A stretch of 64,000 bases of DNA from the IMG/VR virus record IMGVR_UViG_3300044627_003892; one strand, given 5' to 3'. Made by a program: the position numbers and the translations under genes. Origin of the DNA: a virus (lineage: Duplodnaviria > Caudoviricetes). A model generated the notes under the pieces. It did not search any database, had not been told where the DNA came from, and worked only from the letters and a program-made list of their open reading frames with translations. Below, piece by piece: positions 1 through 64,000 of this stretch (within the stretch, counting starts at the first letter, position 1; each line of letters begins with the position of its first letter).

Positions 1-27
1 TCGGTTACTATTTTAACTGAAAATATT

Positions 28-255
28 ATGTCGTGGACTTTGGAGGAAGTTACCTATGAAGAAATGGCTAAAATTGCCATTATGTGCTGGGATAGGTCAT
101 ACATGCATAAATGTGCTCAACGATACGATTATATTGAGGAGGGAGGTGGTAAAGGGTTTGTATCAATTTCCGCAAAAATTAATGACTCTAAAACAACAAT
201 TTTTATATCTTGTAATTTTGCAACCGTTAAAAAAAATTTACCTACTATTAATTAG
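28..255 (+). CDS. hypothetical protein (75 aa)
   Basis: ORF track; converges on 248..1648. Confidence 0.45.
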   Translation: MSWTLEEVTYEEMAKIAIMCWDRSYMHKCAQRYDYIEEGGGKGFVSISAKINDSKTTIFISCNFATVKKNLPTIN

Positions 256-1648
256 TAGGTAAATTTGTATTGTATTCAGGAAGAGTAATTATTAAACGTC
301 TATTTATCGCAGTTTGAGCCTTTTTTTGTTCGTCAGTTCCTGTTACTTTTGGCCATTTTGCATTTTTATCATACATGTCAGTTTCACCAATCGGGTTAGG
401 AACAAAATTTGTAATTTCAGGTAAGTCAGAGTTTAATTTTTGTAAAATAACTTGAGCTCTTGCTTCAGATAAACAAAAATTGTAAGAGTTTCTAGTTCTT
501 CCTCCTGGAACTTCACAACCTGGAAATGTTGACCCATCTGCATTAGAATCCGCAGTTGGTAACTTAGGGTCTCTATCAATAGACGCTGAAGTAGTTACTA
601 AAATACCCTTTCGACCTGTTTTTTCATCTTTATAGTTATTCAAAAAATTAATATAGTCATTATAAACATCTTCACCATACATTCTTTTTTGTTTTTTTAC
701 GTCGTTTATGAAATTTTCTAAGTCTTGGGGGCCAGTTCCTTCTAAATTTGTTGTATCAAATGTAAAAGGATTTTTTATATCTAAAGAAATTTTAATACTA
801 ACAGGCTTAGGTGGTGGAATAGGAGTAGGGTCTACTGTTTTTCCATGTGACGAATTGGGCCACCAATCACTTAAAAAAATTGCCATATTTTTTCTTTTAA
901 ATTTTCTAAATGACCAGTCACTAAAGTCTATTTGTGTGTAAGTGTTTTTCGAATCAAGGTTGTTTCTCATAACATACCACTCTTCTTTACTTTTTGGTAC
1001 ATAATATTGTAATAAATTTATTGTTGATGAATTACTAGGTACTCGTTTATTTACCCCGTCTCGACTTAGGATTTCAATATTCTTAGCGTCCAATACAACA
1101 GAACATAAATAAGGGTCAAATTTATCTATCTGAGGAGGTGCGTTATTTTCAGGATAGTTTATCATGATTGTTTGAAAACCTTTGGGAAATTTTGGAAGTA
1201 CCTGATATATTCCTGGTTTAACTTGTTTGTCTAAAACTGAACTAAAACCTCCAAATGTTTCTACTATCGACATATTAGTAATAAATTGATTATTTGTCAC
1301 TGTTTTTGTGTTTAAATCAACAGTAAAATCTTCAGGTTTTCCACTAATATCTACAGCACCTTTAGTTGTATAACCACCTTTATTTCTATCATATTTGATG
1401 TAATATAAATTTCCACTTGAGATTACAACACCAATACGCCCGGCGAATGATTCGTCTGGAACAGTATTACTATTAAATGGACCAAATTCAAAAGGTTTAT
1501 TTTCATTTTCACCAGTGTTTACCACCTCTGTTTTAAGGGCATCTTTTCTAGGAGGTTCCTTTTTTTGTTCAAGGATTATCCCTTTTTTTGTATATAATGA
1601 TAATATACTGTTTCTTTCGTTTTCGGTGATTAAAAATCTTTTGCTCAT
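248..1648 (-). CDS. protein with N-terminal leader (FLITE) and C-terminal OmpA/MotB-like peptidoglycan-binding domain
   Basis: C-terminal PFTFDTT..L, LSEARAQ and INRR motifs match the OmpA_C-like signature; Pro-rich linker PTPIPPPKP. Confidence 0.55.
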   Translation of the reverse strand: MSKRFLITENERNSILSLYTKKGIILEQKKEPPRKDALKTEVVNTGENENKPFEFGPFNSNTVPDESFAGRIGVVISSGNLYYIKYDRNKGGYTTKGAVDISGKPEDFTVDLNTKTVTNNQFITNMSIVETFGGFSSVLDKQVKPGIYQVLPKFPKGFQTIMINYPENNAPPQIDKFDPYLCSVVLDAKNIEILSRDGVNKRVPSNSSTINLLQYYVPKSKEEWYVMRNNLDSKNTYTQIDFSDWSFRKFKRKNMAIFLSDWWPNSSHGKTVDPTPIPPPKPVSIKISLDIKNPFTFDTTNLEGTGPQDLENFINDVKKQKRMYGEDVYNDYINFLNNYKDEKTGRKGILVTTSASIDRDPKLPTADSNADGSTFPGCEVPGGRTRNSYNFCLSEARAQVILQKLNSDLPEITNFVPNPIGETDMYDKNAKWPKVTGTDEQKKAQTAINRRLIITLPEYNTNLPTN

Positions 1649-1696
1649 AAAAATGTTTTATTAATAAATATAGTCTTAAAAGAAAAAAAATGAAAT

Positions 1697-1722
1697 AAAA
1701 AACCCATCTGATAGATGGGTTT
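1697..1722. terminator. intrinsic terminator
   Basis: aaaaaacccatc-tgata-gatgggttt hairpin with A/T tracts, downstream of a minus-strand gene. Confidence 0.75.
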
Positions 1723-1744
1723 AAATTATTTTTTATAAAATTTT

Positions 1745-2200
1745 TTATTCATAAATAGTTTCATCACTAATTACAACTTCATTTTTTGAATTTAACTCTG
1801 CGTAACGAGAATCAACTGGTTTTTCATTACAATATCTCTCAACAGTTATTGGGTCTGATGGTTTTTTTTCAATAAGATATTGTTTTAATTCTTCCTTTGT
1901 CTTAAGGACTTTTGTTCCTGTAACCGTGTATTTTTCGTTAGGACATGGTTTATAATCCTCAGACAATAATGGTTTAACATTTCCAATCGATGACTCCATT
2001 AATCCGTAAAATCTACGTTTATAATGTTCAACAGTTGTAACACCCGTTGTTACTGTTTGAGTATTACCAGTAGTCCCTGTAGTACTTGATTGAGTATTAC
2101 CAGATGTAATTGTAGAATCTTCTTGTTCAGATATTATTCTATTTTCTAAAAGTTGATTTAACTTTTGTATGTGTCTTATTTTACTATAACTTTTGTTCAT
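1745..2200 (-). CDS. leader-family hypothetical protein with Thr-rich linker
   Basis: Start reassigned to MNKSYSK (2200) after TATTTAT motif; internal RFYGLMESSIGNVKPL shared with 3441 and 7284 genes. Confidence 0.7.
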   Translation of the reverse strand: MNKSYSKIRHIQKLNQLLENRIISEQEDSTITSGNTQSSTTGTTGNTQTVTTGVTTVEHYKRRFYGLMESSIGNVKPLLSEDYKPCPNEKYTVTGTKVLKTKEELKQYLIEKKPSDPITVERYCNEKPVDSRYAELNSKNEVVISDETIYE

Positions 2201-2213
2201 ACTAATAAATATA

Positions 2214-2918
2214 TTAAGATACAATAATGTTCACATCAACATATTGCCAGTCTCTGTTTATCATTGTTTTATATTGACCCAAATTTTCTATAATACAATC
2301 CCATACAGGGTTTTCAAACAATTCATCATTATCATACTTTATGTCATAAACCAAGTGAACCATATCATCATAATTTTCCATAAAATGATGAACCTTTCTA
2401 ACAAGGTCATCAACAAATATTTTTTCAATTTCAAAAGTGATGTCTATTCTAAAAGATTCACTACTTTCCCAATACATTTCAAAGTTATCATCAACAATAT
2501 ATTTTCCATATATTGTATATATTATGCTGTTATTATCTCTGTATTTTATCTCAACGGTATCTGTATTTAAACATTTCCTTAATTTTTTTTCATTTTCTTT
2601 AGGAATATAAAACTCTCCTTTATTGAAATCATTTAATACTATAAGTGATGGACGTTGATATGATTTAATTGATACATTGGCAAAATTTCCAACAGTATCT
2701 AATTCATCATCAAGTAAAGAGCTGAGTGCATTGTATGAAAACGGAATGTTATTTGGATTTTTTATCTTTAAGATTGGAACCTTAATTAGTTCATTATCCA
2801 AATAAACACCAGTATATTTGTCATCATGATAAATTATTAATCCGTGAATCTCTTTTGACTTAAAATAAACGGACATTACTTTAGAAAACGCCTTGTATTT
2901 GGGACGTAAATTACTCAT
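2214..2918 (-). CDS. hypothetical protein
   Basis: 234 aa ORF in minus-strand run. Confidence 0.7.
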   Translation of the reverse strand: MSNLRPKYKAFSKVMSVYFKSKEIHGLIIYHDDKYTGVYLDNELIKVPILKIKNPNNIPFSYNALSSLLDDELDTVGNFANVSIKSYQRPSLIVLNDFNKGEFYIPKENEKKLRKCLNTDTVEIKYRDNNSIIYTIYGKYIVDDNFEMYWESSESFRIDITFEIEKIFVDDLVRKVHHFMENYDDMVHLVYDIKYDNDELFENPVWDCIIENLGQYKTMINRDWQYVDVNIIVS

Positions 2919-2921
2919 ATA

Positions 2922-3431
2922 TTATATTTCGTATTCGTCAGGGATTATTTCTTCAACGTCTTCTTCTGTTGTATTAATCACTCGTTTCATATCTCTCCAA
3001 TCAATACCATTGATTGATAGAACATGTACCATTGTCATACCTGAATTAAGTTTTTTATCACTCAATAATGCCCATTCATCCGCAGTATCATCCTCATACA
3101 TTTTCAAATAATTATATAAGATTGCAATATCAACTTCATCAGTAACTTCAGGTATTATTACATCAACATAAACGTCATACATTTCTCCAAAGTAGTCGTC
3201 TGCCTCTTCAACTGCTTTTATTTGAACAGGAAGTCGGTACCTTTTGGACAAATCGTCAAGATAGAACTCAATATTACCACCTAACTTTGAATCAACCAAT
3301 GCTTTTAAATATGGATATTGGGAAACTTTTTGAATGAATTGTTCCAAACCACCAAAAAACTTGGAGATTTCCATAACAGAAACTCCTTTATCAATTAAAC
3401 CAATTACTTTTTGTGAAAAATTATCAGACAT
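2922..3431 (-). CDS. hypothetical protein
   Basis: 169 aa acidic ORF. Confidence 0.7.
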   Translation of the reverse strand: MSDNFSQKVIGLIDKGVSVMEISKFFGGLEQFIQKVSQYPYLKALVDSKLGGNIEFYLDDLSKRYRLPVQIKAVEEADDYFGEMYDVYVDVIIPEVTDEVDIAILYNYLKMYEDDTADEWALLSDKKLNSGMTMVHVLSINGIDWRDMKRVINTTEEDVEEIIPDEYEI

Positions 3432-3440
3432 ATAAATTAA

Positions 3441-4835
3441 TTAAGCGGTAGGGAAATCAGGTATTATATCTTGACTTTGTTTATCAGGAATATTCATTAC
3501 ATACTCATTTTTCCAACCGTTGTACATTTTATTTAAATCGATTGAATATTTAATTTTATTTTTTTCAGGATATCGTGTAGGTTTGATAATATCAATAGTC
3601 GTGTAGTAACTAAATAACCAATAAAATGATGCATTATTATACGTATTGACATATATTGGCAAAAAATCTTTCTTAGACTCTACCGAATTCAAACTTTCAC
3701 ACGTTTCATCAAGAATTAAAATTCCATTCTCAATTTTTGTTCCACATCCATCATAACCAATCATAATTGTATAATCGTACAAACATTGTTTAAAACTATC
3801 AATAAATTTGTTTAAATTTGAATTAATTTTAAGTCCTTTTTTTGAAAGTGTGTCAAACAAAACTTTAAATCTCGTAAATTGTTCCTGTTTATCAACCCTA
3901 TAATCTATTTGGGTATCAGAATCAGGGTCAGGAAAAATTTTATCAAAGTCTAAAAATGATGAGGACGAATTAGATGATGATAAACTATGTGGATATTCTG
4001 ATTTTTTATTTGAACTTATTATCCCATTATCTGAAGAGTGGAATTTAATTCCATTTTCATTAAAATATCCGTCAACTAAATGACCAATTTCATGTAAAAC
4101 AGATTCTTCCCATATTCCGGGATTGTCTAACTTATAACCCTCACCAAAGAGATAGTCAGAAAAGGTACATATATATACAATTCCATCAACTAATGATGGA
4201 TAAACATACATCATTGTATTAGGGTTTTTTTCATTGTAGTTAAAATCTAATTTGAATGATATAGATGGTAAATATGTACTAATTAGATTATCAATCTCGT
4301 GTTTTACTTTATCCTCACTAACAGGAACTCCATTTTTTTTTGATATTGTAATTATTTTATTAATAATTTCAGGTTTTGATTTATAATCAAAATATTTTTT
4401 AAAAAAATTAATGCTTTTATTTAAAAAATTTGATTTAGCGTATTGTGTAGGGTTTAAATTTTTTATTTTTTGTTGAACCCATTTTTGAAATAAACTATTT
4501 TGAGATGTATAATATTCCTTATATGGTATTTCTTGAGCATATTTAATTTTTAGTGATTCAAAATCTTTTTTTATTTTTGCATTAGCTAGTTCTATATCAC
4601 GTTTTAATTTTAAATCAGGGTTGTCTTCAATTGTTTTTTTTGATATTTGTCGAGTGTTGTTTTGTTGGAATTGCCCACCCGCACCCAAATAATCTGATTT
4701 AGGCATATAATCAGATTGATTAATTTTTCTAACATCAAATGGTGGGTCTTGTTCCGAAATTAAAGGTTTAACATCACCAATGGTAGATTCCATTAAATTG
4801 AAAAATCTTTTTCTATAATTTTCAATATTGTTCAT
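3441..4835 (-). CDS. leader-family protein with HExxH zinc-metallopeptidase-like motif
   Basis: MNNIENYRKRFFNLMESTIGDVKPL leader; SVLHEIGHLVD and a downstream EQFTR Glu. Confidence 0.6.
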   Translation of the reverse strand: MNNIENYRKRFFNLMESTIGDVKPLISEQDPPFDVRKINQSDYMPKSDYLGAGGQFQQNNTRQISKKTIEDNPDLKLKRDIELANAKIKKDFESLKIKYAQEIPYKEYYTSQNSLFQKWVQQKIKNLNPTQYAKSNFLNKSINFFKKYFDYKSKPEIINKIITISKKNGVPVSEDKVKHEIDNLISTYLPSISFKLDFNYNEKNPNTMMYVYPSLVDGIVYICTFSDYLFGEGYKLDNPGIWEESVLHEIGHLVDGYFNENGIKFHSSDNGIISSNKKSEYPHSLSSSNSSSSFLDFDKIFPDPDSDTQIDYRVDKQEQFTRFKVLFDTLSKKGLKINSNLNKFIDSFKQCLYDYTIMIGYDGCGTKIENGILILDETCESLNSVESKKDFLPIYVNTYNNASFYWLFSYYTTIDIIKPTRYPEKNKIKYSIDLNKMYNGWKNEYVMNIPDKQSQDIIPDFPTA

Positions 4836-4857
4836 ATTAATAAATACATTGTAAAAC

Positions 4858-4883
4858 AAAAAACCCCACTCGTGGTGGGGTTT
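4858..4883. terminator. intrinsic terminator
   Basis: aaaccccac-tcgtg-gtggggttt hairpin. Confidence 0.75.
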
Positions 4884-4903
4884 AAATATTCTTGTAAAAA
4901 AAA

Positions 4904-5281
4904 TTATAAATATTTTTTAATTACATTAACCTTAAATGGTCCCAAAGGATTTGGGAAGTTTTCTTTTACTTGAGAAGGGTAACTGTATTCTAAAAAATAT
5001 ACTTTTTCACCATCAGTTATAAATCTTATTGGTGCTGGACCTTTATTTACGTTTTCAAAAAATACTATCATATCAGGTTCATAGTTAAAGAATTTTGTAG
5101 CTTCTTTAATTTCTCCATACATTTTTTGGTCTGTAAAAGCAAAATCTCTCCAATTTTGTTTCATTTTATAACCTTTTTTTCTTAACTCATCGTAAAAACC
5201 AGGATTTTGTGGTTGCTCAAGAATTACTCTTTTAACCAATCTTACTAAATCTGACTCAGTTAATCTTACTACTTTTTTCAT
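4904..5281 (-). CDS. RLTESDL leader-family protein
   Basis: MKKVVRLTESDLVRLVKRVILEQ N-terminus. Confidence 0.75.
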   Translation of the reverse strand: MKKVVRLTESDLVRLVKRVILEQPQNPGFYDELRKKGYKMKQNWRDFAFTDQKMYGEIKEATKFFNYEPDMIVFFENVNKGPAPIRFITDGEKVYFLEYSYPSQVKENFPNPLGPFKVNVIKKYL

Positions 5282-5320
5282 GATAATGTTTTATTATAAA
5301 TACATTATAAAACAAAAAAA

Positions 5321-5824
5321 TTACTCTTCTTCGTCAAGATATCTACCAAGATTAACAGGTTCCACAAATGTTCCCTCAAGTTCGGACATTTCTTTCTTAT
5401 ACTCCTCTAAAGTTTCAACTGAATAGATGGGAGCAAATAATGGACGACGATTAAATGGAACATTATCTCGGTTTTCCCATTCCTCCAATTCTTTTTCTAT
5501 ATTAGGAATTTGTCGTTTTACATATGAATATTTGTACCATTTCTCGTAGTCCTCACGTGTGGGAACGAATTTAACGTCACCATAGTTATAAATATTCAAA
5601 TCAGGGTTGTTTGTGTAAACATTAAGAATACCCTCATCACCATCATACTGATTACATAACTCTTGAAGAGTATATGGGTTTGTTATACCTTTATCTTCCC
5701 AACTTCTTCCATAGGAATGAATTTTACAGATATAAAAATATCCGTCTTCAAAAGAATAGATTTCACTATTAATCTTGTCTTTCAATTCAACAAGTTGTTC
5801 TATTGTGTAATTAGATAAATCCAT
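5321..5824 (-). CDS. hypothetical protein (host-type promoter)
   Basis: Start MDLSNY just after TATATTTG on the minus strand. Confidence 0.7.
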   Translation of the reverse strand: MDLSNYTIEQLVELKDKINSEIYSFEDGYFYICKIHSYGRSWEDKGITNPYTLQELCNQYDGDEGILNVYTNNPDLNIYNYGDVKFVPTREDYEKWYKYSYVKRQIPNIEKELEEWENRDNVPFNRRPLFAPIYSVETLEEYKKEMSELEGTFVEPVNLGRYLDEEE

Positions 5825-5840
5825 GGGACAAATATAAAAC

Positions 5841-5874
5841 AAAAAACCCCATCAAACAAATGAATGGGGTTTTA
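5841..5874. terminator. intrinsic terminator
   Basis: aaaaaaccccat...atggggtttt hairpin. Confidence 0.7.
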
Positions 5875-5892
5875 AAATTATAATATTTATTT

Positions 5893-6309
5893 TTACATTT
5901 GATTTCTTAGTTTATCTTCAAGACCTCTTAAATCGTCTCTTTTTGTTGTATAAACTCCGAATCCTTTATCATCGTCTTGATTCGCTCCGAAACCTTTTTT
6001 CAATTTACTCAATATCAAATTTCCAACAACTTCAGGTTTTTCCATGATAAAATTAGCCAAGTCAATTAATTCATCATTTCCTTTTTCTGAAAATTCAAAA
6101 CTAGACAAGATATCATCAAGTATTCTATTAATTTGTCTCGATTCTGTTTTAGTTGCAGTTTCGTCCTCTTTTAAAAATAATTTTACATCTCCCGACTTGG
6201 TGTTAATCAATTTTGAAAAGTTTTCTGTAACAACATTCATTCCCCCTGTATGTTGACCACGTATGGAGTTCTTTTCTTCCTCCGTTAAGTTATTTAATAA
6301 ATGTTTCAT
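5893..6309 (-). CDS. leader-family hypothetical protein
   Basis: MKHLLNNLTEEEKNSIRGQH N-terminus; internal LINTKSGDVKLFLKE echoes the STIGDVKPL leader. Confidence 0.7.
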   Translation of the reverse strand: MKHLLNNLTEEEKNSIRGQHTGGMNVVTENFSKLINTKSGDVKLFLKEDETATKTESRQINRILDDILSSFEFSEKGNDELIDLANFIMEKPEVVGNLILSKLKKGFGANQDDDKGFGVYTTKRDDLRGLEDKLRNQM

Positions 6310-6392
6310 AATTTGTTTGTTTACTATAAATATATCGTTAAATAAAAAACCCCACTTTGTGGGTAGGGTTAATATAATATTAAAAATTATAA

Positions 6393-6869
6393 TTATGGAA
6401 TAAGTAAAGTAGAAACTTTAGGTAAATTTAATTTTGATAAGATTGGTAACCCAACAATCAATCCTAAAATTGCAACCATCTCCGAAAGTATCAGTCTTCT
6501 TTCTTCTTTTGTAAAAACTTTACCAGTTGTTTCTAACTCTTCTAACTTTTTATTCAATAATTCGGCTCTTCGTTTTAAGTTATTTATTTGTTTTTCATCA
6601 ATCTTACCTTTAACTTTATCAATTGTTCGATTAATTAATAACCTCAGTTTGTTTTTCATAGAAATTAAAGTTGTTTTTATTTGTTCTTTTTTTTCTTCAA
6701 AATTTTCTTTTCTAACCATAGAAATTTGGTCACGGAATTGCTCAATGTCCTTTTTTAACATGTATTTTTCATCTTCTGAAAACAATCCGTCATCTGGTAC
6801 TTGTTCAGAAATTACTCTTTTAACTAATCTTATCAAATCTGATTCTGTTAATCTTATAACTTTTTTCAT
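6393..6869 (-). CDS. RLTESDL leader-family protein, coiled coil with C-terminal hydrophobic segment
   Basis: MKKVIRLTESDLIRLVKRVISEQ; VAILGLIVGLPIL. Confidence 0.75.
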   Translation of the reverse strand: MKKVIRLTESDLIRLVKRVISEQVPDDGLFSEDEKYMLKKDIEQFRDQISMVRKENFEEKKEQIKTTLISMKNKLRLLINRTIDKVKGKIDEKQINNLKRRAELLNKKLEELETTGKVFTKEERRLILSEMVAILGLIVGLPILSKLNLPKVSTLLIP

Positions 6870-6903
6870 AATATTTTAATTTATATATAAATATATCAAC
6901 TTT

Positions 6904-7215
6904 TTAAAATTCCATGTTAATTCTCTTAATTTCTATTCCAAACTTATCGGAATAATATTTTTCAATACCTTCACCCACCGAATTTCCAAATAAAACACGC
7001 ATCTTTTCAAAAAAAGAATAATCAATCCATAATGTCCCGTGATTATTTCTGTGGGCAATTCTTACAGAGTGACCATTACTATCAACGTCTCTCCTACTAA
7101 AGAAATGAATATACCCATCATCTTTGTCAATGTTCATTTCAACATCACCATAGGTAGCATCCATGTACTTCTTAATAACCTCATTTAACTTACTTTCGGT
7201 AATAATATACTTCAT
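6904..7215 (-). CDS. MKYxITES leader-family protein
   Basis: MKYIITESKLNEVIKKYMD. Confidence 0.75.
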   Translation of the reverse strand: MKYIITESKLNEVIKKYMDATYGDVEMNIDKDDGYIHFFSRRDVDSNGHSVRIAHRNNHGTLWIDYSFFEKMRVLFGNSVGEGIEKYYSDKFGIEIKRINMEF

Positions 7216-7283
7216 ATTACAATAAATACCTTATAAATAAAAAACCCCTCTTTATAGGAGGGGTTAATCATCTAATAATAAAT

Positions 7284-7589
7284 TTATTTCATTTTTTCCC
7301 AAACCGCCTTACAAAAATTGGTTTCTCCGATATCAATCTTAATTGCAGTAACATAACCCTTTCCTCTTGCAATGTTACCTGTTTGTGATTGACAAGTCAT
7401 TTTATCAACACTTGATGGTGTTTTAATAAGACATATTTGGTTTTCAGGGTCAGTTAAATTTGATTTACACCATGTATCTTCTTCAGCCTTTTTTTCGATA
7501 ATTGCCTCAGATAATAATGGTCTTACATCACCAATGGTTGATTCCATTAAATTGAAAAATCTGTTTTTGTATTGTTCTATATTGTTCAT
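7284..7589 (-). CDS. leader-family protein, Cys-containing
   Basis: Start reassigned to MNNIEQYKNRFFNLMESTIGDVRPL; four Cys. Confidence 0.7.
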   Translation of the reverse strand: MNNIEQYKNRFFNLMESTIGDVRPLLSEAIIEKKAEEDTWCKSNLTDPENQICLIKTPSSVDKMTCQSQTGNIARGKGYVTAIKIDIGETNFCKAVWEKMK

Positions 7590-7617
7590 AATAATAAATA
7601 TATCATAAAATAAAAAA

Positions 7618-7643
7618 GGGGTAGGGGGGATTGGGACAACGGG
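7618..7643 (+). repeat. G-rich 25-bp motif, copy 1 of 3
   Basis: ggggtaggggggattgggacaacggg; near-identical at 9179-9203 and 10094-10118. Confidence 0.85.
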
Positions 7644-7654
7644 AAAAAAATATT

Positions 7655-7966
7655 TTATACAAAAATAACATCCCACACCGCAGTGGAATCTCCGTTTTTG
7701 TCTTTAGGAAATAATAATGTAAACATGGTTCCAATCTTTTCTTCAATATCTGAACCCTCATCATAAGCGTGATAACTACGACCACCTGTATTTAGTATAA
7801 TTTGATATACAGGATATGTATCATTTCTAAATTTCCAATTTTTTGTTTTTATCTCAACATCACCATTAAACCATTCGTATTCAGATAATAAGTTCTCAAC
7901 ATAATCCTTTAAGAAATTAACTTTCCTCATTTGTAAATTCTGAGACTCGGTGATAATGTATTTCAT
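7655..7966 (-). CDS. MKYxITES leader-family protein
   Basis: MKYIITESQ N-terminus. Confidence 0.75.
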   Translation of the reverse strand: MKYIITESQNLQMRKVNFLKDYVENLLSEYEWFNGDVEIKTKNWKFRNDTYPVYQIILNTGGRSYHAYDEGSDIEEKIGTMFTLLFPKDKNGDSTAVWDVIFV

Positions 7967-7979
7967 ATTCTACCTAATA

Positions 7980-8687
7980 TTATTTAGCCCTTTTCACCCT
8001 TTTTTCAGGAGGTCTTACAAATTTAATATTATTTATTTCTTCCCAGTTCTCAATAAATTGTCTTGCAACTGTTTCAGGAATTCGTTTATCCATTAAATGT
8101 TTAATTGCGTCTTGAATTAATGTGTTTCTTGGGTCATCAAAATTTTTCAATTCAGAGTCAACCAATTTAGCCATTCTTGAATCTTTTAATTTTTTAGGTA
8201 GTGGTTTAGTACCAATCTTATGTGGTATTCTTGTTAATAAGTTTGTTCCTACTAATGCGGCGGTAATTATACCAGCAACCATTGCGCTATCAATGTCTTG
8301 GTGTTGTGGATTCAAGGTATTAATAGTAACCGCTCCTGTCATAAGAGACAATACTGTAGTTGCAAATCGTGTGATTATTTTTGTAAGCTCAAGTTTATTT
8401 TTTTCAGCTTCGGTATCAACAGTAATACCCCTTCTAGAAAAACCTATTGATTCACTAACCGTATCACCTTCAATAACACTATCAACAACATCTTCAGCAA
8501 CGTCTTTAAATTCATCTTCCCCAATAGAGTTATATAGTTTACCAAGAGTTAATAAATCTTCTTTTGATATGTTATTAAGAATTATATTGGTTACCTCGTC
8601 AGTTATTTGTTGTTCCTCGTTTTCACGAATAATACGTTTAACAATTCTTGTCAAATCAGATTCAGTTAATCTTACAATCTTTTTCAT
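7980..8687 (-). CDS. RLTESDL leader-family membrane protein
   Basis: Start reassigned to MKKIVRLTESDL; two hydrophobic segments. Confidence 0.75.
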   Translation of the reverse strand: MKKIVRLTESDLTRIVKRIIRENEEQQITDEVTNIILNNISKEDLLTLGKLYNSIGEDEFKDVAEDVVDSVIEGDTVSESIGFSRRGITVDTEAEKNKLELTKIITRFATTVLSLMTGAVTINTLNPQHQDIDSAMVAGIITAALVGTNLLTRIPHKIGTKPLPKKLKDSRMAKLVDSELKNFDDPRNTLIQDAIKHLMDKRIPETVARQFIENWEEINNIKFVRPPEKRVKRAK

Positions 8688-8707
8688 ATTACAATAAATA
8701 TATACCA

Positions 8708-8734
8708 AATAAAAAACCCCTCACATCGGAGGGG
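8708..8734. terminator. intrinsic terminator, identical to 62727-62753
   Basis: aataaaaaacccctcacatcggagggg at both sites. Confidence 0.75.
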
Positions 8735-8759
8735 TTGTATAATTTAATATTGTTTTACA

Positions 8760-9140
8760 TCACCAACGTCTTGGATTAAACCATCCGAGATGTCTACCGG
8801 TTTCCTTAAAGCTTTGACGATTATCATCTTCTTCTTCATCTTCTTTACCAAGAAGGACATAATTCAACTCGTCAAGAACTGTATATTTATCAACCTCCTC
8901 ATCATTAACATTCAAAAAGATATCACGTCCAAGATATTTCATCAACGGGGTACCTCCTTCAACATGCTCATTATATAACTCAATAATACTCTGTGGTGAA
9001 GCCGTTTCACCAACTTTATTTCTAACACCCTTAAATCCGGCAGATATGAAAATATCTTTTTCTTCATACCTATTTTCCTTAACAACTCTTTTAACTATTT
9101 TAACCAAATCTGATTCAGTTAATGTTATAACTTTTTTCAT
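8760..9140 (-). CDS. LTESDL leader-family protein
   Basis: MKKVITLTESDLVKIVKRVVKE. Confidence 0.75.
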   Translation of the reverse strand: MKKVITLTESDLVKIVKRVVKENRYEEKDIFISAGFKGVRNKVGETASPQSIIELYNEHVEGGTPLMKYLGRDIFLNVNDEEVDKYTVLDELNYVLLGKEDEEEDDNRQSFKETGRHLGWFNPRRW

Positions 9141-9178
9141 ATTAATATTTTATAATAAATACATCCCAAAACAAAAAA

Positions 9179-9203
9179 GGGGGTAGGGGGATTGGAACAA
9201 CGG
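9179..9203 (+). repeat. G-rich 25-bp motif, copy 2
   Basis: gggggtagggggattggaacaacgg. Confidence 0.85.
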
Positions 9204-9230
9204 AAAAAAAATTTTAAAATATTTATATAT

Positions 9231-9602
9231 ATGAACCTACATGAAAGCATCCAAAGAATTAAAGTATTAATGGAATCTAAGTCAGAATTTAATTATGCTG
9301 ACAAAAATGATTTAAATATCGTTAGAGAAGATAACTACCTTAACAAGTACTATGAAAATATAGATATGTTAGAAACTGAAGATGGAGATGTTTATTTAAA
9401 ACATGAAGATTTCCATAATAATTTCATTAAGTTAGATGATTTAATCAGAGACTACAGATGGAGCTCATATGGTCCACAATACGAGGACGAAATAAAATTG
9501 GCCATCGGTATACACAAAGAAGAAAAAGAATTTATTACTAACTTTCTGTTAGGAACAAAATACGAATATCTAATTCCACATATTCTTAAGCAAAAACCTT
9601 AA
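9231..9602 (+). CDS. MNLxE leader-family protein
   Basis: Start reassigned to MNLHESIQRIKVLMES after TATTTAT. Confidence 0.7.
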   Translation: MNLHESIQRIKVLMESKSEFNYADKNDLNIVREDNYLNKYYENIDMLETEDGDVYLKHEDFHNNFIKLDDLIRDYRWSSYGPQYEDEIKLAIGIHKEEKEFITNFLLGTKYEYLIPHILKQKP

Positions 9603-9608
9603 AAATTT

Positions 9609-10073
9609 TTATAAATTCACAACAAGGTCATCCATTCCTTCAATAATAATTCCACATTCAGAGTAGAACTCATAATTACATTTGCCAGTGTTTTTGGCTC
9701 TAATCGTAATTAGAGAATGTTCATCTTCGGATAAAGAAACAGTAGAGGCATATTTTTTACATAACAACACAAAATCATTCAAACTAATCTCAGGATTATT
9801 ACTTAACTCTTCCATAATATATCCCATAGCAATCTTTCGGGGAATGTAGTGGTCCTTTACAACTTTAACCCCATTAACCTTTGCTCCATTTGAGGATAAA
9901 CCTGTTTCCCAAAACTTGGTATTGGTTAAATCAAATAATGGGTTTCGGTTTCTAGACAAGAACATATCATACAATTCATCATTGTCCTTAACTTCCAAAT
10001 ATCGTGGGATAAGACATACAAAATCTTTTAATGTCTCATTACACTTAACCAATTGTTTATTTGTTAATTTCAT
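9609..10073 (-). CDS. hypothetical protein (host-type promoter)
   Basis: Start MKLTNKQ after TATATTTG. Confidence 0.65.
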   Translation of the reverse strand: MKLTNKQLVKCNETLKDFVCLIPRYLEVKDNDELYDMFLSRNRNPLFDLTNTKFWETGLSSNGAKVNGVKVVKDHYIPRKIAMGYIMEELSNNPEISLNDFVLLCKKYASTVSLSEDEHSLITIRAKNTGKCNYEFYSECGIIIEGMDDLVVNL

Positions 10074-10093
10074 ATTGCAAATATAATAAAAAA

Positions 10094-10118
10094 GGGGGTA
10101 GGGGGATTGGAACAACGG
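10094..10118 (+). repeat. G-rich 25-bp motif, copy 3
   Basis: gggggtagggggattggaacaacgg. Confidence 0.85.
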
Positions 10119-10127
10119 AAAAAAAAA

Positions 10128-10610
10128 TTATTTTTTCACATAATCCAATTTATTACTTTTATCCCGATTATCCTTTTTCCATAAGGGCTGTATATTCATA
10201 TAATGAGAATTTTTCTCATACTCATTCTGATTCTCAGATTTACCTAAAGGAAATATATGGTCGGTCTCCCACTCCCTATAGTTATCCCAATTCATCCCAT
10301 CAACAAATTGTTTCTCCAAATGTTCCTTCAATACAATGGCGTCGCATCCAATAATATCCTCATACGTTTTTTCACTTGACTTTGTATAATCATATTTCCT
10401 AAAGTCCTCTTTGATTCTACCCTTTAAGGTTAACAGGATTTTATAATGGGGTTCAATTTCCTTTCTTTTCTTCCGTATCTCAACTCTAGATTTTTTGGCA
10501 CATTCTTTACATTTAGAAGATACTTTATTTTTAGCAAAATAATATTCCGACCTAGGTTTGTTTTCACCACATACATAACAAACTTTTAATTCATCCAATC
10601 TATGACCCAT
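10128..10610 (-). CDS. HNH-type (homing-like) endonuclease with N-terminal CxxC zinc finger
   Basis: CYVC...CKEC; WETDHIFPL...NIQPLWKKDNRDKSNK. Confidence 0.7.
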   Translation of the reverse strand: MGHRLDELKVCYVCGENKPRSEYYFAKNKVSSKCKECAKKSRVEIRKKRKEIEPHYKILLTLKGRIKEDFRKYDYTKSSEKTYEDIIGCDAIVLKEHLEKQFVDGMNWDNYREWETDHIFPLGKSENQNEYEKNSHYMNIQPLWKKDNRDKSNKLDYVKK

Positions 10611-10615
10611 AAAAA

Positions 10616-11116
10616 TTATTTTTTCCCAAAGATATTCATAAACTCTTTCTCGTAATCACGTCTCTCAACCTTAACAGTATTTACATGAAACTTAACAAAC
10701 TTAACGTCAGTATATATCATAGGAAATGACATGTTGATTTTATCACCCAACTTCTCAGGAGATAATACCTCACTTGAATCCCAATTGTATCTAACATCAA
10801 CATATACCAAATACGTTGGGGTAGATTCAAAACTATCAACAGTATATGTAAATTTAGTTTCAAACTTATTAATAACAATTGAATTAATACCAGGTAAACT
10901 CTTCTTAAGGACCTTGAATAATAATTCAGGAAAAACAAATTCACCATCCTTATTATACGTTCTGTTGTTCATTGAAGAACCACGATAATCACCATCAAGA
11001 TACGGATTAACAGTTATTCCTCCATTAGTTACACGATAATTACCATAATCCCTTGTTAACAAAACATTATCTCCTAAAATATTCATCACACTAATATTTT
11101 CTTCTTCAGGTTCCAT
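10616..11116 (-). CDS. hypothetical protein
   Basis: 166 aa ORF; TATCTTTG upstream. Confidence 0.65.
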   Translation of the reverse strand: MEPEEENISVMNILGDNVLLTRDYGNYRVTNGGITVNPYLDGDYRGSSMNNRTYNKDGEFVFPELLFKVLKKSLPGINSIVINKFETKFTYTVDSFESTPTYLVYVDVRYNWDSSEVLSPEKLGDKINMSFPMIYTDVKFVKFHVNTVKVERRDYEKEFMNIFGKK

Positions 11117-11165
11117 ATATATTTTTTTTACAAAGATAAAACAATAATACTAATTTACCAAAAGA

Positions 11166-11408
11166 TTATTTAACATCAGAAAATGAATCCGTATTAATAA
11201 ACTCAGATTCCAAATGACCAATAATATCCCTAAGAGTCTGACCCTGTAACTCAGGGGTTTCCCTACTACGAATAGATAAAGCAAGACCTCCACACAATAC
11301 AGACATAATATCATCCATATTCATACCCTTCATGGCCATTATGTTATAAAAAAACTTATTGTCCTTTAATGTTACATCCACAGTAACTGATAATCTCTCT
11401 TCTTCCAT
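11166..11408 (-). CDS. hypothetical protein
   Basis: 80 aa ORF. Confidence 0.6.
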   Translation of the reverse strand: MEEERLSVTVDVTLKDNKFFYNIMAMKGMNMDDIMSVLCGGLALSIRSRETPELQGQTLRDIIGHLESEFINTDSFSDVK

Positions 11409-11765
11409 ATATTAATAATAAAATAAAAAACCCAATTTTCCAAAAAATTTCCCAAAATTTATTTTTTATATATAGGGAACATTTTAAAACAAAGGGTCGC
11501 TTTTCTAAAAAATTTTTCCAGGATTTTTTTGAGGGGATTATCCCCCCTTCTGACCCAAAAAACCCCCTGTGAAAGGGGGGATACGGGAGGGGGTACCCCA
11601 TAGGTAGGGGTATAGGAGGGGGTAGTAGGGGGTGTTGATAACTTTTAATAAGTATCCCCTCCCCTTTACATTAGGTCACATCCTTTTACCACTGCTACTA
11701 TGGTAACCATTAGTAGACAGTATAGGATGATAGCTTGATTGGGTGTGATGGTAAATCGTTTCATA
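11409..11765. other. non-coding region with G-tract block (possible origin or packaging/terminus signal)
   Basis: No credible ORF; gggggatacgggagggggtaccccataggtaggggtataggagggggtagtagggggtg near 11576-11635 and repeated ttttc(c/t)aaaaaattt. Confidence 0.35.
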
Positions 11766-11954
11766 TTATCTTCTGTGTTTCTTAGGGGTACACTGATGTT
11801 GTAGTTGGCTCTTCCCCTTGTTCACACGTTTAGTTTGTTTATACATCTTCTGTTGTGTGTTAGAATGTTTCTTGTAGTTGTACCCACGTTGTGGGGTAGA
11901 ACAAGATGTTAGTATAACGACTAACATGATTAGGGGTAATATATATTTCTTCAT
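11766..11954 (-). CDS. small basic lipoprotein
   Basis: MKKYILPLIMLVVILTSC lipobox-like signal. Confidence 0.6.
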   Translation of the reverse strand: MKKYILPLIMLVVILTSCSTPQRGYNYKKHSNTQQKMYKQTKRVNKGKSQLQHQCTPKKHRR

Positions 11955-11999
11955 AATGTATAGACTACAAATATAGTTCAAAGGTTTCTTATATACAAA

Positions 12000-12302
12000 T
12001 TATTTCTTAGACAAATCAAGTAGTATGATTGGTAGTCTATCTTTATCTACATATGACAACACATCATCGTAGTCAGATAGTTTAATCCAATCACCTTGGT
12101 CACCCCACCATGCCGCTACCTCGAATGTATCAACTCCATCACCACGTAACATATTCATCCCACCGACAATAGATTGAAGACCACCACCTACAATAGATAC
12201 TGTGATATTGTTGGGGAGTGTAAGTAATCCTTGTACCGCACCCTTTACCACGTTGTGGGGTTTGAAGTCAAAGTCTTTAATGGTATATATCTTCTGTCTC
12301 AT
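12000..12302 (-). CDS. hypothetical protein
   Basis: 100 aa; TATATTTG upstream. Confidence 0.65.
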   Translation of the reverse strand: MRQKIYTIKDFDFKPHNVVKGAVQGLLTLPNNITVSIVGGGLQSIVGGMNMLRGDGVDTFEVAAWWGDQGDWIKLSDYDDVLSYVDKDRLPIILLDLSKK

Positions 12303-12629
12303 TACTACAAATATAAGATAATATCTTGGGGAAATATATTTGTTTATTTAAAAAATCCGCCGTAACTTAGCTTGGTGCTTTATATGTTTTTTTTTTATAA
12401 CAAGAGCGTCAACACAAAGATACGGCGAAGAAAGTTAATATCCTAATTTTTTATTAATTATTTTTGTTGTAACTTAGCCCCGTAAGTGTACCTTATAACG
12501 ATAAGGGGATAAAGGGCTGGCACGGTTAATGCTTGGAGTGTGTACTCCACCCTGCTTTTAAAAAAAAAGAAGATTTTTCTTGTGGGGGAAGAAAATTGTT
12601 GTATATTTGTAGAACAATAAACAACCACT

Positions 12630-13052
12630 ATGAAAATCACCCAAGACAAACTATCAACCAAATTGTTAATGAGATTCATCAAGAAGCAAAACCTTGTTGT
12701 TATGACTGACACATGGAACCACTTCGGTGAGGTATCGGTTCGTATTGTATCTGTGGGTGAGACAGACAAGTGGAATTGGAACACCAACTCTTATGGTCGT
12801 GTGATTAACATAGAGGTAACCCTAAAGAGAGAAGGTCACCGTTACGCTGAGTCATCAATCCCAAGTGTTAACTCTTGGCGTAGTCATCACAGAGCAAGTT
12901 ACTTCAAGAGCAGAAAGTGGTCAGCTAACAATGGGGCACAGAAACTAATCAACAACACAATCATCCCCACGTTCTTCAAAGCAGCTTGTATCTCATTACC
13001 AAGACACACTGACGAAATCATCGGAAACATCACCTACAAATTTATTGACTAA
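12630..13052 (+). CDS. hypothetical protein
   Basis: 140 aa; TATATTTG at 12602-12609. Confidence 0.7.
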   Translation: MKITQDKLSTKLLMRFIKKQNLVVMTDTWNHFGEVSVRIVSVGETDKWNWNTNSYGRVINIEVTLKREGHRYAESSIPSVNSWRSHHRASYFKSRKWSANNGAQKLINNTIIPTFFKAACISLPRHTDEIIGNITYKFID

Positions 13053-13440
13053 TATGAAACTCAAAGATAGATTAGATACATACACAACCACCGAACTTCG
13101 TAAGATGGGGTTACAACTTATAACCATAGTTAGAAAGACACTCGGTCATGGAAACAAACCATCCCCGAAACTGAAAATTAGAAATGGGTTAACAAACCTC
13201 TATGGTCAATACGATTATGAAGCATTAGTTATCAACCCATCCACATGTGAGACTGTTGATAAGTTTGTAAAAACAATCATACACGAATACACCCACCACA
13301 TACAAAAAGGTATCAAACGTAACTACGCATCATCACAATCAAAACATGGTTATTGGAACTGTCCCTTTGAAGTGGAAGCTCGGGGGAATGAAACAAAGTA
13401 CAAGAGTATTGTATGGAAACAATTTAAACAAATCCCTTAA
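13045..13440 (+). CDS. HExxH zinc-metallopeptidase-like protein
   Basis: TIIHEYTHHIQ ... PFEVEAR. Confidence 0.6.
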   Translation: MTNMKLKDRLDTYTTTELRKMGLQLITIVRKTLGHGNKPSPKLKIRNGLTNLYGQYDYEALVINPSTCETVDKFVKTIIHEYTHHIQKGIKRNYASSQSKHGYWNCPFEVEARGNETKYKSIVWKQFKQIP

Positions 13441-13720
13441 CATGGTTGTCCAAAATACGTATTGGATTTTCCTGACCCTTGAATAACTCCATGAACTCAG
13501 GGGTAAGTGAATACAATGTTAATATCTTCATGTCCCCTTGGTATGTAGATGATGCTTTCCTATACTCCATCTTACCCACCTTTTCCCCATTATAATATAG
13601 GGTCACAGCAACAACATCCCGTAAAGGGTCAGTTATAACCCTTACATTTTTCAGTATGTCAGTTATTGAAATGGGGTTAGACATATCGTCAGGGGGAATT
13701 GTTGATAAATTATTATTCAT
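13424..13720 (-). CDS. hypothetical protein
   Basis: 98 aa ORF. Confidence 0.5.
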   Translation of the reverse strand: MNNNLSTIPPDDMSNPISITDILKNVRVITDPLRDVVAVTLYYNGEKVGKMEYRKASSTYQGDMKILTLYSLTPEFMELFKGQENPIRILDNHVKGFV

Positions 13721-14476
13721 TTTTTCTTGATTTTGTCAAAATGTCAGTTGAGTGTCAGATGGGGGATAATCCCCTTGACGGGTTTTAGTCATATTAACAA
13801 CTATAAATATAGTGTATATTATGTATATTGTCCATAGGTAAATGTTCCCACTTTTTACCACTGACGTATGTGTAGTGAGGGTTTTTGGTTATATGAAAAG
13901 TGAAAAAAGTGGTCCTCCTGATAGTGTGAGAAGGGTTTTTTTAACTATATACATTTTCCAGATAAAAATAGGATGTAACAATAAAGTGGCGTGGACAGAC
14001 TTTAGTTGTTTAAATCCTTCAACGAAAAGTGTATTTCATTGTGTCTTCAAGGGGGTTTTTAAGATTTCCCCTTACCATATAGACACATGATATCGACAAT
14101 TATAGTGGTGGTAAAAAGTGGGACATATGTTTCATATCACTATAGTCAGGTTAAACCTGACATAACAGATATGTTTCGTATTGTCCCCTTCACATTCCAC
14201 CATATATTTTATACCCTAACAGGTATACTCATATCATCTTATATACCCTTTAGGGTATTTCATTATCCCGATGGGGTACAATACCATTAACAGTAATATG
14301 TTATGTCCCTTCATAGTGTGTGTCTTTCATTATGGGGAATTATTATAGATTAGTGTTGTACGTTAATTATAGATTCATACAATAGGGGAAATTAGGAAGT
14401 AAATAAAGGAATGGACCCATTAGTGTAATGACCCGAAGGGGAATGGAACGACACGATAGTGGAATGGGGGAATGAG

Positions 14477-14508
14477 TTTGTTTAATTCATAATTTCTTAT
14501 TATATTTG
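14477..14508 (+). promoter_or_regulatory. Bacteroidota sigma70-type promoter
   Basis: TTTG (14477-80), 20 nt, then TATATTTG (14501-08), 4 nt before ATG. Confidence 0.75.
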
Positions 14509-14512
14509 TACT

Positions 14513-15307
14513 ATGGTTATTACAGATAGATTAAAACAAATTATTTTTAAACACCTATATAGAGAGTTAGGTGATTGTGAGATTATTCCTTATAATGGGT
14601 CTATATGGTTCATTAATAGGGATAATAAACATTGGTACTTTGAACTTGATGAGTCAGGTACTTTATGGTGGAGATACGATTTTTTTAATTCGTTTTTTCA
14701 AATATTCTCCATGAGTTCGGATGATTTTTGTCCTGTTCTATCTTCTTGGGTGGAAGAGGTCTTAAATCATAAGGTATCCACAACCCAGGATAGCCTGTGT
14801 AACGTATGTAAACTGGTGGAAGAGGTCTTAAATCATAAGGTATCCACAACCTTCATTCCACTTCCAATTACAACGGACAAGGTGGAAGATGTATTAAATC
14901 ATAAGGTATCCACAACGTGCGATGTTAAAGTTCGTGTTCCTTGGAAGGTGGAAGATGTATTAAGTCATAATGTTAAGGTGTCTACAACTACCATTCTCAA
15001 ATACCCCGAGCATTCATTGGTGGAAAAGGTCTTAAATCATAAGGTATCCACAACCGATTCACTTGATTACGTTGGAAGAATTGAGGTAGAAGAGGTATTA
15101 AATCATAGGGTATCTAGAACCTGCCAAACAAGCGTTTATTGTGATAGGACGGTGGAAGAGGTCTTAAATCATAAGGTATCCACAACGCAGAATTTGAATT
15201 ATGTCGGCCAAGGACTGGTGGAAGATGTATTAAATCATAAGGTATCTACAACGGAATCGTATTTTGGACCCTTCACAAGAGGGGTGGAAGAGGTATTAAA
15301 TCAATAA
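14513..15307 (+). CDS. array-bearing protein 1 (conserved N-domain plus VEEVLNHKVSTT-X10 repeats)
   Basis: 264 aa; 22-aa periodic C-terminal half. Confidence 0.85.
   Translation: MVITDRLKQIIFKHLYRELGDCEIIPYNGSIWFINRDNKHWYFELDESGTLWWRYDFFNSFFQIFSMSSDDFCPVLSSWVEEVLNHKVSTTQDSLCNVCKLVEEVLNHKVSTTFIPLPITTDKVEDVLNHKVSTTCDVKVRVPWKVEDVLSHNVKVSTTTILKYPEHSLVEKVLNHKVSTTDSLDYVGRIEVEEVLNHRVSRTCQTSVYCDRTVEEVLNHKVSTTQNLNYVGQGLVEDVLNHKVSTTESYFGPFTRGVEEVLNQ
14749..15303 (+). repeat. CRISPR-like in-frame array: 8 full repeats (36 nt; one 42 nt) plus a partial repeat, 8 spacers of 30 nt
   Basis: Repeat starts counted at 14749, 14815, 14881, 14947, 15019, 15085, 15151, 15217, 15283. Confidence 0.9.
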
Positions 15308-15763
15308 TTAGTTATTCTCTAAAGTACCTGTATAGAAATCTAATACCATATCAAAAATATCATCTAATACATCTTTTGGTAGTTCTTCATAAGACATATA
15401 ACTTTCATCTAAAATTTGTGAGTATTTATATCCACCATAATGAAACACTGTAACATCTTCTTTATTTATCATTTCTATTTGTGAAAGTTCACCGTCTTCA
15501 TCCTTGAGGACTATTGGGTTTTCATTCATATCCATTAGTACAATATATTCATCATCGGTTGTTTCTACTACTTCCTTAATAATCTTAATCTTATTGTTTG
15601 TTGTAAGGAACTCATCACCTAACACATTTATAAGGTATTCTATACCACCGAACATTTCTCCTGTCTTTAGTAACCCCGCCTGACTTGCGATAGTTAATAA
15701 CTTCATCTGTTTTACGGTGTATTCTTCCCTTAATATTCTTTTTATGTTTTGTTGTAGGTTCAT
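15308..15763 (-). CDS. MNLQ leader-family protein
   Basis: MNLQQNIKRILREE. Confidence 0.75.
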   Translation of the reverse strand: MNLQQNIKRILREEYTVKQMKLLTIASQAGLLKTGEMFGGIEYLINVLGDEFLTTNNKIKIIKEVVETTDDEYIVLMDMNENPIVLKDEDGELSQIEMINKEDVTVFHYGGYKYSQILDESYMSYEELPKDVLDDIFDMVLDFYTGTLENN

Positions 15764-15795
15764 AATATTATAAATATAATTATATTTATTATCAT
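15764..15795. promoter_or_regulatory. divergent TATTTAT promoter cassette
   Basis: aatattataaatataattatatttattatcat; near-identical at 21235-21266 and similar at 18940-18972. Confidence 0.65.
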
Positions 15796-16125
15796 ATGAA
15801 ATATCTTATAACAGAATCACAATTAGATAAAGTAATCTTTAGATATTTGGATATTAAGAACTTTATTCAGATTAAAAGAGGAAACACAATATACTTTGTT
15901 AATTCGGAAGATGATAAATATGCCCAAATCAGATATGATAGAAACGATGGTTGGTGTTATATACGCCATGGATTAATTTACGAAATTTCTTCTTTCTTTT
16001 CTTTGGACATATATGATTCTAAGGAAGTTATCGGTAGATGGGTTGAAAATACTCTACAAATGAGGGTTACTTATACCCGTTTGGTCTTTCACGATGTGAA
16101 CAATTTGTTTAAAATACCTAACTAA
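15796..16125 (+). CDS. MKYLITES family protein with WVENTL domain
   Basis: Paralog of 19297, 60746, 17961, 21635. Confidence 0.8.
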   Translation: MKYLITESQLDKVIFRYLDIKNFIQIKRGNTIYFVNSEDDKYAQIRYDRNDGWCYIRHGLIYEISSFFSLDIYDSKEVIGRWVENTLQMRVTYTRLVFHDVNNLFKIPN

Positions 16126-16834
16126 TAGTAATAATCTTCCACTCCCCATTATAATCTTCCACAAGACATGTAGAGTTCTCACAGAAGTCCCCTGAGTTCA
16201 TATAGTAATTCTCTATCTTCGGATGATGAATATGTCCACATACTGCCACATCATACCCCTTCTGTTTTGTTAGACCTTTTGCGTTATCCTCAAAATCAGA
16301 TACAAAGTTAATTGCCCCTTTAACAGATTGCTTTATTGTGTTTGCTAATGAATGATATGGTAAGTTAAACCACTTTCTTATTTTGTTATATAAAGTATTA
16401 AACTTAATCACAATATCATATGACCATCCACCGATTACCGCTAACCACCTCGCTTCCATTATAACGAAATCCAATACATCCCCGTGAAAACAAAAATACT
16501 TTCTATTATCTATTCCTGTATGTATATACTTTCTTACAATCCTGATGTTGTTTAATTTAAATGGAATAAAATCTTTTAGGAAGTCATCGTGGTTTCCTCT
16601 TATATAAACCACCTTTGTATTCTTCTCTGACATCTTCATGAACCTTCTGAATATCTTGGTACAATCCTTTGTCCATTTACCATTACCTTTAAGAGCCCAA
16701 CCATCTATTATATCACCGTTCAGTATTAGTTTTTCCGTTGTGTTATTATCCAAGAAACTTATTATCTTATCTGTCTGTGATTGTCTTGCTCCTAAGTGTA
16801 AATCACTCATGATTATCGTTTTCCAATTATTCAT
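16118..16834 (-). CDS. LpxH-like UDP-2,3-diacylglucosamine hydrolase / metallophosphoesterase
   Basis: SDLHLG, GDIID, GNHD, HGD and GHIH motifs. Confidence 0.75.
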   Translation of the reverse strand: MNNWKTIIMSDLHLGARQSQTDKIISFLDNNTTEKLILNGDIIDGWALKGNGKWTKDCTKIFRRFMKMSEKNTKVVYIRGNHDDFLKDFIPFKLNNIRIVRKYIHTGIDNRKYFCFHGDVLDFVIMEARWLAVIGGWSYDIVIKFNTLYNKIRKWFNLPYHSLANTIKQSVKGAINFVSDFEDNAKGLTKQKGYDVAVCGHIHHPKIENYYMNSGDFCENSTCLVEDYNGEWKIITIS

Positions 16835-17538
16835 TCCCAGTATCCTTTATCATCCTCAAAATGATTTTTATTGTTCCTGTTGAAGAATGAACTAACCATA
16901 AGTTTTAACATATACCACACTCCTTTCTGTTTGAACCTTCTTGGACTTGTGAATACCGTTGTATTCATGATATAAAACTTGCTTGGTTTAACTTGTTTGG
17001 AGAATAGATAATCCTCGGCAACTCTTGCGTTTTCATCAAACCCACCGATTGTATCATATACTTCTTTCTTAACCATCATGAACCCACCAAGACAAAATGG
17101 TGTGATTGGTTTGAATACCTTTTGTATTGTGTCAAACAATCTGAATATACTATTATACTCACCTGTCGTTGACCTTACCTTACATGTAATCAAATCTGTA
17201 TTATGTAATAAGAACTCCCATATACAATTGTTTAATATGTTGAAATCCAATAAGAATATGTCAGCGTCCAAAAATAGAACATAAGGTGTTTCCACATTCT
17301 CTGCTCCCTTATTTCTTGCAACAGACGGAAGTCCTCCTGAAATAATCTGTAGATTAAAATAATCTGTTCTCCTATTTTCCAAAGAATAGGATGTATAATC
17401 ATCATCCGATGAATCACAAACAATAACTCTAACATCTTGTATTCCCTTTTGAAAGTTTAATAAGGACAACGTTTGTTCTATTATCTTGCCCTCGTTCTTA
17501 CAAGGGATTACTATGGTTAAAAACTTTGATAAATCCAT
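16831..17538 (-). CDS. glycosyltransferase family 2
   Basis: IVIPCKNE, VCDSSDD, ARNKG, FLDAD, ED motifs. Confidence 0.85.
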   Translation of the reverse strand: MDLSKFLTIVIPCKNEGKIIEQTLSLLNFQKGIQDVRVIVCDSSDDDYTSYSLENRRTDYFNLQIISGGLPSVARNKGAENVETPYVLFLDADIFLLDFNILNNCIWEFLLHNTDLITCKVRSTTGEYNSIFRLFDTIQKVFKPITPFCLGGFMMVKKEVYDTIGGFDENARVAEDYLFSKQVKPSKFYIMNTTVFTSPRRFKQKGVWYMLKLMVSSFFNRNNKNHFEDDKGYWE

Positions 17539-17646
17539 AATAATAACTATTAAAAACAACCTCAAACCATATTATCATATTCTTATTAAATTATTAACCC
17601 AATATGTATTGTTCAATTTTATGTGTATCTTTGTATTTATTATAAT

Positions 17647-17964
17647 ATGAAGATTGAGCATAAGGTTAAAGCAATTGTAAAACTAATTAATACATTATAC
17701 TCTCCTGACGAGATTAAAGTTAGAAAGAGTGAGTTTGATGATGAGATGTTAATTGATGTTTACGTTTCTCATATTGATGACTCATATATAACCAACCCTT
17801 ACCATTATAATCTTAATAAACTAAAGGAATTAAATTTAGAACGTGAGATTAGAAGGGCGATAAAGGATTTTTTGAGTATTAAAACAAGCGGACTTAATCC
17901 ATACACAGGTTTCGCCCCGTATGCTGTTCACGGCATAACAATAGATGTAAGATTAATATTATGA
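17647..17964 (+). CDS. hypothetical protein
   Basis: Start MKIEHK after TATCTTTG/TATTTAT. Confidence 0.65.
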   Translation: MKIEHKVKAIVKLINTLYSPDEIKVRKSEFDDEMLIDVYVSHIDDSYITNPYHYNLNKLKELNLEREIRRAIKDFLSIKTSGLNPYTGFAPYAVHGITIDVRLIL

Positions 17965-18314
17965 AATACCTTATAACAGAATCAAAATTAGAGAAAGTAA
18001 TCTTTAAGTATCTTGATATTCAGGACTTTGTGATATATGACAACAAGAAGAGATTCAGCAATTATATATATTTCTTAAACAGTGAGTCAGATAGGGAATC
18101 ACAGATTAGTGTTTATACTAACAACGCCTTTGGTGAAGTTAGGAATTGGATATTTGTAAATCGTGATTTGACTGATAAATTATCTACCTTATTCCCCATT
18201 GGTAAATCGGATTGTTTGGATATAATCAAAGAATGGGTTAATAATACTTTGGGTATTAGTGATAGTACGATTTGGGATGGTCCATATGATTACAGATTAG
18301 CGGTTACAGATTAA
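17961..18314 (+). CDS. MKYLITES family protein
   Basis: MKYLITESKLEKVIFKYLD ... EWVNNTL. Confidence 0.8.
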   Translation: MKYLITESKLEKVIFKYLDIQDFVIYDNKKRFSNYIYFLNSESDRESQISVYTNNAFGEVRNWIFVNRDLTDKLSTLFPIGKSDCLDIIKEWVNNTLGISDSTIWDGPYDYRLAVTD

Positions 18315-18327
18315 TAGTTAACGAAGA

Positions 18328-18606
18328 ATGAAATACTTAATTACAGAATCACAGTTAGAATCATTTTTACTTAGAAGGTTTACAATGGATGAATTGGAAT
18401 CACTTAGGGATGATTATAACTACATTATGGATGAAGAAGATTTTGAAGATTCCGCCGACAGAGATGATTACGCTTATGAATTAATTGAAAAGTTCATTGA
18501 TAGACATAGAGGTGAAGAGTTTTTTCAATATGATGATGATACTGAATTCTATGATAAACGTTCCAAATATATTGGAGCATTACTCAAATTCTTAAACTCT
18601 AATTAA
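18328..18606 (+). CDS. MKYLITES leader protein, acidic
   Basis: MKYLITESQL. Confidence 0.75.
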   Translation: MKYLITESQLESFLLRRFTMDELESLRDDYNYIMDEEDFEDSADRDDYAYELIEKFIDRHRGEEFFQYDDDTEFYDKRSKYIGALLKFLNSN

Positions 18607-18609
18607 TCT

Positions 18610-18939
18610 TTAGAAACCTTTTCTTTCATTATACATCCGTGTAATTCTTTTTCTATAATGATTTTCTAACCCTTGGTGTATATCATCATACCAAAATTCA
18701 TCTTCAGGTAATGTGCTAACAAATCTCCAATGTACCCCATCCATCATAAAGGTTATTGTTGTGTAGACTAACTCATCTAAAAAATGTGAACTTAAAACCT
18801 TTCTGTCTTTTGTAAGACGATAAGCACCTTCAAAAGATTCAAGAAACTCATTTTCCATTTCATCATTAGAAAGTCTTCTTTTAATTCTCGCTGATAGTTC
18901 TTCCCTCAGTATTCTTTTTATAGATTCTTTTAAGTTCAT
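18610..18939 (-). CDS. MNLxE leader-family protein
   Basis: MNLKESIKRILREE. Confidence 0.75.
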   Translation of the reverse strand: MNLKESIKRILREELSARIKRRLSNDEMENEFLESFEGAYRLTKDRKVLSSHFLDELVYTTITFMMDGVHWRFVSTLPEDEFWYDDIHQGLENHYRKRITRMYNERKGF

Positions 18940-18972
18940 ATTATTATAAATATGATTATATTTATATTCTAT

Positions 18973-19293
18973 ATGAAATATCTTATCACCGAATCACAAT
19001 TAGATAAAGCCAAATCGGTAATAAATAATTTAATGATATCTGAGTTAAATAATATATTAGATTATGATAGAACATCAGATAGTGATTTCATTAATATATA
19101 TAGCCAGGAAAGAGGCCCTGATTTTTTTATTTTAATGGAGTTTGACCATAGTGATGGTAGATTATTTATTGATGAATCTTTTTTAGATAAGTTTTCATCC
19201 ATGTATCCACTTGATAAAGAACAATCAGGTAAATTCATTTCTGATTGGTTTAGTAAAGTATTTGATGTTGATGTTATGTTTTTTGAATATTAA
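18973..19293 (+). CDS. MKYLITES family protein
   Basis: Start reassigned to MKYLITESQLDK. Confidence 0.75.
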   Translation: MKYLITESQLDKAKSVINNLMISELNNILDYDRTSDSDFINIYSQERGPDFFILMEFDHSDGRLFIDESFLDKFSSMYPLDKEQSGKFISDWFSKVFDVDVMFFEY

Positions 19294-19296
19294 TAT

Positions 19297-19626
19297 ATGA
19301 AATACCTTATCACCGAATCACAATTAGACAGAGTAATCTTTAGATATTTGGATATTAAGAACTTTATTCAGATTAAAAAGGGTGCAACTATATTTTTAGT
19401 TAATTTAGAAGATGATGAATACGCTGAGATTAGATATGATAAAATTAGTGGATGGTGTTACATTGTTAATAGTTTAATTAATGAAGTGGCCTCTTTCTTT
19501 TCTTTGGGTATCTCCGATTCCATGGAACTTATCCGTAGATGGGTTGAAAATACCCTCAAAGTAATAGTTGTACAAGTCCGTGGGGCTAAACCCGCACCGA
19601 ATGTATGGATAAGAGTAAATAACTAA
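19297..19626 (+). CDS. MKYLITES family protein with WVENTL domain
   Basis: Shares an identical ~47-nt stretch with the 15796 gene. Confidence 0.8.
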   Translation: MKYLITESQLDRVIFRYLDIKNFIQIKKGATIFLVNLEDDEYAEIRYDKISGWCYIVNSLINEVASFFSLGISDSMELIRRWVENTLKVIVVQVRGAKPAPNVWIRVNN

Positions 19627-19634
19627 TATAATAT

Positions 19635-20045
19635 ATGAAATACATAATCACTGAGAATCAATATAGCAAAACTCTTAAACCCTTATTAGAGAAATTTGGT
19701 ATGCGTACTCTGTGTAAAATGACTGATAAGGAACCTGAAGATATTATTGATGAGATTGGTCTTAAAGGAACAAGAGAAGATATTATCTTTCTAACAAAAA
19801 CTATACTTGAAAATGATATCTCAACCGTCTTGATGTATTGTAGTTATAATATCATACCCACTCGTGACTCTATGAACTTGGTCGTCTACATACCTAAGCC
19901 AGCTCCTGCAAATGTGGGAAGGTATATCTATGAGGAAGGTACAAGAAGTATGTATAGAGATGTTATTTCTAAGGCTTTATATCAATTGGGTGGTGGTCTA
20001 ATTAGAGTTCACAATATTGAGGTTTATAATACAGGAAATTGTTAA
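19635..20045 (+). CDS. MKYxITE leader protein
   Basis: MKYIITENQ. Confidence 0.75.
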   Translation: MKYIITENQYSKTLKPLLEKFGMRTLCKMTDKEPEDIIDEIGLKGTREDIIFLTKTILENDISTVLMYCSYNIIPTRDSMNLVVYIPKPAPANVGRYIYEEGTRSMYRDVISKALYQLGGGLIRVHNIEVYNTGNC

Positions 20046-20061
20046 CTTATATTTATATATA

Positions 20062-20418
20062 ATGAAATATCTTATCACCGAATCAAAATTAAAAACATTC
20101 ATTAAAAACAAGTTTAATATTGACCTGACAGGTCGTGTGGAATTTGAACCTGATTCATATGAATTATTGGTTTATTTTGATAACTATCTTACTCAAGATA
20201 GTTTAGCAAGAAGACGGAGAATGGATAACTATGGTCCGATATATTTTATAGAATTAGATAATGGAAATAAAATATTTTATCAAATGAATTATAGTTCAGA
20301 CAGTCCTTTAATTCTTAGTAACGAAGGTGCTCAATATACTGAATCACAATTTATGAATTTACTTGGTATCTCAGGTCTTGGAATATCAATTGAACAATTT
20401 CTTGATTTATACGTATAA
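20062..20418 (+). CDS. MKYLITES leader protein
   Basis: Start reassigned to MKYLITESKL. Confidence 0.75.
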   Translation: MKYLITESKLKTFIKNKFNIDLTGRVEFEPDSYELLVYFDNYLTQDSLARRRRMDNYGPIYFIELDNGNKIFYQMNYSSDSPLILSNEGAQYTESQFMNLLGISGLGISIEQFLDLYV

Positions 20419-20433
20419 GATACTTAATCACTA

Positions 20434-21234
20434 TTAGATTAACGTACCAACATATCCTAATGCATCCCAATGACTCTTTCCTTTTGGTGTCTTAGTTGCA
20501 CCCGCTACCACATCTAATCCTCTTGCTTTCGATGGACCTGTAATAACATGTGATGATGGAACTCCTTTACCTACCGCAGACTGAACTGAACTTGATGTAT
20601 TCTTAGATATAGCGTAAGGTTCTACTATGAATAACTTACTTTTGTTTTTAATAAGAGAAGCAACTTTAGATGAGTATGAACATCCTGCACTGAATAATAC
20701 AACTGTCGCGTTAGGATTTTGTATGATTGCGGTTTCAATCTTATCAAATTGATTATATCTATATCCTATAACATTTTTCTTTGAACTATTACTTTTAAGT
20801 AAGTTTATTTGTTCACCTATGTTTAAGTCTCCCTTTCTATAATCTAATCCACCCATTAATATAACATCAACAATTGGAGCTTTAGAATCTTTTTTATCAT
20901 CAGACTCCGTTGATTCGTATATGACATCAACACATTCTTTATTATAAAACCTTTCTAAGTCATCCCTCATGTAGTTTTCTACATACGTAACACCATCTTT
21001 ATATTTTAACCACTCAGACAACGGACCATCGGTATCAGAACCATCTGTAATCATGTCCATAATTTCATGTTGTATACCACGCATGAATGCTTCAAAGTTT
21101 TCAAAATCACATGGATAATTAGTTACATTGTTATCCCATACAAACGATTTAAATCTATTCAATCTTCTTTTGAACTTTGGTGAAAAATCTGTTTCTTCCC
21201 TTAATACTTTTTTTATATTCTCTTGTAGGTTCAT
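20434..21234 (-). CDS. MNLQE leader protein with possible alpha/beta-hydrolase-like C-terminal domain
   Basis: VILMGGL, VVLFSAG (elbow-like), IVEP, HW motifs. Confidence 0.4.
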   Translation of the reverse strand: MNLQENIKKVLREETDFSPKFKRRLNRFKSFVWDNNVTNYPCDFENFEAFMRGIQHEIMDMITDGSDTDGPLSEWLKYKDGVTYVENYMRDDLERFYNKECVDVIYESTESDDKKDSKAPIVDVILMGGLDYRKGDLNIGEQINLLKSNSSKKNVIGYRYNQFDKIETAIIQNPNATVVLFSAGCSYSSKVASLIKNKSKLFIVEPYAISKNTSSSVQSAVGKGVPSSHVITGPSKARGLDVVAGATKTPKGKSHWDALGYVGTLI

Positions 21235-21266
21235 AATATTATAAATATAATTATATTTATTATTAC

Positions 21267-21638
21267 ATGAAGTATATTATTACCGAGTCACAACATAAAT
21301 TAATATCCGAACTTGAAAGAACTTGGAGAGATTCTGAATATACGGAACAATACAATAGACTAAAACCTAAAATGATTCGTTATTTTGAAAATTTGGTTGA
21401 TTCACATTCTGAAAATGATGTAAGACTTAACTTATTTGATAGTGACCAAAACGCCGTAATGGTTTATAATAAACCAAGTGGTGATTTATACTATAATAGG
21501 AACTTTGACGATATATATGGTACAGCCTTTCCTCATCCCATTTGGTTAGTTCACGGCAAATTCATTATGTCAGATGTATTTAATGAGTTCTTTCCTGACT
21601 ACGAAGTTAAATCAGTTAGAAGTATAACATTATCATGA
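21267..21638 (+). CDS. MKYxITES family protein
   Basis: MKYIITESQ. Confidence 0.75.
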   Translation: MKYIITESQHKLISELERTWRDSEYTEQYNRLKPKMIRYFENLVDSHSENDVRLNLFDSDQNAVMVYNKPSGDLYYNRNFDDIYGTAFPHPIWLVHGKFIMSDVFNEFFPDYEVKSVRSITLS

Positions 21639-21973
21639 AATATTTAATCACAGAATCACAATTAGATAAAGCAATACTCAAGTTTCTTGATAGTCAGGAT
21701 TTTAATATAACTAAAATTGGTGCCAGTACATATATTTCATACCCTGAAGATGATTTTGCTCAGATTAAATATGGTGGTAATCATTCCAATAATGAATTGT
21801 GTTTTATCTATAAAGGTTTAATTGAAGCAATTTCTTCCTTCTTTTCTCTTAACAGTTATCAATCCACCAGAATTGTTGGGCAATGGGTTAAGAAAAAACT
21901 GAATTTGGAGGGTCAAATGTCCAACAAGATAATGAGCTCCCAATGGTCGTTAAAATTACCAACTGAAGATTAA
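21635..21973 (+). CDS. MKYLITES family protein
   Basis: SSFFSL...GQWVKKKL. Confidence 0.8.
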   Translation: MKYLITESQLDKAILKFLDSQDFNITKIGASTYISYPEDDFAQIKYGGNHSNNELCFIYKGLIEAISSFFSLNSYQSTRIVGQWVKKKLNLEGQMSNKIMSSQWSLKLPTED

Positions 21974-22004
21974 TTTGTATTTTCAAAGTTTTTTTGTATC
22001 TTTG
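21974..22004 (+). promoter_or_regulatory. Bacteroidota sigma70-type promoter
   Basis: TTTG (21974-77), 19 nt, then TATCTTTG (21997-22004). Confidence 0.75.
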
Positions 22005-22009
22005 TGCTT

Positions 22010-22648
22010 ATGGTTACAGATAAGCTAAAACAACTCATATTCAAACACCTATACAAAGAGTTAGGTAATGTGGAGATAATCCCGTATAAAGACTCTGTAT
22101 GGTTCATTGATAGGGAAAATTGTTATTGGTATTTTCAGTTGTCTAAAGATGGATGTTTATTTTGGAGATACTCATTCTTCCCATCGTTTTTCAGTATTTT
22201 CTCTTTGGAGCAAAGTGAGTTTGAACCAATAATATCTTCTTGGGTGGAAGAGGTATTAAATCATAAGGTATCCACGACAGGTAATAAGCTCGGTTACTTC
22301 TCGCGAAAGGTGGAAGAGGTATTAAATCATAAGGTATCCACAACAAAAATGTTTGTAATTGACGAATTTCCTCTGGTGGAAGAGGTATTAAATCATAAGG
22401 TATCCACAACTGAAGAGAAAACTACTGTAACAGCAAAGTGGGTGGAAGAGGTCTTAAATCATAAGGTATCCGAAACTTTTGAAGTAGACGCCGCCCAAAA
22501 AAGAAAGGTAAAAAAAGTATTAGATAGTAGGGTATCAACAACTAAAAATAATTCCTTATTTTCCGAAAGGTCAGTGGAAGAAGTATTAAATAGTGCTTGG
22601 GTGAAAAAGGCATTAAACAATAAAAAAGAAAATGAAAGTAACGGATAG
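22010..22648 (+). CDS. array-bearing protein 2
   Basis: ATG at 22010 (MVTDKLKQ); paralog of 14513. Confidence 0.85.
   Translation: MVTDKLKQLIFKHLYKELGNVEIIPYKDSVWFIDRENCYWYFQLSKDGCLFWRYSFFPSFFSIFSLEQSEFEPIISSWVEEVLNHKVSTTGNKLGYFSRKVEEVLNHKVSTTKMFVIDEFPLVEEVLNHKVSTTEEKTTVTAKWVEEVLNHKVSETFEVDAAQKRKVKKVLDSRVSTTKNNSLFSERSVEEVLNSAWVKKALNNKKENESNG
22243..22592 (+). repeat. CRISPR-like in-frame array: 5 repeats plus a degenerate sixth, 5 spacers of 30 nt
   Basis: Repeat starts 22243, 22309, 22375, 22441, 22507, 22573. Confidence 0.88.
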
Positions 22649-23243
22649 ATTAAGACAACTCATATTCAAACAACTATACAAAGAATTAGGTAATGTGGAA
22701 ATTATCCCTACCCAATACAGTTATTGGTTTATTAATAGAGAAGAAAAATACTGGTATTTCCAACTAACTGAAAGTGGATGTTTATATTGGAGATATGATT
22801 ATTTCAAATCTTTCTTTTCTTTTTTCTCTTTGGAGTCCAAAGATTTTGAACCAATTATTTCATCTTGGGTGGAAGAGGTATTGAATAGTAAAGTATCCAC
22901 AACAATTGTGCAGATGCATCATAAGAAGGATTCGGTGGAAGAGGTATTGAATAGTAAGGTATCCACAACTCAGCAATTCAGTTTCACTTCGAATGATATG
23001 ATGGAAGAGGTATTGAATAGTAAGGTATCCACAACTGCAGGAAAGGCAGGAACTGTAACCATTGCGGTGGAACAGGTATTGAATCGTAAGGTATCCAAAA
23101 CAGTCCGTGACGTAGGTGAAGGAAACTTTTTGGTGGAAGATATATTGAATCGTAAGGTATCCAAAACGGAAGAATTCATCTCAAGAAGAGCGGAATCGGT
23201 ATATGAGGCATTAAACAACAAAAAAGAAAATGAAAGTAACTGA
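22632..23243 (+). CDS. array-bearing protein 3 (VEEVLNSKVSTT variant)
   Basis: Overlaps the upstream gene; paralogous N-domain. Confidence 0.85.
   Translation: MKVTDRLRQLIFKQLYKELGNVEIIPTQYSYWFINREEKYWYFQLTESGCLYWRYDYFKSFFSFFSLESKDFEPIISSWVEEVLNSKVSTTIVQMHHKKDSVEEVLNSKVSTTQQFSFTSNDMMEEVLNSKVSTTAGKAGTVTIAVEQVLNRKVSKTVRDVGEGNFLVEDILNRKVSKTEEFISRRAESVYEALNNKKENESN
22868..23216 (+). repeat. CRISPR-like in-frame array: 5 repeats plus partial, 5 spacers of 30 nt
   Basis: Repeat starts 22868, 22934, 23000, 23066, 23132, 23198; repeat variant GGTGGAAGAGGTATTGAATAGTAAGGTATCCACAAC. Confidence 0.88.
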
Positions 23244-23964
23244 TAGATTAAAACAGGTTGTATTCAAACAACTATACAAAGAATTAGGTAATGTGGAGAT
23301 AATCCCATATAAAGATTCTATATGGTTAATTGACCGAGAAAAGGAGCATTGGTATTTTGAATTTGAAAAGAGTGGTCGTTTGTGGTGGAGATATTATTTC
23401 TTTAATAGTTTTTTTACTATTTTCTCATTGGAACCCAAAGATTTTGAACCAATACTCTCTTCTTGGGTGGAAGAGGTATTAAATCATAAGGTGCCCACAA
23501 CTGAATTGTGTGCGGAGAAAAAGTATGATGAGGTGGAAGAGGTATTAAATCATAAGGTATCTACAACTGTTTACATGGGCATGAAGGCAAGTGTGAAGAT
23601 GGAAGAGGTATTAAATCATAAGGTATCCACAACGCAAAACGATATCGGTAAAGAAGGTTTCTTGGTGGAAGATGTATTAAATCATAAGGTATCTACAACA
23701 CAAACGACGAATGCGGAACAAGTGGTTTTGGTGGAAAAGGCATTAAATCATAAGGTGTCTACAATATCATTCAATACACCGCCGTTTCCGAATATGGTGG
23801 AGAAGGTATTAAATCATAAGGTGTCTAAAACCTATTGTAGACCCACTATTGTTCCCAGTGAGGTGAAAGAAGTCCTAAATCATAAGGTAACTACAACACA
23901 CACATCACGTACATGTAATTCACCAGTGGTGGAAGAGGTATTAAATGAAAACCCCACTGAGTAG
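23230..23964 (+). CDS. array-bearing protein 4
   Basis: 244 aa; paralogous N-domain. Confidence 0.85.
   Translation: MKVTDRLKQVVFKQLYKELGNVEIIPYKDSIWLIDREKEHWYFEFEKSGRLWWRYYFFNSFFTIFSLEPKDFEPILSSWVEEVLNHKVPTTELCAEKKYDEVEEVLNHKVSTTVYMGMKASVKMEEVLNHKVSTTQNDIGKEGFLVEDVLNHKVSTTQTTNAEQVVLVEKALNHKVSTISFNTPPFPNMVEKVLNHKVSKTYCRPTIVPSEVKEVLNHKVTTTHTSRTCNSPVVEEVLNENPTE
23466..23946 (+). repeat. CRISPR-like in-frame array: 7 repeats plus partial, 7 spacers of 30 nt
   Basis: Repeat starts 23466, 23532, 23598, 23664, 23730, 23796, 23862, 23928. Confidence 0.9.
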
Positions 23965-24017
23965 CGAATTCAATGGGGTTAATGTAGCCTAAACTACAAC
24001 GGTCCTAAGTCCGTATC

Positions 24018-24638
24018 TTAAGTATTTTTATCTCTAAGTCTTTCATCTGTTTCTTCTTGGACTTCAGGTATGAATCTATCCAAGATTATTTCATACACTT
24101 CTGGTAAGTAAAACGTATTATACCAATCAAATAAATTATCAACACTATTAAAAAAATAATTACCATTATGTGTATTATGTGTAAGTTCCACAAAATAATC
24201 ACCATCACCACTTGTATCGTATATTCCTACATTAGGTTTCTTTGAGTCATCTTCTAATCCATACCAATCAAGTTCAACGGGTGTATAATCAGCAGTTGCA
24301 AAAAAAGGTGTTGCCATTACCCATATTTTTTCTAATACATTAGGTGGATAGTGTCCCGATTTAAACTGCCTTGTCCAATAAAACACATCATCACTACTTA
24401 TTTCAATTTCAAATCCTTTATATTTTGCAGGTAAATTACCATTTTCAATATTTTCAACCAATAGTTCTTTAGCAACAAATTCATCAATTTTTAAATCAGA
24501 CATTTTGTATAAATAGGTAAGACTCACACCCATCATTTTTGCCGTCTTATAAACACCATGTTTACCAACAGTATCCATAATGAATTTACTCTTTTTATCT
24601 TCCCTTAATACTCTTCTTATGTGTTCCTGTAGATTCAT
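24018..24638 (-). CDS. MNLQE leader-family protein
   Basis: MNLQEHIRRVLRED. Confidence 0.75.
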   Translation of the reverse strand: MNLQEHIRRVLREDKKSKFIMDTVGKHGVYKTAKMMGVSLTYLYKMSDLKIDEFVAKELLVENIENGNLPAKYKGFEIEISSDDVFYWTRQFKSGHYPPNVLEKIWVMATPFFATADYTPVELDWYGLEDDSKKPNVGIYDTSGDGDYFVELTHNTHNGNYFFNSVDNLFDWYNTFYLPEVYEIILDRFIPEVQEETDERLRDKNT

Positions 24639-24639
24639 A

Positions 24640-25068
24640 TTAATTACTTTTACCTGTTCCTTTATTGATTAATTTTATACAGTTAGATGATATATTCTCA
24701 AATGTCACAATATGATGTTCATAATCTCCACCTTCGAAATGTGCATCTCTATACCAAGTAACCCCAGCACATTCTGTATCTATTAACCATGTGTCATCAT
24801 CATAACCATCACTAAACATATCTTCTTTATCCAATGAATCTGTGGCAAAAATTGCTGGTTGACATTCCGTATACCATTCACCATATAAATCCATTGCGTG
24901 ATTCTCATAACATTCCCCTACCGATGTCAACAACCCATTAAGTCGTATATTCTTTCTCCATACCGAATTTGATTTATGGACCACAAACTTATTAGGTGTA
25001 TATTCATCTCCTGATGGAGAATATAGTTCTTCCCTTAATATTCGTCTTATTGTTTCTTGTAGGTTCAT
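24640..25068 (-). CDS. MNLQE leader protein, possible ADP-ribosyltransferase-fold domain
   Basis: VVHKS...IRLNGL...AIFAT...DTWLID resembles the ART H-x-S/T, I..GL, aromatic pattern. Confidence 0.4.
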   Translation of the reverse strand: MNLQETIRRILREELYSPSGDEYTPNKFVVHKSNSVWRKNIRLNGLLTSVGECYENHAMDLYGEWYTECQPAIFATDSLDKEDMFSDGYDDDTWLIDTECAGVTWYRDAHFEGGDYEHHIVTFENISSNCIKLINKGTGKSN

Positions 25069-25532
25069 TTCTTTGTATTTTTAACACAGTTAGGGTATCT
25101 CTTACCAAACATAGTTTTCATTCCTTTTTGAGTATATCCTTTCCAACATCTTTCAGTTAATTCACCTTCTTTCATCTCCTGAGTTTTCTTTTTAGATTGT
25201 TCTTTTTTGGATTCAATATATTCAAAGGCAGTTCTTAATCTTTTCTTAACCTCAGGGTCTTTCGCTCTTTCCAAAGCCACTCGTAATCTTTGATGAATTA
25301 GATTTATAATCTGAGACTGACGAGCGTGTGATTTAGATTTGAAACTTTCTTTGTTTAAAGTATCTACAATATCTTGTTTTGTTCTGAACTTAACCGATAC
25401 AGTATCCTTTGGGTTTTCATCAGTATATAATCTTCTGTCGGAATCTTTTGGTTTCTTACCTGTTCCAACTTTGGGGTCTGACTCAACCAAGTATTTCCTC
25501 AATAATCTTCTTATTTGTTCTTGTAGGTTCAT
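25065..25532 (-). CDS. MNLQE leader protein, basic, with C-terminal CWKGY...PNCVK motif
   Basis: CWKGY-type motif recalled from T4-like phage proteins. Confidence 0.65.
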   Translation of the reverse strand: MNLQEQIRRLLRKYLVESDPKVGTGKKPKDSDRRLYTDENPKDTVSVKFRTKQDIVDTLNKESFKSKSHARQSQIINLIHQRLRVALERAKDPEVKKRLRTAFEYIESKKEQSKKKTQEMKEGELTERCWKGYTQKGMKTMFGKRYPNCVKNTKK

Positions 25533-25533
25533 A

Positions 25534-26169
25534 TTATCTATTATCTAATCTATTAACCTCATTATTACGAAGTTTATTCAAATACATCCATTCTAAAGAC
25601 CCAGGCTCTCTTTCTTCTAACGCCAATAAATCTTTTTTACGCCATAGTGTATTGTTCATAATAACCTTAATCATCTCGTCTTGAGTAACTCCTTCAGGTA
25701 CTTCTTTAATTGGTGGAACACACGTATATGACCTATCATTAAATGATAATTCTTCAACAGATATATCATTTCTACCCATCATATTTGAGATTTTACTTAA
25801 AAAAGTATCTTCAAACCATTCTTCAATTATATAATAAAGATAATTTCTTCTAACAGGAAAAGCCCCTAATAGTCCACCAACAAAATCTTCTTGTACTGAT
25901 AATGTTGAAGATTCAAATTGTCTTTTAGACGTTGGGGTTTTATCGTTAGTTTCTTCAAAGAACAATGCAAGATTCATTATTTGTTTTCCATTCTTACAAA
26001 ACTCAAAATCGTGTCTTGTTTTATAACTTTCAACGTGGTATATTTCAGCACCTGAAGCCATACTATTCAATCTATCCAAAATAAATTTCTCGGATTTTTC
26101 ACTCGGTTTCAAATACTTCTTGTTAACCTCTTCTCTTAATACTCTTTTTATGTGTTCCTGTAAGTTCAT
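25534..26169 (-). CDS. MNLQE leader-family protein
   Basis: MNLQEHIKRVLREE. Confidence 0.75.
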   Translation of the reverse strand: MNLQEHIKRVLREEVNKKYLKPSEKSEKFILDRLNSMASGAEIYHVESYKTRHDFEFCKNGKQIMNLALFFEETNDKTPTSKRQFESSTLSVQEDFVGGLLGAFPVRRNYLYYIIEEWFEDTFLSKISNMMGRNDISVEELSFNDRSYTCVPPIKEVPEGVTQDEMIKVIMNNTLWRKKDLLALEEREPGSLEWMYLNKLRNNEVNRLDNR

Positions 26170-26178
26170 AATATATAA

Positions 26179-26487
26179 TTAGTCGTAATGTAAATAAATA
26201 TAAAATTTGAATGGGAAAAACCTTGTAATGATTGAACCAATTTCTTTAATTGTTTCTTGTTTTACTTTATTAAAACCTTTGGGATTATCTATCGCATATT
26301 GTCTATCATAAAATATATTAACTTGAAATCCATTCATCATTTCGTCATAATCAAACTCAACACGTTTAACTGCCTTAAATTTTAGTTTGCTGAATAATGT
26401 ATTAGCAGTTTTTACAAAATGCTCCACCTTATCAAACTTTTCAGTCTCCTCTTTTAATACTTTTTTTATGTGTTCTTGTAGGTTCAT
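26179..26487 (-). CDS. MNLQE leader-family protein
   Basis: MNLQEHIKKVLKEE. Confidence 0.75.
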   Translation of the reverse strand: MNLQEHIKKVLKEETEKFDKVEHFVKTANTLFSKLKFKAVKRVEFDYDEMMNGFQVNIFYDRQYAIDNPKGFNKVKQETIKEIGSIITRFFPFKFYIYLHYD

Positions 26488-26491
26488 ATAA

Positions 26492-26827
26492 TTAATATTT
26501 AACTATCTCTTCCCCATCAGGATTTAACACTTTAATAAAAACTTGTTCAATAAGTGCCGTGTTTAAATTAATATTTAAAAAATTAAGAAGGTATTTCAGA
26601 TGATAATCATAAAGATAATGTGGGTCAAATCCTTTTTCATAAATGTTATATTCATTAATCGTTGGGTCATTTAACTTAACAGTAACATGAAGTTTATAAA
26701 AAGGAAAAGAATCGTCACCATCCCAATCAACATTAACATCAATATTATCAATCATCGGATATATATTTTTAATATATTCCGAATTGAAAAGTTTATTTAA
26801 TACTTTATCAGTTAAAATCATATTCAA
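26492..26827 (-). CDS. hypothetical protein
   Basis: 111 aa. Confidence 0.65.
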   Translation of the reverse strand: MNMILTDKVLNKLFNSEYIKNIYPMIDNIDVNVDWDGDDSFPFYKLHVTVKLNDPTINEYNIYEKGFDPHYLYDYHLKYLLNFLNINLNTALIEQVFIKVLNPDGEEIVKY

Positions 26828-26896
26828 ATTTGTCCTTCAAATTCATTATAATATAAATACTTTTATTTTATATATTTATGTTATATATTTAATCAC

Positions 26897-27415
26897 ATGG
26901 AAAAATCATTTTTAGAATCATTAAGTCAAAAGTTATTATACACAATCCTATATGTCGCTAAAACATCGTTTGATGGTGAAAAAATTGTATTAAACGATAT
27001 AGAGCATTCATATATTGTAGAAACTTTTGAGTCGGCAATTAATTCTGCTATTGGAACAGGAAGAAAAAATTTAGATTATATTGATATAGATTTCATTTTT
27101 AATCTTTATGTATTAAATGTTGATAAAATCACCACAAATAAAGCTTTTGCTGATTTAACAATACCTGAACCTAAAGAATATACTTATGATGTTTCTGAAA
27201 ATCGTGTTCAATATGTTGAAACGGTATATAGAAATACGATAACCAGTTATTCAAAACATTCTGTGACACCAATTATAGAACTTTCACAAAATGATGGTAA
27301 TTTTGATTATTACTATGGAAAAGAAGTTAGTGATATTATTACCGATTCTGAAATTCAAGAAGTTAATGTACTTTGGGGAACTATAAAAGAATTTTCACCA
27401 GATAAAAGAAAATAA
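26897..27415 (+). CDS. hypothetical protein
   Basis: 172 aa; TATTTAT upstream. Confidence 0.7.
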   Translation: MEKSFLESLSQKLLYTILYVAKTSFDGEKIVLNDIEHSYIVETFESAINSAIGTGRKNLDYIDIDFIFNLYVLNVDKITTNKAFADLTIPEPKEYTYDVSENRVQYVETVYRNTITSYSKHSVTPIIELSQNDGNFDYYYGKEVSDIITDSEIQEVNVLWGTIKEFSPDKRK

Positions 27416-27452
27416 TTTGTCAGTATAAGTTTTTATCATTACATTTGTAGTA

Positions 27453-27539
27453 ATGAAAAAGAGCGACAAAATAGAATCCGTAATCTTTACACTTGTTGCC
27501 TTGGTTGCAGTTGTATCAATGATTTTTATAGGATGTTAA
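27453..27539 (+). CDS. 28-aa membrane peptide (not in ORF track)
   Basis: MKKSDKIESVIFTLVALVAVVSMIFIGC; TACATTTG promoter at 27440-27447. Confidence 0.55.
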   Translation: MKKSDKIESVIFTLVALVAVVSMIFIGC

Positions 27540-27850
27540 TAAAAGAACAAATAAAGAAATTTATTGAATCCCAAAATGTTGAAATATTAAATGATGGTAG
27601 TTACTATTTTTTAAAAGTTTCATCTTTGGAATTACCTATTTGTGTGATAAACTCAACCAAATACGCATATGGTAATAAAGAATTCATTAAAACAATTTCA
27701 ACCTTACACTCTGTCCCAAAGGCATTGGTAATTGAAGTGTTTAATGAATGGGTACAATCACAATTTAATAACGAATTGAAGAGTGTTATATTTTTAGGTT
27801 CACCAATTTATAAGTTCATCGCTAATTTAGAAATACCATTCCCCAATTGA
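27533..27850 (+). CDS. hypothetical protein
   Basis: 105 aa. Confidence 0.65.
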   Translation: MLIKEQIKKFIESQNVEILNDGSYYFLKVSSLELPICVINSTKYAYGNKEFIKTISTLHSVPKALVIEVFNEWVQSQFNNELKSVIFLGSPIYKFIANLEIPFPN

Positions 27851-27903
27851 TTATATCAATTTTTACTACTAAACTTATACAAACAAATAAAAAATAAAAC
27901 AAA

Positions 27904-28116
27904 ATGGCAAAAGGTTCATCAAAAGGTATCTACACCTCTAAAGTAGGTTTCTACGACATTTACAAAACTTTACCAAGTCCAAAAGGTGGTTCAGTTGAAT
28001 TCGTTATTTACCATTCAAAGAAATTAGTGGCTAAAGGTTTAAAACAGAAAGAAGAAGCAGTTGAAAAATGTTTGTCGTTACTTGGAGCAAAATACAAATC
28101 AGTCTACGGTCTATAA
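27904..28116 (+). CDS. small basic hypothetical protein
   Basis: 70 aa; A-rich leader typical of Bacteroidota. Confidence 0.65.
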   Translation: MAKGSSKGIYTSKVGFYDIYKTLPSPKGGSVEFVIYHSKKLVAKGLKQKEEAVEKCLSLLGAKYKSVYGL

Positions 28117-28149
28117 AAACGTATCCGTCCTGAAACGATAACAATAAAT

Positions 28150-28177
28150 AAAAAACCCCTAATTCAAGGGGTTTTTT
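28150..28177. terminator. bidirectional intrinsic terminator
   Basis: aaaaaacccct-aattca-aggggtttttt between convergent genes. Confidence 0.8.
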
Positions 28178-28182
28178 AATGT

Positions 28183-28482
28183 TTATTTTCTTTTCTTTTT
28201 AGCTCTTCCATCACAATGGGCTCTCTGACTGAATCCTCTTGGAGCGTTACAGTTAATACTTCTCTTGTATTCATCTGTCCACTTCTCCATGATTTGTTCC
28301 AACTCATCAATATAATCAAACTTCTGTTTGAAGGATGGGTGGTCTTTCATATCATCCCCATGAACATCGTCGTTGTAATCAGTATCAGCCTTCTCATCGT
28401 AAGGTTCTGACACATCTTTAGACTCTCTGATAACTCCCATCATCTGTCTAATTTTTCCAAGTTGTTCTGTTAGTTTTGTCAT
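28183..28482 (-). CDS. phage protein with C-terminal SINC..PRGFSQRAHC motif
   Basis: Motif recalled from large-phage hypothetical proteins; leader-like LTEQLGKIRQMM. Confidence 0.65.
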   Translation of the reverse strand: MTKLTEQLGKIRQMMGVIRESKDVSEPYDEKADTDYNDDVHGDDMKDHPSFKQKFDYIDELEQIMEKWTDEYKRSINCNAPRGFSQRAHCDGRAKKKRK

Positions 28483-28523
28483 ACCAATAAATATTTGGAT
28501 GAACCTAAATTGTGATAAATCTA

Positions 28524-29120
28524 TTACACAATATCTTTTGTTTCAATCAATGTATATGTAAAACGATTTCCGTGAATGTCTTTTGACTTACGACAAATCT
28601 TCATAAACTCTTCAAAGTCCGCAGCCTTCTTAAAGACCTGACATCCTTCAGACCAATTCTCAACATATGTTGAATCAGCACCTGCCTTGTGAATGTTAAT
28701 ACCATAAACACCTTCAGTGATTTTGTTCTCATCATAAGTCATATCTTTATTGGCATCACGATAAACTTTAACCGCTCTATCCTGTCCCAAAGCTTCGTAC
28801 TTACCCTGATGTAATCTGATAATATGTGAACCACGGTATTGACCTTCAACCAAACGAGCAACACCATCTTTGTTGTGGTATTCCATTACACCCTTCTTAC
28901 CTGGGTCAGTCGTTGCCGGCCAAACGTGACACTTCCATTGTCCATTCTCTTTGTAAGAAATAGTTAAATAATCATCAAAAGCATTTGTAACCTTTTGTCC
29001 TGTTGCAGTGTTTCTGATTCCAACGATGTTAACATCGTAACCTTTATTAGCAGTATCTTCAAACCATACATAACCTTTTGATTTTACCGCAGTTTCAATT
29101 TGTTCTTTTGTGTAACTCAT
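28524..29120 (-). CDS. putative endolysin / YkuD-like cell-wall enzyme
   Basis: GINIHKAG...WSEGCQV His/Cys motif. Confidence 0.55.
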   Translation of the reverse strand: MSYTKEQIETAVKSKGYVWFEDTANKGYDVNIVGIRNTATGQKVTNAFDDYLTISYKENGQWKCHVWPATTDPGKKGVMEYHNKDGVARLVEGQYRGSHIIRLHQGKYEALGQDRAVKVYRDANKDMTYDENKITEGVYGINIHKAGADSTYVENWSEGCQVFKKAADFEEFMKICRKSKDIHGNRFTYTLIETKDIV

Positions 29121-29160
29121 AGTATATTTGTTTTACTATAAGTATTTATATAATAAGAAA

Positions 29161-29517
29161 ATGACATACGGAGAACACTTAAAAAATCATATTGAAAGGA
29201 TATTACCTAAAGCCTTGTCAAAGTTTGAACAGGATAAAGGTTTTAATCTTCCTAATATTAGGATTAATCGTATTGAAGCTTATCCGTCTAAACAAGAATG
29301 GATGAGAGGTAATATTGTTTTCGGAAGTGTCTTTGTCGATGTAAGTGTTGATATTAAAGATGGTAGAATGGGTAAACTTAAATCTTTTTTAACCAATCTT
29401 ATTTCCAACGCAATGGACTCACTTAATTACAAATACGACAATATATATCTTAATATAGAACAATCAGATGATTTGATAGAAGAGTCAATCAAAAAGGAAC
29501 TCAGAAAATTGAGATAA
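29161..29517 (+). CDS. hypothetical protein
   Basis: Start MTYGEH after TATTTAT. Confidence 0.6.
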   Translation: MTYGEHLKNHIERILPKALSKFEQDKGFNLPNIRINRIEAYPSKQEWMRGNIVFGSVFVDVSVDIKDGRMGKLKSFLTNLISNAMDSLNYKYDNIYLNIEQSDDLIEESIKKELRKLR

Positions 29518-29653
29518 GAATAAAGTAGATTACCAAAGCAAAAAGGTAATGAAATACAAACTCACCCAACTCTTCCTTGAATGTTGGTTTTTCTTTAGTT
29601 GTTAGTAACCTAACAAACCTTGCAATCACTACCCACAATAATACATTTATCAC
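29501..29653 (-). CDS. 50-aa two-TM membrane protein (not in ORF track)
   Basis: GTG start overlapping the upstream stop; MINVLLWVVIARFVRLL...FVFHYLFALVIYFILISIF. Confidence 0.4.
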   Translation of the reverse strand: MINVLLWVVIARFVRLLTTKEKPTFKEELGEFVFHYLFALVIYFILISIF

Positions 29654-29982
29654 TCAGAATATTTTTTTATATCAGTAATTAAACCATCATCATCAATCAC
29701 AATACCAAATTTTTTAGCAGAAGTATAAACCGTTTTGTTCTGTTTCTTCTTATCTATCTTCTCAACAAATAGATAATCTAGATTATATTTTTTAACACCA
29801 CTAGTTGTTTCATAATAATATTTAGGGTCAGAATACCTTAAATTAATATCATAATCCTTACAATCATTACATGGTTTAGATGTTATTGTCCAACCTTGTT
29901 TAACAATTTCTTCATCATATAAATCCAAAAAATCATCCAACTTGGACTTCAAACCATAATAATCATACTTCATATCAAACAA
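29650..29982 (-). CDS. hypothetical protein
   Basis: 110 aa. Confidence 0.6.
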   Translation of the reverse strand: MFDMKYDYYGLKSKLDDFLDLYDEEIVKQGWTITSKPCNDCKDYDINLRYSDPKYYYETTSGVKKYNLDYLFVEKIDKKKQNKTVYTSAKKFGIVIDDDGLITDIKKYSE

Positions 29983-30283
29983 AATTTAACAAGTTTTTAT
30001 TTTGTGGTCTATAGTCAACATAAACCCTTAAATGATGAATCTGTCTTTCAGGATTAATTATTTTTAAAAAGGTTTTCAAATCATTTTCAACCTCTTCTAA
30101 AACTTCATATCTGTGGAAATAAACTTCAAACGGTATCTTTTTCATTATAAAATGAATCTTGAAGTAAATCTCATCCATGTATTCAATAGACAGACATTCA
30201 AATGGAAGATTGTATTTAGTAAGAATATTCTCTTTAACTTGTTTGAGGAAGAATAAATCATTCTTCTTCAACAAATCAATCAT
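29975..30283 (-). CDS. hypothetical protein
   Basis: 102 aa. Confidence 0.6.
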   Translation of the reverse strand: MIDLLKKNDLFFLKQVKENILTKYNLPFECLSIEYMDEIYFKIHFIMKKIPFEVYFHRYEVLEEVENDLKTFLKIINPERQIHHLRVYVDYRPQNKNLLNFV

Positions 30284-30719
30284 TATTATGTTTTTCGTCT
30301 AAAGAAAGTAACCCCTTACCATATTTTTCGTATCTTTCGTAGTATCTGTCCTTAACATATTGGTGAATCGGGATTGCCTTACCATCACCATCTATTCTTA
30401 CAAATGTTATGAATGTTTGTGTAACAGCTTCTTGTTTACCAGTATGAACATTATGTTTCCTAACTTCAATATATAATTTGATTGATGTCGTTCCAAACTT
30501 CTCTACCTTACCATAAATCTTTAATAGACTTCCAATCTTAACAGGACTTTTGAAAATTAACTCATCAATCTTAATCGTGACCATTCTTGATGTATCACAT
30601 ATCTGTGCTGCGTATGATGCTGCCGAGTCGTCAATTAGAGACATTATCGTCCCACCGAACATGTTGTCGTGAACTCCGATATCACTCTTTTTACATATGT
30701 AAGTTGTTATTAATTCCAT
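30276..30719 (-). CDS. acyl-CoA thioesterase (hot-dog fold, YciA-like)
   Basis: NMFGGTIMSLID, FKSPVKIG, FGTTSI, TFVRID. Confidence 0.8.
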   Translation of the reverse strand: MELITTYICKKSDIGVHDNMFGGTIMSLIDDSAASYAAQICDTSRMVTIKIDELIFKSPVKIGSLLKIYGKVEKFGTTSIKLYIEVRKHNVHTGKQEAVTQTFITFVRIDGDGKAIPIHQYVKDRYYERYEKYGKGLLSLDEKHNND

Positions 30720-31744
30720 TAAACATTTTGAACTGAAAAATTGGCTTCAGCCTGATTGATTGATTCTGTTATTACTTTCATAATTTTGTACGGGTCAGCG
30801 TTTGCTGCAGGTCTTCTATCCTCAACATAACCTTTCCAATTACTATTCACAGTTGTTTGTGGAACTCTTATGGAAGCACCTCTATCAGAGATACCGTAAC
30901 TGAATTTACTAATAGACTGAGTTTCGTGTTTACCAGTTAACCTGAAATGATTGTTTGAACCATAGTTTTCAATATGTTTTTGGTGGTTCATTTCAAAGAA
31001 ATTAAATATTGTTTCAAAATATTCTTTCCCACCAATTTCTCTCATCTTTTTGTTTGAGAAGTTTGTATGTAATCCTGAACCATTCCATTCACCATACATC
31101 AAAGGTTTTGGGTCGTATACTACTTCTACTTTATATGTTTCACAAAGTCTTTGTAATAAAAATCTACACAACCAAAGTTGGTCACAAGAATCTAACGTAC
31201 CTTTACCCATCACTTGGAACTCCCATTGTCCAAGTGCCACCTCAGCGTTAATACCTGTAACATTAAGTCCTGAGGATAAACAAACGTCTAAGTGATGTTC
31301 AACAATATCTCTAGCGACAACGTTCTCATAACCAATACCACAATAATACTCACCTTGTGGTCTCATTGTCACATCTTTAGTATGACCTAAAGGTAATTTG
31401 TTACTCCAAAGGAAATACTCCTGTTCAAACCCAACCCAAGTGTTTGAGTCGTCTTTAATCAATGAACGAGTATTAGAACTATGCGGTGTCATGTCAGGGT
31501 TAAGAACCTCACACAATACCAAATAACCATTCTTTCTCTGTGGGTCTCTGATTATTTTTACAGGTTTTAAAAGACAATCTGAATAGTTACCTTCCGCCTG
31601 ATTTGTTGATGAACCATCAAAGTTCCATATTGGGAGTGATTCTAATTCTGGTTCAGTTTCTGATGTTAAAACTTTTGTTTTACTTCTTAAGTTTGGTTCA
31701 GGAGTATATCCGTCCAACCAAATGTATTCTAACTTATATATCAT
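30719..31744 (-). CDS. glnII: glutamine synthetase type II
   Basis: LEYIWLDG, WNFDGSST, GFEQEY, QWEFQ, WNGSGLHTNFS, RGASIRVP, YVEDRRPAAN. Confidence 0.92.
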   Translation of the reverse strand: MIYKLEYIWLDGYTPEPNLRSKTKVLTSETEPELESLPIWNFDGSSTNQAEGNYSDCLLKPVKIIRDPQRKNGYLVLCEVLNPDMTPHSSNTRSLIKDDSNTWVGFEQEYFLWSNKLPLGHTKDVTMRPQGEYYCGIGYENVVARDIVEHHLDVCLSSGLNVTGINAEVALGQWEFQVMGKGTLDSCDQLWLCRFLLQRLCETYKVEVVYDPKPLMYGEWNGSGLHTNFSNKKMREIGGKEYFETIFNFFEMNHQKHIENYGSNNHFRLTGKHETQSISKFSYGISDRGASIRVPQTTVNSNWKGYVEDRRPAANADPYKIMKVITESINQAEANFSVQNV

Positions 31745-31964
31745 ATTGTATCAATTTCAGGTATTCCGAGTTCATAATACGCTTTCTCAAAAGAATCGTA
31801 AAATAAAATTCCTTCGTTATCTCTATACTTTTTTGCAAGTTCAAATAATTCCTTGTACATATCTTTAGAATATGCCTCATGTATTATTTCTTCAATAAAA
31901 TCAGAACTGTTTACACTCATAGTTAAAATATAAAATAAAGTATTATTTTTGTCAAAGGTTAATG

Positions 31965-32831
31965 TTAAATTCTATCAATTAAACCTCTAAGATATTTTCC
32001 GTAATTGTTCTTGTGGTATTTCTCAGCAAAATAGATAAGTTCACCTTTGTTAATCCACTTGTTTAGATAAGCAATCTCTTCAATACACCCAATCTTTAAC
32101 CCTTGTCTCTCCTCAATACTCTGAACATAGTTTGACGCTTGCATAAGTGATTCAAAGGTCCCTGTGTCAAGCCATGCGGTTCCTCTTTCAAGGATATGAA
32201 CCTTTAACATGTTCCTTTCAAGATAATCTCTATTAACATCTGTAATCTCAAGTTCACCTCTCCAAGATGGTTTAATCTCCTTGGCAATCTGTATCACACT
32301 ATTGTCGTAGAAGTATAAACCTGGCACAGCATAATTTGATTTTGGGATTGTTGGTTTCTCATCCAAACTAACTACATTACATTCCTCATCAAACTCAACC
32401 ACACCATATCTTTCAGGGTCATGAACATGATATGCAAATATCATTGAACCATGGATGTTCTTAATCGATTTCTTTATCTTCCTGATATCCAATCCTGAGA
32501 ATATATTATCACCAAGAACCAACGCAACACTATCATCACCAATGAAGTCTTCACCTATGATAAACGCTTGTGCTAGTCCATCAGGTGATGGTTGTATTCT
32601 ATATGTTAGGTTAATACCAAACTGAGTTCCATCACCTAATAGTTGTTCAAATAGATGTTTATCGTTTGGTGTGCAGATTATCAATATATCTTTGATACCC
32701 AAAGACATAAGGGTTGATAAGGGATAGTATATCATCGGCTTATCGTAAATTGGTAACAATTGTTTTGTTACTGAAATAGTTAAAGGGTGTAGTCTTGTTC
32801 CTGAACCACCTGCTAAAATTATTCCTTTCAT
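31965..32831 (-). CDS. rfbA: glucose-1-phosphate thymidylyltransferase
   Basis: [37 protein letters not shown]. Confidence 0.95.
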
Positions 32832-33455
32832 TTAATCAATTTTTTTAATTTCGTAGTAATAGTTATTTGAATCTTCAGACACCCATTTATCCGACTGAGC
32901 TTCAACTGATTCAATATGTGTATCAACTTTTAAAGTTGATGGTTCCATTGGGAATGGTTTAGTCACCCAGTTAGAATCCCTCCAATATATTCTGTTGTTA
33001 GGTTGACAAAGTAAATAACCATCATCACCAATTAAGATATGCCCACACTTATAATCAGATGGTTCATCAGAATATGGATTTTTATACCAGTCTACTGTCA
33101 TAAGATATGTTGCCCATATCTTTGAACCATCTTTTAACGCCACTTGACATCTTTTTTCATAAAGATAGTCATAGGTAATTACACTCACATTTTCAGAGAA
33201 ACAATCCCATAATTGTTTAAAATCAAATGGAATATCATTTTTAGGTATTTCCATAAAAATTTCAGATATCGGAACTCTTGACCTCAACATTCCATACTCA
33301 GTCATTACGTGGAATGTTAATATCTTACCAGCTAATGATTGAACCGCAAATGCGTAAGCTTTATGATAAGTGTCCTTATCTTCTTCATTTTTTGTAAAGT
33401 GTGATGCTCTAACATAACACTTAAATAATTCGATGTTTTCGTTTAATTTTGACAT
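32832..33455 (-). CDS. conserved phage hypothetical protein
   Basis: 207 aa; QPNNRI motif. Confidence 0.7.
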   Translation of the reverse strand: MSKLNENIELFKCYVRASHFTKNEEDKDTYHKAYAFAVQSLAGKILTFHVMTEYGMLRSRVPISEIFMEIPKNDIPFDFKQLWDCFSENVSVITYDYLYEKRCQVALKDGSKIWATYLMTVDWYKNPYSDEPSDYKCGHILIGDDGYLLCQPNNRIYWRDSNWVTKPFPMEPSTLKVDTHIESVEAQSDKWVSEDSNNYYYEIKKID

Positions 33456-33923
33456 TTAATCTTTTTTAATCCATTTATTTTCTGAGTCCAACTCAAACTC
33501 ACCAACATATTCTTGTTTCCATTCTGTTGGTTTGATAATTGATAAGAATAATTCCCCATCTTGTCTACGGTATAGGTAATATATTTCACCAATTATTGGT
33601 TGAAATTTATAATTAGAACCATAGACAACACTATTCCATTCAAACTCTTTGAGTAATTCGTCGTATTGTTCTTTGATTTCTTGATATTTCTTTTGGAAGT
33701 AATGGTTTGTCTTTAATATCCTCTCATTCTTCCATGTTGATATGTTGTCGGGCGTAATTACTGGTGCTCCAACATTTGTTGCGTATGGTAACAGGTGAGC
33801 GTAGTATCCACGTTCCTTACTCCATACAACATTGTCGGGGTATTTCTTTTCTTTTGGCATATCGTAAGACATTACGCTTGGTAAATCAGAATATTGACAC
33901 CATAAATCGTCAGTGTGTTCCAT
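33456..33923 (-). CDS. DUF2452-like protein
   Basis: LLPYATNVGAP, FQPIIGEIYYLY, LSII.P.EW. Confidence 0.55.
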   Translation of the reverse strand: MEHTDDLWCQYSDLPSVMSYDMPKEKKYPDNVVWSKERGYYAHLLPYATNVGAPVITPDNISTWKNERILKTNHYFQKKYQEIKEQYDELLKEFEWNSVVYGSNYKFQPIIGEIYYLYRRQDGELFLSIIKPTEWKQEYVGEFELDSENKWIKKD

Positions 33924-34104
33924 TTGTTAATGATATTCCGTGTTTTAGTCCCGTAATAAAATCTTGTAATTCACTTTCGGTGTGAATAAAATCACCCAAC
34001 ACAATACCTATCTCATTTCCAACATCAGAGACATCTCCGTTGTCGTAATTAACATTATCCAATTGAGTTTTGATACGATTTAATATGTGTGTGAAATTGT
34101 CCAT
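33910..34104 (-). CDS. hypothetical protein
   Basis: 64 aa; GNEIGI and GLKHGIS pattern. Confidence 0.6.
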   Translation of the reverse strand: MDNFTHILNRIKTQLDNVNYDNGDVSDVGNEIGIVLGDFIHTESELQDFITGLKHGISLTNGTH

Positions 34105-34264
34105 ATTATTCTGTGATTACAATCTTTAAACAATTATTTTTAATATACTCCTCGTCAAAGGTCTCTACACCTTGTGGATAAACACATAGATGTTTCATTT
34201 TTGTATCATATAAAACATCTGATGTGTCAATATAAGTTACAGGTTCTAATGTTGCGGTCATAGG

Positions 34265-35365
34265 TTAATTACTTAATGGTGCTTTAATTGTTGGGTGTGA
34301 TTGGTAGTTCTCCAAAATAACATCATTGACTGAACTACAGAATATTCCATCTCTAACACTAACCTTTGGTAAGTCGTATGGTTCTCTACCAATCTGTTCT
34401 TTCGCTTGTTCAATATGATTTAGGTAAATGTGAGTATCACCCAAGTTACCAATCAATTCGTCAGGAACCATATTCACTTCGTCAGCAATCATAGTCAATA
34501 ACAATCCATAACTTGCAATGTTGAATGGTAAACCTAAGAATGTATCTACCGACCTTTGATTCCACATTAAAGAGATTGCTCGTTTAGGTACATTTAAGTT
34601 ATCAAAGTACTCTTGTATATTAGGAACTTGAAGTTCAAGTGGAACCATTGTAGGGTCTAATTTTTCAAAATATAAAACATACCGTTCTTCCAAACTCAAC
34701 TCTCTTGTATAAACTTGAAATCCATAATGACAAGGTGGAAGAACCATTTGGTCTAATTCACCTACATTCCAAGCATTAACCATTAATCGTCTTGAGTCTG
34801 GGTTTGTTTTAAGTTCGGAGATTAGGTATGCAATTTGGTCTACTTGATGAGAAATATTTATAGAGTTAAGGTCAACTTCAATTTCCTCACCTTCTTTTAA
34901 GTTAACAAATCCTTCATCTAAACAGTTCCACTTTCTCCATTGCTTACCATAGATTGGACCTAACTCACCCCACTTCTTAGCAAACTCATTATCTGTTTTG
35001 ATTTTGTTGATGAATTTATCTTTATTGATAATAAATTCTGCTTCACCATTTTCAGGTAATGAATCTACGTATTTAGAAAAATTTCTAATGTAATTGGCAA
35101 AGCAGTCACCATCCCAAATATGACAATTGTTATCAACAAGGTATTTGATGTTGGTATCACCTGTTAAAAACCATAGTAATTCAGTTACCATAGTTTTCCA
35201 AGCCATCTTCTTGGTTGTAAGAAGTGGAAATCCATCTTTCATATTATGACGAATGGTGTAACCAAAAATTGATTTGGTTCCTGTACCAGTTCGGTCTTTC
35301 TTCTCCACCCCAAAATCTAAAATGGTTTGGAGTAATGTTTGATATTGTTTATCTAGGTTGTTCAT
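34265..35365 (-). CDS. thyA: thymidylate synthase with variable insertions
   Basis: DRTGTGT, FPLLTTKK, ELLWFL, LPPCH, QRSVDTFLGLPFNIASY, DTHIYLNH. Confidence 0.95.
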   Translation of the reverse strand: MNNLDKQYQTLLQTILDFGVEKKDRTGTGTKSIFGYTIRHNMKDGFPLLTTKKMAWKTMVTELLWFLTGDTNIKYLVDNNCHIWDGDCFANYIRNFSKYVDSLPENGEAEFIINKDKFINKIKTDNEFAKKWGELGPIYGKQWRKWNCLDEGFVNLKEGEEIEVDLNSINISHQVDQIAYLISELKTNPDSRRLMVNAWNVGELDQMVLPPCHYGFQVYTRELSLEERYVLYFEKLDPTMVPLELQVPNIQEYFDNLNVPKRAISLMWNQRSVDTFLGLPFNIASYGLLLTMIADEVNMVPDELIGNLGDTHIYLNHIEQAKEQIGREPYDLPKVSVRDGIFCSSVNDVILENYQSHPTIKAPLSN

Positions 35366-37722
35366 ATTGTTCTATTGTTTGTTCTAATTGATGAAACATT
35401 TGTTTGATGTGTTCACCTATAAGTTGAGGTTCAGCGTCTTTAATAAACTCTAATGTGAGAGCAGTGTTGGACTTAAACCATTGGGGTGTTTTGGATTGTT
35501 GTTCATGTCCTAATACTCCCTTATACTTTTTAAACGCAACATCATGCATTGTTACCATACAATCAAATCGTATTTCACAAAGTCGTCTTGTGTCAGCCTC
35601 CATTTCGGATACTGGTTTTATTTCAATTTCGTTATTCATAAATTTTAGTTTTCGCACCCTACTTCACCTGTTGTTCGGTTAAATACGTCATCTATCACAC
35701 TTTCAGCATGACCATCCAGTTTTAAAGCCAATTCAAAAGCTTCTCTGATTGCGTAAGGATAATTGCAATGTTTAGTGTCAATTTCTACAATGGCGGATTG
35801 TCTTGAATCAGCGTTGTTGTTGTTAATTATAATTTTCATAGTTATTTAGTTTTGTTTTTCTATTTCTTGTTTAACTTCTTGCCAATAAACTCTTCGAGAA
35901 TGTATTTGATTACTGTTTGCATTCCTTACATTTTGCATATAAGAATAATCATTATTTATTTCATCAACTACAATTAATGCGCTTTCTATGGCAATTTGTT
36001 TAGTTTCCGCACCTTTAAATACAAATTTCGTAAATAAATCTTCAGCTTTTTCTTTTGGTGTCATAATTTTTAGTAATTAAATCCGTTTTTGAATGATTCA
36101 TTATAGTCATCCCATCTTTTTCCCAACCAATTAAAAATTGATGTTAAAATCTTTTTTTTAATATTCATAGTTATTTAGTTTTTAGTATCACGTCCAAATT
36201 TGTTGAACCACTTATCTGCCTGTTCTTTGGGTGTCATCATCCAAAATCTTTAAAATTATTAGTTGCCACACCTACATAAGATAGAAATCCTCCAATGAAT
36301 AAAATAAAACAGAATCCGTAAGGAAATACACCTGTTTGGGATTCATACCATTGTGTGAAAATTGGTACTACTAATGAACTAATTAATGTTAGTGCGAACA
36401 TTATATATAGTTTTGTTGCTTTACTCATCGTCACCTCCAAATTTTTCGTTGTAGTACTTCTTAAAAGCATCTTCAGATTCTGAATTGTCTAAACCTTTCA
36501 TTTTTTCAATAGCATACTTAAGCGCGTTTACCCAAGTAAGTGCGTGTTGATACTCTTGACCTTTACTGTTATCCGAAGATTCAACTTCCACTTCTTTACT
36601 CTTGTAATAATCTTCAATAGACTCATACTTAAAATAAACACCATCGTGTTTAACAGCACATATCTGTGCCTCTTTAAATATATCAGCCTCTTGCTCCTTC
36701 TCCATTTGCTTGGCTTGGTCACGTATTTTCTTTCTTTCAATCCAATAATTTTTATGCCCTCCAAAATCAATATCGAGTTCAATTAATCTATTCTCATACC
36801 AATCAACCGCAGTTTGTTTTTTCATAATGTTGAGATTTTAACGAATACAATTATAAATGTTATTACTATTGCAACAATAGATAATTCTAGCCCAAGAGAT
36901 GGGTCTTCTTGAGTTTTTGAGTAATCATCATACTTATTTTTTTCCATAGTTATTTAAATTTGTTTTTATTTCTTTTACAAATATATTACTACTTCTATAA
37001 TTTCCCAATACGTATTTTTACGTATTAAATTCAGTATCGTCAGGAGTTTCCTCAATATAAGGCTGATTTTCCAATGGTTCAATTACGATGTTGATTGCCT
37101 CAGGATAATGATGTCCTCTCTCAGAGTTAAGATATATTGATGCAAGACCTACCACTTCATTATTGATGTAATGTCTATTCTTACCTTTACCTTTTAGTAT
37201 TTCGTGGTCCATTGAAACATCGTTCCAATCTCTCAATACAAGTCCACGACCACCAGGTTCCTTGTAATGTAACCTAATGATGTTGTTGTGACTAAAGTTC
37301 TTAATAAATTCTCCTAATTTCATATTATTTTTCCTTATTTAAATGATGTCTTCCAATCCATCAATTTCATTTCTTAATGTGTTAATCTTTGAAAGGACAT
37401 ACTCCTCAAGCTCGTAAGATATCTCCAAATACTTTCTTCTCAATTCGTGGAACTTTTCATCCTGAACTTCTTTGAATGATGAATAATGTTTGAAACAGTA
37501 ATGGAAACCTTCATTCTCCATTCTATAACGAACCATTTCAAACTCTTCAAGTTGTTCATCTAAATTATTTTTCCTGTTTTCAAAACCCATTTTAATTCGT
37601 TTAGCCAATTCAACATTCCACTCTTCAAAGGTAAGAGTTGAGCCAGGGTTGTCTTCCAAAAACTTCCAATATTGTGATTCAAGTGTTGCCATATTATTCA
37701 AAAACTTGTATTTTAGTTTCAA
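35349..37722 (-). other. cluster of short hypothetical ORFs (35349-35657, 35645-35839, 35846-36064, 36237-36470, 36421-36825, 37018-37323, 37339-37722 and micro-ORFs)
   Basis: Tightly packed co-directional ORFs, no recognisable domains. Confidence 0.6.
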
Positions 37723-38056
37723 TTTCTTTTAGTTCCGTCCAATTACCCAAATAAGTAACCGCTCTTACCTTACGATTATCAATCCAAATGTATTCCTGTC
37801 CATCTTTGATTCTTGGTTTATCCATAACCAACCCGTGATATTTAAATCCATTATCACCCAACCAAGTTTCAGTAACATCCCTATCTTTACTCTCACGTGC
37901 AGTGAAAAATGTTATGACGTTTCCTTCATCATACCACTTATTAATTATCCTTAATGCGTCAGGATAACACTTTGCCGTTGGATATAAATGTGACTCCTCA
38001 TTTTTTATATCATCACATATTGTCCCGTCAATATCAATTAAAAAAACTCTATTCAT
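37694..38056 (-). CDS. HAD-superfamily phosphatase (small phage type)
   Basis: FLIDIDGTI (DxD), FFTAR, MDKP, WIDNR. Confidence 0.75.
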   Translation of the reverse strand: MNRVFLIDIDGTICDDIKNEESHLYPTAKCYPDALRIINKWYDEGNVITFFTARESKDRDVTETWLGDNGFKYHGLVMDKPRIKDGQEYIWIDNRKVRAVTYLGNWTELKEIETKIQVFE

Positions 38057-40336
38057 CTTATAATCTTAATCTCCGATTCAGTTTCAATTATCACACGTGC
38101 CCCACAGGACAACAATGTCTTTTCATTACCACCATACACAACACGACTAGGTCCCAAGATTTCCACTTCAGAACAGTAGGTATTCTTCCTACCTTCTTTA
38201 ATGGTTATAACAGGTTCTAACTCGTTATTCTTCTTGTTGGACCTTATCTTGTGTTGATTGACGTGGATATACTTTTTCATTGTTCCCAAACAACTTCTTC
38301 AGTTGAAAGTGGTTCAACGAATTTTCGTTTGTCTTCTTTTGGTTTAACAGCTTTCTTCTTGTTGAAGTTAAACGAAATCCACAGACGAGTCACGACCAAG
38401 TCCAAACCAAAGTTATAGGTTGACTCTCGTTTCTTCTCACCAGTCTTTTCATCTTTATACCACACATAAGCCAAGTGTCTTGAGGTAAAGACACCAACAT
38501 GACGATAATTACTTTGTTTCAAAGTATTATCCGTCCATAGAGTTTTATAATAAAACCCCACAATACATTTTCCTAATTTTACATCAAACAGTTTCATTTA
38601 CTGATATAGATATTTTTATTTGTTTATTATTTTTTGTAATAACAGGGATTATGATTTCATCATTTGATTGTTCCACCTCAGGTAGAACCGTTAAACTACA
38701 ACTTTCAAATCCAGTTCTTTCTTTCTCAAAATATTTTAGAGCCGTTGTAATTTCGTAAGCAATTTTCTTAACCTCAAAACAATTATCCATAATCCTTATT
38801 ATTTATTCATATCACAATTGATGATGTTGTGGTTATCATCCACGAACATAGCAGTATCACCAATTTTTGGTTTCTTTTTAGTATAATAAAGAATACCATT
38901 TTGTGTAGTAACCGCATAGTATTTACCTTTACCATAATACTCATCAATTTGAATATCAACGACTACCGCTGGATACATCTCTTCACTACTCAAACAGGTA
39001 TCCAATGTTTGAAATTCAATTTTGTCCTCATCTTCATCACATTCATCTTCACAAGATGGTGCTTCAAACTTAGGTGTTTCTTTACTAACAGGGGTTTCTT
39101 GATACAACATCTTGGATATCATAAATCCAAATGACGCTAAGAATAACACAAGAACAACAGACGCAAGGACTGATAAAATAACTGATTTTTTTGACATATA
39201 TTTATTTATTTAATTATTAATCGTAGTTAACTAACTCTTTAACATCACACTTCCACCCAACAACAAACTTCTTTTCAGTATCCAAATTTATAAAGTAAAC
39301 TTCATTATTCAAAATACAATCTTCAACAAATTCCCAAACATAATCTTTCTCTTTCCATTCTTTCAATTTGTCCATGGTGGTTTCAATCACACTCCATCGG
39401 TTCATAATTTCATTGGTGTCCATCCAATACCACAAGAACAACCTGTCCTCAAACTTATATAACGACAGGATTGGTGCGTCGTAATAAATTATGTCCTGAA
39501 CAAACTCCGAACCAGGAAATGGGTGAGTTGACAATACTTCTCCGTTAATTTTCTTCATATCAATAGTGTAAATCTATGTAAAGGTTATTGTCATTATTAT
39601 ATTTAACACAACACCAAGCTGGATGATATTGTTCTTGTTCTGTTTCATACCAAGCACTTTCTTTTAACACAACCCCCCAACCATTTTCCTCATAGTACTT
39701 GTCTTCCACTCGTTGTGTTAGAACCAAAGCATCATCAGGTAGTTCGGAGTGTTCCTCTAAAAACTTTTTAAGTTTACCAACGGTAAGGTAATCTTCATAC
39801 TTACTTAAATCTTCAATAACTCTTACTTTACTCATAAAATTAATTTTTTTCTTAATACTTTAAGTTCTTCCCTATATGGTTGAAACTCATCTTGTGTATG
39901 TGCTTTGTGTCCTTTAGACACAGCCTCTGTTACAATTGATTCTAATACAATAATCCTTGAAATGATTTCTTGTTGTGTCATTTTCTTTTTATTACCCATA
40001 GTCCAAAATCAAAACATAAAAAGTTTATACACAAGTTATATCTATTTCCGTAGCTTTTAGTTACGAAGATTGTTGGGATTAGTCCAACCTGTTTGAAGTC
40101 ACTGCTCCAAGTCATATCAAAAAATGGTATTATTTTCATACAATTTTTGCATATTTGATTAGTTCATATGTCTCGGTGTAACCCATTCCATTATTGTCTT
40201 CTTCAACAATATCAAAGTCAACTTTATTACCACTATTCATTTCATCCAATTCACTATTTGGATGTACAGGTATGATTTCATTGTTTTTAGTTTCAACGAA
40301 CCAACCTTTTGTTGTTTTATATACTTTACCCGTCAT
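38053..40336 (-). other. cluster of short hypothetical ORFs (38053-38289, 38277-38597, 38584-38790, 38799-39197 membrane-anchored, 39217-39558, 39560-39835, 40136-40336)
   Basis: ORF track; co-directional, abutting. Confidence 0.6.
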
Positions 40337-41064
40337 TATGATAGATATTTTGACATATTAATCGCCGCAGTTCTTGCGTCTTCCCAATTTTTAATCGTAT
40401 GTTTACCTCTCTTGTTGAATGGTATTACCGATTTGATTCCATCATTATAAATGTGTTTTTTATCAAAATCATCACCCTTTTTATATGACTTGATATATGT
40501 TTTCCACCACTTTGTAAATTCCTTCTCATCATAATCCTCAACAACTGGATTATATTTTTCATCAAACAATCGGTCACCAATTTTGAATAGACCTCCACCA
40601 CGATGTGTGTAACCATAGTAACCTTTAATACCACCCCACCCACTCATCAATGTTTTATCAGAGTTTACAGTATTCCAAACAATAGCAACTCCGTTTGGAT
40701 ATTCTTCACAAACAGTCATTCCGTTTTGAAAATACCACCAAGCAGTCTCAATATTACCAATATATTTACCATCTTTGGTTAAGAAGGAATCCTCCAAAAC
40801 AAATTCATCATTATCCCACTTGTGAGTTCCAATAACACCACCAGTATATTTCTCAATCAACTCAACTTTCTTGGGGTCAATATTTGAGTAACCTTCCATA
40901 ACCTGTTTTGGTTTGAACCTAGTCACCAATTTGGTAAACCATAAATTAAGGTGAACCTTATTTAATTTACCATCTTTACCACTTGTGTAGTATGGATGTC
41001 TCTCAAACTTCAATACCATTTTCCCAAGATATGGAGTTCTGTTTTTAACTAATTTTTCAATCAT
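40336..41064 (-). CDS. hypothetical protein
   Basis: 242 aa; YGYTHRGGGLFKIGD. Confidence 0.7.
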   Translation of the reverse strand: MIEKLVKNRTPYLGKMVLKFERHPYYTSGKDGKLNKVHLNLWFTKLVTRFKPKQVMEGYSNIDPKKVELIEKYTGGVIGTHKWDNDEFVLEDSFLTKDGKYIGNIETAWWYFQNGMTVCEEYPNGVAIVWNTVNSDKTLMSGWGGIKGYYGYTHRGGGLFKIGDRLFDEKYNPVVEDYDEKEFTKWWKTYIKSYKKGDDFDKKHIYNDGIKSVIPFNKRGKHTIKNWEDARTAAINMSKYLS

Positions 41065-41741
41065 AGTATTTCTATTTTTTTATTTTCAACATCAATGGTG
41101 ATATCAAAAGGTTTTTGGTTGTGACTGTAACGCTCATCCAAGATAGATGCGTTGAAGAAGTGTGTTCCATTCTTCTCAACATATCCATAACCTGTGTGGA
41201 TGTGACCGCAACTATGGATTAGTGGGTGTAATGTCTCCAATCGTTTGGTTAACATTTCACATCCAAGATTAACATCACGACGATTGACTACGGTATCCAA
41301 GATACCCCAAGCCGGTCCGTGTGTTAACAAGATGTCGGTATCGTCAGGGATGTTGTTCCACTTCTCTTCCAACTCCTCACCATTACGTGGTAGGTTGAAT
41401 GCCCAATTGTAGAACTCAGGTTGCCAAGGACTACCATATATTTTCAATCCCTCAAACTCAACGAAGTCATCAATCAAACAAACAACACCTTTGTCGTTAA
41501 ATTCACGAATCATCTTCCAAGCGTCAAATGGTTTGTCCTCAATGTATCTGTCGTGATTACCAGGAATGAATACCTTCATCTTATATGGTAGTTCACTGAA
41601 CCATTTTAAGAAGTCATACAAATCTTCCCAATTGTAACCTGAGTTCATAACATCACCGCTATGTAAAATCAAATCACCACCATTCACAAGAACGTTACGT
41701 TCTTTGGTGTGCGTGTCTGATATTAGGGTTACTTTCAACAT
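41061..41741 (-). CDS. metallophosphoesterase (MPPED-like)
   Basis: SDTH, HSGD, GNHD, THGP, GHIH. Confidence 0.85.
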   Translation of the reverse strand: MLKVTLISDTHTKERNVLVNGGDLILHSGDVMNSGYNWEDLYDFLKWFSELPYKMKVFIPGNHDRYIEDKPFDAWKMIREFNDKGVVCLIDDFVEFEGLKIYGSPWQPEFYNWAFNLPRNGEELEEKWNNIPDDTDILLTHGPAWGILDTVVNRRDVNLGCEMLTKRLETLHPLIHSCGHIHTGYGYVEKNGTHFFNASILDERYSHNQKPFDITIDVENKKIEIL

Positions 41742-41765
41742 TTAACAAATATACGAATAAATTAC

Positions 41766-42044
41766 TTACTTTCCAACTTTATACATATCAAAATAGATAG
41801 TATCACCAACAGATACCTGTCTTAACGACTTCATCTCCACACCATTTTCAAGTGTGATATCATAATACAAGTTCATCTCTTCATGAACATTCTGTGGTCG
41901 GTGTCTTTCAACCTTTATAACATAATGAGCCTCAGTATAATGATAACCATTTTGTTTATCATAAGACGCAATTACAATTAACGACATTACTGTTGCGACG
42001 AACACGAAGAACAATGTCCAAGGGGATGTTAAAATTTTTTTCAT
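41766..42044 (-). CDS. membrane-anchored hypothetical protein
   Basis: N-terminal hydrophobic helix. Confidence 0.6.
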   Translation of the reverse strand: MKKILTSPWTLFFVFVATVMSLIVIASYDKQNGYHYTEAHYVIKVERHRPQNVHEEMNLYYDITLENGVEMKSLRQVSVGDTIYFDMYKVGK

Positions 42045-42048
42045 AGTT

Positions 42049-42666
42049 TTATTTAGTTTTATTTTTCAGTTGTCTTTCCATCCATTTAGCACCTTGAATA
42101 AACCCCATATAATGAGAAGTTCTATTCGTTTGATTTACAGCATAAGATTGTGCCGCAGTAATAATCGTTTCTTCGTTAAATTCTTCTTGTAGAATGATGA
42201 TTTTATACTTTCGTAATACATTGGTACTACCTTTTAATATTGGATTGTTTTGGTTGAATTGCTCGTACTCATAAGTAATAAAAACTTCCTCACAAGTTGG
42301 ATTCGTAACAAACCATTCTAAGAACTCATCATCTATAGGTTGAACACCCTCATTTATTAATTCTTGGTCTGTTGTTAAAATGATTTTTTTACCATTAGAA
42401 TTAACTTTAGATACTAAACAATAAAGATTATTATCTTCACCTAAATAATAATCATCAAATTTAATCTCCTCATCATTAGTGATGTAGATGTTTTGGTTAA
42501 TCGTATGTCCATTAGAAGTTGTTGAAACACTATCTAAATGCAATTGACCATTATTGTTATATAACCTGCTTGGTTTGTCTGTTGGTAACAAATGTACGTT
42601 TTTCATAACTTTTATTTTTAATTTTCCACTGCTTTGGCCCCAATGATAATTTTCATTATTCTCCAA
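42049..42666 (-). CDS. hypothetical protein
   Basis: KIILTTDQ.LI..GVQ.IDDEFLEWFV motif. Confidence 0.65.
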   Translation of the reverse strand: MENNENYHWGQSSGKLKIKVMKNVHLLPTDKPSRLYNNNGQLHLDSVSTTSNGHTINQNIYITNDEEIKFDDYYLGEDNNLYCLVSKVNSNGKKIILTTDQELINEGVQPIDDEFLEWFVTNPTCEEVFITYEYEQFNQNNPILKGSTNVLRKYKIIILQEEFNEETIITAAQSYAVNQTNRTSHYMGFIQGAKWMERQLKNKTK

Positions 42667-42920
42667 TTACCTTTAACTGTTCTAACGTCAAAAGTATACT
42701 CATTATCGACTGGCTGAATTGATGTGAGTACTTTCCATTCTTTACCACACCAAGAGTAAACATTATACTTCTTAATGGTTTTTATGATTTCATTCTCAAT
42801 TACATCCTTCCATTCTGTAAATGGTTCAAAACTAAGTGAAAGGAATAGATTCTCAATCTCTGTTCGGATTGATTCCCATCTTTGTTTTACTCGTTGTTTT
42901 TTATCTTTTCTTTTACTCAT
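42618..42920 (-). CDS. hypothetical protein
   Basis: 100 aa. Confidence 0.55.
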   Translation of the reverse strand: MSKRKDKKQRVKQRWESIRTEIENLFLSLSFEPFTEWKDVIENEIIKTIKKYNVYSWCGKEWKVLTSIQPVDNEYTFDVRTVKGNWRIMKIIIGAKAVEN

Positions 42921-43013
42921 AACTTTTAGTTTTTATATCTTTTACAAATATATTAACATTTTTATAATTTCCCCATACGTATTTCTACGTATTTAGAATA
43001 CTCCCCTTTGAAT

Positions 43014-44075
43014 TTATAGTTTTTTATATTCGGGTTTTAAATAATTCCATATTGCTTTATCAGTACTCTTTCCATCCCACATCATAAAGCATAATGCCTT
43101 TATCTTTGGGTGAGTATCACATTCTTGTAAGTGTAAAGCAAACTCTTTCTTTGATGGTTCAGGGTCTCTGTCCCCATATTTACCATATCTGAAATACTGA
43201 TATATCTTACCAGCACGTTCTCCAAACTGATAGTGGTTATACCTTAACTCCTGAACATACATCTTTATCTTCTTATAGAATTCGTCAGGGACATCCTTCA
43301 ATATCTCCAACACATCTTTGTCCTCACTCAACATTTCCCAAACAGAAGTGGTAGATACATTAGTCATAAGTTTATGAAGACGAAGATACTCCACACCCTT
43401 AACTTTCATTCTATCTCCGTTAGTAAAACGAACAACAAATCCTTCAGCGTTTTGTTCAACTTTACCCTTCAATTCGGTATAATCCCGAATTCCATCGTAT
43501 TTTTTAACAACTTTGAAGCCAAGATTGTTAACCATGTTCTTTAATCTAACATCAACTCCCTCACCATACAAATCAACCTCATACCCAGTTTCAGTATTTA
43601 TCATACCAAGTAATACCAAGTCCTCATAGTCATACTTAACAACTATACGGTTATCATCATATATTATTTCAAACAGGTAAGTGTAATCTTTGTGAAGTTT
43701 CTTAAAGTCATACTTTTGTAGCATGAAGAAACCTTTTAATGATTGGTCAGAAGCAAATGAACCACGAGTTGCTATCACCCATTGTCCTTCATAGTTGAAC
43801 AATATACCAAGTGAACCATCCATCTTTTCGTATACATCAAACTCAGAAGTTGGGGTGTGTCTTTCCTCTTCTATGTTGAAGAACTTTCTAAATGGACGAG
43901 CAACAACATTACCTTTGTCGTCGGTAACTAACCCACGAGTTTGTAAAGTTACATCATCCCATAAACCTTCGTACTGAACCTTTTCAGTGTAGTTCCATAT
44001 AGTCAAAGGAAGAGTTGGGTGTACTTGTTTATACACCAACCCTTCCTCAAAATATTTGTTTAGTACTTCGTTCAT
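43014..44075 (-). CDS. T4 Rnl1-like RNA ligase
   Basis: RGLV, ARPFRKFFN, YEKMDGSLG (motif I), TRGSF, LFEII, EGFVV, KVK. Confidence 0.85.
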   Translation of the reverse strand: MNEVLNKYFEEGLVYKQVHPTLPLTIWNYTEKVQYEGLWDDVTLQTRGLVTDDKGNVVARPFRKFFNIEEERHTPTSEFDVYEKMDGSLGILFNYEGQWVIATRGSFASDQSLKGFFMLQKYDFKKLHKDYTYLFEIIYDDNRIVVKYDYEDLVLLGMINTETGYEVDLYGEGVDVRLKNMVNNLGFKVVKKYDGIRDYTELKGKVEQNAEGFVVRFTNGDRMKVKGVEYLRLHKLMTNVSTTSVWEMLSEDKDVLEILKDVPDEFYKKIKMYVQELRYNHYQFGERAGKIYQYFRYGKYGDRDPEPSKKEFALHLQECDTHPKIKALCFMMWDGKSTDKAIWNYLKPEYKKL

Positions 44076-44095
44076 TTAACAAAGATACAAAACAA

Positions 44096-44482
44096 TTAAC
44101 GATTAAACAAATAATGATACGTTAAAAATAACTGACCATAATGTAACACTTGGTCAAAACCAACACTGACAAAGAAGTAATGAACTTTACCTGCCGCCCA
44201 CAACTTACTATTCAGACGACTAGTAAAGTAATCGGTAATAGTGTGAACAACAAAAGTAATTACACTAAAATATAAAGTAGACCAAACAATCCATTCAGTT
44301 GTTGCACCTTCTTTCATCATACCAAAGACAAAACACATAGGTAACAACCACACCATTGAATAATTTGATGTGTGACTTAATAAAGCAAAGTTGTTCTTAC
44401 TTTTGTTTTGGGCTTGCCAGTCAGTTTGTAATACAAAGTCGGCAATCCAATGGATGAAAATAATGATAAATGAAATTAACAT
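44096..44482 (-). CDS. DUF3307-like membrane protein
   Basis: HWIADFVLQT, HTITDY, GFDQVLH. Confidence 0.7.
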   Translation of the reverse strand: MLISFIIIFIHWIADFVLQTDWQAQNKSKNNFALLSHTSNYSMVWLLPMCFVFGMMKEGATTEWIVWSTLYFSVITFVVHTITDYFTSRLNSKLWAAGKVHYFFVSVGFDQVLHYGQLFLTYHYLFNR

Positions 44483-45075
44483 AATGAATTAGGTAAGAAT
44501 AATAAAGTTGGATTTTTCTTTTGAATATCAACGTCAGGAAATACATTTTTAAACGCCATAGCATCAAATCTATCGGTAATGAAATGATAACCATTTTTGG
44601 TTGGAATGATACATTTAATCTTATCTCCCTCAGGTCTGATAATATTGATGACTTTAGTTATTCTAACCACTTCACCTTCATCTTGAGTATCCAAATCTAC
44701 AATCCATCTACTCTCATGAGTTTTAATCTGTCCGACAACTGAGTCAAACAAATGTTTTTGGTTATGTTGTCCGTTCTTAATCTTTTCAGCTAGTCCAATC
44801 ATCATTTCCAAAGATACATCCTTATGGTTTTGTTTTTGAACGTGGATATATGCCCGAGCTTTAAACATCTCACAGAGTTGTTTAATCTCATCGTATCGTT
44901 TCTCCAAGTATTCAATACTTTCAACACAATAAGTTTTGATAGTCCGAACTGATTGGTGATTGTCTCTCTCACCTTCAGGTTGGTCCTTCTTTCGTTTGAA
45001 TACGTAGAGCATATAGAAGTCACCCTCGTTTTCAAAGTTCAATAATGGTTTTATTAATTCAATATTATCAATCAT
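44476..45075 (-). CDS. conserved phage hypothetical protein
   Basis: 199 aa; WIVDLD, IPTKNGYHFIT. Confidence 0.7.
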   Translation of the reverse strand: MIDNIELIKPLLNFENEGDFYMLYVFKRKKDQPEGERDNHQSVRTIKTYCVESIEYLEKRYDEIKQLCEMFKARAYIHVQKQNHKDVSLEMMIGLAEKIKNGQHNQKHLFDSVVGQIKTHESRWIVDLDTQDEGEVVRITKVINIIRPEGDKIKCIIPTKNGYHFITDRFDAMAFKNVFPDVDIQKKNPTLLFLPNSLC

Positions 45076-45081
45076 TGTTTG

Positions 45082-45471
45082 TTAAAGTTTTACTTCAAAA
45101 CGGTTTTTCATTAATTCTAACTTGTCTTCAGGTACACCATGTTCATTTACACCTTCGTGTCTGTTCTCCACTATAAGTGAAAAAACTCTGTATCCGTATT
45201 GTTTGGCTAACTCATAGTAAGCGTCCATTTCCCATTCTTGAGTAAATGTGTTTGAAACAGCAATCTTTTGGGAACTATCTTCCATACTTTGCTCAACACG
45301 TAATTTACACCAGTTATGAGCCAGTTTTATTTTTGACCCGTCAAATTTGTATTCACCTGTTTCAGAGTCAATAAAATATTGGTCAGCCTCAAATACAGGA
45401 CAATCCAATGATTGTGCAAATGTGCTTTTACCACTTCCTGGTATTCCTCTTACGATATATAATGTTTTCAT
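45082..45471 (-). CDS. P-loop polynucleotide kinase-like (AAA_33 type) protein
   Basis: RGIPGSGKST, EADQYF, VSNTF, HGVP. Confidence 0.8.
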   Translation of the reverse strand: MKTLYIVRGIPGSGKSTFAQSLDCPVFEADQYFIDSETGEYKFDGSKIKLAHNWCKLRVEQSMEDSSQKIAVSNTFTQEWEMDAYYELAKQYGYRVFSLIVENRHEGVNEHGVPEDKLELMKNRFEVKL

Positions 45472-45646
45472 ATTTTAATCTTCTAATTCTTCAGGTATAT
45501 CATCAATAATATGGCGTCTCCACCATTTGTCAAATTTACTACCTTTAAACGTGTCCGCCAAATAAGTTCCTAAAATTACCACTAAAAGGGCACCAATACT
45601 AATCAAAAATACCCAAGAAAATATAATAACGATTGCGTGTCCCATA

Positions 45647-45865
45647 TTAATTAATTGTATAATATACTTTTGTAGTTCTTGGAAGTCCTGGGTAGAAACT
45701 ATCAATCCTACGATGGATGTTCTCGTCCTGTTCATCAACATCATCAGGTATTGGGCCAATTCCAAAATCCAAGATGTCAAAGTGTTGGTCAATCTTTTTA
45801 ATGATATCTAAACGTTGGTCAATCGTAAGATTGATAGTTAATTCTATTCTACTTGTTAGTGTCAT
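45647..45865 (-). CDS. hypothetical protein
   Basis: 72 aa. Confidence 0.55.
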   Translation of the reverse strand: MTLTSRIELTINLTIDQRLDIIKKIDQHFDILDFGIGPIPDDVDEQDENIHRRIDSFYPGLPRTTKVYYTIN

Positions 45866-46311
45866 ACGGTATGTGGTATTTGAACTCTAATACAATTTTG
45901 TGGTTTACCCTCATTCATCAAGAAGTTATTGATATAACCCATGATGTTAGCACTACCAATAGGATTAGCTGAGTGAGTATAAACATCAGGGAACTTAATT
46001 GGTTCTCTCTTTCGGTTGGAATAACCCATCTCCAATCTTTCAGGGTTTAGTTTATAGAACTCATCAACCAAGAACTTCGCAGCATCGTAGCCAGTCTTCT
46101 CATCAATGTTTTCATAACTCAATTTATAGTTAGGTGAAACATTTGTGTGATACTCAGTCATAGCACTATCACCCAAGTCGTGGTCTAATGATATAACATC
46201 AATAGCATTCAATCCAACCTTCTGAACCAAGTCAGATAGTTCATAAAAAGTTCTAACAACCTGCCAGTCCTTTTCAACAGGAGTTCGGATATCATCTAGG
46301 TAGATTTTCAT
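45862..46311 (-). CDS. cyclic-phosphate-processing receiver-like domain protein
   Basis: IYLDDIRTP, ISLDHDLG, TGYD, HSANPIG. Confidence 0.7.
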   Translation of the reverse strand: MKIYLDDIRTPVEKDWQVVRTFYELSDLVQKVGLNAIDVISLDHDLGDSAMTEYHTNVSPNYKLSYENIDEKTGYDAAKFLVDEFYKLNPERLEMGYSNRKREPIKFPDVYTHSANPIGSANIMGYINNFLMNEGKPQNCIRVQIPHTV

Positions 46312-46317
46312 GTATTT

Positions 46318-47016
46318 TTATTTATCAGCGTTTAATAATCTTTCAAGGTGGTGGTCATTTGGCATATCTGACAACTGCTCACGATTTTTCATCAAAGGTA
46401 ATACTTCTCTCAACAAGTTGTATGGTCGGAACTCAGGGTGTCCGTCAAATCCAACGTCCATTTTCTTTCCATTACCGAACTTTTTATTGTTTGGTAAGTG
46501 AACGTGTCCGTGAAGGTGAGGAATACCTTTATTCATCCCGTCCCAACTTTGGATTGGGTAGTGCATACATACGAACTCGTGACGATTAGTCACACCTTTC
46601 TTCACAGGTTCCATAACAACAATTCGTAGGTATTCGGATACTGAACTGAAGATTGATTGTATGTCCCCTTTGTTTCTTTCAACGTGTTGGTCATGGTTAC
46701 CTAATACAAGGTGAACATTCTTACACACAATTCTATCTCTGAATTGTTTAATGAACTCAAACCCACCAAAGGACCAGTCACCAAGACAAACCAATACATC
46801 ATCCTGTCCAACGTTCCAATTGATACCATCAACGATAGATTGGTTCATTCGTTCAAGTGTGTCAAAGTCACGAGTTTGGTCAACAGGGATTTCGTTATCT
46901 GTTGTTCTCCAATTAGTCGTTCCTCTACAAATGTTCTTGTGGTTGTAGTGCGGGTCAGAACATATCCAAATGTTTGGGAATACCCCTTTTATGTCTTGTT
47001 CAATCTTTAAAATCAT
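46318..47016 (-). CDS. calcineurin-like phosphoesterase
   Basis: SDPHYNH, LGD, GNHD, MHYP, HGHVH, DVGFD. Confidence 0.85.
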   Translation of the reverse strand: MILKIEQDIKGVFPNIWICSDPHYNHKNICRGTTNWRTTDNEIPVDQTRDFDTLERMNQSIVDGINWNVGQDDVLVCLGDWSFGGFEFIKQFRDRIVCKNVHLVLGNHDQHVERNKGDIQSIFSSVSEYLRIVVMEPVKKGVTNRHEFVCMHYPIQSWDGMNKGIPHLHGHVHLPNNKKFGNGKKMDVGFDGHPEFRPYNLLREVLPLMKNREQLSDMPNDHHLERLLNADK

Positions 47017-47039
47017 ACCACAAAGATAATGCGTTTTTT

Positions 47040-47231
47040 CTATTCACCCTCATATAACTTCTTATTTTTTTGTTCAGCCCAAAGGTCAACTAAAAGGAAC
47101 AGTCCCCACCACTTAACATCAACATATTCTTCAATTTTAGTTCCTGTAAATGCTGAAATCAACAATACCACAAAAAGGTAAAGAGCAACGATTAAGGGAA
47201 GTATTCCTATTATTTTTTTGAAAGTTTTCAT
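47040..47231 (-). CDS. small membrane protein
   Basis: Two hydrophobic segments. Confidence 0.55.
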   Translation of the reverse strand: MKTFKKIIGILPLIVALYLFVVLLISAFTGTKIEEYVDVKWWGLFLLVDLWAEQKNKKLYEGE

Positions 47232-47274
47232 AATATATTTTTTTAAAAAGTTACAAGAGTTCTTTATGTTTATT

Positions 47275-47661
47275 TTATCCTTTTAAAAGGTCTTTATTTT
47301 TTTTAACATCAAAATACGTATCAATCATTTTATCAATACGTTTATCAGTGTATGAGTTGGACTCGTTAACAGAATCCATAATTCTGGTATCTATACCTCT
47401 CCAAATATCTGTAATTTGTCTTTCCAATCTGTCGCTATATCCTCTAACCTCAGATTGAATGTTTTGTCTTTCATAATCAATACGACGAGTCGTATCTTCT
47501 ATTTCTTGTGAGATTGTTCTCACTAATCCTTGGATATCTTCTTTCAGATTTCCAATTTCTGTTTGTTGTTTACTAATCTTAAACATACCCCAAGCAATTA
47601 CCCCAATGAAAATTAGAGCAACAACCGAGAGCATACCTAAAACAAAATAAGTTGTTTCCAT
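47275..47661 (-). CDS. membrane-anchored coiled-coil protein
   Basis: N-terminal TM helix, heptad-like body. Confidence 0.65.
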   Translation of the reverse strand: METTYFVLGMLSVVALIFIGVIAWGMFKISKQQTEIGNLKEDIQGLVRTISQEIEDTTRRIDYERQNIQSEVRGYSDRLERQITDIWRGIDTRIMDSVNESNSYTDKRIDKMIDTYFDVKKNKDLLKG

Positions 47662-47713
47662 AATATTATCTCTTTATTTATTTCAAAGAACTCTTGTAAC
47701 TGATACAAATGTA

Positions 47714-47745
47714 AAACAAAAACCCCACCTTTTCAAGTGGGGTTT
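47714..47745. terminator. intrinsic terminator; 32-bp direct repeat of 48487-48518
   Basis: aaacaaaaaccccaccttttcaagtggggttt at both sites. Confidence 0.8.
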
Positions 47746-47765
47746 TCAACAATATTTATTTGTTT

Positions 47766-48452
47766 TTACTTTTTTTGAAGTTCTTTACTATACTCAATAA
47801 TAGGTACAGGTGTTCCCACAGGATAAGGAAATCCAATCTTAGCTGCCGTGATTGATGTCATACCTGTTTTAACAGGAATTGCTTTACGTAATGGAACCGC
47901 CGCCTCGTTAAGTGGACCATATACTTTCGCCAACACAATACCTGTAGATGTTGTATCAAAGATAATACCTGGCATTGCGAACATATTACTTTCACTTGTA
48001 CTTGGTTCATCTGTATTTACAACAAAAGCTCTATTCACAGGTGTCATCATTTCCCATTCTTTAGTTGAAGGGTTAAATTGAGGAATAGTCGTAGTTGAAT
48101 CATAATACCAAAATAACGACCAAACAGTATTATTGGTTCCGTCAGGACTTTGGAAGTATTCATTAACATTAAACTTTCCGTAGGTTTCACTAAAACCTTC
48201 CATCGCCAAATTGGAGATTGATGGCCCTGATAATACAGGACATATTGCACAACCCTCATCATATTCTACACCTTGAACAACAATCTTTCGTCCGGTTGGA
48301 ATCGCTCCCGATGCACCACAAAAAGCAAAAGACCCATCATGTATCTTAACAATTTTATCAGATTTAATGTCTTCAGCATTTTCAGTTTTTGTACTTGTAT
48401 TACAACTAAATAACATAGTTGACATAATAATACTTAAAATAATTTTTTTCAT
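47766..48452 (-). CDS. lipoprotein
   Basis: MKKIILSIIMSTMLFSC lipobox. Confidence 0.7.
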   Translation of the reverse strand: MKKIILSIIMSTMLFSCNTSTKTENAEDIKSDKIVKIHDGSFAFCGASGAIPTGRKIVVQGVEYDEGCAICPVLSGPSISNLAMEGFSETYGKFNVNEYFQSPDGTNNTVWSLFWYYDSTTTIPQFNPSTKEWEMMTPVNRAFVVNTDEPSTSESNMFAMPGIIFDTTSTGIVLAKVYGPLNEAAVPLRKAIPVKTGMTSITAAKIGFPYPVGTPVPIIEYSKELQKK

Positions 48453-48486
48453 AATTTTTTGGTTTTTTATTTATAAATATCCCGTT

Positions 48487-48518
48487 AAACAAAAACCCCA
48501 CCTTTTCAAGTGGGGTTT
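48487..48518. terminator. intrinsic terminator; second copy of the 32-bp repeat
   Basis: Identical to 47714-47745. Confidence 0.8.
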
Positions 48519-48535
48519 AATAGATTAAAAAACCA

Positions 48536-49174
48536 TTAGTTTGGTATAGGTCGTTTTGCTAATTGGCCAGCACCTCCCATACCAACCGCTCTTTTCGTAT
48601 ATCCCGTTGGGGATGAAAGTATTTTTTCTTCTAAACTATCTAATGCGTTTGGAACAATTACTTTACATTGTGAATCTTCAGTATTCTTAATCCAAAAACT
48701 TACTAATCGGTATCCAGCATCATAACTACCTTTATATCTTATATTATCACTTAAACCTTTTGGTAGAATTAAATCATATTTTTTAGATAGTTCCTGAGCT
48801 AATTTGGGTTTAGTGTATACATTACATCCGAATTGGTCAGTTGGGTCAAAAATAATTGTAGGACTTTTTTCACCATTTTCATAATAGAATATTCTACCAT
48901 ACTTTTCAACTTTATCAAAATTTAATGAGTTCAGATAATCAAATGAGTCGTTTTGAATTTCTTTTGTAATAGTATAAGGTTTTTCATCTTTTTTCATTTC
49001 ATCTTTTTCAGATTTACCAAATAACCCTTTAACACCTTTAACACCTTGTGAAATCAATGAATTATTATTCATTAAATCGTCAATGAAGTTATCTTCTGAT
49101 ACTTCTTGTTCACTAATAACCCTTTTAACTATTCTAACCAAATCAGATTCAGTTAGTCTTATAACTTTTTTCAT
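48536..49174 (-). CDS. RLTESDL leader-family protein
   Basis: MKKVIRLTESDLVRIVKRVISEQ. Confidence 0.75.
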   Translation of the reverse strand: MKKVIRLTESDLVRIVKRVISEQEVSEDNFIDDLMNNNSLISQGVKGVKGLFGKSEKDEMKKDEKPYTITKEIQNDSFDYLNSLNFDKVEKYGRIFYYENGEKSPTIIFDPTDQFGCNVYTKPKLAQELSKKYDLILPKGLSDNIRYKGSYDAGYRLVSFWIKNTEDSQCKVIVPNALDSLEEKILSSPTGYTKRAVGMGGAGQLAKRPIPN

Positions 49175-49236
49175 ATTAATATTTTACTATAAATATATCA
49201 CAAAAAAAAAACCACCCTCTCAGATGGTTTTTTTTA

Positions 49237-49761
49237 TTAAATGTTTTCTTCACCTTCTTGTGTCGGTTCCTCTGTTGGGTATTCCTCAACGATTGGTTCC
49301 TCATATACTTCAGGTTCAGTATATACAACTGGTTCTTCAACAACCACAGGAGTTTCTTCTTTAACTTGTGTAACTACAACAACTGGTGGTTGTGGTGGTC
49401 TTGGAGTTGTTGGGTATTCCACAGCACTTGATAGTGATGTTCCATCTTCCTCGTCAACCTTTTGAATTAACATCTTGTCTCTGTCTTCAGAGTTAAACCA
49501 GTAATCAACAACCTTGTTAAGATTACCAACGAATGCTCCAAATAATATCAATAACATTTCTTTCCAACTTTCTTCAATGGACACACCGAAAAATATTGCG
49601 GAGTTTATACCAGCAATGATAAAGAAGAATAAAAACAATACAATCATTGTTATTTTCCATCTGTTTGCCTGCATTTGTTGAAGCATGTAATAAAAACGAT
49701 TTTTATCTTCAACCTTTACATACGGAGTTTCACCGAATAACATTCTTTTAAATCTACTCAT
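49237..49761 (-). CDS. membrane protein with acidic Pro/Glu-rich tail
   Basis: Two TM segments; VVDYWFNS. Confidence 0.65.
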   Translation of the reverse strand: MSRFKRMLFGETPYVKVEDKNRFYYMLQQMQANRWKITMIVLFLFFFIIAGINSAIFFGVSIEESWKEMLLILFGAFVGNLNKVVDYWFNSEDRDKMLIQKVDEEDGTSLSSAVEYPTTPRPPQPPVVVVTQVKEETPVVVEEPVVYTEPEVYEEPIVEEYPTEEPTQEGEENI

Positions 49762-49777
49762 TTTTTTATTTTTTTAT

Positions 49778-50461
49778 TTATTTATCTTTGTTAGGACTTG
49801 CCCCATACTTTACCCCAAGTATTGTTCCCACGATACTGAAACTATTTGTTAACAGGATACCAAACATATTACTCCAAGTGGAGCCAATGATGTCTGTATC
49901 CATTCCTATTGACATAGAATAAACATATATACCAGTCGTAATAAATCCAACACCTATGATTACATAAAGTGCAACTCTAACAATATTATTAATCAACTCA
50001 AATTGAGTTTTCTTCTGTATTAAATCCAAATTGTTTTCAGCTTCGTTCTTAGCGTTTTCAGCAGTTATTCTTGCTTGTTCAGATTGTTTCATTGCCTCAA
50101 CAAGTTCGGCACCAATCTTTTCGTTCTCCATTTTCCATTCAAGAAGTTCAGAGTTTTGACTTTCAATCTGATTGTTTTGGTCTTCCATACTTGTTAAAGT
50201 ATTTTGGAGTTCCTCCATCATTCTTTGATTTTCTTCGTTAAGTTCAGTCAAGTCTTTGTTCTGAATCTGAACCTGTTTGGTCATCTCTAAACGTTTACGT
50301 CTGGTTGTAGTATCCTTTTCAATACAAGTTTTAAGATACTCTTTAAACTCTTGGTCATCTTCAGCATCTATTAATTTAGTAATGTTACCCTCAAGACCAA
50401 TGTTCTTGGTCTTAAAGGTCTCCATTAATATCTTCTTTGTATTTTTATCTAAAACAATCAT
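49778..50461 (-). CDS. coiled-coil protein with two C-terminal TM helices
   Basis: Heptad region then two hydrophobic segments; overlaps the response regulator stop. Confidence 0.7.
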   Translation of the reverse strand: MIVLDKNTKKILMETFKTKNIGLEGNITKLIDAEDDQEFKEYLKTCIEKDTTTRRKRLEMTKQVQIQNKDLTELNEENQRMMEELQNTLTSMEDQNNQIESQNSELLEWKMENEKIGAELVEAMKQSEQARITAENAKNEAENNLDLIQKKTQFELINNIVRVALYVIIGVGFITTGIYVYSMSIGMDTDIIGSTWSNMFGILLTNSFSIVGTILGVKYGASPNKDK

Positions 50462-50889
50462 TTATAAACTTTGAAAGGGTTTGTTCTGTTCTTATATCCG
50501 TCGTAGTCTTTCTTAAACTCTTCAAGTCTTGGTTCAATGTCATCCGACTTGATAATCCAAAACTGAGCACCAGCCTGAACTGCCTTAGCCTGTTCTTCAG
50601 GTTCGTTACTTGAAGATATGATACCGATAACTACATGGTTACCATATTCAAAGTTAATCTTACGGATAAGTTCAATACCATCAAAGGATGAACCTATAAT
50701 GTTTAAATCCACAAACACACATTCAGGTTTTTGTGATGTATCTTTTTGCCATCCAGCAAATAATTTAGCAGCTTCATCCGAACTGTTCAAACTTCTTAAT
50801 GACAATGTAATGTCAAGTAATGAACAAGAGTCCTCAAATACCAAGTGGAACAAATCCTCGTCATCCACTAACAAAATTGAATCAATCAT
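50458..50889 (-). CDS. single-domain response regulator (receiver)
   Basis: ILLVDDED, VFVDLN (phospho-Asp), IISSS, WIIKS. Confidence 0.85.
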   Translation of the reverse strand: MIDSILLVDDEDLFHLVFEDSCSLLDITLSLRSLNSSDEAAKLFAGWQKDTSQKPECVFVDLNIIGSSFDGIELIRKINFEYGNHVVIGIISSSNEPEEQAKAVQAGAQFWIIKSDDIEPRLEEFKKDYDGYKNRTNPFKVYK

Positions 50890-50903
50890 TTTTTTCTTTC
50901 TCT

Positions 50904-52232
50904 TTATTTTATTTTTATTTTCATTTTGGTTCCACCTTCAATTTTTTCACAACTCAATTTAAAACCATGTTCTTCTAATATCGCAACACATATATTCAAC
51001 CCAAGACCCTTCTCTTCACCAGTGACATCAGCCTTCTTTGAATACTTTGTTAAATGTTTTTCAAGTTGTTTTTGTGAGAATCCTTTACCATTGTCCTCAA
51101 CTATTAAATATTCTTCTTCGTTATATATCTTAACTTTTTTAACTTCACTATCGTTATATGATAAACCATTCTTAATTAAGTTCTCAACCGCATTACAGAA
51201 TAAAGTCTCATTCACTTCCATATCACCCAAGTCAGATATCTCAACCTGTGAACTATATGAATTTGGTGAAATGTATTTCCAAATCAAATCTTTAGCGTTA
51301 ACCACAGATTTATTTAACACAACATTTTGTTTAACAAGATTGGTAAACTCATAAACACTCTTATAAACTTTTTGAGTGTGGTTTAATCCTTCTTTAACCA
51401 TCTTAAGTGCTCCTTCAATCTTCAATCTTTGGATGTCCTCAACGGTTAATCTTTTTTCTAATGATGTAATACCTCTTGGCATGTATGTATTAATACCTGA
51501 GTGCATGTCATGTCTGATGATTCTTGCTGCGTGTTCCAAGTAACTATTCTTCTTAGCAATATCACTAATCTGTTGTTCAATCTCAACATCCTGTACTTGT
51601 ATTCTCTTTCTTTGTAAGACAACCGCCAATATTAAAACAAACAGTATAACAACACCTAAAGCACCATAAAGGTATTTCTTCAAGGTCTCTCTTTGTTTTT
51701 CCAAATCAGTTTTTTCAGTCATCAAATTTCCATTCTCATCCATTAAGTCATCAGTCTCCAAAGTCAAACCGATGATATTCTTTTCTTTACTTAACGAAGT
51801 AATGGTATTTTCTTTTGATTTTATAAGTTCTTCATTTCTTATAGCTTGAGCTAATAATAAATCTCGTTCTGCGGTAAGTTTATTAATCTTGTTATCAATT
51901 TGAACTAATACATTTTTTAAATCTTCTTTAGGTAAATCAGTATACGATTTTGGTAAGTCAGTTAAAAACTGTAAGTCTTCAGCAATACTTGCTAAATCAC
52001 TTTCAGACAATTTAGTTTCATCAACTGGTTCAGGTTCAGGTGGAATCCAAGTTGTAACGATTTCTTGTATATCCATAGCCGCAACTTGACTAGTATCACC
52101 ATCAATCTGTAAATTATCGTTAGACCATGAAACGTCAATTCCGTCAACTAATGTATCGTTGTAATTCAAATTTTGTGAGTGTAAACCTGTCGATACGAGT
52201 GTTACTAAAATCAATAATATTATCTTTTTCAT
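50904..52232 (-). CDS. membrane sensor histidine kinase
   Basis: Signal peptide, TM helix, H-box RHDMHS, N-box ENLIKNG, DNGKG, GLGLNIC. Confidence 0.85.
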   Translation of the reverse strand: MKKIILLILVTLVSTGLHSQNLNYNDTLVDGIDVSWSNDNLQIDGDTSQVAAMDIQEIVTTWIPPEPEPVDETKLSESDLASIAEDLQFLTDLPKSYTDLPKEDLKNVLVQIDNKINKLTAERDLLLAQAIRNEELIKSKENTITSLSKEKNIIGLTLETDDLMDENGNLMTEKTDLEKQRETLKKYLYGALGVVILFVLILAVVLQRKRIQVQDVEIEQQISDIAKKNSYLEHAARIIRHDMHSGINTYMPRGITSLEKRLTVEDIQRLKIEGALKMVKEGLNHTQKVYKSVYEFTNLVKQNVVLNKSVVNAKDLIWKYISPNSYSSQVEISDLGDMEVNETLFCNAVENLIKNGLSYNDSEVKKVKIYNEEEYLIVEDNGKGFSQKQLEKHLTKYSKKADVTGEEKGLGLNICVAILEEHGFKLSCEKIEGGTKMKIKIK

Positions 52233-52849
52233 TACTTTTTTAATTCTTCTTTTAATAAACTTTTATTTTTCCAAATCCATGATTCATATCTTCGAGTTAT
52301 ACCATTAAAATCAAGAAACTTTAAATTGTGAAAATAATTTGTTGCTGGTGCGAACTGCATATCAAACTCTTCTCTGAATTTTTTATATTCTTCATACTCA
52401 CTTTTAGTCATTTTTTCAAAAACAAGAATTTTTCCGTATTCATGAGTGTAAAGATTGTAATCATCTAAATTCACAAAATATAACTTGTTGTATGGGGGTA
52501 TAGTGTATATGAACGCTCCATTTGTAGCGTATTCCCAAAGAGTCATGTTCAATTCATCAGCCCATTTATATGTCGTATCTGCTACATATTTGATACTATC
52601 TAACATGTTAGGTATATTTTCAACAATGTTATTTAAACTATCTATCTTATTATTTAAGGATGTGATTTTTTTACCTTGTTCTCTAATAATCCTTCTTTGT
52701 GTTTCAATTGCTTTATTAATATCAACAGATTGTTTAACAGATAGGATAACAACAGAGTCACCTCTATAGATTGTTTGAATTGGGTATTTAATTTGACTAA
52801 ACCCAAACAAAGAAATTGTTAAGAAAATAAAAGTTAGTAATGTTTTCAT
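52232..52849 (-). CDS. secreted/coiled-coil hypothetical protein
   Basis: Signal-peptide-like N-terminus. Confidence 0.65.
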   Translation of the reverse strand: MKTLLTFIFLTISLFGFSQIKYPIQTIYRGDSVVILSVKQSVDINKAIETQRRIIREQGKKITSLNNKIDSLNNIVENIPNMLDSIKYVADTTYKWADELNMTLWEYATNGAFIYTIPPYNKLYFVNLDDYNLYTHEYGKILVFEKMTKSEYEEYKKFREEFDMQFAPATNYFHNLKFLDFNGITRRYESWIWKNKSLLKEELKK

Positions 52850-54117
52850 TTAAATTTGATTTTCATTTTAGTTCCTGTTTCATTTTTTTCACAGGTTATT
52901 TTAAATCCGTGTTCTTCTAAAATGGCAACACAGATATTCAATCCTAAACCAGTACCCGATTCTTTTTGACCTTCTTTTCTGGTGTATGGTTTTGATAAAT
53001 AATTAAAATCTTCTTGGGTAATACCTCTACCATTATCCTGTATGAATATCATATCACCTTCAGAGTATATCTTAACAAACTTTGTTTCAGAGTCGTTATA
53101 CTTTAAACCATTCCTAATTAGATTATCAACTGCAGTACAGAACAATGGTTCATTCAATTCAATCGTTGGTAGGTTATCATCCAACATAACCTGACTAATG
53201 TATGCCGTCGAGGACAAATAGTCCTTGAGAATGTCCTTGATGTTAAATTCAGTTTTATTAAGAACAACATCTTTCTTTACCAGATTGGTAAATTCATAAA
53301 CACCTTTATAAACTTTCTGTGAATGCTTAAGTCCTTCCTTAATCATTTTAAGTGGTGCCTCAATTTTAAGTTTAACAATATCTTCTTGAGTTAATCTTCT
53401 CTCCAACGAGTTAACACCTCTTGGTATATAGGTATTAATACCTGAATGCATATCGTGTCTCAATATCTTAGCAGCATGTTCCAAGTATGTATTCTTTCTT
53501 TCAATCTCTTTCTTCTGTTCGTAAGAATTCGTGATATCAATAGCGATTTTCATAACACGATAAATCTTACCATCAGTATCAAAAATAGGATTGTAGGTCG
53601 CTTGTAAATAAACTAAAGACCCATCTTTTTTAACTCTAACAATTTCCCCTGAAAATAATACACCACTTCTTAATTTTTCCCAAAAAAGACAATAATCCTC
53701 ACTTTTCTCATAATCATCTTCCACAAAAATTCTGTGATGTTTTCCAACTATTTCATCCTGTGATGGATATCCCATAGTTTTTATAAACAAATCATTGGCA
53801 AAAATAATATTACCTTCTAAATCAAATTCAATTACCGCATTAGATTTATTGATAGCGGTCATTCTATTAGTAAGTTCATTTTCTATTTTAATTAACTTAT
53901 CTACAGATTCTTTAGATATTGAATTTTTATTAGATTTGATAAAGTCTTTAATCATTAATATTGATATAGGAATTAACAAAATAAAACAAATGTATTCAAT
54001 ACCACGTGTAACTCTTGTTGATTCCTGTATTTCAAGTAAAACCGATGTTTTAACCAAAAAGAATACAGACATTATTAAAATAGAACAAAGTAAATAGATT
54101 TTTGTTTTTTTAGTCAT
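52846..54117 (-). CDS. PAS-domain sensor histidine kinase
   Basis: Two TM helices, PAS (NAVIEFDLEG.I..AN..F, ATYNPI), RHDMHS, DNLIRNG, DNGRG, GTGLGL. Confidence 0.9.
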   Translation of the reverse strand: MTKKTKIYLLCSILIMSVFFLVKTSVLLEIQESTRVTRGIEYICFILLIPISILMIKDFIKSNKNSISKESVDKLIKIENELTNRMTAINKSNAVIEFDLEGNIIFANDLFIKTMGYPSQDEIVGKHHRIFVEDDYEKSEDYCLFWEKLRSGVLFSGEIVRVKKDGSLVYLQATYNPIFDTDGKIYRVMKIAIDITNSYEQKKEIERKNTYLEHAAKILRHDMHSGINTYIPRGVNSLERRLTQEDIVKLKIEAPLKMIKEGLKHSQKVYKGVYEFTNLVKKDVVLNKTEFNIKDILKDYLSSTAYISQVMLDDNLPTIELNEPLFCTAVDNLIRNGLKYNDSETKFVKIYSEGDMIFIQDNGRGITQEDFNYLSKPYTRKEGQKESGTGLGLNICVAILEEHGFKITCEKNETGTKMKIKFK

Positions 54118-54189
54118 ATTTCATAAATACCTTTATTAAATAAAAAAACCCCTCAAATTAGAGGGGTTTAAACATTAGTTGGTTGTGAA

Positions 54190-56070
54190 CTACTTACCAA
54201 CTTCTTCAAAATCTACATCAGATACTTCAGAATCGTTATTCTCCATTTCGTTCATGTTGTTCATTTCAGAAGTTTGACTATAAAGATTTACAGTAATCTC
54301 TTGGAACACCTTGTTGATGTTATCAATACCTTCCTTAATCTTCTCAATATCTTTTGACGAATGAGCCGACTTTAATTCTTCAAGAGCTACAGTTACCTCT
54401 GACTTTTGTTCTTCCGTAATCTTGTCTTCAATATCTTTCAAAGACTTTTCCACTTGGAAGATTGTTGTGTCAGCTTGGTTGATAACCTCAGCATCTTCTT
54501 TTGCTTTCTTATCTGATTCAGCGTTCATCTCCGCTTCCTTCTTCATCGTTTCAATCTCTTCTTTCGAAAGTCCTGATGATGATTCAATACGGATATTTTG
54601 TTGTTTGTTAGTTCCTTTGTCAAGAGCCGATACATTGATAATACCATTAGCATCAATATCAAACGTTACCTCAACCTGTGGAATACCTCTTTGTGCCGGT
54701 GGGATACCATCCAGGTGGAAACGTCCAATACTTCGGTTGTCTTTCGCCATTGCTCTCTCACCTTGTAATACATGGATTTCAACGGTTGGTTGGTTATCAA
54801 CTGCAGTTGAGAATACCTGTGACTTCTTGGTCGGGATAGTAGTGTTCGCTTCAATTAACTTTGTGAATACTCCACCCATAGTTTCAATACCAAGTGATAG
54901 TGGTGTTACATCTAATAACAATACATCTTTAACATCACCTGCTAATACACCTGCCTGAATTGCTGCTCCAAGAGCAACAACCTCATCAGGGTTAACACCC
55001 TTTGATGGTTCCTTACCGAAGAACTTCTTAACTGCTTCCTGAATTGCCGGAATACGTGTTGTTCCTCCAACCAAAATGATTTCGTCAATATCACTTGTCT
55101 TAATTCCTGCGTTCTTCAATGCCGACTTACAAGGAGCAATAGTTCTTTCAACCAAACTATCAACAAGTTGTTCAAACTTAGCCTTAGTTAAAGTTCTTAC
55201 CAAGTGTTTCGGTATACCATCAACAGGCATAATATATGGTAAGTTAATCTCCGTAGATGGTGAAGAAGATAATTCAATCTTCGCCTTCTCAGCTCCTTCA
55301 CGAAGACGTTGAAGAGCCATAGCATCTTTGGTCAAGTCAATTCCGTTTTCATCTTTGAACTCTGTAACCAACCAGTCAATGATTGCTTGGTCAAAGTCAT
55401 CACCACCAAGGTGTGTATCACCATCAGTAGACAATACTTCAAAAACACCATCACCAAGTTCCAAGACAGATACGTCATGTGTTCCACCACCACAGTCAAA
55501 CACAACAATCTTCATATCTTTAGATTGTTTGTCCAATCCGTAAGCAAGTGCCGCCGCAGTTGGTTCATTAACAATTCTCATTACTTTCAAACCTGCAATC
55601 TCTCCAGCTTCTTTCGTAGCTTGACGTTGAGCATCGTTGAAGTATGCTGGTACCGTGATAACTGCCTCAGTTACCTCTGAACCCAAATAGTCCTCAGCAG
55701 TTTGTTTCATCTTTTGGAGAACCATTGCCGAAATTTCTTGTGGTGAATATTTTCTATCCTCAATCTCAACACGAGGAGTTCCACCATCACCCTTAACTAC
55801 TTTATAAGGAACACGTTTAACCTCACCCTTACTTTCATCAAAACTTGTTCCCATGAAACGTTTGATAGATGAGATAGTCTTATCAGGATTAGTAACCGCC
55901 TGACGTTTAGCAGGGTCACCAACCTTTCTTTCACCACCATTTAAGAAACCCACAATTGAAGGGGTGGTTCTTTTTCCTTCACTGTTTGTAATTACAACTG
56001 GTTCGTTACCTTCCATTACGGCAACACATGAGTTAGTTGTTCCAAGGTCAATACCTATAATTTTTCCCAT
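54190..56070 (-). CDS. dnaK: Hsp70 chaperone DnaK
   Basis: [27 protein letters not shown]; C-terminal DVDFEEV. Confidence 0.97.
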
Positions 56071-56172
56071 AGTTTAATTTAATTTTGTTTAATAATATTG
56101 ATTATTTTTTATGGAGTCAAGTCCGACCCCCATTATTAAACAATGTGCCAAAGAAAAAAGTATGACAAATTG

Positions 56173-57315
56173 TCACGCGAAAAGACTTCTTGTGTCGTAA
56201 TAATTTTGGTATATGTCAGCAATCTCTTTGTTGGATAATACCCTATTGTACGCCAGAAATACTTGTAAACCACCACGGTATTGTTGTCTGTTACTTGGTA
56301 TCACCAAATTACCTAAAGTGAATGGTTCAATGTTTGGATTCCAATTAGAAGGTTCAAAGTCCTCTTGGTTAGTTTCATTCAATACACCATCAACATAAAA
56401 ACTTATATTAGATTTACCAGCGGAATCGTCAGGGGCGAAAACGTATGTATAAAGATGCCAACTTCTGTCATCTAAAGCGTTAACACCAATTCTTGATTGT
56501 GTAGAATTTGTTGTGTCAGTAATATTATAATAAAAATAGATGAAACCACCTGTATTGTAAAAACCAACCCTTTGACTAAAAGTTGGAGTACATGAGAAAA
56601 GAGTTGGTGTATCACCTTCGTTAACATATGAAGGGAAAGCCCAAAACATCAAAGTAAAAGTATTCCCAAGTTGTCTTCGTGGAGTGTTCGGGTCAATAAA
56701 GTATTGACCTGTACTGTTAAAATCATAAAGTAAACTACCATTATCAAATCTAGCAATTACTGAAGAAGTTCCAGAAAATCCGCTCATAGCTGAGCGTCTA
56801 AAATCATACCATGTTGAACCTATCCAAGGATAAGAAGCCACATGTCCAGCATCCAAAGCAAATGTCAAACCACTTGTTGGTATGTTTGGATAATTCATAT
56901 TAACACAAACATTCTTACCTTTTTCACCACCAGAATTACCTGAACCATCCTCCTTAAACCAATTAAACGCTGCTTCAATAGTTGTTGTTGCTGTAAATTT
57001 GTTAACAAAATCAATAACACCTTGCTGGTCATCAAATTGAACACACCTGTATTTGTCGTTAGCGTTCCCAGTATTACCTATTGTACTCCCAGTATAATAT
57101 ATAGTATACACCAAATCATCTATACTACGATTATCAATACCCTGATACCATCCAGTACCTGAAGAAGGATAATAAGGACGATTAACATCAATACCAAAAT
57201 ACCAAGTATTAATATTTAAATAATTGGAATCGTAATTAAGATTATTTTTATTACCGTTTGAGGTATAATCTATTTTGATTTTGTTTGGAACAATACTGTT
57301 GTATATCTCAGCCAT
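56173..57315 (-). CDS. LamG/concanavalin-like domain protein (possible virion surface protein)
   Basis: GLTFALDAG..ASYP..GSTWYD; WHLYTY; FYVDGVL; YNRVLS..EI. Confidence 0.65.
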   Translation of the reverse strand: MAEIYNSIVPNKIKIDYTSNGNKNNLNYDSNYLNINTWYFGIDVNRPYYPSSGTGWYQGIDNRSIDDLVYTIYYTGSTIGNTGNANDKYRCVQFDDQQGVIDFVNKFTATTTIEAAFNWFKEDGSGNSGGEKGKNVCVNMNYPNIPTSGLTFALDAGHVASYPWIGSTWYDFRRSAMSGFSGTSSVIARFDNGSLLYDFNSTGQYFIDPNTPRRQLGNTFTLMFWAFPSYVNEGDTPTLFSCTPTFSQRVGFYNTGGFIYFYYNITDTTNSTQSRIGVNALDDRSWHLYTYVFAPDDSAGKSNISFYVDGVLNETNQEDFEPSNWNPNIEPFTLGNLVIPSNRQQYRGGLQVFLAYNRVLSNKEIADIYQNYYDTRSLFA

Positions 57316-57326
57316 ACTAATAAGTA

Positions 57327-57713
57327 TTATACAACAGATTTAATTTTGTCATATAAAGTGGTAACCTCAGGGTGATTATATTCAATCCATTTGATTAACT
57401 GTTCATGCCATCTACCCTCACCAAATAAACCATCAAGTTTTTCTTGAATAAAATACTCAACAACTATCATAGGAACATCTCCACCCCTATAAGGATTTCT
57501 TATACGTATCTTAAAAAGCATCTCGTAACTTTCCGCATCATAAAACGATACCGAATCAATTTGATTTATATCAGGTACCTCATTCAAATCATCATAGTCA
57601 TCAAAACCATCAATAAATTCAACATTAACATATTCAGGCATAATATCCTCAATAACATTATAAATCATGTTCTGAAGTTTCTGATATTGATGAGCACTTA
57701 ATTGGATTTTCAT
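57327..57713 (-). CDS. hypothetical protein, distantly related to the MKYxITES family
   Basis: MKIQLSAHQY...LIKWIE. Confidence 0.6.
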   Translation of the reverse strand: MKIQLSAHQYQKLQNMIYNVIEDIMPEYVNVEFIDGFDDYDDLNEVPDINQIDSVSFYDAESYEMLFKIRIRNPYRGGDVPMIVVEYFIQEKLDGLFGEGRWHEQLIKWIEYNHPEVTTLYDKIKSVV

Positions 57714-58813
57714 CTTAAAGAATAAAGTTTTGAAACCCTTTTTAACATATTGTTTGCCGTGAATTTGAATCTCTTCTCAAAGTATTCAAAAAACTTCTTT
57801 GGGTCTTTTCTAACGGCCAATGGTACGGCATCAATCTTTGAAGCACTAACACCAGTTGTTATTAAATGGTTTGTAATCTTTTGTAAAATATCATTCCATT
57901 CAAAAATCCATTCATAAGCCTTCTCAACCGATGTCTGTTTAACTATCATATCTTGGATACTGTTAATCTTACCAAACGAGTTAAGTAATTCTTCCGCCGA
58001 GAAATTTCTTAATTCCTCAATCTCACCAAAAATCTGTGTACCCTTTAAAGCACCAATGAAATCTTCGTAACTATCTATCTTAGTCCGTCTTAAGATTTGT
58101 GAAACCTGTGGAATACGAGCATCTTGCTCAAACTTTAAACTCACATAAATTAAATGTAAAAAATTATTCCACTCAGGTAAAAACTGATTGTTAATAGCAT
58201 TAACCAAAACATTAGTTGTCTGTCCCTTACCAAATCCTACCTGACCCTTATTAACATATCTTTTATACAACTGATAAGCATGTAACAACTCATGTGAAAT
58301 AACCGAATCCAACTTTGGTGATAACAATTCCAAATTATCCCACGTTTCTTCATCCATTCTGATATGGAAGTCTAACGTACTAACATCAAAGACATCTTCA
58401 CTCTTGAAATCCTTAGCCTCAAAACTATGTGAAGCATCAATATTAAGATTACTTTTATAAACCGCCGGTAAAACATCCTCTTCAAATATTTCAAACCTAA
58501 TACCAATAGGATTTTTATACATAGGGAATTTTTTCCACTCATTTTCATCAAAGCTTTGTGATTGCTTAACCATATTCCAAGACTTCTCCCCACCAATAGT
58601 TATTACACCAGAACGCATAACACTTTCACCAACGGTTTTAACATCAATCTCAACCTCGTCTAAAGGTTCGTTGGCAGACTTAAAAGAATAGAGCAGTTTT
58701 TTAACGACCTCAGTGAATACCGAAGTCATCATTTCAATATCAGAAGGAACACCTACCGCCTCACGTAGTAGGTTTCTTATTTTCAGTTTGTTTGATACGG
58801 ACATTTTTCTCAA
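57710..58813 (-). CDS. HExxH zinc-metallopeptidase-like protein with LLRE leader
   Basis: SVISHELLHAY ... FEQDAR. Confidence 0.55.
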   Translation of the reverse strand: MRKMSVSNKLKIRNLLREAVGVPSDIEMMTSVFTEVVKKLLYSFKSANEPLDEVEIDVKTVGESVMRSGVITIGGEKSWNMVKQSQSFDENEWKKFPMYKNPIGIRFEIFEEDVLPAVYKSNLNIDASHSFEAKDFKSEDVFDVSTLDFHIRMDEETWDNLELLSPKLDSVISHELLHAYQLYKRYVNKGQVGFGKGQTTNVLVNAINNQFLPEWNNFLHLIYVSLKFEQDARIPQVSQILRRTKIDSYEDFIGALKGTQIFGEIEELRNFSAEELLNSFGKINSIQDMIVKQTSVEKAYEWIFEWNDILQKITNHLITTGVSASKIDAVPLAVRKDPKKFFEYFEKRFKFTANNMLKRVSKLYSLR

Positions 58814-58967
58814 ATAATTCTTTATTCCTTTCGTATAAAGATAAGTCAGTAGTAAACATCAGTTTCTTAATCTGTTCCTCCGTTAAACCTTCAAATGGAT
58901 TTTTCATAATACGAATATAATGATAAATATTAATAAAACCAAAAAACCCCCTAAATAAATTAGAGGG

Positions 58968-59312
58968 TCATTTCCAAAACAACTGAACCATCAGTATCAT
59001 CAAACTCAATAACAAACATACACCAGTTTTAATCGTTATCGGTTCACCAAATAATGAGACAGACATAATTGTAAACATTATCGTACCAATAACAAACCCT
59101 ATCAATCTTGATGGCCACAACTGACCGTCAAAATGTTGAACCATTAAACCAACTGATGTCATAAACAATATTGAAATCGGGATACCCATCAACACAACCA
59201 ACCACTGATGGTTTTTCATCCACTCAAACTTCCATCTCCCCTGTAGTTGTAAGAAAGTTAGTACTTGAGCGAGTGACCCGATTAACATTGCCAGTAATAA
59301 TTTCATTAACAA
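58968..59312 (-). CDS. small four-TM membrane protein
   Basis: Hydrophobic throughout; LFGEPIT resembles EamA/SMR half-transporters. Confidence 0.55.
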   Translation of the reverse strand: MLMKLLLAMLIGSLAQVLTFLQLQGRWKFEWMKNHQWLVVLMGIPISILFMTSVGLMVQHFDGQLWPSRLIGFVIGTIMFTIMSVSLFGEPITIKTGVCLLLSLMILMVQLFWK

Positions 59313-59341
59313 ATATAAGGTGAAACTTTTAGATAATCAAA

Positions 59342-59896
59342 TTATCTTGGTTGTCTAAAGGAAAGATTATACTCATCTAAATCAACGGAACCTCTAAGTT
59401 CATTTTCTAACTCAATCTTAAAATCTTTCCAATCGGCAAATTGTTCCTTTGTTAAATTAGTAAATGTAATTGTTATTTCAGGATTGGTACTTCTATCCCA
59501 ACTTAATTCTGTATTGGGATAGTTTGTTCTCTTAATTGCTTCTTCAATTTTATCATTGATATCTGATATGTAATCATAATTAATGAATTCATCAAAAACT
59601 TTATAATATTCTTTTGGTAATCCTGTTGAATTAAAAAACTCAGTAAACACACCTTCAAACTTTTTTGACCAATCATATGTAAACAACGGAATTCCAGTTA
59701 ATTTTTTTCTTGAGGGTCTAAAAAACTTGGTGTATTCTTCATCGTATTGTCCACTGTTTTTATCAGTTTTGGCAACATCAGTATAAACCTTCAATGCTCG
59801 TCTACCATCCAAATCAACAAACTCATATTTAACATCTTTTGGGATGTTCAGTTTAGCCTTTAAAAAACTACTCAATATTTGTTCTTTCTTTGTCAT
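59342..59896 (-). CDS. hypothetical protein
   Basis: Start MTKKEQ after TATTTAT. Confidence 0.65.
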   Translation of the reverse strand: MTKKEQILSSFLKAKLNIPKDVKYEFVDLDGRRALKVYTDVAKTDKNSGQYDEEYTKFFRPSRKKLTGIPLFTYDWSKKFEGVFTEFFNSTGLPKEYYKVFDEFINYDYISDINDKIEEAIKRTNYPNTELSWDRSTNPEITITFTNLTKEQFADWKDFKIELENELRGSVDLDEYNLSFRQPR

Positions 59897-59969
59897 ATAA
59901 TTTATAAATACAAATATAAACAAAAAACCCCATCATTTACGACAGGGTTTAATAATTTTTGTTTTAAGA

Positions 59970-60323
59970 TTACTTGGTATAAGTTCTCAAACAGTGTGAA
60001 GCCCAAGCCATAGAACCAAGAATTACTGGTACCAAGAAACCTGAACCACCCATAAGGGCTACGTGAAGAGCAACTGCTCCTGACATTACTGAAGACAAGA
60101 TAACCGCTCCGTAGATTGATGTTCTTGGGATACAAAGAGCTATAACACCAGCAACTTCCATCACACCAACAAGTGCCATGTAAGGTAGTAAGTTCATTGC
60201 CGTGAAATTAGTAACTTGTTGTTCAGCACTAGTGATTTTTGTTAGTCCGCTCATTCCAAGCATAAAGGTAACGATTGCCGTTAGCAACCATCCCAAATTT
60301 TTAAGTGTAAGATATTTTTTCAT
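59970..60323 (-). CDS. DoxX-like membrane protein
   Basis: GLTKI, VGVMEVAGVIALCIPRT, GAVALH. Confidence 0.7.
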   Translation of the reverse strand: MKKYLTLKNLGWLLTAIVTFMLGMSGLTKITSAEQQVTNFTAMNLLPYMALVGVMEVAGVIALCIPRTSIYGAVILSSVMSGAVALHVALMGGSGFLVPVILGSMAWASHCLRTYTK

Positions 60324-60358
60324 ATTCCAATTATAGAATATAAACTTTAGATTGTCAA

Positions 60359-60730
60359 TTATTTTTTATAAGGAATTGTTTTAGTCCATTTTAACCTATA
60401 CTGACCATTAACTTTGTCAAATGGTTCAAAACTAAATCTAAAATCACCTATGTTAGCATACACTGGATAAATTGGGAACTCATAATCTTGTTTAACATGG
60501 AACGCATTTATACCAACCTTACTTTTGTTTAACTTTTCTAAAAAAGTTTTAGGTGTTTCTTTATTTAGTAAATTAATACCCATCTTTTTAGCGTCCTGAA
60601 TAATATTATTATCAATATTAATTTCAGCATTTTTAGGAATTGCAACAGGACCATCCTTTGTTTGTTCGGCAATAACTCTTTTTATAATTCTAACCAAATC
60701 ACTCTCAGTTAAGTTAATAATTTTTTTCAT
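60359..60730 (-). CDS. LTESDL leader-family protein
   Basis: MKKIINLTESDLVRIIKRVIAEQ. Confidence 0.75.
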   Translation of the reverse strand: MKKIINLTESDLVRIIKRVIAEQTKDGPVAIPKNAEINIDNNIIQDAKKMGINLLNKETPKTFLEKLNKSKVGINAFHVKQDYEFPIYPVYANIGDFRFSFEPFDKVNGQYRLKWTKTIPYKK

Positions 60731-60745
60731 ACTTTATAAATAGAT

Positions 60746-61075
60746 TTAATCAGAAAATTTAAAAGGATACTTTTTCATCAAAATATTAGGATTAATTTCA
60801 GATATATCGACACCAAGTGTGTTTTCAACCCAAATACCTATATTATCTTTTGATACAGTTTTATCAATAGTGAAAAAATCACATATCTCCCTAATCAAAT
60901 CAGGCGAAATAAAACAATAATGTTTAGTGATGTCAAATACAATTTCAGAATACGTATCATTTTCTGAATTTAAAAAATATATATAACCGTCTTTTTCAAT
61001 TTGAATGAAGTCCTGGTTATCCAAATATTTAAAGATTACTCTATCTAATTGTGATTCTGTGATTATATATTTCAT
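60746..61075 (-). CDS. MKYxITES family protein with WVENTL domain
   Basis: Paralog of 15796 and 19297. Confidence 0.8.
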   Translation of the reverse strand: MKYIITESQLDRVIFKYLDNQDFIQIEKDGYIYFLNSENDTYSEIVFDITKHYCFISPDLIREICDFFTIDKTVSKDNIGIWVENTLGVDISEINPNILMKKYPFKFSD

Positions 61076-61084
61076 TTATAATAC

Positions 61085-61984
61085 TTACTCAGGTTCGTCA
61101 CTCTTGGGGCTCTTATAACCAATTTTTTCAAATGGTTCTCTATTTTCTTTTTTAGCACTATAAAATAACTCATACATCATATTGAGTAACCTTGTCTCCC
61201 CAATAAGTTTTAATAACTTACTACTAACAATAATACTTCTGTTTAAAACAAGTTTTCTTCTGTTTTTCTTGGTTAAGTATCTTTCATAGATACTATCAGT
61301 TACAATTTCAATTACTTTACTTTTAGGTAATCCGTCTTCAATTAATAAGACCGAATCATCGTAAACAACTGCGTTAATATCCGGCATTTCTAATAATCTT
61401 CTAAAAACTTCCTGAACCGCATTAGTTGCATTTTCAGCTGATTGTATAAATCCAAGTTTATGAAGAAGTGACCTGTAAATTTTAACACCGAGATTATACC
61501 CAAGTAATGATTTAGGTAGTCCTACCGGGAAGTGAGTTCTATTTCTTGGCTGGTCAGTGTACATGTAAATCCATATTGTTTCTATAAACTCCCTGTAATC
61601 AGCAGCCATTTGAGCAATCTTACTAAGAGGATTTAATCCGTTTGTATAACCATTCTTATTTAATTCTTCGTACAACTCAGTCATCTCTTTCATTTTATTA
61701 GTTATGTTTTTTGGTAACATAACATAAAAAAACTTATTTGGTTCATAAAAATTGATGTCTTCCCATTTAATATTTCGGAGTTCACTATCAATTTCGGAGT
61801 AAAGGTTATTACATTTTTTAACCATCTTCTTTAACTCACTTCTTGATTCTTCACTCTTTTCTTTATCGATAAGAGATTTGACAAGATAGTTCTTTGGCTG
61901 AGAAGCTCTTACCTTTCTCATACTGAGTCCCATTTCTTTAACTTCAGCTTCTTCTCTTATGATTTTTTTGATTAAATCCCTCAT
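61085..61984 (-). CDS. leader (IIREE) protein, possible GNAT-like domain
   Basis: LLGYNLGVKIYRSLL...IQS....NAVQEVFRRL. Confidence 0.35.
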   Translation of the reverse strand: MRDLIKKIIREEAEVKEMGLSMRKVRASQPKNYLVKSLIDKEKSEESRSELKKMVKKCNNLYSEIDSELRNIKWEDINFYEPNKFFYVMLPKNITNKMKEMTELYEELNKNGYTNGLNPLSKIAQMAADYREFIETIWIYMYTDQPRNRTHFPVGLPKSLLGYNLGVKIYRSLLHKLGFIQSAENATNAVQEVFRRLLEMPDINAVVYDDSVLLIEDGLPKSKVIEIVTDSIYERYLTKKNRRKLVLNRSIIVSSKLLKLIGETRLLNMMYELFYSAKKENREPFEKIGYKSPKSDEPE

Positions 61985-62059
61985 ACCAAATAAATATCAC
62001 ATTGTTTTTCTTTTTTTAAAGTATTAGAACATGTAATTTTTTGTATATTAGCTTAAAAT

Positions 62060-62728
62060 ATGACTATGGAACTAAACAACATCAATTTGACAGATGAACA
62101 AAAATCAAAGATTAATAAGTTCATTTCTGACTTGGAAGAAAAATGTTCAAAACATAATATTGACACACTTACACCAAACACCATAGGTGTTGAGTATCCT
62201 TCTAATGATACATTAACAAATGGATATTTTGACTCGGATAACCGACTTCTTGCTTGTGCAACAGGTAAGGAACTTAATCAATGGTTACCCATCTTAATTC
62301 ACGAATCCTCACATATGGACCAATTCCTTGAGAATGACCCTGTATTTAATAATTCATTGGGATTAGATGAAACTTTCAAATGGACTGAAGGTTCAGAGGA
62401 TGTTGATTTCAATAAAATTGATAGAGAGATTGAATCAGGTATCGCAGTTGAGGTGGATTGTGAAAAAAGAACCGTTGAAAAGATTAAACAATACGGTTTG
62501 GAGTTTGTAGTATCAGTTGATGAGTATATTCAAAAGTCAAACGCTTACGTTTTGTTCTACCGATGGATGAGAAAAAATAGAACTTGGTACAAGATTGGTC
62601 TTGAACCATACAATATCAAATCTGTATACACAAAGATGCCAAAGACATTTGACATTGATTACTCAACACTGTCTGAAGAAATTTCAAAAACCTTTGATGA
62701 ACTACTTGTCTTATCAAATCAAGAATAA
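62060..62728 (+). CDS. HExxH zinc-metallopeptidase-like protein
   Basis: ILIHESSHMDQ ... VEVDCE. Confidence 0.55.
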   Translation: MTMELNNINLTDEQKSKINKFISDLEEKCSKHNIDTLTPNTIGVEYPSNDTLTNGYFDSDNRLLACATGKELNQWLPILIHESSHMDQFLENDPVFNNSLGLDETFKWTEGSEDVDFNKIDREIESGIAVEVDCEKRTVEKIKQYGLEFVVSVDEYIQKSNAYVLFYRWMRKNRTWYKIGLEPYNIKSVYTKMPKTFDIDYSTLSEEISKTFDELLVLSNQE

Positions 62729-62753
62729 TAAAAAACCCCTCACATCGGAGGGG
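62727..62753. terminator. bidirectional intrinsic terminator
   Basis: Identical to 8708-8734; lies between convergent genes. Confidence 0.75.
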
Positions 62754-62779
62754 CTTTAAGAAACCTTGTTGATATTTTT

Positions 62780-63805
62780 TTAGTCAATGACAATAGCTCT
62801 CAACGAGTCGGATGTCAATGAATCTGATTTTATGTAAATTAGTTTATTTTCATTTCTCTTTAAGAAATTATCTAAAGTGTCATTATATGTTAACATAACA
62901 TAATGTTTACCATCAATACTTACTTTAGTGTCCATAGTATAATGAATTTCAGTTTTGGTTCTAACCATTTGTTTTCCACATTGAGGACAGAATTTCCAAG
63001 ATGATTTTTTTATCTTGGTTCCACAATTTGAACAATGTGTAATATTCACTTCGGTTGCGGTCAATGGTTTTTCCGATAAAGGTAATATTTTCCATGTTGA
63101 ATAGTTTGATGGGAATGAATTAAAATTCATATCAACTGATTCAAACTCTTGTTTTGAATCTGAACCTTTCTCAATTCTACCAGTCTCTTTGAACCTGTCA
63201 GTTTGTAATGACTTTTTTAAGTTTTGTGAACTGTTCGTATTATACGAATCGTTGGTATAAAAAGCGTTTGAGTCACCTGCAAAAGTATTACTGTTAGATG
63301 TTAAATTAACGTTTGTGTTATAATACTTAGCATTTTCTCCCCAATTTATACTATACGTACCTGTGGTTATAGTGTTTATATCACCATGCCATTTATCATT
63401 AGTCCAAGTACTATTAGCACCACCCGCCAACGTCATAATTGGGTTAGTCAAATAAACATTCTCATCATAGAATTCAACGACAACCTCACCATTGTTTTGG
63501 ATGGCTTCTTGGACTTCCTTTGATGATGAGTTAACCTCATACACCTCAAATTTGAACTTCTTAGCTTCGTTCAAATATCTTTCCAAGAATACCCTTTGAC
63601 CAGGTTTGATAATAATACCACCACCTGATAGGTAATTCCCGTTGATTTTTATTTTCGCTAAAACTGAATTTGATTTTGGGTTGAAGATTTCTACCTCAAA
63701 TTCTTCCCCGTTGTTAAGATAAACGTTTGAGCCGTTTTGTTTTAATCTTTGTTTCCCTGTCGTAATATAAGCGGACGGAAACTTCTTGAGTTTTGTGTAA
63801 TACAT
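62780..63805 (-). CDS. hypothetical protein with zinc ribbon
   Basis: CSNC...WKFCPQCG near the C-terminus; Asn/Thr-rich middle. Confidence 0.75.
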   Translation of the reverse strand: MYYTKLKKFPSAYITTGKQRLKQNGSNVYLNNGEEFEVEIFNPKSNSVLAKIKINGNYLSGGGIIIKPGQRVFLERYLNEAKKFKFEVYEVNSSSKEVQEAIQNNGEVVVEFYDENVYLTNPIMTLAGGANSTWTNDKWHGDINTITTGTYSINWGENAKYYNTNVNLTSNSNTFAGDSNAFYTNDSYNTNSSQNLKKSLQTDRFKETGRIEKGSDSKQEFESVDMNFNSFPSNYSTWKILPLSEKPLTATEVNITHCSNCGTKIKKSSWKFCPQCGKQMVRTKTEIHYTMDTKVSIDGKHYVMLTYNDTLDNFLKRNENKLIYIKSDSLTSDSLRAIVID

Positions 63806-63835
63806 TTTTTTCCTTATTTTATTTTTTATGTTTAT

Positions 63836-63908
63836 TGAACCCCACTTCGTTGGTATTTCTCCAACTCAACTGTCTCACAGGACAGGTGGACCTCATCAAC
63901 AAGGTTTC
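63836..63908 (-). ncRNA. candidate structured 5' leader RNA
   Basis: Hairpins CTGTC/GACAG and GTTGG/CCAAC enclosed by a CCAC/GTGG stem, preceded by an ACCTT/GAGGT hairpin. Confidence 0.35.
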
Positions 63909-63945
63909 ATTAATAACTATAAGGTAATTTGTTTTTTTTGTAAAT

Positions 63946-63977
63946 AAAAAACCCCACTCTTTTGGAATGGGGGTTTA
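63946..63977. terminator. intrinsic terminator
   Basis: aaaaaacccccact...tgggggttt. Confidence 0.65.
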
Positions 63978-64000
63978 AGATTGTCGGTTATAATTCACAC

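Follow-up and report, generated by a model that had tools for sequence, protein, structure and literature searches.

Known phage-borne CRISPR arrays are non-coding, use the repeat of the host and often contain spacers that match competing viruses. Cas-less phage arrays, mini-arrays, solitary repeat units and RNA anti-CRISPRs have reportedly been described by Al-Shayeb in 2020, Medvedeva in 2019, Faure in 2019 and Camara-Wilpert in 2023, and off-target “neo-CRISPR” integration by Cas1-Cas2 is said to have been observed by Nivala in 2018. To our knowledge, off-target integration is known from experiments and rare genomic events only, and not as a conserved gene family with more than 1000 members. 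Among coding sequences, cyanobactin patE and the prochlorosins have hypervariable cassettes between constant flanks, and the T4 internal proteins, encoded by the hyperplastic ip loci, share a common N-terminal capsid-targeting tag.

Type II arrays have a 36-bp repeat, 30-bp spacers, G at both borders and a ruler mechanism, and type II Cas1-Cas2 integrates off target where the site resembles the leader-repeat junction (PMC6895254). In Flavobacterium columnare, the II-C and VI-B arrays have 36-bp repeats with a common GTTGT at the leader-distal end, and the VI-B array acquires spacers via the II-C Cas1 in trans (PMC8092290). VI-B repeats are defined by complementary GUUG/CAAC ends, an internal stem and a U-rich loop (10.1101/2024.03.12.584598).

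The window analysed here is a 64,000-nucleotide stretch of a Caudoviricetes virus (IMG/VR record IMGVR_UViG_3300044627_003892). It contains four array genes, which are real, translated genes of a lake-water jumbo phage of about 290 kb. Each consists of an 80-aa folded N-domain followed in frame by units that combine a 36-nt repeat and a 30-nt insert, and all four lie on the + strand. Array gene 1 (14513..15307; 264 aa) comprises the N-domain (14513-14748) and an array (14749-15307) of eight spacers, in which one repeat bears a 6-nt insertion and a half-repeat comes last, followed by the stop codon. Array gene 2 (22004..22648) likely starts at the ATG at 22010 and contains five spacers from position 22243; its distal repeats are degenerate, and its tail overlaps the start of array gene 3 (22632..23243), where five spacers are separated by a repeat variant of its own, VEEVLNSKVSTT, from position 22868. 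Array gene 4 (23230..23964) contains seven spacers in an array starting at 23466, whose repeats decay toward the 3′ end. The genes and arrays are thereby confirmed where the earlier note had placed them, and its count of 25 spacers (8 + 5 + 5 + 7) of exactly 30 nt holds when the 6 extra nt of the 72-nt unit in array 1 (14947-15018) are taken as an in-frame insertion within the repeat, which gives VEDVLSHNVKVSTT.

Four short paralogues of the N-domain, which have no array, are present on the same strand. The one at 15796..16125 has a C-terminus composed of WVENTLQMRVTYT and a short tail, and this end matches repeat 1 of the array genes in an alignment (E = 4e-7). The others are located at 17961..18314 (MKYLITESKL...EWVNNTLGI...), 19297..19626 (…RWVENTLKVIVVQV…) and 21635..21973 (…QWVKKKLNLEG…), the last immediately upstream of the array-gene trio. 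At least 21 small genes with shared N-terminal tags (MKYLITES..., MNLQE.I.R.LRE...) form the block that contains the array genes; the first of these tags can be aligned to the N-terminal end of the array proteins, which have ITD in place of ITE. A TAnnTTTG motif, the Bacteroidota-type −7 promoter box, is found on the + strand at 14501..14508, 4 nt ahead of the array gene 1 ATG, and again at 21997..22004, 5 nt ahead of the array gene 2 ATG (22010). Read from the sequence, these motifs would serve as promoters, the second of which probably drives a three-gene operon of array genes 2-4. The family has at least 1005 metagenomic homologues, and its N-domain forms 365 clusters at 50% identity. Neither Pfam nor PHROGs assigned any of the four array proteins to a named family; nine neighbouring ORFs, scanned with PHROGs, likewise received no family name, and these scans recognised no maturation enzyme.

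The unit has a strikingly regular geometry. In the window, 15 repeat copies lie within three mismatches of the consensus, versus none in 100 shuffles, and the period is 66 nt in 30/30 arrays, with the exception of one 72-nt unit type. The observation that the repeat borders are out of codon register is borne out, now over 123 distinct units drawn from the window together with 12 related loci. In 98% of these units the repeat opens with G. This base closes a W, K, L, E, G, M, Q, S, V, R, T or A codon and stays fixed even where the codon is four-fold degenerate; base 37, likewise a wobble position (that of the second Thr), is free (A.27, C.21, G.20, T.32). C36 reaches 94% within the lineage of the window. 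Eight further lineages, each with its own repeat, have the same 36 + 30 structure with G1 and C36, and these two bases (C36 being G on the opposite strand) are invariant across the 9 lineages. The proximal repeat copies in the eight further lineages are identical or nearly so (36/36 in several), and the synonymous sites within the repeats of one array are nearly fixed. The array unit is defined at the DNA level, with borders that ignore the codon register. As in CRISPR arrays generally, direct repeats of constant length alternate with unique spacers of near-constant length; as in the products of type II Cas1-Cas2, the repeat is 36 bp, the spacer is 30 bp and guanine occupies both borders.

The arrays are also open in the reading frame of the gene. 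None of 68 independent spacer families contains an in-frame stop, while each of the other five frames has stops in 19-41 of the same families. The earlier note had estimated the probability of an open frame by chance at about 1e-5; for this window, the estimate becomes about 1e-7 (0.52^25, as ~52% of random 30-mers are stop-free). The GTGGA/TCCAC inverted element that it pointed out is present, but in this lineage only, with a weak fold (z = −1.3) and 0 consensus pairs across lineages. A VI-B (Cas13b) direct repeat was considered and rejected: the GTTG start occurs in 1/9 and the CAAC end in 8/9 lineages, with no consensus pairs and a weak fold. A hand count gave 16/36 identity between the repeat and that of PspCas13b.

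How is the repeat related to the N-domain? In the structure predicted by AF2 for an orthologue of array gene 1, the first repeat falls inside the last helix of the N-domain, and it aligns with the paralogues that have no array. The end of the last predicted helix is encoded by the first repeat, and the repeats downstream are copies of this one, decaying with distance. The peptide encoded by the repeat keeps the motif [VL]-E-x-V-L-N-x-x-V-x-[ST]-T even in distant lineages, and the middle units of the array protein are predicted to be disordered (AF2).

Comparison of strains shows the arrays to be polar. Singletons make up a fraction of 0.53 of the cassettes at position 1 and of 0.16 at position 5, and array pairs that differ only at the 5′ end number 255, against 25 that differ only at the 3′ end. 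Cassette order is kept in 167 pairs and reversed in 5, and mismatches to the first repeat increase along the array (0, 1.4, 1.8, 3.1, 3.9). Insert novelty is concentrated at the array end adjoining the N-domain. Some strains have identical N-domain DNA (234/234 nt), yet unrelated proximal cassettes. In one strain, L051, there is one extra proximal unit, and repeats 1 and 2 are both the variant elsewhere confined to the first repeat; this extra unit could equally be ancestral and lost in other strains. The strain comparison is thereby indirect evidence for polar growth, with the end repeat being duplicated and the distal ones degenerate. Homologous arrays keep the spacer length and the wobble G, and changes in unit number are mainly proximal, not solely due to internal slippage. 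Internal deletions and cassette exchange do occur among the arrays; 21 cassette families are found behind more than one N-domain type, and recombination between arrays, which moves cassettes, could imitate part of the polarity. The exact array 1 is present in 14 lake-metagenome runs from 2020-2024, indicating slow turnover.

Next, we consider the inserts themselves, which are related neither to one another nor to the phage. Their pairwise distances are bimodal: two inserts are either near-identical or as distant as shuffled sequence, with no intermediates. A coding tandem repeat of the VNTR type does not describe these arrays, as 30 of each 66 nt are unrelated between units. The inserts have a GC content of 42.2%, versus 33.3% for stop-free phage 30-mers (z = 8.2) and 32% for the phage overall, and spacer GC and GC3 differ from those of the remainder of the gene. 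This foreign composition points to an outside source. The amino-acid make-up of the inserts correlates with that of random translation (r = 0.87), and the cores have neither a conserved residue nor a bias in position or composition. In shared spacers, dN/dS is about 0.28 (p = 0.005, from only 20 substitutions), and by this measure shared inserts evolve under purifying selection at the peptide level. The earlier note had associated dN/dS below 1 with spacers that are diverged duplicates of one another; the low ratio is found, for orthologous copies of spacers, and the spacers are mutually unrelated. No second copy of a spacer was detected in the window and the related loci, and a diversity-generating retroelement was rejected on this ground and on the lack of relation between spacers. 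The foreign matches expected for the spacers were not recovered: searches of low power found none in related phage genomes, cultured phages, IMG/VR, JGI metagenomes or 61 Bacteroidota genomes.

The jumbo phage probably infects a Bacteroidota host. This is suggested by the TAnnTTTG-N4-ATG promoter arrangement, by the phage DnaK, which is nearest to those of huge phages and Prevotella phages, and by a TonB-receptor-like gene with a CarbopepD_reg_2 domain in a related contig. The jumbo-phage genome is largely unannotated, and the phage carries an RNA ligase and repair cluster. As the earlier note had stated, no cas gene was found in the window, nor was a large cas9-like ORF seen among the window ORFs near the arrays. 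Cas1 (PF01867) and Cas4 (PF01930) are absent from five related phage records, which are up to 82% complete, and no candidate gene beside the arrays is conserved across lineages. The comparison with bacterial CRISPR repeats yielded no counterpart: no bacterial array with these repeat ends occurs among 185,579 species representatives, a set from which the true host may be missing. Rfam has no match to the repeat. A fragment of an array is present in one RNA library (assembled contigs, with DNA carry-over possible).

We propose that the cassettes are inserted by a reaction of the CRISPR-integrase type, probably by a host type II Cas1-Cas2, and that the product is used as a protein. We give this reading a probability of roughly 45%, and we infer both the enzyme and the function. 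It corresponds to the first alternative of the earlier note, spacer integration that adds 10-aa modules, which is favoured by the DNA-defined unit, the foreign inserts, the polarity, L051 and the selection on the peptides; the lack of a cas gene and of a protospacer in the sets searched counts against it, as do the slow turnover and the missing bacterial counterpart. A DNA fragment of about 30 bp would enter where the N-domain meets the first repeat, and that repeat would be duplicated; CRISPR Cas1-Cas2 integrases catalyse such insertion with repeat duplication. As each 66-nt unit spans 22 codons, insertions that are in frame and free of stops would survive as modules of a 12-aa helix and a 10-aa new peptide, while other insertions would truncate the protein and be lost. 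Functionally, the product would be a protein carrying a set of short peptides particular to the strain, rather than crRNA, and is possibly an injected or anti-defence protein. Since the 36/30 geometry, the G at both borders and the ...CAAC leader-distal end match type II arrays (II-A/II-C) and those VI-B arrays that borrow type II Cas1-Cas2, the integrase would most likely be supplied by the host. More tentatively, Bacteroidota phages may have co-opted host Cas1-Cas2 as a writer of protein sequence, in which random 30-bp inserts arrive at the 3′ end of a gene and useful in-frame modules are selected, yielding a heritable, strain-specific peptide repertoire in a protein that may be injected or counter host defence.

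The same insertion at the DNA level might instead be performed by a phage-encoded enzyme, with the 36/30 geometry and border bases being convergent or coincidental. The absence of cas genes from the related phages and of a bacterial counterpart to the repeat among the 185,579 species representatives speaks for this somewhat unlikely explanation, as does the largely unannotated genome, and lineage-specific repeats in a constant architecture fit a mechanism travelling with the phage. Against it, Cas1-Cas2 alone is, as far as we know, able to insert a fragment of fixed length and at the same time duplicate a repeat of fixed length, and no array-adjacent candidate gene is conserved across lineages. 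Moreover, G1, C36 and the CAAC end agree with type II borders (PMC6895254). That the variable segments arose without new DNA, in an ordinary tandem-repeat protein whose 22-aa units spread by slippage and gene conversion and whose 10-aa segments diverged through point mutations under diversifying selection, is highly improbable. The conserved repeat peptide motif, the concerted evolution of the repeat within each lineage and the internal deletions and cassette exchange would suit such a protein; it is opposed by the lack of intermediate similarity between spacers, by a variable block bounded at nucleotide resolution and out of register (G1 fixed, base 37 free), by spacer GC and GC3 unlike the rest of the gene, and by the unrelated proximal cassettes behind identical N-domain DNA.

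The remaining explanations concern the use of the arrays. The mRNA might yield crRNA-like molecules or Racr-like decoys for host Cas13b/Cas9, with translation merely protecting the transcript, for example from Rho-dependent termination. This second alternative of the earlier note, a crRNA or decoy array within an ORF, is improbable. It draws on the 36/30 geometry, the repeat ends (CAAC in 8/9 lineages, GTTG in 1/9), the near-fixed synonymous sites in the repeats of an array, the array piece in the RNA library (which DNA carry-over could explain) and the RNA ligase/repair cluster, which could counter RNase-type defences. VI-B repeats, however, are characterised by GUUG/CAAC ends and a U-rich loop (10.1101/2024.03.12.584598), and here GTTG starts the repeat in one lineage, the fold is weak, no hairpin pair is shared across lineages and Rfam is silent. 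The repeat sequence varies by phage lineage, and neither a protospacer nor a bacterial array with this repeat was found in the sets searched. Substitutions within shared spacers favour synonymous sites, which is not expected of a guide RNA and fits a peptide. Whatever the origin of the units, the proteins could be multi-core precursors, either RiPP-like or polyproteins, which liberate 10-aa peptides upon cleavage at the constant segments. Constant flanks with hypervariable cores recall the cyanobactin and prochlorosin precursors, disorder is predicted for the middle units and the peptides are under purifying selection. We consider this function quite improbable, as the cores lack a conserved residue or composition bias, the repeat has no evident protease motif, and Pfam and PHROGs recognised no maturation enzyme (array proteins in both scans, nine neighbours by PHROGs). 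With random cores and no such enzyme recognised nearby, the genes were not classed as multi-core RiPP precursors.

If insertion by a CRISPR-type integrase is correct, the arrays represent a natural mechanism by which arbitrary DNA is turned, module by discrete module, into new coding sequence, and CRISPR adaptation, hitherto known only for the storage of guide sequences, is linked to the diversification of viral proteins. End-growing insertion of DNA pieces would be an undescribed route for adding peptide modules to a protein. The roughly 25 strain-specific peptides per genome, conserved as peptides, suggest specific targets, perhaps host defence proteins. This abundant lake phage family is a natural test case for the action of Cas1-Cas2 on non-CRISPR targets. 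Array finders will call these genes “phage CRISPR arrays” in viral metagenomes, though they encode proteins.

Among known systems, the Bacteroidota II-C/VI-B arrays and the Streptococcus thermophilus II-A arrays share the 36-bp repeat, the unique 30-bp spacers and the G borders with the phage arrays. The type II and VI-B arrays further resemble them in the ...CAAC leader-distal end, in novelty at one end and in decaying distal repeats, and VI-B also in transcription from the leader side into the array. Unlike in type II and VI-B, the “leader” and first repeat of the phage arrays lie within the coding region of a folded domain, the array as a whole is an ORF under apparent peptide-level selection, the repeat is lineage-specific, and neither cas genes, protospacers nor a repeat hairpin were detected. 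Like the known phage-borne arrays, the present ones are repeat-spacer units carried by a virus without adaptation genes, presumably relying on host proteins; they differ in being coding, and our searches found neither a copy of a host repeat nor matches to competing viruses. The patE and prochlorosin genes are similar in their nucleotide-level constant flanks, unrelated cores and many variants per population, but have one to few cores, dedicated maturation enzymes and constraints on core residues, and form no polar, decaying array. The block of small genes with common N-terminal tags recalls the T4 internal proteins. Finally, “neo-CRISPR” integration would explain how an array could have been seeded on a pre-existing gene segment, which thereby becomes the repeat.

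The four array genes lie on the plus strand and are built alike (14513-15307, 22004-22648, 22632-23243, and 23230-23964; the arrays are numbered in this order). Each protein consists of an N-terminal part of about 78 residues—hereafter called the N-domain—followed by 22-residue units, composed of VEEVLNHKVSTT and 10 variable residues. In the DNA of all four genes, a 36-nt repeat and a 30-nt spacer make up one unit. The arrays contain 25 spacers in total, and 15 repeat copies in the window lie within three mismatches of the consensus, as compared to none in shuffled sequence, which confirms the translated 36/30 arrays claimed in the earlier note. Only one unit deviates from 66 nt; it is 72 nt long, with a 6-nt in-frame insertion inside the repeat. 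At its 3′ end, every array closes with the first half of the repeat and a stop codon. On the minus strand, antisense ORFs of 72 and 83 residues run through the arrays (22191-22409 and 22970-23221). They are open merely because the repeat lacks stop codons in that frame, and they show no sign of being genes.

How are the borders of the unit defined? Among 123 distinct units, 98% have G as the first repeat base, a position that serves as the third base of codons for 12 different amino acids. The invariant wobble G that the same note described at the out-of-register repeat edge therefore holds. In these units, base 37, which is the wobble position of the final Thr codon, varies freely, and the synonymous sites within the repeat are nearly all fixed. 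The DNA of eight distant lineages was compared, seven of them fetched and the eighth present with the related metagenome locus L046. All eight have a conserved block of exactly 36 nt, with the out-of-register G first and C last, and the spacers are likewise 30 nt. In these lineages, the repeat copies closest to the N-domain show few or no differences from one another (36/36 in several). Nine lineages share G1, A34, and C36 without exception, and in eight of them the repeat has the CAAC end. As judged from the sequences, the array unit is defined in the DNA, not in the protein.

The family has at least 1005 homologues in a word-indexed search, with lengths that rise in 22-residue steps, and an exhaustive search with the N-domain only yielded 365 clusters at 50% identity. 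Distant members retain the 22-residue period with repeat peptides of their own (VEDVLNRKVVST, VEGVLKGGVTTT, LESVLNCGVTTT, VEEVLNCKVVTP, VDEVLNCEVETT, VEDTLNCKVLST, and VEEVLKRGVSST). The array proteins belong to no family in Pfam or PHROGs, and the short paralogues—N-domain relatives in the window that lack an array—to none in PHROGs. In the AF2 model, the N-domain is composed of a helix, four strands, and two helices (pLDDT ~80); the first repeat falls in the last helix, which runs through it, and the middle array units are predicted to be disordered (pLDDT <35). Fold searches with the model found no known fold (best PDB match, Z = 4.8), the matches to the N-domain in the AlphaFold DB are two uncharacterised entries, and an Rfam search of 14400-24100 returned nothing. 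The short paralogues align with the array proteins through WVENTLQMRVTYT, the counterpart of WVEEVLNHKVSTT, and on this alignment we consider the repeat to be native coding sequence of the N-domain family, rather than a captured CRISPR repeat. For a possible second, frameshifted repeat copy in these paralogues (65-nt period), the similarity is only weak and AT-rich, and the repeat search reported none.

Two related metagenome loci depart from this layout. In L043 (1295-2515), about 35 extra residues separate the array of VDEVLNCEVETT units from the N-domain helix, and the best-kept repeats are located mid-array, not at the proximal end adjoining the N-domain. L046 (1098-2365), on a contig shared with L049, has three array genes in tandem, two of which have 67- or 68-nt periods and downstream repeats in another frame (WKRFSNAGCPQ); in these arrays, the ORF continues into the next gene. 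Such arrays may be genuinely frameshifted or may result from misassembly. A TonB-receptor-like gene and ClpB-like genes lie on this contig too.

Next, we consider the inserts. Pairwise, 81 distinct spacers differ by either 1-6 mismatches, as orthologous copies, or at least 12, and the latter pairs are indistinguishable from shuffled sequence. The spacer GC content is 42.2%, as compared to 33.3% in 30-mers from the phage that contain no stop (z = 8.2), and the excess is found in other lineages too. The amino-acid composition of 275 cassette families correlates with random translation at r = 0.87 and with the N-domain at r = 0.48, and no spacer position has a strong base bias. The inserts thus look like captured DNA. 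An in-frame stop occurs in 0 of 68 independent spacer families, as against 19-41 families in each of the other frames, which at the sequence level makes selection for the open frame certain and bears out the claim that the arrays are selected for translation. The search for the origin of the spacers that was suggested earlier, made here in phage, metagenome, and Bacteroidota collections, provided no foreign source for any spacer searched. No protospacers were found in the window and related loci, in related phage records, or in the INPHARED phages with E up to 10. In IMG/VR, searched with three spacers, there was no protospacer, and two of the spacers matched only the arrays themselves. In the JGI metagenomes, searched with two spacers, no non-array context was found; the second spacer recovered five arrays, indicating that its search works. 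In 61 Bacteroidota genomes, all matches were of low complexity and attributable to chance.

Do the cassettes function as peptides or as RNA? For a guide RNA, all spacer positions should count alike. Of the 20 changes counted in the cassettes shared between strains, half are synonymous and half non-synonymous, whereas the expected synonymous share is 22% (dN/dS ~0.28, p = 0.005). The cassette DSTQYVMDGG exists in three DNA versions, which differ at three synonymous sites and at the free wobble base preceding it. These changes argue that the cassette peptides matter, and argue against a guide-RNA role. The repeats have no consensus secondary structure across the lineages, which, together with the dN/dS value, disfavours the hidden crRNA or decoy array that had been offered as an alternative. 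The repeat of the window's lineage folds weakly, and no sigma-70-type promoters were found within the repeats. Cas13b repeats have GUUG/CAAC ends and a U-rich loop (10.1101/2024.03.12.584598), and 16 of 36 bases are common to our repeat and that of PspCas13b by hand count. This comparison relies on published VI-B repeats, because a pattern search of 401 Bacteroidota genomes detected no VI-B arrays. A read-length metatranscriptome contig of a strain-variant array is weak evidence that the array is transcribed, and is silent on processing.

The arrays change mainly at the proximal end. Singleton cassettes account for 53% of the first positions and 16% of the fifth. Among array pairs with cassettes in common, 255 differ exclusively on the 5′ side and 25 exclusively on the 3′ side, and the shared cassettes keep the same order in 167 pairs and are reversed in 5. 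The divergence from the first repeat grows in the 3′ direction, and GC3 is highest in the first spacers, in a small sample. Strains can have identical N-domain DNA (234/234 nt), yet differ in their proximal cassettes. The metagenome contig L051 has one additional proximal unit relative to otherwise matching arrays, and its repeats 1 and 2 both carry a variant that is elsewhere specific to the first repeat. This pattern fits the duplication of the first repeat upon insertion; had the other arrays lost the unit, the result would be the same. The exact array 1 is present in 14 lake metagenome runs dated 2020-2024, and thus the turnover is not fast. In the RNA-library run X20, a 151-nt contig joins window positions 14946 and 15217; it is a strain variant in which CDVKVRVPWK is followed directly by ESYFGPFTRG. 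In run X15, the N-domain of array 1 is followed by KMFVIDEFNM, a cassette found in array 2 of the window.

The window is phage DNA with 32% GC, and carries genes for DnaK, ThyA, an Rnl1-type RNA ligase, a GlnA-like protein, and two histidine-kinase-like proteins. The nearest IMG/VR records, 133-241 kb long and estimated to be 45-82% complete, imply a genome of about 290 kb. The closest relatives of DnaK are from huge uncultured phages and Prevotella phages. A TAnnTTTG box precedes the ATG of array genes 1 and 2 by 4-5 nt, and 11 ORFs of at least 60 residues on both strands of the window have it at 3-5 nt; this arrangement fits the consensus of Bacteroidota-type promoters with leaderless mRNAs. 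Considering also the TonB-receptor-like gene with a CarbopepD_reg_2 domain on a related contig, we infer a freshwater Bacteroidota host. DnaK itself (626 residues; region 50904-56070) is 69% identical to the copies in huge uncultured phages, and is adjoined by two HATPase_c proteins, of which one also contains a PAS domain. The ligase (Pfam RNA_lig_T4_1; 43014-44075) belongs to a putative RNA end-healing cluster (41061-47016), which could counter RNase-type defences.

The array genes reside within a block of small genes with common N-terminal tags. Of the tagged small ORFs, located at 6904-26487 and 60746-61075, at least 12 start with MKY(L/I)ITE(S/N), a tag to which the array proteins align at their N-terminus, and 9 start with MNL(Q/K)E.I(K/R).(I/V/L)L(R/K)E; the remainder of these ORFs is diverse. 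The (L/I)-x-E in the tags recalls the capsid-targeting and prohead-protease signal of T4, and the block recalls the hyperplastic internal-protein loci of the same phage. By this analogy, the context suggests that the array proteins may be packaged and injected, and participate in an arms race.

How are the units written? Cas1-Cas2 spacer integration is the only known reaction that combines a fixed-length insertion with a fixed-length repeat duplication at one array end. We propose that a host type II integrase acts on a phage gene end that resembles its own target by chance. As the unit is 66 nt, or 22 codons, the in-frame insertions would be tolerated and later used. The proposal in the earlier note that integration adds peptide modules gains indirect support from the polarity and the captured-DNA-like inserts. 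The main rival is insertion by a phage-encoded enzyme. Several results count against a host integrase: none of the collections searched yielded a spacer source, and the 185,579 species representatives contain no bacterial array bearing these repeat ends; a scan of them for the two ends set at CRISPR spacing returned 12 single matches, not exceeding a rough chance estimate. The absence of Cas1 and Cas4 from the related phages (five records, up to 82% complete) likewise counts against it. The searchable literature contained no description of translated CRISPR arrays or of the repeat peptide.

We regard a host type II integrase as the most likely writer, by analogy with characterized systems. In S. 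thermophilus, the type II-A integrase uses a 36-bp repeat and 30-bp spacers, favours guanine at both borders, places the second cut with a ruler mechanism, and can insert off-target where a site resembles the leader-repeat junction (PMC6895254). In Flavobacterium columnare, the repeats of the II-C and VI-B arrays are both 36 bp long and have GTTGT in common at their leader-distal end, and Cas1 supplies the VI-B array in trans (PMC8092290). The phage arrays share these traits of type II and VI-B integration, and it is this correspondence that points to the host enzyme.

Follow-up and report, generated by a model that had tools for sequence, protein, structure and literature searches.

A CRISPR-type array probably forms the 3′ two-thirds of a protein-coding gene in a lake jumbo phage, where it is kept translatable. 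The array, designated array 1, lies in a 64-kb stretch of the phage genome, referred to here in its entirety as the window, and comprises nine 36-nt repeats, the ninth of which is truncated, and eight unique 30-nt spacers, none of which resembles another (Table 1). The spacers were taken from ordinary genes on the chromosomes of freshwater Flavobacteriales, from either strand and in any reading frame. To our knowledge, CRISPR arrays are regarded as non-coding; array 1 combines the DNA-level hallmarks of such an array (geometry, polarised growth and captured foreign DNA) with a position inside a phage gene and with clear selection to stay translatable.

Table 1. Positions of array 1, its gene and associated features in the window.
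Feature	Position	Strand	Remarks
Upstream non-coding region	13721..14476	+	Short ORFs only; conserved in orthologues
Promoter-like box, Bacteroidota-type TTTG-N20-TATATTTG	14477..14508	+	Consensus match only; 4 nt before ATG
Protein-coding gene, N-domain and array-encoded tail	14513..15307	+	264 aa
N-domain coding part	14513..14748	+	Sits at CRISPR leader position
Repeat 1 (36 nt)	14749..14784	+	Encodes end of the N-domain's last helix
Spacer s01 (newest position)	14785..14814	+	Private to the window phage; rplM match
Repeat 2	14815..14850	+	
Spacer s02	14851..14880	+	Match to Zn-dependent phospholipase C-like gene
Repeat 3	14881..14916	+	
Spacer s03	14917..14946	+	Common to L001-L007; source search negative
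Repeat 4 (42 nt)	14947..14988	+	AATGTT (Asn-Val) insertion
Spacer s04	14989..15018	+	GH92 match
Repeats 5-8	15019..15252	+	Starts at 15019, 15085, 15151 and 15217
Spacers s05, s06, s07	15055-15084, 15121-15150, 15187-15216	+	
Spacer s08 (oldest)	15253..15282	+	Diverged forms in relatives among L001-L007
Truncated terminal repeat	15283..15307	+	Runs into stop codon 15305-15307
Three paralogous array-bearing genes	22004-23964; arrays from 22243, 22868, 23466	+	Same build

At 32% GC the window is AT-rich, and among its genes are T4-like ones for a member of the thymidylate synthase family and for an RNA ligase. Lake metagenomes supply its closest relatives, IMG/VR contigs 208-241 kb long. The ORF that holds array 1 opens with a 79-residue N-terminal part and continues in 66-nt periodic units. 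Homologues of the encoded protein are confined to uncultured phage or metagenome data: Pfam and PHROG searches returned no family match, and tblastn against 50,697 phage records gave zero protein matches. No long ORF is found in the ~790 bp 5′ of the gene, a region that is ~90% identical in the orthologues L001, L002, L006 and L007, where indels have lengths not divisible by three; its final ~120 nt are kept even in L004, where the remainder is replaced. An earlier note on this DNA, made from the sequence alone, had assigned the gene its own host-type promoter next to this long non-coding region, and a Bacteroidota-type box is indeed present, as a consensus match only, with its end 4 nt 5′ of the ATG. 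Matches to the TTTG-N20-TATATTTG pattern number 14 in the window against 4.4 expected; the -7 box of the match before array 1 is kept in orthologues, and a second box (21974-22004) precedes the cluster of three paralogous array-bearing genes. The N-domain coding part shares 71-77% nucleotide identity with these three paralogues, whose spacers match the same MAGs as those of array 1. A T-rich tract lies 45-72 nt 5′ of repeat 1, as in real II-C and VI-B leaders, which is suggestive only, and comparison with those leaders revealed nothing common beyond this tract.

The stand-alone array of eight spacers described in the earlier note was recovered at the same coordinates, each spacer measuring 30 nt, and so was the 6-nt insertion (Asn-Val) that keeps the frame in repeat 4. 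The same 42-nt repeat is found in the orthologues L001-L006, so the insertion must be old and tolerated. Across the window there are 24 repeat copies within 9 mismatches, every one on the + strand, compared with ~0.1 matches in shuffled sequence even at 13 mismatches, which excludes chance. A search of all Rfam families at a permissive threshold detected neither a CRISPR repeat family nor anything else credible.

The history of the array can be read from the orthologous gene of seven related contigs, in which the spacers were mapped (Table 2). The maps of the window phage and L001-L007 are collinear, and they differ by gain or loss of whole units. A private spacer stands at the 5′ end, adjoining the N-domain coding part, in the window phage (s01), L001 (s09) and L007 (s15), and mismatches in the repeats become more frequent toward the 3′ end. 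This polarity is shared by real VI-B arrays in the same repeat orientation. Array 1 thus displays the pattern by which polarised growth of CRISPR arrays is generally recognised, namely a shared collinear order, novelty at the 5′ end and decay at the 3′ end.

Table 2. Order of spacers, 5′ to 3′, in array 1 and its orthologues; [42] denotes the 42-nt repeat.
Source	Spacer order
Window phage	s01 s02 s03 [42] s04 s05 s06 s07 s08
L001	s09 s10 s03 [42] s04 s05 s08 s11
L002	s02 s10 s03 s12 [42] s04 s05 s08 s11
L004	s02 s13 s10 s03 s12 [42] s04 s08 s11
L006	s10 s03 s14 s12 [42] s04 s07
L007	s15 s03 s08

The repeat behaves as a unit of DNA as well as of protein. In all, 129 repeats fall within 7 mismatches of a single 36-nt consensus, whose register is shifted against the codons by one base. 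The repeat opens with the third position of the final spacer codon, just before a Val codon, and this base is G in 127 of the 129 repeats, over 13 different codons (TGG, AAG, TTG, GAG, ATG and others); the repeat closes on the second base of its final Thr codon, the third base of which varies freely. Among the four-fold degenerate sites of the repeat, positions 4, 28 and 34 are near-invariant and positions 13, 16 and 31 are variable. The synonymous or conservative repeat variants listed in the earlier note (GTA/GTC, TCC/TCT, GAG/GAT) are real, and codon changes in the repeats as a whole comprise 71 synonymous and 72 non-synonymous ones, the ratio for random changes being 22:77. Taken together, the off-frame G, the invariant degenerate sites and the synonymous excess indicate that a DNA-level process and protein-level selection both shape the repeat.

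All 111 repeat-spacer-repeat units of the window phage and 13 related loci (L001-L013) have a spacer of exactly 30 nt; in F. columnare/covae VI-B arrays, lengths range from 29 to 31 nt, and 9 of 22 spacers deviate from 30 nt. In-frame stop codons occur in none of the 66 spacer families, versus 17-41 of the 66 in each of the other five frames. Random host 30-mers contain a stop in a given frame in ~32% of cases, so a translation filter would be strong but affordable. The 25 arrays from 14 sources all lie wholly inside ORFs, none extending beyond the ORF's stop, and these ORFs open with an 81-98-aa relative of the N-domain except in the two most distant loci (in L012 the open frame upstream is 134 aa, and in L013 it is 24 aa, curtailed by the contig end). 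These observations argue strongly, at the level of sequence, that the array is under selection to stay translatable. The earlier note had considered the kept frame to be direct evidence of translation; the absence of stops, the exact 30-nt length and the preserved frame uphold its conclusion, with evidence that is strong and indirect.

In the AlphaFold model of the encoded protein, residues 1-92 are predicted with a pLDDT of 81-91 as a helix, four strands, a helix and a long helix that continues into repeat 1, followed by a disordered tail (residues 93-264, pLDDT 30-50). The solenoid that had been proposed for the 22-aa repeat can therefore not be claimed. Fold searches with the model returned uncharacterised homologues only in BFVD and no usable match in the ESM Atlas; the best PDB match (Z = 6.6 over 57 residues) was rejected as a common helical arrangement. 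Among variants of shared spacers, 6 are synonymous and 7 non-synonymous, with 23:77 expected (p = 0.09), so the spacer decapeptides are at most weakly constrained and near-neutral, and a protein-level function of the spacer-encoded peptides is not evident from these comparisons.

The origin of the spacers was traced by scanning the 24-nt core of s01 over 185,579 species genomes, where it matched two Flavobacteriales MAGs from Lake Mendota. The full spacer matches rplM (Pfam Ribosomal_L13) of both MAGs at 29/30, antisense to the gene, which is situated between rpsI, rpsB, tsf and queA. When the array was compared by BLAST with the s01-matching genomes and their family, s02 matched at 30/30 in one genome (G516, locus L057) and at 28-29/30 in six others (29/30 in four), within a Zn-dependent phospholipase C-like gene, on the sense strand and in another reading frame; a genome that bears a type II-C system, G461, also has a 28/30 match to s02. 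Spacer s04 matches at 26/30 inside a GH92 glycoside hydrolase gene of MAG G407, on the sense strand. Sources were thus identified for three of the eight spacers of array 1, and none was found for the other five. The two newest spacers carry the best matches, which fits the polarity of the array.

Over all arrays, 12 spacer families have protospacers at ≤4 mismatches in five MAGs, where ~0.004 would be expected by chance (our own arithmetic). The genes concerned are scattered and ordinary (L13, SecA, UppS, GH92, a Na:Ala symporter, a dehydrogenase and transporters), with eight protospacers in sense and four in antisense orientation and frames not preserved. Phage-to-host transfer is unlikely as the origin of the protospacers, since they lie inside conserved housekeeping genes. 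No PAM was seen on either flank of the 12 protospacers in a search that included the F. columnare motifs NNNNNTAAA and TTTANNNNN. As a negative control, the region of small paralogues (15796-21973), which amounts to 6.2 kb of phage DNA near the array, gave zero matches to the five MAGs; phage DNA outside the arrays gave zero spacer matches, and blastn of the spacers against 50,697 phage records gave noise only. Among 401 Flavobacteriaceae genomes no full-length spacer match was found, the sole partial one being 25/27 to s01; the s06 core had zero matches in genome contigs, and matches to the s07 core in metagenome contigs were confined to other phage arrays.

Base composition points the same way. 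The GC content of array 1 spacers is 0.37-0.47, with a mean of 42.1%, and that of all 66 families is 42.2%, compared with 42.3% for the MAG loci and 31.8% for the phage; array 1 spacers depart from those 30-mers of the phage that contain no stop (32.9%, p = 0.001), and no difference from 30-mers of the host MAGs is seen (43.3%, p = 0.6). The suspicion that the GC-rich spacers had a foreign source, and the comparison with phage and host that had been suggested as its test, are thereby borne out: the composition is host-like, and three of the eight match bacterial chromosomal genes.

The geometry of the array invites comparison with type VI-B systems, the repeats of which are 36 nt long with GUUG/CAAC ends and a U-rich loop, with 30-nt spacers 5′ of the repeat in the crRNA (Smargon et al., 10.1101/092577). 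Genuine VI-B arrays of B. zoohelcum (ATCC 43767), Capnocytophaga and F. columnare/covae were used as a reference. The phage array resembles them in its 36-nt repeat, its 30-nt spacers, its 5′ novelty and its degenerate 3′ repeat, and its repeat orientation likewise equals the direction of transcription. The phage repeat has 22-23 of 36 positions in common with the VI-B repeats of B. zoohelcum and F. columnare, concentrated at both termini. Unlike them, it lacks a hairpin closed by GUUG/CAAC and a U-rich loop: its ends are GGUG...CAAC instead of the VI-B signature 5′-GUUG...CAAC-3′, its predicted fold (-5.4 kcal/mol, z = -1.3) is no better than that of shuffles, compared with -10.9 kcal/mol for F. 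columnare and -11.2 kcal/mol for B. zoohelcum, and the stem is absent from the repeat of the distant variant L012. Other differences are that the phage array lies inside a stop-free ORF, that its spacers come from the host chromosome and not from phages, with no PAM seen, and that cas13b was found neither in the phage nor in 236 genomes of the host family.

Cas genes were sought more widely. Cas13b (NF038190), which was recovered from B. zoohelcum and F. columnare as a positive control, is found in none of the 236 host-family genomes, many of them MAGs, so that absence is not proven, and in none of three kin phage records. Cas1 (PF01867) is absent from the kin phage records G001, G004 and G005 (71-82% complete), and tblastn with Cas1, Cas2, Cas9 and Cas13b gave zero matches in the window or in L001-L013; the same four proteins were not found in the five best-protospacer MAGs, which are incomplete. 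Within the host family, Cas1 is present in 16 of 236 genomes, and both loci checked are of type II-C, with the order cas9-cas1-cas2-array.

These findings bear on an RNA-level reading, in which a host Cas effector (Cas13b, or Cas9 on the opposite strand) would make guides against the host from the array, or the array would act as a decoy that soaks up the effector, with translation incidental or only stabilising the transcript. Such a reading is attractive in that the 36 + 30 geometry, the termini, the polarity and the orientation of the repeat relative to transcription are VI-B-like, that s01 is antisense to the highly expressed rplM, and that the missing phage-derived spacers would fit selection against self-targeting. 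There are also precedents. Huge phages carry arrays without Cas proteins or effectors, some with spacers against the host chromosome, and these arrays are compact, with a median of six repeats (Al-Shayeb et al. 2020, PMC7162821); the phage array is similar in belonging to a jumbo phage, in its compactness, in the absence of Cas1, Cas2 and Cas4, in its matches to bacteria of the same habitat and in its host-related repeats, but unlike those arrays, which are described as non-coding guides, it makes up the body of a protein gene, with four paralogues per genome. Virus-borne mini-arrays and solitary repeat units are known as RNA anti-CRISPRs (PMC10651486; reviewed in PMC11656645), and they share with the phage array the presence of CRISPR repeats without cas genes. 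However, RNA anti-CRISPR repeats are identical to those of the host and act as RNA, whereas the phage repeat resembles host repeats at its termini only, and RNA anti-CRISPR spacers target related viruses, whereas those of the phage array are host DNA.

We do not think that the array serves as a set of guide RNAs. With the VI-B hairpin and U-rich loop missing, the stem not conserved in L012, Cas13b not found in the 236 host-family genomes, and neither a strand bias nor a PAM seen, a guide role is weakened and the RNA-level reading as a whole seems unlikely; it also leaves unexplained why spacers are exactly 30 nt long and free of in-frame stops and why the insertion in repeat 4 keeps the frame.

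The phage array can also be compared with the type II-C systems of the host family. Their arrays (L080, L081, L084, L087 and L088) combine spacers of 30 nt with repeats that are mostly 47 nt and otherwise 36 nt long and that in cas orientation begin with GTTG or GGTG and end with CACAAC; the II-C repeat of G461 starts with GGTG and ends with TTCACAAC. The phage array is like these in its 30-nt spacers, in repeat termini of the form GGTG/GTTG and (T)CACAAC, in the side on which the leader lies and, for some of them, in the 36-nt repeat length; unlike them, it has an unrelated repeat interior, most II-C repeats being 47 nt, and it is coding and without cas9, whereas the II-C arrays are non-coding and adjoin cas genes. 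The phage repeat and the 36-nt II-C repeat of L084 are identical at 17 of 36 positions, mostly at the 3′ end (our own count). An exact search for the repeat-spacer-repeat pattern in 185,579 species genomes found no bacterial array with the phage repeat. Since both termini are kept, the phage repeat retains the parts that an integrase would meet, while its interior, which encodes VEEVLNHKVS, is free for coding.

The resemblance at the termini could also reflect decoy integration sites, that is, mimics of the leader-repeat junction, several of them on each of many phage genome copies, that divert prespacers of the host Cas1-Cas2 from the host array; captured spacers would then be a by-product, and the ORF would be kept because the decoy sits inside a needed gene. 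Only the termini relevant to the integrase resemble host repeats, four arrays are present in the window, and the spacers appear unselected, deriving from both strands, with no PAM and with near-neutral peptides. Yet, if the N-domain alone were needed, stops in spacers would be harmless, and none of the 66 families has one; phage-derived spacers would be expected as well and none is seen, and adaptation genes were not found in the best-matching MAGs. We therefore regard decoy sites as rather improbable. An ordinary tandem-repeat protein, in which units are duplicated and loops diversified by selection while the likeness to CRISPR and the bacterial matches are coincidental, is highly improbable and in our judgement refuted by the protospacer matches. 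In its favour, the ORF is coding and contains a conserved motif of 12 residues, coding repeats are often mis-called by CRISPR finders, and a W-V/F-x-x-x-L helix stands at the corresponding place in distant small paralogues, which lack the nucleotide sequence of the repeat. Against it, the 66 spacer families show no resemblance among each other, the repeats are near-identical at synonymous sites and at the off-frame base, spacer GC matches that of the host, and 12 families reproduce bacterial genes from scattered places at 26-30/30, in other frames and from either strand. A diversity-generating retroelement was considered and rejected, as no spacer has a second copy outside the arrays and the variable parts come from bacterial genes.

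Array 1 is thus best viewed as a CRISPR-type integration target that a phage gene has probably domesticated and that is probably loaded in trans. Direct repeats, unique spacers of constant length and protospacers are present, as in CRISPR arrays generally; unlike them, the locus is an ORF, and cas adaptation genes were not found in the window, L001-L013 or the kin phage records. Loading in trans has a precedent in the VI-B array of F. columnare, which is without cas1/cas2 and is loaded by the Cas1 of a II-C system (PMC8092290); the phage array likewise has no adaptation genes beside it. In the proposed mechanism, integration would be carried out by the Cas1-Cas2 of a host type II-C system, and each insertion would duplicate the junction repeat and so add a 22-residue module (12 conserved and 10 arbitrary residues) to a flexible C-terminal tail. 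Selection would remove about a third of raw insertions, those that bear a stop, and any of 29 or 31 nt. The selected product would be the protein, with a small folded domain and a multivalent tail of the conserved 12-mer, in which host-derived decapeptides would serve as near-neutral linkers; we hold a protein-level role of the array-encoded tail with low confidence.

Several observations speak against II-C loading in trans. A ruler mechanism that works on 36-nt repeats is hard to reconcile with host repeats of mostly 47 nt, and the 36-nt host-family repeats share only the 3′ end; moreover, a PAM is not seen at the 12 protospacers, and cas genes were not found in the phage or the best-matching MAGs. 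As to the PAM, acquisitions in F. columnare show one in ~50-63% of cases (PMC8092290). The further step, that CRISPR-type integration has been domesticated to write new peptide modules into phage proteins, with protein selection deciding which insertions survive, is a possibility that we advance tentatively.

In the literature searched for translated or coding CRISPR arrays, no description was found. Arrays without cas genes that match the host, mini-arrays and repeat mimics are already known; relative to that literature, what is new is a CRISPR-type array kept as coding sequence. If host Cas1-Cas2 inserts the spacers, phage DNA serves the host adaptation machinery as a substrate and a phage protein is lengthened as a result, which would bear on how Cas1-less arrays are loaded, on what restricts integrase specificity to repeat termini and on whether phages exploit or divert adaptation. 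If peptide modules are indeed written in this way, proteins would be diversified by a mechanism of a new class, and Cas1-Cas2 would have a new use. Through its protospacers, an uncultured jumbo phage is also linked directly, at the level of genes, to a specific freshwater family of Flavobacteriales.

Arrays of this kind recur in lake-water sequencing runs. Among the contigs of two RNA-labelled lake-water runs, which represent small shares of those runs, one of 151 nt carries an array of the L007 type and is indistinguishable from DNA carry-over. Array 1 itself is present with zero differences in contigs of two lake-water DNA runs from 2018 and 2023, and about a dozen further runs contain 95% of its sampled words. 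As a long time series from a lake contains the array in abundance, insertion and selection could be watched in nature.

The 790 bp ahead of the array-1 gene hold no long ORF and contain many GGGGA/GGGGAA motifs and small hairpins. Conservation of this sequence among orthologous loci is about 90%, with indels that are non-triplet, and the gene-proximal 120 nt are retained even in the related phage contig L004, where the remainder has been replaced. This region may serve as a regulatory or RNA element.

The first repeat is preceded, at a distance of 45-72 nt, by a T-rich tract that also occupies the equivalent site in the three paralogous array genes; in the phage this tract codes for an invariant Phe-rich motif, RY-FF-SFF-IF. 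Genuine II-C and VI-B leaders (L019, L080, L081, L087) have similar T-rich tracts at about equal distance, and tracts of this kind in leaders have been noted by Hoikkala et al. (PMC8092290). The likeness between phage and leaders may be coincidental in AT-rich DNA.

A comparison of run X19, a lake-water RNA library, with window positions 14881-15282 yielded a 151-nt contig carrying array sequence in the order end of s15, repeat, s03, repeat, s08, which is the array form of L007, the phage contig to which spacer s15 is private. This hints that arrays of the L007 type are transcribed; the contig may also be DNA carry-over. Two minus-strand ORFs over the repeats carry a repeated peptide, WIPYDLRPLPP, and were rejected as genes, being artefacts of the reverse complement of the array repeats. 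The one of the two that crosses s01 gives VYIRYTGYPG there, the L13 peptide of that spacer's host source gene.

At least eight small paralogues that open with MKYLITESQL share the layout of the N-domain, the 79-residue N-terminal part of the array-1 protein, and end in a W-V/F-x-x-x-L helix. In one of them, this helix is encoded by a 36-nt block that starts with GTTG and is distinct from the array-1 repeat, followed by 30 nt at 40% GC and then a half-copy of the block; this gene looks like a one-unit form of the array. The plus-strand region of small paralogues had no match in the five host MAGs.

Another multigene family lies entirely on the minus strand and has at least eight members; every one opens MNLQE-I-[KR]-[KR]-[IVL]-L-[RK]-E, with conservation at the DNA level over the first ~57 nt (repeat family D6). 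Near-identical terminator-like hairpin families (AAAAACCCC...GGGGTTT) recur downstream of many genes, and a paralogous gene pair has a 278-nt DNA repeat in common (D11).

Coordinates of features around the arrays and elsewhere in the window
Feature	Position	Strand	Remark
Region upstream of array-1 gene	13721-14512		
T-rich tract	14676-14703		
Antisense ORFs	14685-14849, 22191-22409	-	
Small paralogues	15796-21973	+	
Small paralogues, further	27533-27850		
Putative one-unit form	15796-16125		
MNLQE family	15308-15763, 18610-18939, 20434-21234, 24018-26487	-	
Terminator-like hairpins (D14, D17)	6337-6371, 7232-7266, 47711-47745, 48484-48518, 8708-8739, 62727-62758 and others		
Paralogous gene pair	50904-52232, 52846-54117	-	~430 aa each; PHROG 857 and 10912 matches (kinase-like)

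Follow-up and report, generated by a model that had tools for sequence, protein, structure and literature searches.

Three overlapping array genes and their junctions

The window analyzed here is the whole stretch of 64,000 nucleotides, and in it a large lake-water phage carries three overlapping paralogous open reading frames (ORFs) on the plus strand at positions 22010-23964, the coordinates of the ORFs and repeats bearing out the trio of array genes described in the initial annotation (Table 1). Each gene encodes a folded N-domain of 78 residues, followed by in-frame units of 66 nucleotides that consist of a 36-nucleotide repeat and an unrelated 30-nucleotide spacer. The period is exactly 66 nucleotides in all 16 units of the trio. 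Neighboring genes overlap by 17 and 14 nucleotides, with each downstream ATG lying 14-17 nucleotides upstream of the preceding stop codon.

Table 1. Features of the array gene trio and of a fourth paralog in the window
Feature	Position	Strand	Details
Bacteroidota-type promoter motif (putative promoter), TTTG-N19-TATCTTTG	21974..22004	+	ends 5 nt upstream of gene A ATG
Array gene A	22010..22648	+	N-domain 22010-22242; stop TAG 22646-22648
Gene A repeats	22243, 22309, 22375, 22441, 22507	+	mismatches to consensus 1, 0, 0, 3, 9
Gene A truncated repeat copies	22573, 22599	+	after fifth repeat
Junction 1	22607..22655	+	degenerate terminal half repeat (..GGCATTAAAC), A-rich stretch, gene B ATG 22632, gene A stop
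Array gene B	22632..23243	+	N-domain 22632-22867; stop TGA 23241-23243
Gene B repeats	22868, 22934, 23000, 23066, 23132	+	mismatches to own consensus 1, 0, 1, 3, 4
Gene B repeat variants	22868, 22934, 23000 (AATAGTAA); 23066, 23132 (AATCGTAAG)		
Gene B terminal half repeat	23198	+	
Junction 2	23205..23253	+	duplicate of junction 1; contains gene C ATG 23230
Array gene C	23230..23964	+	N-domain 23230-23465; stop TAG 23962-23964
Gene C repeats	23466, 23532, 23598, 23664, 23730, 23796, 23862	+	mismatches 2, 1, 1, 2, 5, 5, 6
Gene C terminal half repeat	23928-23946	+	intact, first 19 nt perfect
Fourth paralogous array gene	14513-15307	+	same repeat; own promoter motif 14477-14508

The string GGCATTAAACAA(T/C)AAAAAAGAAAATGAAAGTAAC begins at 22609 and again at 23207, where near-identical gene junctions had been noted, and the two junctions indeed agree at 46 of 49 core positions and at 61 of 75 over a wider span. 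The N-domains of the trio are 72-75% identical to each other. The likeness of the junctions fits the proposed duplication of whole genes, as does the existence of relatives with two array genes instead of three, among which gene loss also occurs. Transcription from one host-type promoter had been proposed as well, and a single motif does precede the trio, with none inside it, among six matches to the TTTG-N19-TATCTTTG regular expression on the plus strand of the window. The motif match suggests a promoter before gene A, and a scan for sigma-70 promoters returned nothing above chance.

It is scarcely credible that this arrangement is an artefact of assembly or a chance periodicity. Short-read assemblies do break at repeats, but three independent lake runs yielded identical array pieces, the architecture recurs in 33 loci and 931 protein clusters, and the 36-nucleotide repeat, allowing up to three mismatches, occurs 15 times in the window and never in 100 shuffles.

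Repeat decay and unit turnover among relatives

The distal copies cited as decayed in the initial annotation (22507, 22573 and 23862) are all real, and distal decay is evident in each of the three trio genes. The terminal half repeat of gene C is nevertheless perfect over its first 19 nucleotides, and hence the decay is not strictly monotonic. The array gene at 14513-15307, which lies outside the trio and has its worst repeat copies in mid-array, likewise shows that repeat polarity is not strict. A repeat variant, AATAGTAAG, had been assigned to a third gene and described as homogenized within its array. The variant exists, but its place is gene B, the middle one of the three, which would be third only with the gene at 14513 taken as the first, and its homogeneity extends over the first three repeats, whereas the last two carry AATCGTAAG.

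Position-dependent divergence of repeats in homologs had been set beforehand as a test of polar growth, and our comparison of 33 related loci bears it out: the Spearman correlation (rho) of mismatch count with repeat position is above zero in 36 of 38 homologous arrays, or 18 of 20 when only independent arrays are counted. All orthologs have their distal spacers in common. For example, two distal spacers are common to the gene A orthologs of L002-L006, L009 and L043, and the last two spacers of gene B are common to all of its orthologs, whereas only this phage, of all the loci compared, has the first spacer of gene B (22904-22933). Private spacers make up 9 of 23 units at position 1 (39%) versus 16 of 129 elsewhere (12%, p=0.004), and the enrichment was replicated in 120 other independent proteins (51/97, or 53%, versus 101/281, or 36%; p=0.006). 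Moreover, variants of the repeat are contiguous along the arrays, with 138 shared adjacent variants versus 112.7 +/- 6.8 after shuffling (p<0.0002). A series of gene C orthologs (L043, L042, L002, L006 and L009) displays gain of units next to the N-domain and conservation of distal units.

The clearest single case is the L043 array, which equals that of L042 plus one N-proximal unit, the remainder being identical at 583 of 588 positions. Both repeats that flank the additional spacer carry the rare G28 variant of the first L042 repeat, so that copying of the first repeat upon insertion, as initially proposed, is directly seen in this one instance. Alternatively, the same pattern could have arisen by unequal crossover with an unsampled allele that differs in its first spacer. 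Such an origin would be natural if no integrase were involved and the genes formed an ordinary family of tandem-repeat proteins, in which conserved 12-residue motifs and variable 10-residue linkers are shuffled among a large standing pool by homologous recombination and unequal crossover at the repeats, and in which polarity reflects purifying selection that is stronger on the N-proximal repeats than on the tail. We consider this explanation unlikely as a whole, although it deserves serious weight, and two data sets in which novelty is concentrated at the first position speak against it.

Turnover is concentrated at the N-domain end, as predicted, but internal differences exist and 11 of 83 internal units are private. 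Deletion and inter-array recombination can account for these, with internal insertion also being possible. In addition, ortholog maps reveal the same proximal block joined to different middle blocks, and cassettes occur in different paralogs, indicating movement between them. Polar addition alone is insufficient to explain these maps, and mosaic arrays with mobile cassettes are what shuffling within a tandem-repeat family would produce. Polarized growth, a degenerate terminal repeat and a conserved old end are nonetheless features of CRISPR arrays that, as judged by comparison among relatives, recur here. The polar-growth interpretation of the initial annotation is supported by these sequence comparisons, which suggest that units are gained mainly beside the N-domain. 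We found no description of N-proximal gain combined with far-end decay for protein-coding genes.

Cassettes, the first repeat and possible partners

Of 279 units in 49 arrays, 271 have a spacer of 30 nucleotides, and the arrays resemble CRISPR arrays in general in having repeats of constant length and unique spacers of constant length. The exact length is not expected of a tandem-repeat protein, whose linkers tolerate steps of three nucleotides. Only 4 of 174 unique spacers contain an in-frame stop codon, versus 29-63% in the other five frames, and these spacers exhibit no excess of mutual overlaps. Pairs of spacers are either identical at 24-29 of 30 positions or similar at chance level, with nothing intermediate, and therefore units are replaced rather than mutated. 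A repeat protein evolving by unequal crossover alone should exhibit graded similarity between units, but here the variable parts are either near-identical and orthologous or unrelated, with no intermediates between 80% identity and chance. Nor does shuffling explain where unrelated new cassettes originate, and the pool is unsaturated, with a Chao1 estimate of at least 774 from 413 cassettes.

The composition of the spacers also bears on their origin. GC content falls from 0.41 in proximal to 0.37 in distal spacers, versus 0.32 for the phage (p=0.015), and the amino acid composition of cassettes is closer to random translation than to native proteins, with arginine, histidine and cysteine about twofold above native levels and lysine at about half. 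A spacer GC content above that of the phage and falling with age, together with this random-like composition, provides indirect signs of foreign origin, and both trends are difficult to reconcile with an ordinary tandem-repeat family. However, spacers also carry a codon-position periodicity in the ORF frame, which such a family would readily account for and which is stronger than a simple stop filter yields. Random capture followed only by a stop filter is thus an insufficient cause, and capture of coding DNA in its native frame was ruled out because the amino acid composition is random-like.

The first repeat is constrained at the nucleotide level. Its synonymous sites are frozen (GTG in 19/19, GAA in 20/20 and AAT in 20/20), and its modal-codon share is 0.855 compared with 0.679 for the N-domain (p=0.007), which goes beyond what a protein would need. 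The sequence VEEVLN encoded by the first repeat is predicted to form the end of helix 3 of the N-domain, which folds confidently in prediction (pLDDT 87.6), a point in favor of an ordinary tandem-repeat family. The array-encoded tail is not predicted to fold (pLDDT 25-55), a point against such a family, although this prediction says little either way because of its low confidence. No match to the N-domain fold was found in the PDB, and AFDB returned only two uncharacterized matches (TM 0.66-0.68). Searches of Pfam, NCBIfam and PHROGs found no family at a significant E-value, and all 931 protein clusters of the family are annotated as hypothetical.

Nucleotide-level constraint would also be expected if the phage carried genuine CRISPR arrays descended from type VI-B or II-C, with an RNA as the working product. 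The mRNA would be cut into 66-nucleotide crRNAs for a host Cas13b or Cas9, and the crRNAs would serve as decoys or target sequences of the host or of rival phages. Translation would then be secondary, for example guarding a long transcript from premature termination or delivering ribosomes to the next gene. This explanation differs from the one we prefer in the purpose of the arrays and not in how they grow, and we judge it quite improbable. The layout of VI-B crRNAs is matched in 36/30 geometry, CAAC-3′ end and sense orientation, and one RNA-library contig runs from the N-domain through a repeat and a spacer into another repeat. Furthermore, huge phages often carry compact arrays without Cas1, some with host-like repeats (PMC7162821), and RNA anti-CRISPRs that mimic repeats are known (PMC10651486). 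However, the repeat has GGUG rather than GUUG at its 5′ end and a loop free of poly-U, its conserved pairing is limited to a 3-bp terminal stem, and covariation does not exceed that of shuffles (202/500). Rfam contained no match for the repeat. The decay of older repeats would be unexpected were each unit processed.

Searches for a host repeat, for spacer sources and for cas genes bear on all of these explanations. A degenerate repeat pattern had no matches in 185,579 species genomes, which leaves the phage repeat without a known host counterpart. In IMG/VR, the exact cores of seven young spacers matched nothing or only the arrays themselves, and a search of JGI metagenome contigs with two spacers yielded either no match or five phage arrays. 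When all spacers were compared with a 240-kb relative and the related loci, matches fell in arrays only. The trio had only chance-level matches to cultured phages at E-values up to 5. A BLAST comparison of the arrays in the window with 1,604 Bacteroidota genomes (401 each from Crocinitomicaceae, Chitinophagaceae, Flavobacterium and Cyclobacteriaceae) recovered only AT-rich chance matches; one match of 27/28, which straddles a spacer-repeat border, was likewise treated as chance. Across these searches, no protospacer was found for any spacer. Cas1 was not found in five related phage records, one of which is complete, and matches to Cas9 models were limited to HNH domains in ORFs of 160-180 amino acids, below the model cut-off. 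The arrays therefore differ from typical CRISPR loci in having neither associated cas genes nor a cognate host repeat in the material searched. A further difference is that leader and array would both be non-coding in a CRISPR locus, whereas here a conserved folded domain is encoded in the leader position and the reading frame stays open through the array. The lack of targets and of a host repeat weighs against working crRNAs, and the lack of protospacers, cas genes and a host repeat is what an ordinary tandem-repeat family would lead one to expect. The phage RmlA is nearest to those of many Bacteroidota (64-68% identity), with no close donor, and the NCBI contigs carrying homologs are metagenome assemblies rather than bins.

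Proposed growth and comparison with known systems

Our best reading, which we hold with moderate confidence, is that the arrays grow in a CRISPR-like manner, with gain of N-proximal units, distal decay and a duplicated set of genes. The trio would consist of tandem paralogs of a large phage gene family whose unit of 36 + 30 nucleotides corresponds to 22 codons. Growth would occur mainly at the border between the N-domain coding sequence, in the position of a leader, and the first repeat, where an unrelated 30-nucleotide piece of DNA would be inserted along with a copy of the first repeat in the manner of a Cas1-Cas2-type integrase. A host enzyme is the likeliest inserting agent, we infer, because the phages carry no such integrase. 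Since 66 is a multiple of three, insertion would never shift the frame, and insertions carrying a stop codon or unfavorable residues would not persist, given that the array is translated and that each downstream gene begins within the final stretch of its predecessor. Units may be lost through recombination between repeats, and blocks may be exchanged between alleles and between paralogs. Old distal units would gather mutations, and polar decay would therefore result. The gene set would have arisen by duplication of whole units of N-domain, array and junction, with copy number still varying.

A purpose for such growth can be suggested only tentatively. It is possible that the phage offers look-alikes of a leader-repeat border, placed inside genes, to a host CRISPR adaptation enzyme, which would write random 30-nucleotide pieces of whatever DNA the infected cell contains, in frame, into phage proteins, with selection keeping only insertions that are stop-free and soluble. 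The outcome might be an integrase-driven diversification of the cassettes in a protein tail, or a "spacer sink" that would divert adaptation from the host's own arrays.

If leader-end insertion with repeat copying does operate inside ORFs, then CRISPR-type integration has been put to use beyond guide RNAs, either to add new peptide cassettes to a phage protein or to absorb the adaptation machinery of the host. The process should be traceable in nature, because the family is large and recurs in lake metagenomes across several years, with this phage present in at least 15 runs, and the series L043, L042, L002, the window, L006 and L009 supplies concrete predictions on the gain of units. CRISPR finders and gene callers would each annotate only half of such loci.

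Tandem-repeat proteins combine conserved motifs with variable linkers, and diversity-generating retroelements are another route to hypervariable phage proteins. The trio resembles both in placing hypervariable segments in a constant protein frame. However, tandem-repeat proteins diverge gradually, whereas here 30-nucleotide cassettes are replaced all-or-none, and this polarized replacement also differs from the adenine-directed, template-copy mutagenesis of diversity-generating retroelements.

The CRISPR arrays of huge phages are compact, lack Cas1 and Cas2 and have a median of six repeats (PMC7162821). The arrays studied here similarly reside in phages of more than 200 kb, are short (4-9 units) and lack acquisition genes. 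Huge-phage arrays, however, do not encode protein, and in some of them targets can be identified or the repeats are host-like (PMC7162821), whereas arrays of the trio type are translated extensions of a conserved gene, occur in several paralogs per genome and yielded no target in our searches. Racr RNA anti-CRISPRs, which imitate a known host repeat as single non-coding units (PMC10651486), are likewise repeat-like elements in viruses without cas genes, but the phage arrays comprise multiple units that turn over inside ORFs, and no matching host repeat was found for them.

Type VI-B arrays have a 36-nucleotide repeat with pairing 5′-GUUG/CAAC-3′ ends and a poly-U loop, and a 30-nucleotide spacer (10.1101/092577). 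The phage repeat fits in its length, spacer length and CAAC-3′ end, but has a 5′ GGUG, no poly-U, three terminal pairs and no significant covariation. In Bacteroidota, VI-B arrays gain spacers in trans at the leader end, and in Flavobacterium columnare a Cas1-less VI-B array uses the Cas1-Cas2 of a co-resident type II-C system (PMC8092290). The F. columnare arrays differ from those of the phage, in which a protein-coding domain takes the place of the "leader" and the array is an open reading frame throughout, which are phage-borne with cas13b and cas9 not nearby, and whose repeat starts with GGTG, lacks the poly-U loop and occurs in no bacterial genome searched. Nevertheless, both have 36/30-nucleotide units, apparent leader-end addition, a terminal repeat that is degenerate and no adjoining adaptation genes. 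With the repeat read as GTTGT..., its leader-proximal end faces the N-domain, in agreement with the figure 1 legend of PMC8092290.

Architecture and probable duplication of the array genes

The products of the three array genes (the trio A, B and C) begin with an alignable N-terminal part of 78 residues, which is followed by repeated VEEVLNHKVSTT motifs spaced by ten variable residues. At the DNA level the unit is exactly 66 nt, with a 36-nt repeat (consensus GGTGGAAGAGGTATTAAATCATAAGGTATCCACAAC) and an unrelated 30-nt spacer, and the repeat occurs in 15 copies in the window at up to three mismatches, compared with none in 100 shuffles. Upstream of gene A there is a Bacteroidota-type motif, TTTG-N19-TATCTTTG, whose end is 5 nt from the ATG. 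The + strand of the window has only six matches to this putative promoter motif; one precedes a fourth gene of the same build and none is within the trio. Start codons overlap the upstream genes, each downstream ATG lying 14-17 nt ahead of the upstream stop, and translation of the trio is probably coupled.

The initial annotation noted a shared junction string at the A-B and B-C borders and proposed whole-gene duplication. The string indeed starts at 22609 and 23207, and comparative data support the duplication, with a junction core that is identical at 46 of 49 positions between the two borders versus N-domains that are 72-75% identical. The end of gene A (22573-22625) reads ..VEEVLNSAW-VKKALNN.., a truncated last unit followed by S-A-W and a degenerate half repeat. 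This region is similar to the border of N-domain and first repeat (..SSW-VEEVLN) and may mark the breakpoint. The number of array genes differs among close relatives, and in two related loci with three such genes (L004 and L005) the third array is unrelated and the junction is TAA-T-ATG rather than the overlapping type.

Positions of array genes, selected spacers and neighbouring features
Feature	Position	Strand	Remarks
Array gene A	window 22010-22648	+	ORF
Array gene B	window 22632-23243	+	ORF
Array gene C	window 23230-23964	+	ORF
Fourth gene	window 14513-15307		same build as trio
L006 array genes	4234-5300		two (A and C types)
L043 array genes	1534-2800	reverse	two (A and C types)
L004 array genes	4234-6152		three; unrelated third array
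L043 gene C			spacer order 159-28-20-21-61-30-23-24-25
L042 / L045 gene C			spacer order 28-20-21-61-30-23-24-25
Spacer pair, common start	window 22279-22308; L003:4336-4365		
Spacer pair, common start	window 22345-22374; L009:38-67		
Tad6-domain ORF	window 40336-41064	-	Pfam PF25188, E 6e-17
DnaK/HSP70	window 54190-56070	-	full length
Small paralogues	window 19635-21973	+	
Small paralogues	window 20434-21234; 24018-26169	-	

The window is AT-rich (32% GC) and encodes DnaK, histidine kinases, ThyA, RmlA and a Tad6-like product; the closest relatives are lake-water phage contigs, 200-330 kb long. A Tad6 (type I Thoeris inhibitor) domain makes one ORF a candidate anti-defence gene, and DnaK is closest to those of uncultured huge phages (630-640 kb; LR745206, LR756502; 69-70% identity). 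Two families of small paralogues, with N-termini MKY[IL]ITESQ and MNLQE.I.RVLRE, flank the trio, which is therefore within a paralogue-rich island.

Polar decay and turnover of units

As the initial annotation described, mismatches to the consensus increase away from the N-domain in all three trio genes. Exceptions are the terminal half repeat of gene C, 19 nt of which are intact, and the array of the fourth gene, which is not monotonic. Divergence also depends on position in homologues, where rho between position and mismatches is above zero for 36 of 38 arrays; among the 20 arrays that lack common spacers, 18 give a positive value. Repeat variants form contiguous runs (138 vs 112.7 ± 6.8 after shuffling), and this is why one gene can seem to bear its own variant. 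The variant assigned earlier to the third gene, AATAGTAAG, is real but belongs to the middle gene, where it fills the first three repeats.

Unit turnover was read by mapping spacers across orthologous arrays. In each gene, all relatives have the two or three most distal units in common, whereas private spacers are concentrated at the first position (9/23 vs 16/129 elsewhere, p=0.004), a result that was replicated with 120 independent proteins taken from other assemblies (51/97 vs 101/281, p=0.006). Unit change at the N-domain end is thus upheld as an enrichment in two data sets, although some internal units (11/83) are private too. The clearest single case is gene C of two related loci, L043 and L042, in which N-domains are identical at 228 of 236 positions and the rest of the array at 583 of 588. 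Both repeats around L043 spacer 159 are identical to the first repeat of L042, including a rare G at position 28 that is absent from the second L042 repeat. This is the trace that would be expected of leader-end integration with repeat duplication. Judged from these sequence comparisons among relatives, which include the refuting tests set by the initial annotation, the proposals of growth by copying the first repeat, of an N-domain in the leader position and of whole-gene duplication are supported.

Other changes are also evident. One proximal block can stand over several middle blocks (spacers 31-32 above 10-11, 35-38 or 49), and spacers 20-21 stand over 22, over 29-30 or directly over 23. 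The cassette (translated spacer) that is first in gene C of the window is third in a gene with a different N-domain, a single array in L008 carries units of two paralogues, and some relatives have only two array genes while others differ in the third array and junction. Together with the private internal units, these observations mean that arrays must frequently lose units by deletion between repeats and recombine with one another, and internal insertion may also contribute. Collinearity is kept in all arrays. Recombination and loss heavily shape the arrays alongside the proposed polar growth.

Spacers, protein products and constraint on the repeat

Spacer identity is bimodal: one group of pairs, the orthologous copies, matches at 24-29 of 30 positions, and the remaining pairs resemble each other no more than codon-shuffled controls do. 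No pairs fall in between; units are replaced, not gradually altered. Some otherwise unrelated pairs agree, in register, over only the initial 8 or 18 nt; recombination within spacers or capture from related sources could be the cause. Overlap among spacers shows no excess over chance. With 223 distinct cassettes among 413 and a Chao1 estimate of at least 774, the pool is far from fully sampled.

Searches of IMG/VR, JGI contigs, cultured phages, the phage itself and 1,604 Bacteroidota genomes yielded no spacer source. Two Chitinophagaceae genomes match window 23904-23934 (G515:C56:196636-196663 and G700:C24:33001-33029; 27/28 and 27/29 nt). The matched stretch takes in the final 21 nt of gene C's last spacer and runs 7 nt into the terminal repeat. 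The matches are antisense to a host ORF and similarity is weaker further into the repeat; about 0.02-0.3 such matches are expected by chance in the searched set, and we treated them as chance.

Spacer GC content falls from 0.41 next to the N-domain to 0.37 at distal positions, compared with 0.32 for the phage (p=0.015), which is consistent with foreign DNA drifting to phage composition with age. Codon-position periodicity in the gene's frame, first two positions included, exceeds that of random 30-mers from a coding-dense genome after stop filtering. Cassette amino-acid make-up is closer to random translation than to native proteins, with Arg, His and Cys about twice and Lys about half native levels. 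Gly, Glu and Asp are enriched 1.5-1.65 fold in cassettes, and Leu, Ile and Cys are down to 0.65-0.7. We infer that spacers are random DNA passed through a peptide-level filter.

In-frame stops occur in 4 of 174 unique spacers (49 arrays, 29 sequences), all four being flanks after terminal repeats, compared with 29-63% of spacers in the other five frames; the repeat is closed in both remaining sense frames. A confident fold is predicted for the N-domain (pLDDT 87.6), with a helix, four strands and two helices, the last of which continues into VEEVLN of the first repeat. This fold has no match in PDB and only two in AFDB, both uncharacterised; profile libraries recognised no family in the trio proteins, and no fold is predicted for the array-encoded tail. 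An RNA-library contig that covers N-domain, repeat, spacer and repeat in one piece hints at co-transcription, with DNA carry-over possible.

Synonymous sites of the first repeat are nearly frozen in 20 diverged genes (GTG 19/19, GAA 20/20, GAG 19/20, AAT 20/20, AAG 16/17), whereas the same residues use mixed codons in the N-domain (modal codon share 0.855 vs 0.679, p=0.007). This codon pattern indicates that the first repeat is read at the nucleic-acid level. The data do not support a hairpin in the repeat, with only three terminal pairs conserved and covariation no better than shuffles.

Relationship to CRISPR arrays

The present analysis adds quantitative polarity, N-proximal turnover, a first-repeat duplication event, bimodal spacer identity and negative protospacer searches. 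We found no literature description of arrays read as protein. Short Cas1-less arrays are frequent in huge phages (PMC7162821). No cas genes are present in five related phage records, of which one is complete, and the repeat pattern has no match in 185,579 species genomes. Unlike the repeats of type VI-B (Cas13b) arrays, the phage repeat begins with GGUG and lacks a poly-U loop. On these counts the trio arrays are not classifiable as CRISPR arrays, but their growth appears CRISPR-like. Type VI-B arrays of Bacteroidota, which lack Cas1-Cas2, gain spacers at the leader end via a co-resident type II-C system (PMC8092290), and they share with the trio a 36-nt repeat, a 30-nt spacer, a CAAC-3' end and a 66-nt unit (10.1101/092577).
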